Of a stretch of 41,327 bases of DNA, positions 1 through 41,327 are shown in pieces. The stretch is from Intoshia linei. Lineage: Eukaryota > Animalia > Orthonectida. Within the stretch, counting starts at the first letter, position 1, and each line of letters starts with the position of its first letter. Location: contig LWCA01000195.1 of NCBI GenBank assembly GCA_001642005.1, positions 1 to 41,327 of the forward strand. Reading direction: 5' to 3'. The notes below the pieces were generated by a model. The model searched no databases. It was not told the DNA's origin and was given only the letters and a program-made list of their open reading frames with translations. The position numbers were made by a program, and so were the translations under genes.

Positions 1-442
1 ATGATGACTGGGATTGTATATAAAGATGGAAAACAATATAAATGTTTAAAAGATTGAGATCAGCCATAGAGAGATCTTGGAATTCCATTGACCCCAACCC
101 AAGGTTAATACCTTAATTGCAAGTATGCCTTCTATAATTTTTGAAGTTATTACAAATAAAGGTGGAAGAACTCATTATTAAAGTTATAAAATTATGTTTT
201 AAATAAATTATTGTACTAATTAAATAAAGTATTTTGCTGTAAATTAGAAAGCGTTAGAGCACTTTTGTCGCATATTTTTTTCATTTTCAAATTATAAAAA
301 AAGTATACATAATTACACAATTTAAAATTCGGGGCAATAACTGATATACCATATTGTTTTAGTATTCAAAAAATTAGTAATTTATTTTAGTTCTTCTTAC
401 ATTTCAATATAATACAGGTGCTCTAAGATTTTGTCGGGGGTG
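1..442 (+). mobile_element. 3' end of a decayed Tc1/Tc3-like DNA transposon (frameshifted transposase C-terminus 1-181, putative right terminus at 442)
   Basis: Stitching frames gives IVYKDGKQYKCLKD/LRSAIERSWNSIDP/VNTLIASMPSIIFEVITNKGGRTHY* (TAA 179-181), which resembles the Tc1/Tc3 C-terminus. The end GGTGCTCTAAGATTTTGTCGGGGGTG|TA resembles the right end of the element ending at 6851. Confidence 0.75.
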
Positions 443-1085
443 TACCTTTTTTTTTAATTAAAATAAGTCCCAGAATTCTAATTATATTTAATTTTATAAT
501 TTTAATAACCTGTGGGCAGTGAATCCATAATACATTTTTTCCTCTTTACAATTAAATTTTGTGACATTATTTTGCCTATAAATTTAAATGATTAATGTAT
601 ATTGAATATTATACAGTCATTACCTTGATAATACACCCTCTTATCAGCGAAAAATGAATTTTAACTACAAAAACTCATTTACTGACTCTTATGATGACAG
701 CCCTGTAAAAAACGTAAATAGTGTTAAATAAATTTATTTTTGCACTTTATGTTGGTACAATGTATTTAATGTTTTAAACATGTAGAATCTACATTGTAGA
801 TTGGAAATAAAGCTAAGGCAGCTAAAATCGCACGACCTGTTTGTTATCAAGTGGACAGTCATTTTGAATTTGCCAATGTGAACAAATATGCATTATAATT
901 TGAATTATGATGTTAATAATCGTTTTATTTTATTTGTATGCTCTTTTCTCTCGTAACTACAAAATGCATCAAGATTTTATTTACGTTATAAAAGCAAAAT
1001 TTTTCTTAGTGTTATGAAATGGAGTATACACATTAGGTTTATTAAACTAAAACTATTATTTACACATTTCAAACACCAGATGCTA

Positions 1086-1120
1086 ATATACATATATATA
1101 TATATNATATATATATATAT
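1086..1120. repeat. (TA)n microsatellite containing an ambiguous base
   Basis: Read directly; one n inside the tract. Confidence 0.9.
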
Positions 1121-1578
1121 TTAAAGATATAAAAACCATTATTCTCGTTTTCCAATACATTTCCAGACAACGCAAAGGAATATCCCTCATCATTAACCAC
1201 TGTGCCATATAAAAATTGGTATAAATGTAGCAATGTAAAATCGTGCATTGAAATCAGCTCAGTTAATCAAGTCCAAAAAAAATAAACTAATGACACTAAC
1301 GATTAGTAAAACTTTAATTCGTTTATCGACAATATCCTCCAATTTATTAGGTGTGGATTTGCCTATGGTCATTTGTCAATTTTTAATCGAAAACAATAAA
1401 AATTAAGCCTAAGGAAATAACACAAAACTGTGACAAATTATAAACTAAAATTAAATGTAAAATAAATTTTTAAATTGAAAACATTTGTGTTTATAAATAA
1501 ATTCGTATATGCTATAACGACAGATTACACGTGTAATTGCTCTTTATTTAGTTATACAGATATATTTTAATTCGAGGA

Positions 1579-2850
1579 ATGAACATATTTAGGCTAGTCG
1601 GTGACATGTCACATTTGCTGGCAATATTATTGTTATTATTCAAAATATTTAAAAGTCGCTCTGTAGCAGGTTCACATTATCTGTTTTTAATTACAATATT
1701 TAGGACTATCCGGAAACTGCCAGTTAATGTTTCTGATAGTTTTTGTTACGCGGTACCTTGATATTTTTACAAATTTTGTCTCAATTTATAATTCCTCAAT
1801 GAAAATTGTATTTATCGTATCACTTGGTGTAACTGTTTTTGCAATATATCGAAAATTTCGATCAACATATAATGTAAATCATGATACGTTCCGATCCGAA
1901 ATTTTGAGTACTGTGTATTTAAATTTAAATATAGTCTTATATAGTTATTTGTTCTGCTGGACTAGCTTTCTTGGTCAATTACAAATTTTCATTTTTTGAG
2001 GTAACTTTTAAAAGGTATATACAAGATTAAGACGACATGTTGACTCTTTAGAAATGCTGAAAATTATATCATTTTTTGATGTCCTGTATTTACATATTTT
2101 ATGTTCCATAAAATGGAGAGTATTCTAAGAATACACTTTCAGTAAATTGAGTCATTGGATTGATGTTAAATTACATTAATTGTAATTAAGGCTATAAAAA
2201 AATGGATTAAATTAGAAAAAATTCAAGTAATCGAAACTACTTTCACTGTTTTCTGATTTTTGTTTAAATTTTTCTTTGTGTAATGGGTTTTAGCCTTGAA
2301 AAGTTGAATTCAACTCATTGGACATTGATAGGTTTTTTCAGAGGTCAGCTTTGGATGCAAATTCGGTTATTTTAACAAAAATGTATTTTTTCTTACAAGC
2401 GATCATTTTTTATAGATCCAAAAATTGGAAGGGATTTTTTTTCCAATTGATTCCTTTATCATTTATTATAATATAACATTTAGATACTATGGACTTTTTC
2501 TATATACCTCGAAAGTGTAGCTATTTTACCACAGTTATTCATGATTACGAAAACAGGCGAAGCTGAAACTATCACTAGTCATTATTTGTTTGCTCTCGGG
2601 TCTTATCGAGCATTGTATCTAATTAACTGGGTTTGGCGTTTTATTTCTGAAGGACATTTTGATATTATTGTTGTTGTTGCAGGAATTGTACAAACTTTGC
2701 TATATGCCGACTTTTTCTATCTTTATGTAACCAAAGGTATTTTTTGTCTTATTTTAAAGTACATTTTATATTAATACTATTTTGATAAAGATTTAATATT
2801 AAAATCGAATTTTAGTAATACAAGGTAAAAAATTAGCTTTGCCTGCCTAA
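1579..2850 (+). CDS. KDELR: ER lumen protein-retaining receptor (KDEL receptor/ERD2), 5 exons, 212 aa
   Basis: Exons 1579-1669, 1704-1907, 1945-2000, 2484-2736, 2816-2850, all GT-AG, total 639 nt. Protein [16 protein letters not shown]...[45 protein letters not shown]...GKKLALPA* carries the family hallmark motifs. Confidence 0.97.
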
Positions 2851-2897
2851 ATGATCTACTTATTACGTTTATAAATTGTTTTAAATTGAATACATTT

Positions 2898-5800
2898 TCA
2901 TATTTCTATTTTGTTTATGGATAATCTAAATTCATGTTACTATTGCAGTTAATTGTTTACTTTTCTACTATTCCAGATTCACTCCATTTAGTTGGTCCAT
3001 ATTTTTTGTATTGTTGTAGACCCGATCTAAAAAATAAAAATGATAATATATTCATTCGCAATTGTGATCTAAGAGAGTTTCAAAAAAACATTTTTTTGTT
3101 AAATTTATGAGATGATTTTCGAGGATTTATTTACATCAATTCACTATAAAAGTACTGAATTTTATATGGAAATTTAATTAAATTAGTGGAATATGTTTGT
3201 TTAGTTATTCTACTACGAAAAATTACAATGCAATCATAACTCCACTATCTATGGAATAATTTTTATTGAATTCAAACACTACTGAACAGTTGTCCTTGGC
3301 CATTGATGTCATCATATCTTGTAATCGTTTATTTTCTAAGAAAATTAATTATTTTTATTTTTTTGGATTAAATTTTAATTTAAAAATACCTGATATTTGT
3401 CCTATTATTAAGATTTGATTGGCTTGTGCATCTAACATAGCTTTTTCTAAATAATAATGAAAAGGTGTGATATGATTAGGTTGAATAATTTAAAATTGAA
3501 TATACAGAATGTAAAGGATACATTTAAATCGGATAACCTATTACCTGTAATTTCCACAATTATCGATAATACAGCTTCTTGGAATGATAAGCAAATATCC
3601 TCAATCTTTATGGATGCATTATTAATCAGGTTCTGAAATTATTAATGAACCCATAAAATAAATAAAATTGAATACATGGTAATTATTATATTATTAATAT
3701 AATTGGAATTTATCGTTTTCCATAGGGTACAAATTCCTTTTCCTTCACTTGTATAAAATTGAATGTCTGTGTGCTACAATTTACAGTTTGTTAATTAAAA
3801 AACTAAGAGTCTTAGAATTTAAAAAATCCAATTTCTAATACAGTTTTCTAGAGTGAAGTTTTATCGAAAATGTTAATTTCAGCAATTGAGTCCTACATGG
3901 TCAAAAACCCAATTAACAATTTTTTTTGATTCAACAATTAAAATCAGCCCTAGAATTAACTGAAAATGTATGTCTGTCAGTTTGTCAGAAATGTAGTTTT
4001 AAAAACACCAATTAGCAATACAGAGCTATTCTAATAGTGTTTACTACATACTGGATAGTTTTATCTAGTAAATAATGAAGTTTTATCACAAATTTGATTT
4101 TCAGTAATTGAGTCCAGGGCAAAAAACCAACTTATTCTTTTTGTAAATAAAATGAGTCCTATAAATTTACAAAACATTAATTCTGGAACGCGTTTTAAAA
4201 GCATTAACACTATCGTTAATCTCAACCTAAGAAACTTAAAACTTAATGGTCCAAACCACAAATGACCCTTTTATTTACCAATCAAATTAAAAATCAAAAG
4301 TCTTAGAATTTAAAAAAATCACAGTTATTTCCAGTTAGCCTGTACAAAAAATTAAATCTCACAAATTGACGTTTTTACGGGCAAAAAAGCACTTTAGCAT
4401 TACATTTTTTATTTGATTCCTATATTATTAAAGCAAAAAATATTCAATAAATACCCGTAATAGTCCTAGAATTAAAAAAGATCTGGGTCACATGAATTTT
4501 CCAAAAAATGTGAAAAATTATTGTATTGCCAGAAATAATAAATAAATGAGTTATTAATTTGTTTTACGTAGTTACAATGAAGCATAATCTATTTTAATAT
4601 ATTTTACGTAGATCCAATAACTTTTAAGCTAAGTTTAAAAACTGATTAAAATTGTAATAATTATGTAATTTTTGAAATCACCTTAATACCTTCATTTTAA
4701 AAATACTTTTAAAACTTATTAGTCTACAATTTGAATTATATTACAAATTTAAATTAATAATTCATAAAAAATATCATGGATACTAATAATTTCAAATATT
4801 CTTTTTGAGTATAAATTAATTTATCCATATTATCAATCACAAAATGAAATCACGAGATATGATAAATTGGAATACAATTTTTTGTATGAATGAATCTTTC
4901 GATAATACAATGTGGAAATTACAGAGATTCCAAAATTCTCAAACGTTCAACTGTGAGAACGTATACATGTAGAAATAATAACTGCAACTGCAAAGTACGT
5001 TCAATAACGACACTAACTTCGACTATATCATAGGAATGTAATAATGACATAAATTAGTTAAATATATTTCGTAATTGATTTAATTGTACTTCCATTTTCG
5101 AAACAGTCAAATTGTAAATAAAACTACTTAATTTTTTCATTACATAAAAATTTCCTCGATTTGTAAAAATTTTCAACATGTTAATTTTGTGTTTAACCCA
5201 TTGGACTAACCCGATTGTCAGACTTTTAAATTAAATATAAAATCCTAAATAGACCTTAATTTAATTAATACATAATGAATCTAGATATCTTGTTCATTAT
5301 CGACAATAAAGGTGATTTTTAAATTTCGAACAAATTTGTGAAACGGTTTAAATTATCCAAAAAAGAACAAACTATTATAATTTTTTAAGTGGCTAACGTA
5401 CTTAACAAAAATTCCATTCCTTAAAAAATTGTTTTGGTTGCGACAATACATTAAATTTAATAAAAACAGATTTATTTATAAATAACAATATTTACTCTTT
5501 CAAATATTTTGAGCACTTTCACTTTCATTACTTTCAAAAAAATTTTTTGCAATATAGGTAATTAATATTATTCTTTTTATAAATTTCAACTAGATGCGTC
5601 AAATAAATATTCAAAAGCGCGAATTAGTTGTCACATATTTCAATAGAGGGTATACCCAAGTAAAAATTGCTAGAGAGCTTTCCGTATCCAGACGTGCAGT
5701 TCAAGAAATAATTAAAAAGCACCAAAAAGGTCTACCTCTAATTAATCGATTTAAAAATGGAAGACCAAGAAAAATGTCAGTCAGGGAGGATCGTTTATTA

Positions 5801-8800
5801 GAAATTAAAGCAAAATCAAACTTTTCTTGACTGCTAATGAGCTGCGAAATTCGATACCATCGGGTTCACAAGTTAGTCTCGGTACTGTTAAACGTTCTCA
5901 AAGACGTAGCGGTTTATTTTGACGCATTGCAGTGAAAAAGCCTTATCTGACAACCTTGCACAAGAGAAAGAGATTGAAGTGGTGCCAAAACCGTCGAGTC
6001 TGGTCTGAGCATGATTGGAATTTTGTCGTTTATAGCGATGAAACCAAGATAAATCTAAACTTTAGAGCCAGGAGGTATATAAGACGGCGAAAAAATACTA
6101 GATATAGATTTTCATATGTCCACCCCACTGTCATTCTCTCCATTTTATATGATCTGGGGTGCGATTATGCAGAACGGAAAGAGATTGCTTGTTCGATACT
6201 TTAATCGCGTTAATTTGCATGAATATTGTAATATTCTGAAACGTTATATGTGCGAAATGCATGAGACAAGATATATTCTACAACAAGATGGTGCTTCGTC
6301 TCATACATCACGATTAACGAGTCAATGGATACAAAGTCAACATCTAAATATGCTACCAAATTGGCCGCCACAGAGTCCAGATTTAAATATAATTGAAAAT
6401 CTTTGGAGTGAATTGAAGAAAAGGATGCGTCAACGATCTCAAAATTTGGAGTCACTATGGAGAATAACAAAGGAAGAATTCTATAAAATACCTAACGATT
6501 ATATCCAAAATCTTTATGAGTCTATTCCGAGAAGATTAGATGACGTATTTTCAGTAAATGGCGGAAATACCAAGTACTGACATTATTAAACCTTTTTAAA
6601 TTTAATTTATTTAATTATGTCCTTTTATCATAAAATTAATCACGGGTGCTATAAACATATGAACGACTAAAATTATTACAATTTAATATCATAATTGTCA
6701 TATCTAATAATTATCTAACAGTCTTGAAATTTAATTCATAACTTCCGATCATATTTACATTCCCTGAAATATAAAATAAATTAAACAAAAACACTTATTA
6801 ATAAAATAATTAACGATTTTATAAGGTGCTCAAAACATATGGACGGGTCTGTAGCTTAAAATTAAATGGACACCCATAAATAAATAATTATTAATTTATA
6901 ATGTTAATAAAAAACTACAAACCTGTAAACTGCACAGTGTTCCAGATAAATAAAAATAAAAACCATTTATCATGTATGGCAATAAAATTAAATCTGTCCC
7001 TTTTTTAGAAAGTTCTTCAATGGTTGCACCAAGATATTCTTCTTTATCGTAAAATTTTAGATATTTTGACATTTTCAAGTAAGCTTCTTCTATACTAATA
7101 TCCAAAGAAGATCCTATAATTTTGTATTTATCATCTTTTTTAACCATTATCTATAATTTGAATCAATATATAGTTATTTTAACGCAATATAAAATAATGT
7201 ACAATTGTACGTTTAGAAGGGAAACGATAAATAAGTCAATTTTTATAATAAAAAAATTATATATTATGAACATTTTTTACCAAACTGTCCATCCGGAATT
7301 TTCAGATTATTTTTTTAAAGATTTTGTATAGATTAAAGATAGGTTTTTTTTATTTATTTGATTACTTTGAAAATTCCTTGTAATGTTTGGTAAAAAATGT
7401 TCATAATATATAATTTTGATATTATGAAAATTAATACTTATTTAGTCTTAATCTAAAAAGTCCCTTCAAGGGTTAGATTAAAAAAAATCTTAAAATCCCC
7501 TTTAAGGTTTACTAAAAAAATAATGTGAAAATTCCTTTTTGACAGTATAGTAAAAAATATGTTAATAATATATAATTTCATATTATAAAAATTGAGACTT
7601 ATTTACTAAAATCGTTTAGAATCTCTATATAAAATAATAATTAACATAAAATGCAATATACAATGTAGTCTACATATATTCAACTTGTATTTATACCTGT
7701 GAGAATTTTCCACACAGATAAACAACCACGCAATTTTCAACTTTGCTGTAAAATTCACTTGCTTTTATGTCTAAAAATTATTTATAAGGTTCTTACTATA
7801 ATTTACGAGCATAAGCGTGGTTTACAACAACAATTGGTTTATTCCACATTTGAGCCAGCATTCTCATTACTACTGCTAAATCACTAAGACAAGATACAGT
7901 GCCAGGTCCTAAGATATCATTTTTTGTAAATTATATCCTTAGTTATATAATAAGTTAGCAATATTTGTTTGTGTGTGTATGTGTGTGTTACCGTTTATTT
8001 CAATAAATACCAGTCTTAGAATTTTATAAAGTCCACATTTCAATTACAGTTTTTTCCGGGTGTTAGCAAAATAAATTTCAACCGCCCAAACTAACATCTT
8101 ACGGGTTAAAAAGCCCAGTTGTCCTTTTTTTTTGAAAATGACAAAATAGGTTTTTATAATTTTATTTTTTCAGAATTTGTTATTTATGACAATTTTTAGG
8201 ATTGGACTGTTTTTTAATATTATACACACATTATGTCTAATAAGTTAAAAAAATGGGATAACAATTATTTACAAAGAACAGATGAAAAGGTACATGTATA
8301 ATTATTGACGCAATAGTGACAAAAATACCGTTGGAAAAACAAATGATATCTATATCTTGATATTGTAGATTTGATTCAGTCAAGCACTGTCTAATTAAAG
8401 GCAAAACATTTTTACGATGGTGAGTTGCGATAAAGTATGGATAATAATCTATTTAATTTAATATAATAATATAAATAAAGTATATTACAGGTTGATCCAA
8501 TAATCCAACTTGTTTATATTAATCAGACATATTTAGGTTAGCATATACTGACATACCCACATGTTTTACGTGTCGTGTCAAGTTAGAATAGGATCCAAAA
8601 TTTAAAAAAATTTGAAACCCTGAGAATCTTATAAGTTAGAAGCAATATATAATAATGTACTATGTAGTATGTAGTATGTAAAAAAAATAAAAATAATTCA
8701 AAACCAAATATAATAAAATAATTTTTTTTAATTATTACCACTCTATATTGAGTCAGTTACTGCATATTATATTCAATTTAGTGTTTATTATACAGTAGTC

Positions 8801-9879
8801 CAATTCCTGATGAACGAATTATTTAAATTCTAAATTACAAAAATGCTGTTAATTTATGTGGGTTTTGATGATTTAATCACATAATTAATATACTGCTTTA
8901 CTTACACTGTGTCAGTCACAGAAAATTAAATATCTGTCTTTCTGTGTGTGTTACTGTTTAATTATAAAATAAAATCCTACAATTTAAAAAATTCCAATTT
9001 CTAATAGTTTTTCGAAGATCATATTTTATCGCAAATTTCATTTTCTAAAATTGAATTCGTCAGGGTCAAAAACTGAAATTACCCTTTTTTTAAAATAAAA
9101 TGATTCCTAGAATGCGTTTTAAAATCATTATATAGTAATTGTAAATTAATGAATGTATTTTGTGGCATCTATACATGCAATTGTGATGTAAGGATAAAAA
9201 ATAAAATTAAATGTAAATAATTTACTTTAAATTAAAAGGCAATGTCAAATGACCGGTCCATGGTGAAAAAAGTGTGGGAACAACTTCTCAAAGGATTGGT
9301 AATAATGAATAGTAACATTTTCTTGAATTTATTTTTTGGTAGAATTAAAACAATTCGCCATCAGTAAAGCTAGATGCTGTTTGTACGAAGTACATAACAG
9401 TCAAGCTAGTATTATATAATACGCAATATTATAGCAAATGAAACTTTTAAATCTTTATTTGAGTCGTAAACATATATTTTAAGCTTAAATTGCATTTAAA
9501 AATTTTGCAGAAAAACGTAAATCAAAATTTCTCTTAATTTTTATCAAAATTGAAGATAGTCAGGTTACTACTACTATATGGCTTTTCACATGGAATTACC
9601 CATAGATAATAAAATCTAAATTTTTATCTTTTTTCATTATTTTTAGTTGTAAATTTTTATCAAATTGTTGAAGAAATGACTTGAAATATATGTTGATAAA
9701 ATCAAAATATTATTCAACTTCTGACCTTATTTGGACCATCCTGGTGTATATAAGACAATTATACCTTGATAATCAGGACTTTCAAAATACTTGCTTTTAT
9801 TAATTAAAACTTTATTGTCGTCTATGATTCCTACAGATAAAAGATATCCATATCCTTCAATTCCAAGTGAAATCACCAT
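2898..9879 (-). CDS. OSGEP: Divergent OSGEP/Kae1-like protein (tRNA N6-adenosine threonylcarbamoyltransferase family), 10 exons, 328 aa
   Basis: Exons in transcription order: 9765-9879, 8329-8448, 7807-7908, 7697-7770, 6923-7150, 3545-3632, 3390-3446, 3227-3335, 2961-3026, 2898-2925. All GT-AG and phase-compatible, total 987 nt. Translation MVISLGIEG...ATHHRKNVLPLI...QDIDIICFSNGPG...LAQMWNKPIVVVNHAYAHI...LPYMING...EDICLSFQE...VEITEKAM...NKRLQDMM...SIDSGVMIA is collinear with eukaryotic OSGEP. Orthology versus paralogy is unresolved. Confidence 0.9.
3805..4480 (+). repeat. Internal fragments of the dispersed Helitron-like family in OSGEP-like intron 5
   Basis: Shares blocks such as TCTTAGAATTTAAAAAATCCAATTTCTAATACAGTTTT and GGGCAAAAAAGCACTTTAG with about 8975-9120, 10530-10900 and 35140-35330. 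No termini seen. Confidence 0.6.
5495..6851 (+). mobile_element. Tc1-like DNA transposon (DD35E spacing), decayed, in OSGEP-like intron 5; left outer end not found
   Basis: Right end GGTGCTCAAAACATATGGACGGGTCTG|TA. Inner direct repeat GGTGCTATAAACATATGAACG near 6645. Inverted copy CAAATATTTTGAGCAC at 5501. Encloses the transposase pseudogene. Confidence 0.8.
5594..6580 (+). pseudogene. Tc1-family transposase pseudogene
   Basis: HTH region with GRPRK, then KKPYL, YSDETK, MIWGAI, QQDGASSH and WPPQSPDLNIIENLW. Broken by frameshifts near 5825 and 6130 and an in-frame TGA near 5920. Confidence 0.93.
7936..8270 (+). mobile_element. Non-autonomous Helitron-like element, 5' part (internally deleted, no 3' end)
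   Basis: Starts A|TCCT followed by a GT-rich microsatellite, like the copy at 10439. About 8140-8270 closely matches 11505-11650. Confidence 0.7.
8488..9743. mobile_element. Possible old mariner/maT-type non-autonomous element filling OSGEP-like intron 1
   Basis: Imperfect inverted ends TA|CAGGTTGATCCAATAA and (reverse complement) CAGGATGGTCCAAATAA. The right-hand TA is not flush. Confidence 0.35.
8930..9409 (+). mobile_element. Helitron-like element, 3' part with hairpin and CTAG|T end
   Basis: Hairpin CTGTTTGTACGAAGTACATAACAG followed by TCAAGCTAG|T, nearly identical to the end at 11903. Confidence 0.75.
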
Positions 9880-10049
9880 TTATTGTTTTCTAATTGTAAT
9901 AAAGTTTTTGGTATTTTTATTAGTCATTATTATTTACTTGATGCTTTTATTCAAATCTATTTAAATAATTTTTGTTAATCAACATTTGAACATTAAAACT
10001 ATGCGTGTTGTAACATTTGAAATTAGTTAGCATTTCTATATATATAGGG

Positions 10050-10236
10050 TGTCACACCTATCTAAGAATCAAGATAATTAGAACAAGTCTAAGATTAGTT
10101 AAATTAAAACAATTAAGAAAGAACTTACCCTTCGGGTTCGTGGAACTCAACAAACTCGTATGTAAAGTGAAAATTCGCACTAGGCATGTCTAGCTATTCT
10201 TCACTATCTATTATTTCAAAATGGGTACATGTGACA
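10050..10236 (+). mobile_element. Solo-LTR-like element
   Basis: Bounded by TGTCACA...TGTGACA. The first ~35 nt recur at 40826. No target-site duplication seen. Confidence 0.4.
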
Positions 10237-10438
10237 GATTTTTCATATACAATATTTTCTGTCCACAGTAGTACACCAGATTTGAGACTGGACATTGTTT
10301 TCATATTAGATAAAGCGATCAGAATAAAAACGTGCTATTCGTCTATATATACATCATATAGTACTTTATATTAGAGAATGTTTAGCCATAGAACTAGATT
10401 TAATTTTTATAATAAAAATTTTCATACCTTGATATGTA

Positions 10439-11903
10439 TCCTAACTTAAATAATATGCTACGCGATTTTTGTTTGTGTGTATGTGTGCGTCTGTCTGTGT
10501 GTGTTACGCTTTATTTAAATAACTACGCGTCTTAAATTTTTTTAAAGACCACTATTCAATTACAGTTTTTTCCGGGACGTATATTAAGATACATTTCAAC
10601 CTCCCAATTTCACATCTTACGGGTCAAAAACCCCAGTTGTCCCTCTTTTTGAAAATCAAACAAGTTGGAAAATTTAAAAAAATATATACAATGTTACGGA
10701 TTTTAAAATCATAAACATTACTATAAATTTAAATTTAAAAAAATGATATTTTCAGGGCCAAAACCACAAATTACCCTTATTTTTTAAATGAAAACAGCTC
10801 TAGAATTTTAAAAAATTTACAGGTGATACAGTTGTATCCTGTTAACACACACAGAAAATTTCAATCCGAATAAGTGACGACTTCACGGTAAAAAAAGCAT
10901 TTTAGTATTCATATATTTTTTTTCCGAAATATTTTATTAAAACAAAAAATGTGAAATACTTTACGGTCCGAAAATTAAAAAAAAAATTAGTCTGATAAAG
11001 CTTATTCCAGTTAATATAAATACCAAATTATAAATTATAAAACTAAATTTCAACCCCAGAAATCTACGCATTCATGGTGAAAAATAATTTTTAATATATT
11101 ATCAACTAATATTTTTCCGGTATTTCGATTAAAATCAAAAATTGAAAATGTAAATATTGATCCTACAATTTCAAATAAAGTGCAATTTGTAGATCTACAC
11201 ATTTCCAATGAAGACATATGGGTGAAAATCTATATAATTCATTCCTTCGGAATTTTTTAAATTACTACGCAATTTTTCATTTTCAAAACATTTTTATTGA
11301 AACATTCAAATTTAAATAAGAAACTACAACAACGAAACTAAAAAAACTTTTTTAATATTATTTTTATATTACAATCTTTTGCAATAATAGTAAAATTCGA
11401 CTGAAATTTTTATAAAGTGAAGATTCAGTTAATTATTAATACACAATTGGTATTTTTAAGTATTTATTAAATTGGTACTGAATATATGTTATCACATTAA
11501 TAATAACAAAATAGGTTTTTATAATTTTATTTTTTTTGGAATTTATGGTATTTATGACAATTTTTAGGATTGGACTGTTTTTACTTTATTTTTAATATTA
11601 TACACACATTCTGTCTAATAAATTAAAAAAATGGGATAACGATTGTTTTTAAAATTCTTTACGCAAATGTTAACAAACAAAAAATTAAGATGGAAATAAT
11701 TCACTTTAAAATAAAAAATTAATGTGATATGATGGTTCCACCTGAAATAAATTTGGGAACCACTCCTTTAAAGGATTGATAATACTAAATAGTAGGATTC
11801 TTAAGTTAGATTTTTAACATGAATTTATTTTTTTGGTATAATAAAAATGTGCCCTCGGCAGAGCTAGGTGCTGTTTGTACGTAGTACATAACAGTCAAGC
11901 TAG
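10439..11903 (+). mobile_element. Full-length non-autonomous Helitron-like element (~1.46 kb)
   Basis: Inserted between A and T. 5' TC, subterminal (GT/CTGT)n microsatellite, 3' hairpin CTGTTTGTACGTAGTACATAACAG and terminal CTAG. No TSD. Several partial copies elsewhere in the window. Confidence 0.85.
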
Positions 11904-11989
11904 TTTTCTATATAATTGACGGGCAGATATCGAATTCGTAAGTTGTAGAGATAAAAATATATATTTACAGAAAACAATACAGTATAGAA

Positions 11990-12319
11990 CAGGGGTATCA
12001 GACTCACTTTGCTTGGCGGGCAAATATAAAAAAAAATTATTACACAGGCTGCACAAAAAATATTTTTAGTAAAAAAATTATGTTAAAACGAACAGTTTTA
12101 ATTAATTTATAATAATTTTAATTCATAAAATGAAATATGAAACAATAATAATGGAATAAGTGTACAAATAATATTAAAATGGTAATCATGAATAAATAAA
12201 TCATGAAAATTATATAAAAAAAGAAATGTGTAAAAATTGTAATAAAAATAAATTATATTATATAGTATATTATAACGCGGGGTCACATTCCACAATTGGG
12301 CCGCATAATTGACTCCCTG
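11990..12319. mobile_element. hAT (Charlie/Buster-type) MITE
   Basis: TIRs CAGGGGTATCA and CAGGGAGTCAA (reverse complement). Perfect 8-bp TSD GTATAGAA. Confidence 0.88.
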
Positions 12320-13341
12320 GTATAGAATAAATTTTTAAGGAGTATTACTAATATGTATTATTTATGTAATTGATTTAAGATTACATTACATAATAGAATT
12401 ATTTAATTTAAGATTAAAATTATACTAAAATTGAGTATTGCCAATTTTACATTTATTTTCAAAATATCTGATGATAAAATGCGCAAAGTATCTGTATTTA
12501 ATAGGGATTATAAAAAAACCGATACACAAATTTATGATAAAGAACGGCTACAAAAAACTGACTTAAAATAGATGTATTATAAATTTCTACGTTTTAATTT
12601 TTTTAAATAAAATTATACGCCTAAAAACATTAATTTCATATAATTAAGGATAAATATATTTTTAATTGAATTATTGTACAATAAATTAAAAAACAATATT
12701 ATACCGTTATTTTAAATTAGTTTGGTTATAAATCTTTAATTAATGAAGTATATTTTAAACATTTTTTATCAAATAATTTTGAAAATGTCATTACGCATAG
12801 TCCAATAAATGGACTAAGTCCATACATATGTAATCCGTAATGTATGTAATCCTAACTTTTAAAATCAATCTTAAAGATTCTTAATTTAAGAATTAAGATA
12901 AGCACGAAAGATTTAAATTAATAATTTGTAAGATAACTTAATGTATCATAATGTTATCCTATATTAATGTCCAAGTTATTAATATATTTAATAAGTTAAT
13001 AAATTTAGTTTAGTACAATTCAGTAAACAATTGTTACTTGTTTACATTGGAGGCGTAATTGCTGAAATGGAAAGTAATAAGAATATGATTAATCTGAAAA
13101 TAATGTATTGATATTTATTGACACTGGTATTATCTCAAAGTGTCAAATAAAATTAATCTATTAGATTAATACATTTGATTTGGTAATTAGCAAATCAAAT
13201 ATGATATTGTTTTGATAAATCATTTAACAATACTGATAGTGAAAAATATAAATCCGATAAACATATTATATATGTAAATATAATCATTTATCATTTAACA
13301 TTAAATTATATAAAAATTTTAAATTTTCATTATGTGTGAAT

Positions 13342-14529
13342 ATGAAGGATTTTACAATTAATTCAATTTTATCAATTTCTAACGAAAATATTAAAATAAC
13401 CGCATCAAATATTCCTTGTAATCAGGAAAATGATTACTCCAATAACTCTAAATTTCCTCACCAATTAACATATAAACCTTATTTTTACCTAAACCAGGAA
13501 ACTTTTATCAAAAAGTATGTTTATTAATATAGTTGTACATTTAATATTAGAAATTATGGACAATATGGTATGTTTCTATATCTAGGTATGGTTATTTCCA
13601 TTTAACTTATCTTACGAGGATAATAATTATTTTTTTTACTCTTTATCATAAATATCATTTTATTATATAAATTTTATAATACACAACAAACTATATCAGT
13701 TTATATTAATCTTGAGTAAAATAATTGCTACATTGATTAAAACGATTAGTATATAAGCTATTGACACTCTTAATCTTTTAGATAGTTAGTACATTACTTG
13801 TTTTATGCATGAAAATTTTTTATCGTTAGTTAATATATCTTTACTTCCTTAGAAAATCTCATACATACAAATACTCCAGAAAAAATTTCACCAAATGATA
13901 AAAACAATAAGCTACTTTTGCAAGGAAAATATCATGAAGATATGTACATAAATATCCAAAGAAGACCACGAACAGCATTTACAAGCCAACAACTCATTGA
14001 ATTGGAAAAACACTTTATAGAAAGCAATTACCTTTCTAGACCTCGACGGTACGCTGTTGCAACGAATCTTCGATTAACGGAAACACAAGTAAATTAAACT
14101 TGGAAAAATTATTTTTTGATAAAAAAATAATAAATATACATGTCATTCGATTTGATATGTAAAATTCTTAATAACAAATCGAAATAAAATACAAATAACT
14201 GTAGATAAAATAATGAACTAAATCAAAAACTTGTAAAAAGTAAGTCATTAACTTAGTACAGTGTAGTCGAAAAATTAACTCAATTTGTTTATTCAGAGAT
14301 TTTTAATAGATATAGGATCCAGTGTTAATTATAGAGGATACAGTTGATTCCCTCGACCCTGTTGGAGGTCACACTAATTAAAAACATTTAAAAATTTGAC
14401 ACATCCACCATTTAGGCTAAATCTCAATTTTAGGTAAAAATATGGTTCCAAAATAGAAGAATGAAGAGCAAAAGATGTGATAAATCAATAAACAAGATAA
14501 AATGGAAAATTAATAAAACAAATAATTAA
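13342..14529 (+). CDS. MNX1: Mnx/HB9 (motor neuron and pancreas homeobox) transcription factor, 4 exons
   Basis: Exons 13342-13514, 13551-13567 (or 13551-13585), 13853-14088, 14434-14529. N-terminal eh1-like FTINSIL. Homeodomain [44 protein letters not shown]|[14 protein letters not shown] carries the Mnx-type TAFTSQQL and YLSRP motifs. Confidence 0.88.
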
Positions 14530-14547
14530 AAATAATGTAAATAAAAT

Positions 14548-15507
14548 TTATAGTTCATGTTTCTCTTCATTTTCATCGATTTCTGTTTCGTTTTTATCAG
14601 TTTCTGGTGTGTCGTTCACTGTTTCATTTTCCGAATCAGCATCTTCTTTTTGAAGGGCTTCAGCCGCACGAGATTTATAAAAATTTGAAATTATTATGTA
14701 ATTTGTAGAATCTTTAGCAGAACAAAACTCTAAAATGCAAGATAAAAAAAAATATAAATTGCTCACAGTACAGTAATGTACCGTAAAAATAAGATAAAAA
14801 AATGCTTACCAATTTTATCCACACAAAATTCTTCAAATTTAGTTTTAAAATCAGATTCTTTTTTAAACAAATCAACTAAATCATCTTCGTAATCTTCAAT
14901 AATATTGGAACACTAAATAAAATGAAAATTACATAAATAAAATGAACAAGATTACAGCAAAATTAAGTTTGTTGGTGGTTGATTCTACTTCAGTTTCATT
15001 GGATTCAATATAAAATATAGTATCTAATGAGGGAATTTCGCGGTATTTTTTAGTTTCTTTGCAAGCGGTTTCAAGTAACGAATCGATATTGACAATCGAC
15101 GTGGCGTAAGGTGTCTAAATTCAAAAATAAACCAAATTAGAGTTACCCTTGAATACAATGACTAAAAAGGTAAAACATACTTGAACTGAATTTCCTATTC
15201 CGGAGGGTCCAACTCGGTAATTATAAGTATGTAGGGTTTTTGATTTGTCTATGTTGGATATTCCTGTATCCACCGATTTGATAAGAATATAGCATGCTGA
15301 ATTAATTCAAAATTAATAAATTATACCGAAAGAGGCTTTAAATTGTAAATACGCGCATCATCATAGAATATTCATTATACACTTAAAAATATTTACAATT
15401 TCACCTCTTGTTTATCGCTTCAAACCTCCGCATTTCAAAGATACTGTCTTGCAATATCCTGCAAACAACGCGATAATTAATGATAAATATATTACGGAAC
15501 AATTCAT
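14548..15507 (-). CDS. CNPY2: Canopy-family (CNPY2/Seele-like) saposin-like ER protein, 5 exons, 213 aa
   Basis: Exons 15426-15507, 15181-15296, 14956-15114, 14810-14912, 14548-14729 (642 nt). Signal peptide, LKCGAC, YRVGPSG, PYATS...LLETAC, LNFACSNIIEDYEDDL, FC..FC (six saposin cysteines), acidic tail ending KHEL*. Paralogue number is uncertain. Confidence 0.85.
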
Positions 15508-16058
15508 GATAATGAATCCCTTCGCGATTTAAATATTTATGAAATACAATGCACCTTTCCACCAAATTGTAGCTTATTTATGAATGTCATAACACCAAAC
15601 AGCCAATTACAAATTTACACGACATACATCAAAACTAGTAAATTTTATAGTAAACAATTTTCGACATTGGTAGTACGTGTTAAGTTTAATACTATTTGTA
15701 ATTTCGATTATTGATAGAAACAATATAGCTTAATATTTTGGTATAATATTTGCTGAAGAAAATAATGTCAATCTAGTGTATCGTAATCTTCCTTTAATGT
15801 TATACTTTTTGGAGTTTTCCTTTCAAATAAAACTACTAAAATTGACATTCACTTAAAATTAAAATAAACACAAAATAAAATATCCAAATAAACACTTTGT
15901 TACAGAGTTGCTACATATAAAGATAAATACTTCATTTAAAAATAATCATGTTGAAATTTGTGTATTCGATATGTACAGTACTCTGTAGTACAGAGTATTT
16001 ATAGTAGGGTGTTAAATTTATTTTAAATTTTGCGATTTTTCAAAACGTATCAGGTAGA

Positions 16059-16530
16059 TCAGTGTTTTTCTAACTATGGGTCGCCTAAAATTAATTAACT
16101 GGGTCAAGATAATTTGAAAAAAAATAATCGTCAAGCTCTAGTGTCGAAATTATTTCTAATGATTTTAAGGAAGTTTTAAAAAATGCAACAAAGAATGTAA
16201 ATTATATCAAAGGCAGTTAATTAAATACTAGATTATTTGAAGTATTATGCTTACAAGTTGGAGCTGATCATAGTCATGTTTTGTTTCACACTTAAATTAG
16301 GTTAAAATTTAAGCATTTTTTAAAAACAAAAACCATTATTTGGCTATATTTCTTAATGATAATATTTTGATTACTAAGTTGGTATATTATTAAATTGATA
16401 TAGTATTCTCAATGTATTAAATTTATAATTTCAATAAAAAGGTGGAAACATATTTGATCACATTAAATATATTCAAAGATTTCAGAAAAAATTGAAGTTG
16501 TGGCAGTTGAAAATAAACAATGATGAATAT
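16059..16530 (+). mobile_element. Decayed hAT Charlie/Buster transposon fragment
   Basis: CAGTGTTTTTCTAAC left end. Broken translation NYIKGS*LNTRLFEVLC..GADHSH and GGNIFDHIKYIQRFQKKLKLWQLKI resembles Buster/ZBED5-type transposases. Confidence 0.65.
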
Positions 16531-16959
16531 GAATGTTAAATTTTTTTCTTAAATATTGCCATTATTAGATAGTTCTGTTGTAGAAAAAGTAGCGTTGTCC
16601 GTAAATATCTGATTCAGGGTTTCATAACTTTTTTTAAATTTAGTACCCCGTTAGTCATACCCACTATTTCTAATACACCTGTAAAAAATATAAAAGTGGT
16701 CTACTAGATGCAAAAGGTTTCCGATACCTAATTTAAGTCTTAATAAAGATGTATAAAAAGTGTATTATTTGTTGTAGTACAAAATCAAATATTTTTTAAT
16801 ATTATTTTTTAAAAAGTTTCTTTGTTAGTTTTATTTATATTTATATTTATATAATTATTTTTAATTGTATCATCAAGAGTATGAATAACCACAGTAATTG
16901 TCCGTTCATATTACTTCTAATATTTTTAAAATCATATAATATTAAATTCTGAGGTGTTT

Positions 16960-17500
16960 CTAGTGTTCCCATCATAGTATTAATGTACTTATATTCATTT
17001 AAATCAGTTTTGTCCATAATGATAAAGATTAATTTATTAATACAATAATATTTTATTCTCTCCATTTCTTTCAAATACAAAGCATCAATTTTATTTCTGC
17101 AATTGGTTTCAAGTTAACGAACATGTTAATGTGTTCATATGTGCATAGTGTTCGATGCTATTTTTAATGCAAGTTTATACCAATTTACATCTTCTCTATT
17201 GTTGGTAAAAGAATAATCTTAGATGTCAAATTTTTTCGTTCGATTTGATCGAAATGCATCACTTTTTTTCAGATTTCACTTAAATGTCATATTCCACGAT
17301 AGTTTTAATAATTTCCTTGTAATGCTACTCAAAGTAATGTATATATTGAATTTTTTTATTATACAAATTATAGTTTTTGAGTTATGATATAGTCAATACG
17401 ATTTACAATGCTGTATATCTTGAAATTTCAATTTTTGTTAAATATCTTCCAATAATATATTTATCAACGGATACTTGCGTACCGGTTTCTAGAGAAGTAT
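16960..17500 (-). pseudogene. Possible heavily decayed hAT-like transposase remnant
   Basis: Fragments HYFE*HYKEIIKTIVEYD, ISIKS and MDKTDLNEYKY loosely recall invertebrate hAT-like transposases. Many stops. Confidence 0.3.
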
Positions 17501-19003
17501 TGCGTGCTTATTACTAAATTCCCAGAACGATCTTTCTGATTATAAGAGCTATTATCGACATGTGATACATTACACCAGCGTTTTCCAAATGCTACTCCGC
17601 GAAGTAGTACAGTTCCGTGAAAAATATTACCGCGTTCGCGAAATAATTGTGAAAAAACACGAATCTAGATATAAATTTACAAATTTAATTAGAAAAAATT
17701 TTATTTATTTTAAATTGTTGAAAAAGTGTTTCAAAACACACATAATATTGATAGATTTGTCTTTTAAACGCATTCTACGTTATGTAACGAAATTAGAAGC
17801 GGTAGAAAAATTTCTTTCATTTTGTGCTGACGTAGGTTGAACGGTCATAATAGCTTCTTTTAATTTTAACAATCTTGATGATAGCGTTCCAGTTTGTAAC
17901 AACACAACGTATTGGAAAAAGAGGATAATTTCCTTAAGCGTTAGTAATTTGTGATTGGAATAAAAGATTTTTAAAAAAAGTATTGGAAAAAGGATATTTT
18001 TCCATAAGTTTTTGGATAAGTTTCCATACAGCTGGAAAATTAGATTTTTTATTTGTGGTTTGATGAAGGGGATTTTTTTGATAAGATTTCGTAAAATCGG
18101 ATTTTTGAAAATAATATTGGTGGTAAGACAATTTTTCCATGAGAACTTGAAATGGTATTTTTGATTAAATTTTATTAATGGTGGGATTTTTGAAATGGTA
18201 AATTTTAAATTTCATAGTAATAACAAACATAAATCAAATACAGATATGTCTCAATTTTTTTCGGAAATCCCGGGAAATTATTAAATATCCCGGGGATTTT
18301 GTCCAGGTTTTTTTCCCCGGCACAATCACTAATTGTAATGAGTTGTGTTCAGCTGCATCATGTAAAATTGACTATTTTATAATACCAAAATTTTTTTTAA
18401 ATTAATAATTTAAAATTATACATTTTTAGTTATATTAGAGCCATTCTCTAACAAATCAAATATAAATATTTTAATTTCAAATTTTTGTTGTATTATGATT
18501 ATCTTAAGATCTCTTCTAAAATTTTCAAAACGTTAGAAAAAGTTTCTATATTTATTTATCTTATAACATTGTTAAAACTCCAAAACAAGTTCAGTTCAGT
18601 TCACACGGACTTCACAAAATGTGAGGTAAAATAAAATTTATTCCATTGTCTATTTTTTTGATTTGATTGTGGCAATTAAATAATTTCAAAATTCTAATTT
18701 ATTATTGAAATCGATGAATGTAAATTATTTTTTTAAATGGATGAAAAGGATAAAGCCTGAAGCTACGTAAGAATAATATCCATCCAAACTATGAAAGATT
18801 CTGTCAAATTATTAGAAATAAATAGCATAACGGAAATCCACCCATTATTCGACAACAATGAAAAATGGTAAAATTTTGACAGGAGTAAATATGATTTATG
18901 AATTTACTTGGCCAGACAATTGAATGAATTGAAATATATAAATATAAAACTTAAATGTCTACATGTTTGTAAGTGTTATTATTGTAAAATAACCAATTTT
19001 TAA

Positions 19004-22000
19004 ATGCATGTAATATGGTTTTTGCTCGGGTTTATCCGTGCTGCAACATTCATAGAGTATGAAAAAACATACCGGGAAATATACACCGAAGATAGAAAAA
19101 AAGAAATTTCCTATCTAGAATATTCAAACGAAAATAAAACTGTTCGAGAATATAATTATGATTTAAAAAATATCAAAAATATTTTTTCTACGCCGACATT
19201 TAACATGGCTAGGGGTAAAAAAATTGTGGCCACATCAACATGTGGAGATGAAGGTGAAAGTGAATTGTACTGTAAATTAACTGGAGCAAAGCATAGTTTT
19301 AATGAAAAAGATTTTTCTCTTATTCGGGGTCAGTACTGCGATTACTGCAATTTAAATGTGGCAAATCAAAGACATGTTATAGAATATGCTATCGACGGAA
19401 CCGAACGCCATTGGCAAAGTCCACCTCTTTCTAGAAGTATAAAATACAATGCTGTAAATATAACTATCGATCTGGAACAAGTATGAACCTTTTGATATTT
19501 TTTTACTCACTATTATTTTGTTTAGGAGTTTCATGTAGCTTACATTTTTGTAAAAATGGCAAATTCACCTAGACCAGGTGTGTTTGTGTTGGAGAAAACT
19601 GTCAATTTCGGTAAAACATGGGAAACTTGGCAATATTTCGCTAGTTCACGAAAAGAATGTGATGTTTTTTTTGGTCAAGAAAATTATTCGGATACAATAG
19701 TAGCAGATAATTCAGTTATTTGCACTACTCGATTTTCCAATGTAGTACCTTTAGAAGGTGGAGAGGTATTACAATTTCAACTTTAATAATAAATATATTT
19801 ATTTATTTATTAATTCCATTAACACTATAAGATTGTCATTTCAATGATCAATCAAAGACCAAGCGCTAAAAAGAAAAAATTTTCAAGAGAATTGAAAGAT
19901 TGGACTAGATGTACAGGTATCCGATTTCGTTTATTGCAAACTCGAACCTTACATTCACATTTAATTTCGGTTCAAAGAAAAGATCCAACCGTTACTAGAA
20001 GAGTAAATTCATTTCCACTATATTTAACTTTTCTTAGTATTTTTATAGTATTAAAGATATTTCAATTGGAGGCAGTTGTGCTTGCAATACATATGCCAGT
20101 GTTTGTGACAAAAATGATCCTTTGTATCCAAACCGTTTAAGTTGTCATTGTCAGTTCAATACTTGCGGTGAAACTTGTAATCAATGTTGTCGTGGATATC
20201 AACAATATCCCTGGATTCCACCACATGATTTAGAAACTGATCAAATTCCTTGTCAAGGTATTTATAATTTCCATATTCAAAATGAGGGTTAAGGGTGGAG
20301 GGTATCATATAAACTTAATTATTATGAAAATTTTTATTTTTTCACAAAATTTGCATGTCTGATATTATAGTTATTATAGTTATACTTATTTTAGATTTAT
20401 TTTAAATAAAAAATGTTTATTTTTGAGTTATATTTAACTACAAATTAAAAATTTACCATTATTATTTGGAAGGGAAAAATAATAATTTTATAAGAAAGGG
20501 TCGGTTTTAATTATTTATTGTATAGTATACAATAAGTAAAAGTTTGTAATTATGATGATTTAAATTAAAATTATTTAGCATGTCAATGTTACAATCATTC
20601 AAAGTTATGTATTTATAATGCAACAATAGCTGAAGATAAAAAAAGTATAAACATCTATGGAATATATTCTGGTGGAGGTTTTTGCCAAAATTGTCAACAT
20701 CATACAACTGGAATAAACTGTGAAAAGTGTACAGATACATTTTTTCGTCTAGATAGTAACAGTCTGTTCAAAGAAGATGGTTGCAAACGTAATTTATAAA
20801 CATTTTATTATATTCAAAATGTATCAGTATATCTGATTTTATTACCCAATATCGATGTTGTGGAATTGGTGGTTTTGACTACCTTTGAGTTCTTTAAAAT
20901 TAAATTCTTTTTTAAAAATAATGTTTATAAATCAAATTAGTGGTTATTAAACGTAATATTTCATTTAGTTTTACAAGCCTTATGAACAAATCCACTTAAT
21001 CAGACCCCAAAATAAAAAATCCAATTTTATCAATCCTTAAGGGAAAAATCGATTCTTTCCAATATTTTCTTAAAACCTTTCTATTATGTGAATATTCAAA
21101 AAATAATGTAGGAAATCTTTGATTTTCTCTTATTAATTTTCAAAAAAGGGGCCCTAAAATTTTTTTATCGCTTCGCTCGATATTTTTTCTCTCTTTTTCT
21201 CTATAATACTTTTTTGCTTTCGAAAACTTTAAAGGGCCTACGGCCCTTTGCTTAGCCCAGGGCCACGAAGTGGCTTAAGACGGCTCTGGTCTTATAGCGA
21301 TATAATCATCAATTTTACTAATTTATGATATTATTGATTTTTTCATGAAATTTTTGTTGGATTCTTAAGAAAAAATTTAATAAGATTTTGAAGATAATTT
21401 TTGGACTAAAATTTGGTAGTGCTTAAAAAAAGATCCGATAAAATGTTAAAAATATTTTCTTAAAAACCTATAAATTTTAATTTATAATATTTAATAATAA
21501 TAATAATTATAATTTATAAATTTGAACTGACATAATAGGAACGTACATATTTAATATGCAACCTTAAAATGGCAGAGACTATCAAATAGACCTAAATATA
21601 ATAGAGAATATAGTAAAGATATAGTGATTTATACTAAAATTACAATAAAAACGACATTACTTATGAAACGTCCTAATACATAAGGAACTAAGTATCTTAT
21701 TGCAAATTAGTTTTTATTTTTTATTTTTTTGGGAATTAAGAAAATATTTATAATTTATGATTCATAGTATCAGACGAAATGGTACTCCAGTGGGGTCCAG
21801 TACCCCATTTTGGAACCGCTGAACTAATTTGTCATTATTATTAAAATTGTTAATTATTTTTTACATTTAGCTTGTAATTGTGATAGTACATTTACGTCAG
21901 GATTATGCCAAGATATTTCTGGGGAATGCATTTGCAAAAAACAATATGCTGGAGAAAAATGTAATAAGTAAGATTTTATATTTTATTTATGAAATTTTAT

Positions 22001-25000
22001 TTTAAAATTATTACAAAAAAATACGATCAAAATGGTTAAATATCTAAATTTGACCTACAGGTGTAACGAAGGATTTTACAATTATCCGGAATGTTTAAAA
22101 TGTGATTGCTCAATTGATGGAACACAATCTCAACTTTGTGAAGTCGGAGGAGGTCAATGTCCATGTAAGCCCTTATACCGGGGATTGAACTGCAATAAAT
22201 GCAAACTGGGACGTTTTAAATTTCCAGAATGTATAGAATGTAAATGTAACAAGGCAGGCTCAATAAACGCAAATTGTGACAATGAAATTGGGCAATGCGA
22301 GTGTAAACAAGGTTTCAATGGTTTGAATTGTGATATTTGTGAAGATGGTTATTTTTCGTTTCCTTCTTGTAAAAAGTGTAATTGTCCGTATAAAACAGTT
22401 GAAAATGAAATTTGTGACAAATCGAATGGTAACTGTATTTGCAACAAAGATACACAAGGATTGGAATGCAATAACTGTAAAACCAATAAATTTAAATTCC
22501 CCGAATGTCTTGAATGTAATTGCATCGAAAAGGGTGCATCTAGTCTGCAATGCGGCAATGAAACTGGAATTTGCGACTGTCTTGCTCAATATACTGGAAA
22601 AAATTGTGAAAAATGTATAGAAAATTTTTACAACTTTCCAAATTGTGTACGATGTGATTGCCACTATAAAGGATCGACAAAAACTCAATGCGATTTAAAA
22701 ACCGGTAAATGTGAATGTTGGGAAAATTATACTGGTAATAAATGTAATTCTTGTAAATTGGGATATTTCAATTATCCTTATTGTGAAAAATGCAGCTGTA
22801 ATGTCCTTGGAACAGAAACAAATTCAATTAGCGAAATTGATGAAAGTAATTGTACTGAAAACGACAATTTAGAATGTAAATGTAAACTAAATGTTCACGG
22901 AAATAAATGTGATAAATGTAAAATTGGTTTTTTTGATTTATCTCAATATAATACGGACGGTTGCACAAGTAATTTTTAATTTATTAAAATAATTATTTTA
23001 TTATAATGTAAGTATAAATTTCTAACTTTTCAAATTTTACAAATTTTTATTTACGTTTATATTACATAAAAAAACATTTTTCAATTTTTTGATGACGATC
23101 GAACTTATTTTCTTCAGAAAGTGAAAAGGGGTGTAATAAATAAATTATTTAAAAATTATAGATATTTATAATGCGTAGTTACCAAAATAACTCGGCGCAA
23201 ATATTATTATACAAAACTTTAAATCTATTTTATATATTCAAATATATTCATTTTATATATACAATATGAATATTAACATAAAATAGTATTTTCGAACATA
23301 TAATCTTACTTCAAAAAAATGTGGCGGAAATTACCCCCAAAAAAACTTTTTTTACGAAGATCTGGCAATGTCCTATTTTATTTTGAGAACCATAAACTTA
23401 CATATGACACAAAAAAATATTGAAGTTATTTTTATAACGTACTTTTTTTTAATTAATGGTTTAATAATTGAACAAATTTGTGTAACATGGATAGAATTGC
23501 AATTAATTTAATAATAAAATATAATTCCGTGTATAAAGTGATAATACCTTGCATAAATCGTTAATAGGATGTTATACGCTAATAATTAAATTAGTTCTGA
23601 GTATTTATAAATTAATTTACATTTCTGATTAATGATCAAATTTGAAAAAACTTTTTTATTATATATTTTGGATAGTAACAATAAATTTATTAATTATAAA
23701 TTATAATATAATATAAACTGAAATATCTCAATAACTCGATAAAATTTAAAAAAATTTTCTACATTTTTTAACTACAAAATATATAAAAACGTGATATTTT
23801 TTAGTGAGATGGTTTTTTGAGTGTTCAGTGTTATAGATTTAAAACATTATAATATAAAAAAATTATACATTTTACATTGAATTTAGATTGCGAATGTTAT
23901 ACAAATGGAACTGTGAATAGAATAAAAAAATGCAATGATATTGGACAATGCTTTTGTAAATTATTTGTGACTGGTAAAAAATGTGAAAAATGTGTTCCAG
24001 GGACATATTTGTCAAAATTGGAAAATTATTTTGGTTGTAAAGGTATTTTAAATTTTTATGTGAAATTTATTAAATTTTTTGTTAATATTAAGAATGCAAT
24101 TGTCAAATTGGTGGATCCATGTTTAATTACTGTGATCAAATGACTGGTGCCTGTTTCTGTAAAAATAATGTAATTGGCCGGACGTGTAATGAGTAATTTA
24201 AAATCTTATTTATTTTATCTTATCTTAATTTTCTACTATTGTTTTAGTGATGGATTTAATATAAATTTATAGACCTGCAGATTATCACTTTTATCCATTG
24301 TTACACCAACTTAAATATGAAATGGAAATTTGTACAACACAAAGTGGCGGTAGAGTTCGATATGATTACGACAAACGTATTTTTCCTGATTATTCGTGGT
24401 TGGGTTATGCAATATTCTCAAATATACAGGTTTCATTCATATTAATCTATAATATAGAGCAGGGATTCTCAAAATGGACGATATCACCCCAGGGGGGGGG
24501 GGGGGGGNNNTGGACGATATCACCCCAGGGGGGGGGGCGATTAATTTAGATAGGGTGCGATTTAAAAAATATCATGTATTATATAATATAGAGTGGAAAT
24601 GTGTAGATGTTCAATTTACATTTTTTTTGAAATTGTGGGATTAATAATTACATTTTCAATTTTTATTTTAATCGAAATATATAAAAAATAATGGTTCAAA
24701 ATATACTCAAAATTATTTTTCACCGGGAATGCGTAGATTTATAGGGTTGAAATTTATCTTACTAACACCTGGAATAAACTTTAATTGAAATTTGGACTTT
24801 AAATTTAAAGATAATAATTTTAAGACTGGTAGTTATATTAGACTGTTATTGAAATATACAATAACAAACACACAGACAAACAAAGCATATTATATGAGAA
24901 GATTAACTTTACTCAATAATTATTGAGTAAATTTTTAAATAAATATTATACGACTTAGTCGAATTTTTTTTAAAGGGGCGTTAAAAAAAATATATTTCTA

Positions 25001-28000
25001 AAAAGGGGGCGGTAGGCCAAATTAGTTTATGAACCCCTGATGTAGAGTTTACTTTAAAACATACACCACTAACTCTCAGTATCATATATTACAGAGGTTA
25101 CCAAAGTTTTTTCACCTAAGACCGGTAATTTCACGTGTAATATTGTACGGACTCCGTAAAACAATTTTTAAGAAATGATACCAGAATATTATCAATATTT
25201 TATTTTTTTCCAGTTCAATATTAACTTTTGTAAATTTTTCATAATGACCAATGAAGGCATAGCCAAACCTGCCGTTCTCCGAGACATCTCTTTGTTGACT
25301 TGATAAAATTTTAATTAAACGAGCCCCATATTTTTCAAAGATGAGCATTTAAAAATATATATTCTTGAATATCATAACTATTTTGTGTGTGCTAAATTTA
25401 AAATGTCAAGTTAACATCTTTTGGAAGGTGACTAGGTCTATGTAACACTACTCATTGGTTGGAAACTTTTTTAGGCCTTTTTTCATTATCGAAGGTTTTC
25501 AAGCAGGATAGGTTCGGATATGGGGGTTATCCGATATATACATTATATATGCATATTGAAACAGCTATTATTTGTCAATATGGCATATCGTCATTAATTT
25601 ACATTGTGAACCAGTTTTGTTTTACCGCTAATTGTGCAGTGCTGGGGATCACTTATTAAAACTACTGTGTTTATTTATTAATCACGAAATGAATAATTTA
25701 ATAAAATTTAGTCATCCATGATAGCAAACGTAAATATAAAATATGAAGATGTTTATCAACTTTTGATCCGATACGTAAATTACAATTATGAAAAAGTGGA
25801 ATTAGACGTAGAATTTTTGTCTCCAGGAATAGAATCACAAAATTTAAAAACAATATTAAAATATACAAACATTCCAAAATTTCATTATTTGGGTAACCGT
25901 GGGGTAACAGTATCAGTTTTATTAAAGACTACTGTAAAAAAGATAATATTTAGCGTAAACAGTAAATTATACATTGATTATTTTGTTTTATTACCTGCCA
26001 CTTATACTGAAGCATCAAATTTGAAGAAAACTGTACATCATTCTTGCAACATGAATAAAAAAAACGAAATGTGCATAAAATTTGAAAATATTAAAATGAA
26101 AAATTCAATTCAATTGGCAACAATAATGGATAAAAAACTAAAAGTTTCTTTGACTGTTGAAGAACATTTGCGTGATTTAATTAAATTGGATAAAGGAATC
26201 ACAAAAGTCAAGCTTTATTGGGAAAACGAAACTACTCATGGATATTTTGAAAAGTTTATTACAGTGTTGGAATATTTTCAGTACAAAGGAAACGTAAAGA
26301 ATGAAATTATTTACAAGACAGGGCTTGATTTTGTTAGATATCGACAAATTTTATCCGATTGTTTTTATACGTAAAATTTTTTTTATTTCATGTCAAATTT
26401 ATTTAGGCATTTTTGTAGACATGTCATCATGGACAATGATGGTCAAGTATTGAAAAATGAATATAAATCACATGCTCTTTTGGAGTTTAATCTATTTGAA
26501 TCTGACTCTTTAATTTTGGTTTTTAAATGTGTAAATTTTATTATTTATTATTCTAGCATGCAATATATTATATACCAGAAAGTGAATGGGATGACAATTA
26601 TCTTGTACCCCAATTTAAATGTCTTTCTGAGAAAAATGAGTAATTATAAATTTATTTACATTAATTATTATTTATTAATTGTTATTTTTTATTATAAACA
26701 ATCAATATAGTAAGTCATTAATTCATTTCTACAATTATAATATTATTAAATATTGTACACTATTATTGGTGTTATTATTTCTACACTATTATTTTTTTAT
26801 CATAGATTGTGATTACAATCTTTGTTTATTTAAATATCAAACTTTGATTAAAGAATAATTAAAAGTATAATTTTTAGTTTTTGTATTATAATTATAATTG
26901 TGATAGTTATGTATAGAAAATTTTTTTTTAAGCACTCATAGGTATATTACTCCTTTAACGTATGTTATATTTTCAGTATAGATGTGAAATGTTCAAATTT
27001 TATTAATTACAAAATAAACCAATACACAAAGTCTTTTTAAATCACAGATTTTTTATTTGTTCTATTTTTAAAAGGATCTCTACTTAAATCCAATCATTTT
27101 TACTAAAATCCAACAATTTTTACTAAAAATCCACTTATACTAACCCTTAAGGGAAAAATCAAGTTTTACCACTTCTTAAAGGAAAAATTAAATCTATTAA
27201 AACTAAATTTTAGAGTTGGTACGACCAAATTTTTTCCTTACGGGTTGATAAAACTGGATTTTTTTTTATAGAGTTGGTAAAACTGATTTTTTCATTTTAG
27301 TGTTGTTAAGACTAAATTTTTTATCTTAAGAGTTGGTAAAACTCGATTTTTCCCTTAAAGCTTTGTAAAATTGGAATTTTTACTTATGAGTTTGTGAAAT
27401 TGAATTTTTCCTATTAGGGTAGGTAAAAGTGGATTTTTCCTTTTAAGGTTGGTAAAACTGATATTTTCATTTTGCGGTTGGTAAGACTGAATTTTTCTCT
27501 TAAAGCTTGGTAAAATTGGAATTTTCACGTAAGGGTTTTTGAATATGATTTTTTCATTTTAAGGTTTGTAAGACTATATTTTTCCCTTAAGGGTTGGTAA
27601 AACTCGATTTTTCATTTTAGAGTAGGTAAAAGTGGGTTTTTATTAAAAATGATTGTATTTAAGTAAAAATTATTGGATTTAGGAATATTCTATTTTATAA
27701 GCATAAATGAATAATTAAATAGTTCAAATCTTCTAAATCTAGAGAAAAAAAATCAATAACACAAAAATCGAGAGATAAATCCGAAATTAGTTATGGATTC
27801 ACTTGATTTGGATTTTATTCGGTAGTGTAAACCTAATCAAAGCATTATTTAACTATTTCTATATTAGTTGACTATAAAAAGATTTTAACCTGTTTTAAAA
27901 TTTAATTGATGACATGGATGCAGTCTCAGTAAATTGTTGGAATAAATTGAATATTTTGGTGGTTAATCATATATTATTCAGTCATTACGTTATTAATTCA

Positions 28001-31000
28001 TTAAGTTACGATTTAACAATGTTTAGGGTACACGTTATCTTGTGACTCATGTTTAGAAACCCTTGAATAAAAAAATATCATTGTGTATTTTTGACTTTTT
28101 CTAAGATGAGAAAATGAATAATTGTGAAACTACTTTTGTAGCATTCGTTACCTGTTTAAAAAAATAGCGATTAAACGGCTCATCCGTTAATACGGTTAAT
28201 TCAGTTTAACAAAACTAGTCTAATTTAGTTACTTCAAAAAAGTATGAACCGATCCAGTGTATTTCATTAATAATTTTTCATAGATGTCAATCATTGCCAT
28301 ATTCTTATTTGGGGACAAACCTATTCGACATTAAATCAAGCAATGGCACCACGGTACTTTTAACATAAATGTACATTAAATTGCATATTTTTAAATTTAG
28401 CAATATCCAGTTAAATTTTATAAAGATAAATTAATGAAAGGGACATATAGTCTACAATTATATTACAATCAATCAAGATCACTATATAACACTTTGTTTG
28501 TGAAATTGATTTATGAAAACGAGACAAAAAAATGTAATTTCTTTTCAAATTTCAGGTCGTTTGATAATTTGTACATAAAATATTGTATTTTACAAAACTA
28601 ACACCATGTAGATAATCCACCTTTACCTAATCACAAGCATATAGAAAAAAATGTTAAATGGGAACCCTTTAGAGGAAAATTTACGCTTAGGGTTTAGGGT
28701 TGGGTTATAATGGTTGTTACCCTTTAGACAGCGGTTAATTTAATCATGTCAAGTTGGTCAGTGTGGTTTTCAAGTTATTTTAAAATAAATATATTTTTTT
28801 AAATATTTTTTTATTTTCAAATGTTTCATATTTTCTATAATAATATTTTCTACGGCTTCAATTTTTGAGCAGTTTGTAATACTAATATTATATATACATG
28901 TTATATAATATATTATGTACATTTAAGAAACTATATATGTATAATATAAATTGTATATATGAACTTTAATAAAAATAGTTGAAATTAAAATGAAAATATG
29001 TAAAAATATTCAAGGATGTATGCGAAATATTGAATGGAAAAATATAAAATCAGAAACAAGTTTATCTGGTGAATTTTCAGCTGACGGAGAAAGTGATTTA
29101 AAAATTACTTCAATTTATTTAACAAACGAATCTGATAATCCAACTTTAAATCCTACTCCAATTACATCTACTATTCAAAATGATATTAATTCCTTAAATT
29201 CCATTCAAATTTCAAAATTGTTTTTGGAAAAATGTATTGATAAATATTATGACGTCATGTAAATAACTATTACTACATTATTATTATTATATACTATAAA
29301 ACAGGCGTCGGCACAAGTGACCTGTGGGTCAAAAGTGGGCCACAGCATAATATTGGCGGCCATTTGAGTAAATATGTAAATTATTTATTTTTAAATTTTT
29401 CAACTTTATAATACAGTTTTAAACATTTTTTAATGGAAATATATAATTGGCTCATTATAATAATTTTATTACTGAATTTTCAGATCGTCCCGGATTTTAT
29501 TTTATTATATACTATGAACAGTTATCTTCAGTTAAATTGAAATCTATAATGAGTAAAATTTCAAAAACGGGCCATATAATTTTTTGATGTAAAAAATAGT
29601 CCACGAGATGCAAAAGGTGGCCGACCCCTGCTCCAAAAGTAAATTATTATTATTTTAATCAAGGTCGGCAATTGAGACATTTAAAAAAGTATAAATACTT
29701 AAATATACTTTTTTGCATATTAAAACATGATAAAAACCTGCTTATTCGACCTCCGTTGAGAATTGGGCTATTACTCGTGTATTGAAAAATATCCTTACGA
29801 TTTTTTTTGTGATATTCATTATTTTTTTTAATACCCCACTAAACCTATTCAAAGGGCCTATGGTCTAGGGCTGTGGAGAGGAGGATAAGGGCCATCTGAC
29901 CCAGGCATACAATCATAAGGAGCTTAATTTTTTAATTAATGAATAATTTTTAATTTTTAATGTTGGGTAATTTCTTAAGTATACGAAAATTATCCTATAA
30001 TAAAATGTATTATTAGAAGTTCAATTAGTTATTTTTTATTTTTAGATAAGGAACCATCAATTCAGTGATTTATCGAATCTATACTATAGATGTCCCATTT
30101 TTTCGAAAAATTTTTATACGGCCCTACAATTTCTATCTGGCTCGGACCTACTTCTGACTCTCCACTGTCTTGTATTTGGTTGCTTATTTCTGATTTAAAT
30201 TACGAAACATAAATAATTTAAAATTAGAAGTAAAAGTTTGTTTTGCAAAAATGCCATTTTTTCAATTACAATGGAATTTAATCATGGAGCTTTACCGTGT
30301 GATTGTAATCCCGATGGCAGTATAGACAAAAATTGCGATAAATATGGTGGAAAATGCAAATGTCTCAATGCAGTTATAGGTAGAAAATGCGACACGTGCA
30401 AATCTGGATATTTTGGTTTTCCTCTTTGTAAAGGTACATTTAAATGTATTTAAATGTATTAGAATGCACAGTATGGTCCAACTTCTACCCGTATTTTAAA
30501 ATATCCGAATGTGTTCAACGAAGACCTTAACTTAAAGTTTGCAATTGCATTTGTTTCAATAAACATAATGATTGAGTCAACACATAATACGAATTGATAT
30601 GTGATAATTTTTTTTTAACCATATAATTACATTTTTTATAAAATTACATTTAATACAAAATAGATTTTATTAACCACTGTTTTATTATATTGTTATTGGT
30701 AGGACAATGAAATTTTATTTCTTTTAATTAGCGAATTCAAATAGTATACATATACAATAGTAATTAAAATTGGTGATTTTTGTTAAAATTTGGGAAAACC
30801 CTGAACTATGAAAAATGTTTAAAAATTAAAAATATATATTCAGAATGTGTATGTAATAGTGGAGTATGTGATTCAATAACTGGTCAATGTATTTGTCCAC
30901 CTATGGTTATAGGTAAAAATTGCGATAAATGTCAAGATGAAACGTTTGGATTCGATAAAATTATTGGATGTGAAGTAATTATTTTCAAAAAATAAGTATA

Positions 31001-34000
31001 TCGAAAATTACTATTTAGAAATGTGATTGTAATATGAGAGGTGTATTGCGTGAAGATAATGTGTGTGATAGTCATAATGGACAATGCATGTATTTTATAT
31101 AATTTTAAATATTATGGTTGAGTTGATAATTCGAGTTTTATAAAGTAGTAATAAACTGAAACGTTTTGATTAGATTAGATTTTAGATTAGGGGTTCTTAA
31201 ACTCAGTTGGTCTACCGCCTTATTTTAATCAATGAATTTTTTTCAACGTCCCCTCGAACTAAATCTCAGTGGATTCCAAACTTTCTATAAAAATTTCTCC
31301 TTAAAACCAACAAATGCATCAAGGCTGTCTCAATACTATATTATTATATACTAAATATTATATTACAGACTATATATCATATTTTATAAAATCGCCCCCA
31401 ATCGCCCACTTTGGGAACTTTTGCTTTAGATATTTGCTAAACTGGATGTATTGCCTTCATTTAAATTGATAATTTAGTTGCAAAGATTACATAAATGGAC
31501 GAACCTGTGACAAATGTGTTTATGGATATTATTCATTTCCTTCGTGTTATAAATGTGACTGCGATATAAATGGATCAAAAAAATATGTATGTGATCAAAA
31601 TACTGGCGACTGTTATTGCAAGGTATTTTTTAGATAAATGCATCATTTTAAAAATAATTAATTTATTAATTTAGAGGAATGTACAAGGAGATGGCTGTGA
31701 CACTTGCATTCGTGGTTCTTTCTATCTAGATTCAAAAAACAAGTATGGTTGTACGTCATGCTTTTGTTTTGGTATAACAAATGTTTGCGATTCATCCTAT
31801 TTAGTTTGGAATATGGTATACTTGATTATATATTAAAAAATTTATAAAAAATTTACTATTCCGACTAGATTTCTGACATTAGCAAATGGGTTATTGTGCA
31901 AAATTCGATTTACAATGATTCCATCATATTGGATCATATTAGAGAACCAAATTATATTGGTTATTATTTGAAAAATAAAAAATTTGAAGCACCTCTCTAC
32001 TGGCAAGCTCCAAAAGAATATTTACGTAATAAGGTCAATATGATTATATTTATTTTATCAAATTTTAACCAATGTTAAAAATAAGCCCAATTTAGCATTT
32101 TAAATTTTTCATAATTATTTAATCAAAGTATCTAAAACAGTGATTCTTAACCTGGGCGATAGCGCCCCCTTGGGAAGTTTTTATAATCGAATGGGGCAAA
32201 AATATTTTTATCGCATTAGTTGGGATTCCAATATAACATTAGATTATAACCGTTCAATCAGCCAAGCTAGCACATTATATAACTAATAAATAAGTATATA
32301 TAACCACTGGTTATAGTCACATGATTATTTTGTAGAAAGGGTTTGTATTCATCTTTGGAATCTTTTTATTTATGTGAACTCGTTAGAATTAAACATTGCA
32401 TGCAATTATAATTAACAATTTAATTAGTATTAAGATACAGATTTTTCGCAAAATAAATTAATTAACATATATGTAAACGAATATATTATCGTTCGAATAC
32501 ATGAATATTAAAAAAAGATGCCGTAAATTATTCTATTGATTAATTGAAATATGGAGTTATTCCTTTACCAAATAATATACAACTTCCAATGTGTTTAATA
32601 TGCGAAAAAGTATTATTATGCTTTACAAATATCTCTCCTGATATTGAAACATTATCAAATAGTCATCAATATCAGGGTAGCCATTAATAATAAATTTTAT
32701 CTATTCTTTGTAAATCTTAAACATTTATAATGTCATGATTCCATTTAATATGTCTAATTTCAAATTTGTAACATTTATTCAATATAATATATTATTTTCA
32801 TGATCTATCAAATTAAAAAAATAATTTTAAATTTTATTTTCATATTTCTTAAGATATCAAAAAAACAATTATTAATTGCTTTTTTTAATGTATTATGTAT
32901 CAACTCTACTGTTAAAATAATTTGCTGCATAAAATGCACTGCACATTTATAAACTTTGTAAATTAAAAAAATATTGATTGTCTTTATGGGGCGATAATTT
33001 TATTTTTGTTAAAAAATGGGCGATTCTTTAAAAAAGGTTAAGAACCACTGGTCTAAAATTACAATAATTCATATTAACATTTAAATGTCCTCTAAAATTG
33101 ATATTTTAACGGTTACATTTAATTTAATATCTTGCATTATTGGGAAATATTTTAAAAAATTATTAATATATGTTACATATATTATTATATTATATTAATA
33201 TCGTTTTAATAATATTTAATATTATATTTGTAAATAATAGTCATGTAAATGTTAAAATATTTAATCGTTTTATGAAAATTTAGATACGTTCTTATGGTGG
33301 CATATTAAGTTATTCTATCTGGTTTTCTAATGCAGAAAATTATGAATTTAATGAAGCTTATATCCTCACAGACATTCGTTTATCCGTAATCATTAAAATA
33401 TTTGATAATAAAAAATATATATAATAATACAATATATATAAAACATCAAATATTTTAAAATGTATAAAATCCATGCATAAATTTGCTTAATAATATAATT
33501 ATATTGATAATATAATTATATTATTAATACTATATATAAATATATTTATACAGGGTTGATCATATTATAATAATTTTTTATATATTAATTTTATGGCTAT
33601 ATATTTTTTAATAATTAAACCACAATTTTAATTTTAAGATACAAAAAACTGTTTAATTATACTACATCAAATAAAAAAGTTAAACATATTTATAATTGAA
33701 AAATGATGATTAAATCACCGTTTAAATAATATATGTAAAAAATTGCGTATTAAAGAAATTATTATTAAAAAAATGTACACCATAGTATAAAAAATTAAAA
33801 TTCTATTACGTAGAAATGTACGAGCTGAAAAGTTAAGTTTAAATATCACTTATAATATCATTATAATATAGTATATATTATAACAAGTTAAATAGTAATT
33901 TTCTTCATACAACTAAAAATGAATCAATTAGTAACTTTTTTCACGGCGGACCGGTAATAAATGATAAAATTTACCGGGGACCATTAAATAGAAATTACTA

Positions 34001-37000
34001 GGCAACATTAAAAACATTTTAATTGAAAACATAATAAATTGACTTGTAATTAGTAAAATTTTTTTCCAAATTATTTCGCAGACTGGCATTTGGAAACGCT
34101 GGTTTGTATTTTAATATTTATAATTAGAGTCTAATGATGAGATCTAAGTAGTTTCAACAATTTTAACGGTTATGCCAAAGGTGTTACTAGAACGTGCTGG
34201 TATTAGTACGAGCAAAATTAAAAAATTAGTTTATTTTTATAAAATACATTATTGACGAGTTACCACATGTTGGGATTTTATTACAAAACCTAAATTATAA
34301 TTTTAAAAATCCCAATTTTATCCACGATTAATAATAATAGTAACAATATTTATTAAAACATACCATTTCAAGTCCTTTATGTAAAAATCCCCTTCTTACG
34401 ATTATACAAAAAAATCTAATTTTACCAATTCTTAAACCTTAAGTTAATGTAAAATCTCAATTTCTTAAAATGTAAAATTTTTTGGAAAACTTTTTGAAAA
34501 CTATTTTACCAACTCTTACAAGAAAAAACTCTAATCCAACAAGAAAATAAAAAACCAAAATTTTAGTAACCCTGAATAAAAAATTTGTTTTCCCCAGGAC
34601 TTTGTTATAAACATTAAAAATTTGTGAGATTTGTGAGAAATAAGCGTCATTGTATTCAGTTTACATATTACAAATTAGTCATTTATATACCGCTGTGTAT
34701 TTAAAAAAACTTGCTGGTACTAGCAAATCGACCACCCTTGGTTATAGATGAAATTTATTATGGATCATAATTATGTTGATTTGTGTAAACCTTATTTTTC
34801 AATATAGTAGGACATAATGTCTAAGATGTGATTAAATTAATATAAAATAAATGTAATTTTAGAATAACGAATCTACAATTGCATGTACAATAAATGAACA
34901 ACCAATTCCAAATGAAACATTAAATATTCAAATATATTTAATAGAGGTTTTATAATTTGTAAATTTTTTAAATTTTTTAATATAGAGAAATTTTGTACAT
35001 GAAAAAGATGGATCTAATGTTTATAGATCAGAATTTATGAAAATTATTCGAAATTTAATTAAATTTGAAATTAGAGCATCATACTTCACATCTGTGTCAG
35101 AAATAAGGTAATAAACTACATTATTTAAAATTAAGCAACCTATAATTTAATTTCTAATACATTTTTTCGAGAGTGACGTTTTATCGCAAACGTCATTGTT
35201 ATAAATTGAAACCCTTAAGGTCAAAAACCTAAATTATCCTTTATTTTTTGAAATAAAAAGAGTCTAGAATTTAAAAAAACATACAATACAATAAAAACAC
35301 AAATTAAACTCTGGGACAGTTTTTAACTTGCAAGATTTGATAGTTATTATAAATATTTTTTTATAAAAACCTAATGTTCATCTCAGATAATAATCAAGGT
35401 ATGAGGATAATGACCCTGGCATACATAAATACCAAAAATTGTATATATTTTTTGAAATTTAGATTGTATGATGTATCATTACAATATGCAGTAGAGAAAA
35501 CCTCGAGTGATGAGAACTATGAAAGAGCAAAAAGTGTAGAACAGTGTACATGTCCAAATACTTTTAGTGGGACGTCCTGTGAAGTAAACATATATTTTTT
35601 ATCATTTATCAAATTATGTAATAATTATAAATGTACAGGATGTATTTTAATGATTATTTGGGTGATACTTTATAATTTATAAAATGTTCCAAATATTAAT
35701 TCATTTTTTATTTCACATTTTTATACCCAATTCGTAAATTACTAATTACTATTTACATATTTCTGAGTTTTTTATATATATATTAATAATTATGGTTTAT
35801 CAAATAAATTTAATTTCAACAATATGTATGCATAAATACTATAAATTTGACACAAGTAAATATGCGTATAAGTCGAACTGAGCCTTTAAAAATAATTTTA
35901 AAAATTAGATCCTAAATTTTATAATTATTCAGAATTTAAAAAATTATACAAAAGCATATTTACAGGAATACATAACTTTGTGGAACACGCTACTTATTAG
36001 AAGAAATAAATAACAAATTAAGCAAATATTTTTTACGTTTATAAAATTTTAATAATTTTATACTTGTCTATTTAACTAAAAATTATAAAAAAAATTATAT
36101 AATTTTAGAGCTGTTCATTAGGATATTATCAAGATTATATTAACGGTGAACATGTTTGTAAAGAATGTGATTGTAATGGTCAAGCTGATACATGCAATTC
36201 TAAAAATGGACAGTGTTATATATTAAACTCAGAAAATAATTTAATCAAGGTAATTTCATCGGCGAACATTCATTTGAGCGACACGTTAGAGCAGTGGTAT
36301 TCAACGTGCAACCGTGGCAAATACATCTGATCATAATGCAATGTATCATTTTACTTCAAATTGAAAAGTTAAAATGAGATTTTATTCAAGGTCTATTTAA
36401 AATATTTTAATCAAAAAGTTACATTCTTGACTTTGCCCCAGTTTCTCAAATGTTAGCGAAGGGCACACAAAATCAAGGCAGTCACTGATATCTTTTTTTA
36501 TGTCTTCCACTCTAATGTATCAACAAATCGGTTTTTAATGGAACTTTTTTCTGTTGTCCAATTATTATTAATTATTTACCGAAAAATTAATGATTAATGT
36601 TTTTTCAAAAAAGTATTAGTAAAAGGAGATTTTTCAAATTTTTTTAAAATTAGGTTTTTTCTTATTGAATCAGTCAAAAAAATTTTTGATCTAAAAATTT
36701 GGTTAAATGGGATTTTTCATAAAAATATTAGTAAGCGATTTTTTTCCTTAAGGGTTGGTAAAATTTGGTTTTTCTTTTAGAATCAGATAGGGTAGTTTCT
36801 ATTCTAAAACTTTGGTAAAAATAGATTTTTAAAAAAAATATTGGTAAAAAGGGATTTCTTCCTTAAGGGTTGGTAAAATTTTGGTTTTTTCTCATAATAT
36901 TATATTAAATTGGACGATTTAATGAAATATGTTAAAAATTGTAGATTAGCCTACAATCATTTAAATTTTCGTATTCACCTCTCGGGGTGACTGGTCACCA

Positions 37001-40000
37001 CATGAGTACTGCATTAATCCTACTATTGATATTTATTCCGTTTCAGATAAATGACAAATGTGGTGTTAATTTATATGAGTCAATTAAGGATTTTGTGCTT
37101 AATTTAGGTCCACAGTAAACTTTCTCAATGTCGAAGTAAATTTTGTGCGGCCATAGTATCAATGAGAAAAATAGCATTGTGGCTAAATTGGTGAAAAGGT
37201 TGTGTATATTTGCGTTAAAGCGATACATCTTAGAGTAACATAATCATCGATTTTGTTAATTAATCATAATATTTAATTTTTGATAATATTTTTGTGGTTT
37301 CTTCAAGGTTTTTTTAATGACAATGACCAAAATTTTATCACCAAAATCTTTAAAACATGGTAGAAAATAATATTCCCTTCAAAAACCTACATTATTTTGG
37401 TCCAAAAAATATCTTCGAAATCCTTAAAACTTGAATGAAAAAAACTTCCCTTAAAAAACCAACTTTAAATCTAAATTTATCATCAAATAAGCAAATAAGC
37501 AAATAATTAAAGTAAAACAAAATTTTTTTATGATGTTAATATATATGAAAATTATTGTCTGCTTTGGCCCCCTTGGGTTATATCCCAGTTTATTACAAAA
37601 TTAAATAAATTGAAATGTGTACAATGTAGGGCTGTAGAAACAATTATATTGGAAAAAATTGTAACAAATGCCCAGAAGGTTATTATGAAAATACTAATCG
37701 TAGAAGATGTGACCCATGCCTGTGTCCAGACGAAGAAAGAGTGTAATACATTATTTATTAATACTGATCATAAAATATATTAAATTTTAGATTTGCAACA
37801 ACGTGTATACCTGATGAGTACTTTGTAACTCACACATGTGTGTGTAAAGAAGGGTATATAGGAAAATATTGTGACCAGTAATATTTATACGATAATTTAT
37901 AGCATTTATACCAATTATATTGCCACATGATATGATACGTACAATGTAATCCTTTAGGCTATTAATGTTGGGGTTACCAAAAATTTTCTGGATCTTTGTT
38001 AACCAATTTTACTATAAAAATATGTAATAGTAGCATTCGGCGTAAATTTATACGTTTGAATGTAATTATAAATTAGGTGTGATATTGGATACGCGGGTAT
38101 TACACAATTATCTGGTGGACAATGTAAGAAATGTGAATGTAACGATAATATTGACATGTCGGACCCTCACTCATGCGATAGATTTACTGGAAAATGTTTA
38201 AAATGTATTAATAATACAACAGGAAATAAATGCGAAAATTGTTTAATCAATTTTTATGGAAATGCAATTAACCACCAATGTCGAAGTACATACTTTTATT
38301 ACAATTTAATAAATACAATTTAGAATGCGAATGCGATAAATATGGAACCAAGACATGTAAAAGTGATTCAGGAAAATGTATATGCAAGGAAAATGTTATC
38401 GGAATAACATGTGACAAATGCAAGGTGAATTGAACAAAAAATCATTTAATTTTCTTTTTTACAAACAAATATTTTTATTTCAAAAATTTTATAGTTAAAT
38501 TATTATGGTATAAATTCTGGGAATGGTTGCTTACCATGCAATTGCAAAATTTTTAAAAATTTCAAATTAATTTCAAATGAAAATTCAACTCATCCTATAG
38601 AAAGTGCTCCAGAATGCGATATAGAATCTGGTAAATGTAATTGTCCTTATGGAGTTGGAGGTCGAGATTGCAGTGAATGCTTACAAAATTATTGGAATTA
38701 TAAACCTTCAGGGTGTTCCGGTAACTCAATCAATTATTTTATATTTTAAAAAACGGCGTAAAAAAAATCAATTAAATAATTATAAATTAGAATGTAAATG
38801 CGATAGTAAAGGGTCGATATCATGCAGCAGTGAAACGGGAGTATGTGAATGTGCTCAAGGGTATGTTGGCACAGATTGCGAAAATTGTGAAAAAAGATTT
38901 ATAAATCAGAATAATACATGCAAAGGTATTTAAATTTTTTAAAATTAATATTAATTATATACTATTTTATTGAATAGCTTGTGATAATTGTGTTCACCAA
39001 TTAATTGATGAATTTGAAATTTTAAAGAAACGTAATGATGAATTTAACAAAATAATGGTTAATCTCACATCGTCTGGTGTCATTTCAAATATTTTCAATT
39101 ATATTCAAAATAAAATTGATGGTTTTAAGGTATTCTTTTTATAAATTTTGATCAATTTTTATTTAGAAATATTTCCATAATATTAATTCAAATGCTACAA
39201 ATTCTTTAGAATTTAGTTATTATGAAAATACTATGGAAAATTTTCATTCGACAAACCAAAATGTAAAATATAACTCATATATCATTTGTGGTATGATTCC
39301 GTTTAGGCGCTATTTTTATAAAATGGCACAAAAAAATCGTTTTAATTAAAACCACTTTGTGTTATCTAATTTAATATTATAAGCATCGAATCATATATAA
39401 ATTTAGTGGGTGACCCAGACCAGAACCTACATTAGACGAACAGAGCATCAAAAATAGACCATACCCACCTCGTCAATGTCGGGGCATGACAGTTTAAATT
39501 TGACATATAAAATAGTTATACTTATAATTTATAAATTGACATACAAAATAATTTTTTTAATTTTGTATTTGGAAAAATTCGGAACCATTTTACAAAAATT
39601 TCGTTGAGGTCACTAAGAGGGCTTGGTACGGTCGGTTATGTTTGTGAATTGGGTGAAACCGAAATTTTATATTATTAATTTTGAATTTTTCATCGACATT
39701 TTTGCCTTAATCATTCGGAATGAGCGTTAAAAATTTTTTCTGTGTCGATGGTAATGTAAATATTCTTTAGGTCGTTTCACAAAAAATCATGAGTCATGAC
39801 AACTCCTTACTTATTGTATATAAAGGGTTTTCAAACATTTATAGTCATTTTTCAATTAATAATATTTGTAATATTTTTATTGAAAATATACAGAATCTCA
39901 AAATTTAAAAATTAAACCACTCAACACGTGATTATACTTTATAATCATTTTTATTATTTTACTTTATTTAGTTCAATACACTTAAAAAATTAATAAATAT

Positions 40001-40083
40001 CGAAAAACTTGATTATACAAGTGCATTAGAGAAGTCAATGGCTGTTCAAGTTATTTTTAATGAATATTTTGAATTTTATAAAA
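19004..40083 (+). CDS. LAMA5: Laminin alpha chain, alpha-3/5 (LanA/EPI-1) type; 5' portion only, more than 30 exons
   Basis: Signal peptide and LN domain ([56 protein letters not shown]) in exons 19004-19480, 19526-19765, 19832-20002, 20038-20257. LE repeats in 20579-20788, 21871-21967, 22061-22968, 23887-24042, 24093-24192. Large globular IVb domain about 24273-30290 ([19 protein letters not shown]). LE repeats 30290-31816. L4 domain about 31870-35545 ([18 protein letters not shown]). LE repeats to 38925. Coiled coil starts CDNCVHQL near 38978. Exons after 39262 are uncertain. Confidence 0.93.
21145..21288. mobile_element. GC-rich terminus of a hAT (Tip100-like) MITE
   Basis: Ends ...GGCTTAAGACGGCTCTG with GGGCCC/GGCCC subterminal motifs. 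Partner end not identified. Confidence 0.4.
24460..25039. mobile_element. hAT MITE carrying a nested minus-strand Helitron fragment (about 24705-24902)
   Basis: TIRs CAGGGATTCTCAAA and CAGGGGTTCATAAA (reverse complement). TSD ATATAGAG/ATGTAGAG. The inner segment is the reverse complement of the Helitron 5' end plus the block near 11045-11090. Confidence 0.8.
27081..27665. repeat. Foldback-like element with inverted arms made of ~29-30 bp tandem units
   Basis: 28-bp terminal inverted repeat TACTTAAAT(C/A)CAATCATTTTTA(C/A)TAAAA, 26/28 matching. Unit approximately TTTTTCCCTTAAGGGTTGGTAAAACTCGA, about 14 copies in the right arm and about 2 inverted copies in the left. Confidence 0.8.
29302..29630. 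mobile_element. hAT MITE
   Basis: TIRs CAGGCGTCGGC and CAGGGGTCGGC (reverse complement). Degenerate TSD CTATAAAA/CTCCAAAA. Confidence 0.75.
29866..30172. mobile_element. MITE, probably hAT
   Basis: Imperfect TIRs TAGGGCTGTGGAGAG and CAAGACAGTGGAGAG (reverse complement), with GC-rich subterminal blocks. Confidence 0.5.
31188..31423. mobile_element. hAT MITE of the same family as 24460-25039, opposite orientation
   Basis: Left end TAGGGGTTCTTAAACTCAGTTGGTCTACCGCC matches the reverse complement of about 25008-25039. TSD TTTTAGAT/CTTTAGAT. Confidence 0.75.
32138..33050 (+). mobile_element. Internally deleted hAT Charlie/Buster transposon
   Basis: TIRs CAGTGATTCTTAACCT and CAGTGGTTCTTAACCT (reverse complement). 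TSD ATCTAAAA/GTCTAAAA. Retains a transposase N-terminal remnant ([33 protein letters not shown]) and C-terminal remnant ([16 protein letters not shown]). Confidence 0.88.
36600..36890. repeat. Degenerate array of the same ~29-bp unit as 27081-27665
   Basis: CCTTAAGGGTTGGTAAAA occurs twice, with decayed units around it. Confidence 0.65.
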
Positions 40084-40825
40084 GTAATTTTATTTTATTT
40101 ACTACAGGCTAATTCGTATTTAACTGAATTCCTCGTTAACAGAAAAAAATCCTGATTAACAGACTGTCAATATTTCTAAGTACAAAAATTCAGTTAAATT
40201 TTAACTTAATATGAATAGCATCATAATTATATTAAAGCTTTTTCGGTTCAAATTATAAATTTTCATCTTCATATTAAACTTTATTTGATATAATTCAGTG
40301 AAATTTTTACTAAAGAATGTTATTGTTGTTTGTCACGTTTTAATTACTACGAAATCATGTTATTATCTGTAATGGAAATGTATGTGTATAAACGATTTAG
40401 TTAATTTTATTATAAGTCGTTACAGATTGATAATATAAAATCAATAAGGAGTTAGTAAACTAAAGTTTACTACATCTTCCTTGTTAGTTTAAAATCTTGG
40501 TATTTTGAGGGTAAGTGTATTTCTCTTTGAGAAGTTCTTGTACGGTATAAATTTTGGACATTATTTTTGATCAGTCAATTTTTTCTCATCACGCCTAAAT
40601 GAGGCCGTTAAAGGAAATGTCACCTTTTCCAAAGAAGTTACAAGATCTTTCAAATGTTCTTTCCGATCTTTCTCTTTTTTATTAACATTTGCAGCGTCTT
40701 TAATACATTCTGATATAAATTGAGATATAACTGAACAAATACTAGGTTTTTCAGTTTATGATTCAAAATAGTTATTAACTACTATATCAGTAACAGTATC
40801 CAAAAGTATCTAATACACATTAGAG

Positions 40826-41036
40826 TGTCACACCCATCAAAGAATCAAGGGCAATTAGCACTAAAAGTGTGTATTTTTATAATAGAAAAACTAATTCGCA
40901 ATCAAAAATATTTAACGCTATCTATTCGAGTTGCGTTTGTCATTTTAAATGTCACTGTATAAATATTATGAAGAAATTAAAACTGAACTTTATTTTAACG
41001 GAAATCAAGGTTTGAACTTTTAAACGTGGTACCGCC
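40826..41036 (+). mobile_element. LTR-like segment followed by a possible primer-binding site
   Basis: Begins TGTCACACCCATCAAAGAATCAAG, similar to 10050. TGGTACCGCC at 41027, about 200 nt downstream. Confidence 0.35.
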
Positions 41037-41327
41037 TTTATAATACTGTTCTTTATGTTTAGTTATACAGTTTTTATTTTTAAATTTGTTTCTAGCTCAA
41101 TTTTTTTGGATTTTATTAACGATTTAATTTCTCGAATTCTGGTTATTTATAATGTAATAAATTCATTCAAATACAAGACATTCACGATCTTGTTAGTCAT
41201 GTTTGTAGCAATGAAGCTATGTTTGCATTGAATGAAGTCATGTTTGCAATAAATATGGTCAATACAGAGATTGCATAATATACCAAAATTTATTAGATAT
41301 TTTTTGTTAAAATAACTTTTAAATTAT

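What the first reader, a model, noticed from the sequence alone, without database searches (positions are those of the whole stretch)
2898..9879. Intact OSGEP/Kae1 homologue that keeps its metal ligands but has lost nucleotide/substrate-binding motifs: candidate pseudoenzyme or neofunctionalised KEOPS subunit
Seen: ten phase-compatible GT-AG exons give an uninterrupted 328-aa ORF despite TE-filled introns, which argues against a dead pseudogene. The HxxxH motif (NHAYAH), the Tyr in VYL, the Asp in SID and GPG are retained. Compared with human OSGEP from memory: EGSANK becomes EGYGYL, HIE becomes HIK, SGGNT becomes CGKFS, GETIDIAVGNCLDR becomes GSSLDISIEEAYLK, SFSG becomes YLSG, GGVGCN becomes GQISEN, DNG becomes DSG, and the C-terminal QRYRTD..W is lost. 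Known: Kae1/TsaD/Qri7 are near-universal and very conserved in these loops; animals normally have one OSGEP plus mitochondrial OSGEPL1; bacteria pair TsaD with the inactive paralogue TsaB. Inference: this is either a second, catalytically impaired OSGEP (a TsaB-like partner or regulator of KEOPS), or the only copy in a lineage whose t6A pathway is remodelled. The neighbouring KDELR is highly conserved, so genome-wide fast evolution is not a sufficient explanation.
Basis: partly seen in the sequence, partly recalled or inferred. Interest (0 to 1): 0.8.

Follow-up and report, generated by a model that had tools for sequence, protein, structure and literature searches.

The report
Degenerate extra OSGEP gene in Intoshia
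The parasite Intoshia linei has, besides its normal gene for the universal tRNA-modifying enzyme OSGEP/Kae1, an old extra copy that is still an intact gene but has lost about half of the family's invariant residues, so it probably no longer does the original chemistry.

Summary
The gene is Intoshia linei A3Q56_02212 (OAF70036.1).

It is not the only copy. The genome also has a canonical OSGEP (contig C2463, 62 bp head-to-head with Bud32), an OSGEPL1-like gene, YRDC and a Pcc1-like exon. The window copy shares all nine intron positions and phases with the canonical gene but is only 38% identical to it.

It keeps 69 of 161 columns that are at least 95% conserved in 113 OSGEPs. The canonical copy keeps 132 and a microsporidian keeps 135.

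- **Kept:** the His-His-Tyr-Asp metal site and the two adenine-contacting side chains.
- **Lost:** the ribose Asp, the SGGNT loop, the Thr-pocket Ser, the A37-stacking Asn, two Bud32-interface residues and the C-terminal RYRTD..W tail.

Neutral decay is rejected: 0 of 2000 simulations stay open, and replacements are far more conservative than random.

The best reading is a selected, catalytically impaired Kae1-fold paralogue. Its role is unknown, and there are no expression data and no orthologues. The scan has flagged other candidate pseudoenzymes in this genome.

The parts
9765..9879 (-). Exon 1 (ATG at 9879-9877, in-frame TAA just upstream). Encodes the first ASKHA phosphate loop, here EGYGYL instead of EGSANK.
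   Evidence: The 115 nt length and phase 1 are the same as canonical exon 1.
8329..8448 (-). Exon 2: beta3-alpha1 loop (F40Y, R41Y, T43Y in C. elegans numbering) and helix alpha1 (HHRKN...).
   Evidence: Pfam TsaD 27.8 bits, above the cut-off on its own. 120 nt, as in the canonical gene. It is the only stretch with residual DNA similarity to the canonical locus.
7807..7908 (-). Exon 3: GPG loop, helix alpha2 and the first metal His. The public model starts this exon at 7875, skipping 11 aa.
   Evidence: It is the best-kept exon, with 12 of 18 conserved columns retained.
7697..7770 (-). Exon 4: second metal His (codon split over the intron), HIK in place of HIE, the metal Tyr, and CGKFS in place of SGGNT.
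   Evidence: Only 6 of 18 conserved columns are kept.
6923..7150 (-). [quoted passage not shown] The ribose Asp becomes Leu, the A37-stacking Asn becomes Glu, and Bud32-interface Lys and Ser become Asn and Tyr. The adenine Glu and the Gly are kept.
   Evidence: Pfam TsaD 24.5 bits. 17 of 55 conserved columns are kept. A phmmer search of 1.84 billion representatives finds only the gene's own product.
3545..3632 (-). Exon 6, 12 nt shorter than the canonical exon 6.
3390..3446 (-). Exon 7: GQIS(E)N in place of GGVGCN. The adenine-contacting Asn is kept.
3227..3335 (-). Exon 8: metal Asp kept (SIDSG in place of CIDNG).
2961..3026 (-). Exon 9. If its donor is not used, the frame stops at once at the TAA at 2959-2957, which is where the public model ends.
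   Evidence: The 66 nt length is the same as canonical exon 9.
2898..2925 (-). It has no homology to the conserved RYRTD..W tail. An alternative acceptor at 2905 gives 8 aa plus a TAA at 2881-2883.
   Evidence: 0 of 5 conserved tail columns are kept. No evidence chooses between the three possible 3' ends.
5590..6580 (+). Degenerate Tc1/mariner-type transposase remnant inside the 3.3-kb intron 5, antisense to the gene.
   Evidence: ORF 6116-6577 hits Pfam DDE_3 at 58.5 bits. Broken frames upstream are visible.

Best explanation
**What it is.** This is an old DNA-level duplicate of the cytosolic OSGEP/Kae1 gene of the orthonectid Intoshia linei. It has been kept as a protein-coding gene by relaxed purifying selection, while the canonical copy beside Bud32 carries out t6A synthesis.

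**What is shown.** It has the same ten-exon structure as the canonical gene and an intact frame. It is predicted to adopt the Kae1 fold. It retains the His-His-Tyr-Asp metal site and the adenine-contacting Glu and Asn.

It has lost the residues that hold the ribose and the threonylcarbamoyl group of TC-AMP, the oxyanion loop, the Asn that stacks on tRNA A37, conserved Bud32-interface residues and the C-terminal tail that reaches the active site.

**What is inferred.** It no longer transfers threonylcarbamoyl to tRNA and acts as a non-catalytic Kae1-fold protein. It may still bind metal and perhaps an adenine nucleotide.

**What is speculative.** Its comparatively well-kept helices alpha1 and alpha2 might let it dock on Pcc1/LAGE3 or on catalytic OSGEP, as inactive TsaB does on TsaD. 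That would let it modulate KEOPS or serve a t6A-independent KEOPS role.
For: **Gene model and copy number**
- There are three TsaD-family loci in the genome. The C2463 locus has every canonical motif, and only these two OSGEP-type loci match P0001.
- All nine intron positions and phases are shared. Seven of the first nine exon lengths are identical, and the two differences are multiples of 3.

**Family assignment**
- The closest solved relatives are cytosolic OSGEP/Kae1 (human 6GWJ, E 1e-53), not TsaD or Qri7.
- Pfam TsaD scores 143 bits.
- The AF2 model has pLDDT 87, and its best Foldseek hits are Kae1/OSGEP at TM 0.86-0.88.

**Degeneration**
- 69 of 161 near-invariant columns are kept, against 132 for the canonical copy and 135 for a microsporidian.
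- It scores below NCBIfam's curated cut-offs for arch_KAE1 (202 against 375) and gcp_kae1 (147 against 207.8). An annelid OSGEP passes both.
- The residue mapping comes, with residue roles from PMC2094082, PMC7913687, PMC13377070 and PMC8565320.

**Selection**
- Identity by codon position is 0.56, 0.65 and 0.46, and GC by position is 0.39, 0.28 and 0.23.
- NG86 gives dN 0.55 and dS 1.53.
- Neutral simulation at the same DNA identity expects 21.9 stop codons, and 0 of 2000 runs stay open.
- Replacements average BLOSUM62 +0.08, against -0.94 (sd 0.10) under neutrality.

**Regional pattern**
- The alpha2/His exon is best kept. The SGGNT exon, insert I and the tail are worst kept.
Against: - There is no transcript evidence. 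The protein's 90% cluster has only the genome-derived entry, but the same is true of the canonical copy, so this is uninformative.
- No orthologue exists in any database searched, so selection on this lineage alone cannot be measured.
- The pairwise dN/dS mixes both branches, and dS is saturated.
- Four introns are far longer than the species' 57-bp median and carry repeats (PMC6543705). This fits a weakly expressed or weakly constrained gene.
- The conserved last exon is gone.
- Retention of the metal site and adenine contacts fits a new enzymatic or ligand-binding role as well as it fits a scaffold.
- The phylogeny does not fix the time of duplication.
- No binding partner was tested.
Confidence: 0.6

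Rival explanations
1. It is a recently dead or dying gene. The copy was functional for most of its history, which explains the open frame and conservative replacements, but it is now unexpressed or non-functional and simply has not yet acquired a stop codon.
For: - Loss of the conserved last exon, and a stop codon lying exactly at the exon-9 donor.
- Long, repeat-laden introns in a genome whose median intron is 57 bp (PMC6543705).
- Loss of 92 near-invariant residues.
- No transcript-derived protein in the collection.
Against: - All 18 splice dinucleotides of introns 1-9 are intact, and there is no frameshift or stop in 319-328 codons of 26% GC DNA.
- 0 of 2000 neutral simulations stay open.
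- Replacements are about 10 sd more conservative than neutral.
- The metal site and adenine contacts are all retained.
Confidence: 0.2
2. It is a neofunctionalised metalloenzyme or ligand sensor. The Kae1 fold and its metal-plus-adenine pocket are reused for a different substrate or for nucleotide sensing, independent of tRNA and Bud32.
For: - Eight of ten Pa-Kae1 metal and nucleotide contacts are kept (His107, His111, Tyr127, Asp285, Glu176, Asn257, Gly172, Gly130), although only 43% of conserved columns are kept overall (PMC2094082).
- The t6A-specific contacts are the ones replaced (PMC7913687, PMC13377070).
Against: - The ribose Asp is replaced by Leu. Bulky Lys, Phe and Gln sit in the two glycine loops that line the phosphate and ribose site, so nucleotide binding may be blocked.
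- The residue set was chosen after seeing the data.
- There is no conserved new motif to point to, because there are no orthologues.
Confidence: 0.13
3. It is still an active t6A synthase isoform with an unusual active site.
For: - The essential His-His-Asp motif is intact (PMC13377070).
- Ser134Ala in C. elegans KAE1 keeps about 30% activity (PMC13377070).
Against: - More than twenty family-invariant active-site and interface residues are changed together. They include the oxyanion loop, the ribose Asp, the Thr-pocket Ser, the A37-stacking Asn and the tail Arg.
- It fails NCBIfam's curated Kae1 cut-offs.
- A canonical copy exists to do the job.
Confidence: 0.05
4. It is the only OSGEP of a lineage with a remodelled t6A pathway.
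For: None found.
Against: - A complete canonical 335-aa OSGEP can be read on C2463, 62 bp head-to-head with Bud32.
- YRDC, OSGEPL1-like and Pcc1-like loci are present.
Confidence: 0.01

Closest known systems
OSGEP/Kae1, the catalytic subunit of KEOPS (human 6GWJ, C. elegans 9X4G, P. abyssi 2IVN)
   Same: - Same fold and same gene structure as the species' own OSGEP.
- Same metal ligands (two His, Tyr, Asp) and the same adenine-contacting Glu and Asn.
- Best sequence and structure matches of all.
   Different: - 92 of 161 near-invariant columns are changed.
- It has lost the EGSANK loop, the SGGNT oxyanion loop, the ribose Asp, the A37-stacking Asn, two Bud32-interface residues, DNG and the RYRTD..W tail.
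- It scores below NCBIfam's Kae1 cut-offs.
TsaB/YeaZ, the inactive bacterial paralogue that heterodimerises with TsaD
   Same: - It is a degenerate duplicate of the catalytic subunit of the same superfamily, coexisting with an intact catalytic copy.
- The helices alpha1 and alpha2, used for TsaD-TsaB, Qri7-Qri7 and Kae1-Pcc1 pairing (PMC8565320), are among the better-kept parts.
   Different: - It is not a member: there is no match to the NCBIfam TsaB model.
- The window gene is full-length and keeps the metal site.
- It arose independently from eukaryotic OSGEP.
- Pairing has not been tested.
Pcc2, an archaeal paralogue of Pcc1 that became a fifth KEOPS subunit (PMC9889334)
   Same: It is a precedent for a duplicated KEOPS subunit taking a non-catalytic structural role.
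   Different: It involves a different subunit and domain of life, and it has biochemical proof. Here there is only sequence.
Qri7/OSGEPL1, the mitochondrial paralogue
   Same: Same superfamily.
   Different: - The window gene has no N-terminal extension and matches Qri7 only weakly (26 bits).
- The genome has a separate OSGEPL1-like gene on C1769.

Membership tests
TsaD/Kae1/Qri7 superfamily (Pfam PF00814) | Significant match to the family profile over the whole domain | tested here: met
   P0001 scores 143 bits, E 1.8e-41, over profile positions 22-263 of 264. Exons 2, 3, 5 and 6 match in colinear order.
TsaD/Kae1/Qri7 superfamily (Pfam PF00814) | Bilobal ASKHA fold with Kae1 inserts | tested here: met
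   The AF2 model has pLDDT 87 and pTM 0.83. The top Foldseek hits are Kae1/OSGEP at TM 0.86-0.88. The model rests on an alignment of canonical OSGEPs, so this is weak as independent evidence.
Kae1/OSGEP (functional t6A transferase of KEOPS) | Score above the curated family cut-offs (NCBIfam TIGR03722 arch_KAE1, TIGR00329 gcp_kae1) | tested here: not met
   202 bits against a cut-off of 375, and 147 against 207.8. Capitella OSGEP scores 404.5 and 268.2 and passes both. P0001 lacks 11 aa of exon 3 and has no conserved tail, which accounts for only a small part of the deficit.
Kae1/OSGEP (functional t6A transferase of KEOPS) | His-His-Asp metal motif (plus Tyr in Kae1) | tested here: met
   C. 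elegans H111, H115, D296 and Pa-Kae1 Y127 all align to identical residues (PMC13377070, PMC2094082).
Kae1/OSGEP (functional t6A transferase of KEOPS) | Ser-Gly-Gly(-Asn-Thr) oxyanion loop, described as extremely conserved in the family, TobZ and HypF (PMC7913687) | tested here: not met
   SGGNT is replaced by CGKFS.
Kae1/OSGEP (functional t6A transferase of KEOPS) | TC-AMP contacts: ribose Asp, adenine Asn and Glu, Thr-pocket Ser | tested here: inconclusive
   The adenine Glu and Asn and the Gly are kept. The ribose Asp becomes Leu and the Thr-pocket Ser becomes Tyr (PMC2094082, PMC7913687). Binding itself cannot be tested here.
Kae1/OSGEP (functional t6A transferase of KEOPS) | tRNA A37 pocket (Phe40 and Asn161) and the C-terminal RYRTD..W tail with the active-site Arg | tested here: not met
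   Phe becomes Tyr (conservative), Asn161 becomes Glu, and the tail is absent in all three possible 3' ends (PMC13377070).
Kae1/OSGEP (functional t6A transferase of KEOPS) | Assembly with Bud32 and Pcc1, and t6A activity | not testable with these tools
   Only indirect evidence is available. Bud32-interface K200 and S205 are changed to Asn and Tyr, and R249 to Lys (PMC13377070). Helices alpha1 and alpha2 are moderately kept.
TsaB/YeaZ | Match to the TsaB profile (NCBIfam TIGR03725) | tested here: not met
   P0001 has no TsaB hit at E 0.001. Canonical OSGEPs give weak hits of 20-26 bits.
Qri7/OSGEPL1 | Closest similarity to the mitochondrial clade, and an N-terminal presequence | tested here: not met
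   Qri7 structures score only 26 bits against 186 for OSGEP. The protein starts directly at the first beta strand.

The most novel reading that the evidence does not exclude
This would be a eukaryotic counterpart of bacterial TsaB. A Kae1-derived pseudoenzyme keeps its metal and adenine pocket and pairs, through helices alpha1 and alpha2, with Pcc1/LAGE3 or with catalytic OSGEP. It would thereby regulate KEOPS or carry a t6A-independent KEOPS function in a highly reduced animal. That would be an independent re-invention of the catalytic-plus-dead-paralogue pairing within the t6A machinery.
Probability: 0.15. Interest if true: 0.75.

Novelty: new variant of a known kind. Interest (0 to 1): 0.42.

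Why it matters
Kae1/TsaD/Qri7 is one of the few protein families present in all cells, and its active-site loops are almost invariant. Eukaryotes are described as having one cytosolic and one mitochondrial copy.

A third copy that is kept by selection, retains the metal and adenine sites, and has shed the t6A-specific and Bud32-facing residues would be a natural separation-of-function variant. It could show which parts of Kae1 serve functions other than catalysis. It would also parallel the bacterial TsaD-TsaB arrangement.

The value is limited for three reasons:
- It is known from one genome of an obscure parasite.
- It has no expression data.
- That genome seems to hold several degenerate enzyme duplicates.

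Tried and rejected
1. **Joined model.** The joined 328-aa model has no reference, so it was not given to any search, family-scan or folding tool. Those steps were done exon by exon or with the public 309-aa model P0001. The joined model was assembled from coordinates only inside local scripts, for statistics and trees.
2. It was replaced by coordinates.
3. **Word search.** The search with P0001 returned only itself. This blank reflects the lack of shared 5-mers, not the absence of relatives.
4. **Reaching OSGEP references.** An alignment of P0001 with the canonical exons as separate referenced rows reached 1818 OSGEPs. That alignment is untidy, so its scores were used only to fetch reference sequences.
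5. **Phylogeny.**
   - The quick tree puts the copy beside the Intoshia canonical gene (SH-aLRT 84), but on a saturated branch.
   - A tree that holds it outside all animals, with the microsporidian, is 15 log-likelihood units better, AU p 0.77.
   - The tree therefore cannot date the duplication.
   - The first 'careful' tree call gave no answer.
6. **Shared derived residues.** They favour the Intoshia canonical copy (15 of 35 against 7 of 31 for the microsporidian). This is only suggestive, and several could be convergent AT-driven changes.
7. **Other blanks.**
   - The look-up of encoding contigs had no record.
   - There is no Bud32 remnant upstream, and no DNA similarity between the two loci beyond exon 2, so a segmental duplication cannot be traced.
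8. **Rejected explanations.**
   - Contamination or horizontal origin is rejected: the composition, repeats and intron positions match the host genome.
   - The 'only copy' reading is rejected.


Full report
**What is there**

The window is AT-rich eukaryotic DNA (about 26% GC). On the minus strand between 9879 and 2898, ten exons with AG acceptors and GT donors join into a 987-nt frame of 328 codons plus TGA. Scanned separately by reference, exons 2, 3, 5 and 6 match Pfam TsaD (PF00814) at colinear profile positions 22-57, 60-91, 120-183 and 190-209.

A phmmer search with exon 5 against 1.84 billion representative proteins found one protein only, at 100% identity. It is OAF70036.1, hypothetical protein A3Q56_02212 of the orthonectid Intoshia linei, on a contig of exactly the window's length.

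- It starts exon 3 at an internal acceptor (7875), skipping 11 residues that include the family's GPG loop.
- It ends at a TAA (2959-2957) that overlaps the exon-9 donor.

The skipped residues are conserved (GPG, and an SCL shared with the canonical copy), so the longer exon 3 is the better reading. Nothing here decides among the three possible 3' ends, and none of them encodes the conserved tail.

**How the spliced model was handled**

The joined 328-aa translation has no reference, so I did not give it to any search, family-scan or folding tool. Those steps were run exon by exon or with the public model P0001. The joined model was built from coordinates only inside local scripts, for alignment statistics and trees.

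**It is an extra copy, not the only one**

A six-frame search of the whole 41.6-Mb assembly with PF00814 finds three loci.

- **C1769** is OSGEPL1/Qri7-like, with an HHM.AH motif and CTDNG.MIAW.
- **C2463** carries a textbook OSGEP. From its DNA I read a ten-exon, 335-aa gene with EGSANK, NHCIGHIEMGR, SGGNTQ, GET.D..VGN..DK, SFSG, GGVGCN, CIDNGAMIA and a QRYRTD..V.W tail. The public annotation (P0002) is a 271-aa partial of it.
- **Bud32** starts 62 bp from that gene's start codon, on the other strand, and is the only full-length Bud32 match in the genome. This confirms an earlier scan note (s1-783165).

YRDC/Sua5 is present. A Pcc1-like exon passes Pfam's cut-off when scanned alone. No Cgi121 match was found. 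A search of the genome with P0001 itself hits only the window and C2463. The t6A pathway is therefore intact without the window gene.

**Relation to the canonical gene**

All nine intron positions and phases are shared. Exon lengths are identical for exons 1-4 and 7-9 (115, 120, 102, 74, 57, 109, 66 nt), and the two differences are multiples of three (228 against 225, and 88 against 100). This is a DNA-level duplicate, not a retrocopy.

The duplication is old:
- Protein identity is 38%.
- NG86 dS is 1.5, which is saturated.
- The introns and flanks are unalignable.
- There is no Bud32 remnant upstream.

The copy is slightly closer to the Intoshia canonical protein (38%) than to any of 113 other OSGEPs (31-37%). 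It also shares more derived states with it (15 of 35) than with any other sequence (7 of 31 for a microsporidian). These include rare changes such as Pro to Cys and Pro to Asp.

The trees are not decisive. The quick tree joins the two Intoshia copies (SH-aLRT 84), but the terminal branch is saturated. A tree with the copy outside all animals next to the microsporidian is 15 log-likelihood units better and is not rejected. That is what long-branch attraction would produce. The most parsimonious reading is a duplication within the orthonectid lineage, but this is inference.

**How degenerate it is**

| Measure | Window copy | Intoshia canonical | Comparison sequence |
|---|---|---|---|
| Columns kept, of 161 at least 95% conserved in 113 OSGEPs | 69 | 132 | 135 (microsporidian Edhazardia, the worst reference) |
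| NCBIfam arch_KAE1, cut-off 375 bits | 202 | 300.5 (271-aa partial model) | 404.5 (Capitella, an annelid) |
| NCBIfam gcp_kae1, cut-off 207.8 bits | 147 | 245.2 | 268.2 (Capitella, an annelid) |

Fast evolution of the genome is therefore not the explanation.

The mapping to solved structures comes from HMMER alignments. Residue roles come from the literature: P. abyssi Kae1 with AMPPNP (PMC2094082), E. coli TsaBD with a TC-AMP mimic (PMC7913687), C. elegans KEOPS-tRNA (PMC13377070, PDB 9X4G/9X4H) and a review (PMC8565320).

Kept:
- the metal ligands (C. elegans H111, H115, D296; Pa Y127)
- the adenine contacts (Pa E176, N257)
- G172 and G130
- D156, G179 and R50
- the GPG loop

Changed:
- The first phosphate loop is changed, including the Thr-pocket Ser (S10Y, A11G, N12Y, K13L).
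- C112A and E117K are changed beside the metal site.
- The oxyanion loop is changed (S134C, G136K, N137F, T138S).
- G160E and N161E are changed; N161 stacks on A37.
- The ribose Asp is lost (D164L).
- The adenosine loop is changed (G264Q, G266S, C267E).
- N297S is changed.
- The beta3-alpha1 loop is changed (F40Y, R41Y, T43Y).
- The Bud32-interface residues K200N and S205Y are changed, and R249K is a conservative change.
- The whole tail, which carries the active-site Arg mutated in Galloway-Mowat syndrome, is lost.

By exon, the alpha2/His exon is best kept (12 of 18 conserved columns). The SGGNT exon (6 of 18), insert I (17 of 55) and the tail (0 of 5) are worst kept. The pattern is not uniform decay. 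The metal-plus-adenine core survives, while the parts specific to threonylcarbamoyl transfer, tRNA A37 and Bud32 are replaced.

**Is it a dead gene?**

Several results argue against neutral decay:
- Identity to the canonical CDS is 0.56, 0.65 and 0.46 at codon positions 1, 2 and 3.
- GC by position (0.39, 0.28, 0.23) has the same coding periodicity as the canonical gene.
- dN is 0.55 against dS 1.53.
- Neutral simulation from the canonical CDS to the same DNA identity gives on average 21.9 stop codons, with none of 2000 runs open. It expects 25% amino-acid identity against the observed 38.5%.
- Replaced residues average BLOSUM62 +0.08 (62% non-negative), against -0.94 with sd 0.10 under neutrality. 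No simulation exceeds -0.63.
- All splice dinucleotides are intact.

The frame has therefore been under purifying selection for most of its history, although relaxed. A recent death cannot be excluded, for four reasons:
- The conserved last exon is gone.
- Four introns (1316, 420, 546 and 3290 bp) far exceed the species' 57-bp median (PMC6543705) and hold repeats, including a DDE_3 transposase remnant.
- There is no expression evidence.
- No orthologue exists in the collections searched.

**Structure**

AlphaFold2 on P0001 with 44 OSGEPs gives pLDDT 87 and pTM 0.83. Its best Foldseek matches are Kae1/OSGEP (TM 0.86-0.88), ahead of TsaD and Qri7. Because the alignment is made of canonical enzymes, this shows compatibility with the fold and little more.

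**Most likely function**

Shown:
- It is a selected, full-length Kae1-fold paralogue.
- It has an intact metal site and adenine contacts.
- It lacks the residues needed to hold and activate TC-AMP, to seat A37 and to engage Bud32 as canonical Kae1 does.

Inferred:
- It does not make t6A.
- It acts non-catalytically, and may still bind metal and an adenine nucleotide.

Speculative:
- It may dock through helices alpha1 and alpha2 on Pcc1/LAGE3 or on OSGEP. That surface mediates Kae1-Pcc1, TsaD-TsaB and Qri7-Qri7 pairing (PMC8565320, PMC6722078).
- This would make it an independently evolved analogue of TsaB. It is not a TsaB family member.

No paper in the library links OSGEP with a pseudoenzyme, and a review of t6A enzymes mentions only TsaB as a paralogue of this kind.

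**Context**

Other first-stage notes on this genome list several candidate pseudoenzymes and fast-evolving duplicates: a GalNAc-T, an aldo-keto reductase and an ECT2 duplicate. I did not check them. They suggest that degenerate duplicates may be a habit of this genome, which lowers the surprise of any single case.

**Verdict**

- This is a new variant of a known kind, of moderate interest.
- The decisive data are transcripts, orthonectid orthologues and binding assays, none of which can be obtained here.

Noticed in passing
window 7875-7908 and 2957-2961: The public protein model OAF70036.1 uses an internal acceptor in exon 3, dropping 11 conserved residues including GPG. It ends at a TAA that overlaps the exon-9 donor. 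The longer exon 3 looks like the better model.
   Followed up: partly
L006 (G000:C2463:4000-13000), minus strand 5855-3068: The canonical Intoshia OSGEP is annotated only as a 271-aa partial protein (A3Q56_00323). A complete ten-exon, 335-aa gene with the conserved tail can be read from the DNA. Bud32 starts 62 bp away on the other strand.
   Followed up: yes
L004 (G000:C1769), about 2155-2349 minus strand: The OSGEPL1/Qri7-like gene also shows changes in normally conserved loops. It has SGAHC where the family has an SGG-type loop, and a KDNAPGD stretch where DDA.GE is usual.
   Followed up: no
whole genome G000: There is no six-frame match to Cgi121 (PF08617). There is only one short Pcc1-like exon (C2456:11139-11270), which passes Pfam's cut-off only when scanned alone. 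KEOPS may be reduced in this parasite, or these small genes may be too divergent or too split to detect.
   Followed up: partly
window 5590-6580 (+): A degenerate Tc1/mariner-type transposase (Pfam DDE_3, 58.5 bits for ORF 6116-6577) lies inside intron 5, antisense to the gene.
   Followed up: partly
window about 3810-3900, 4290-4380, 8010-8110, 8975-9100: Short look-alike repeat units, each beginning with a '...cttagaatttaaaaaa...' type motif, recur in introns 1, 2 and 5. They are probably a MITE or SINE family. Related interspersed repeats link the canonical locus to window 27215-27641 and 29347-29633.
   Followed up: no
window 1552-2771 (+), 13834-14094 (+), 19004-26374 (+): The neighbours are a well-conserved KDEL receptor lying tail-to-tail with the OSGEP copy, a homeobox exon, and a laminin gene (Laminin_N plus many laminin EGF repeats).
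   Followed up: partly
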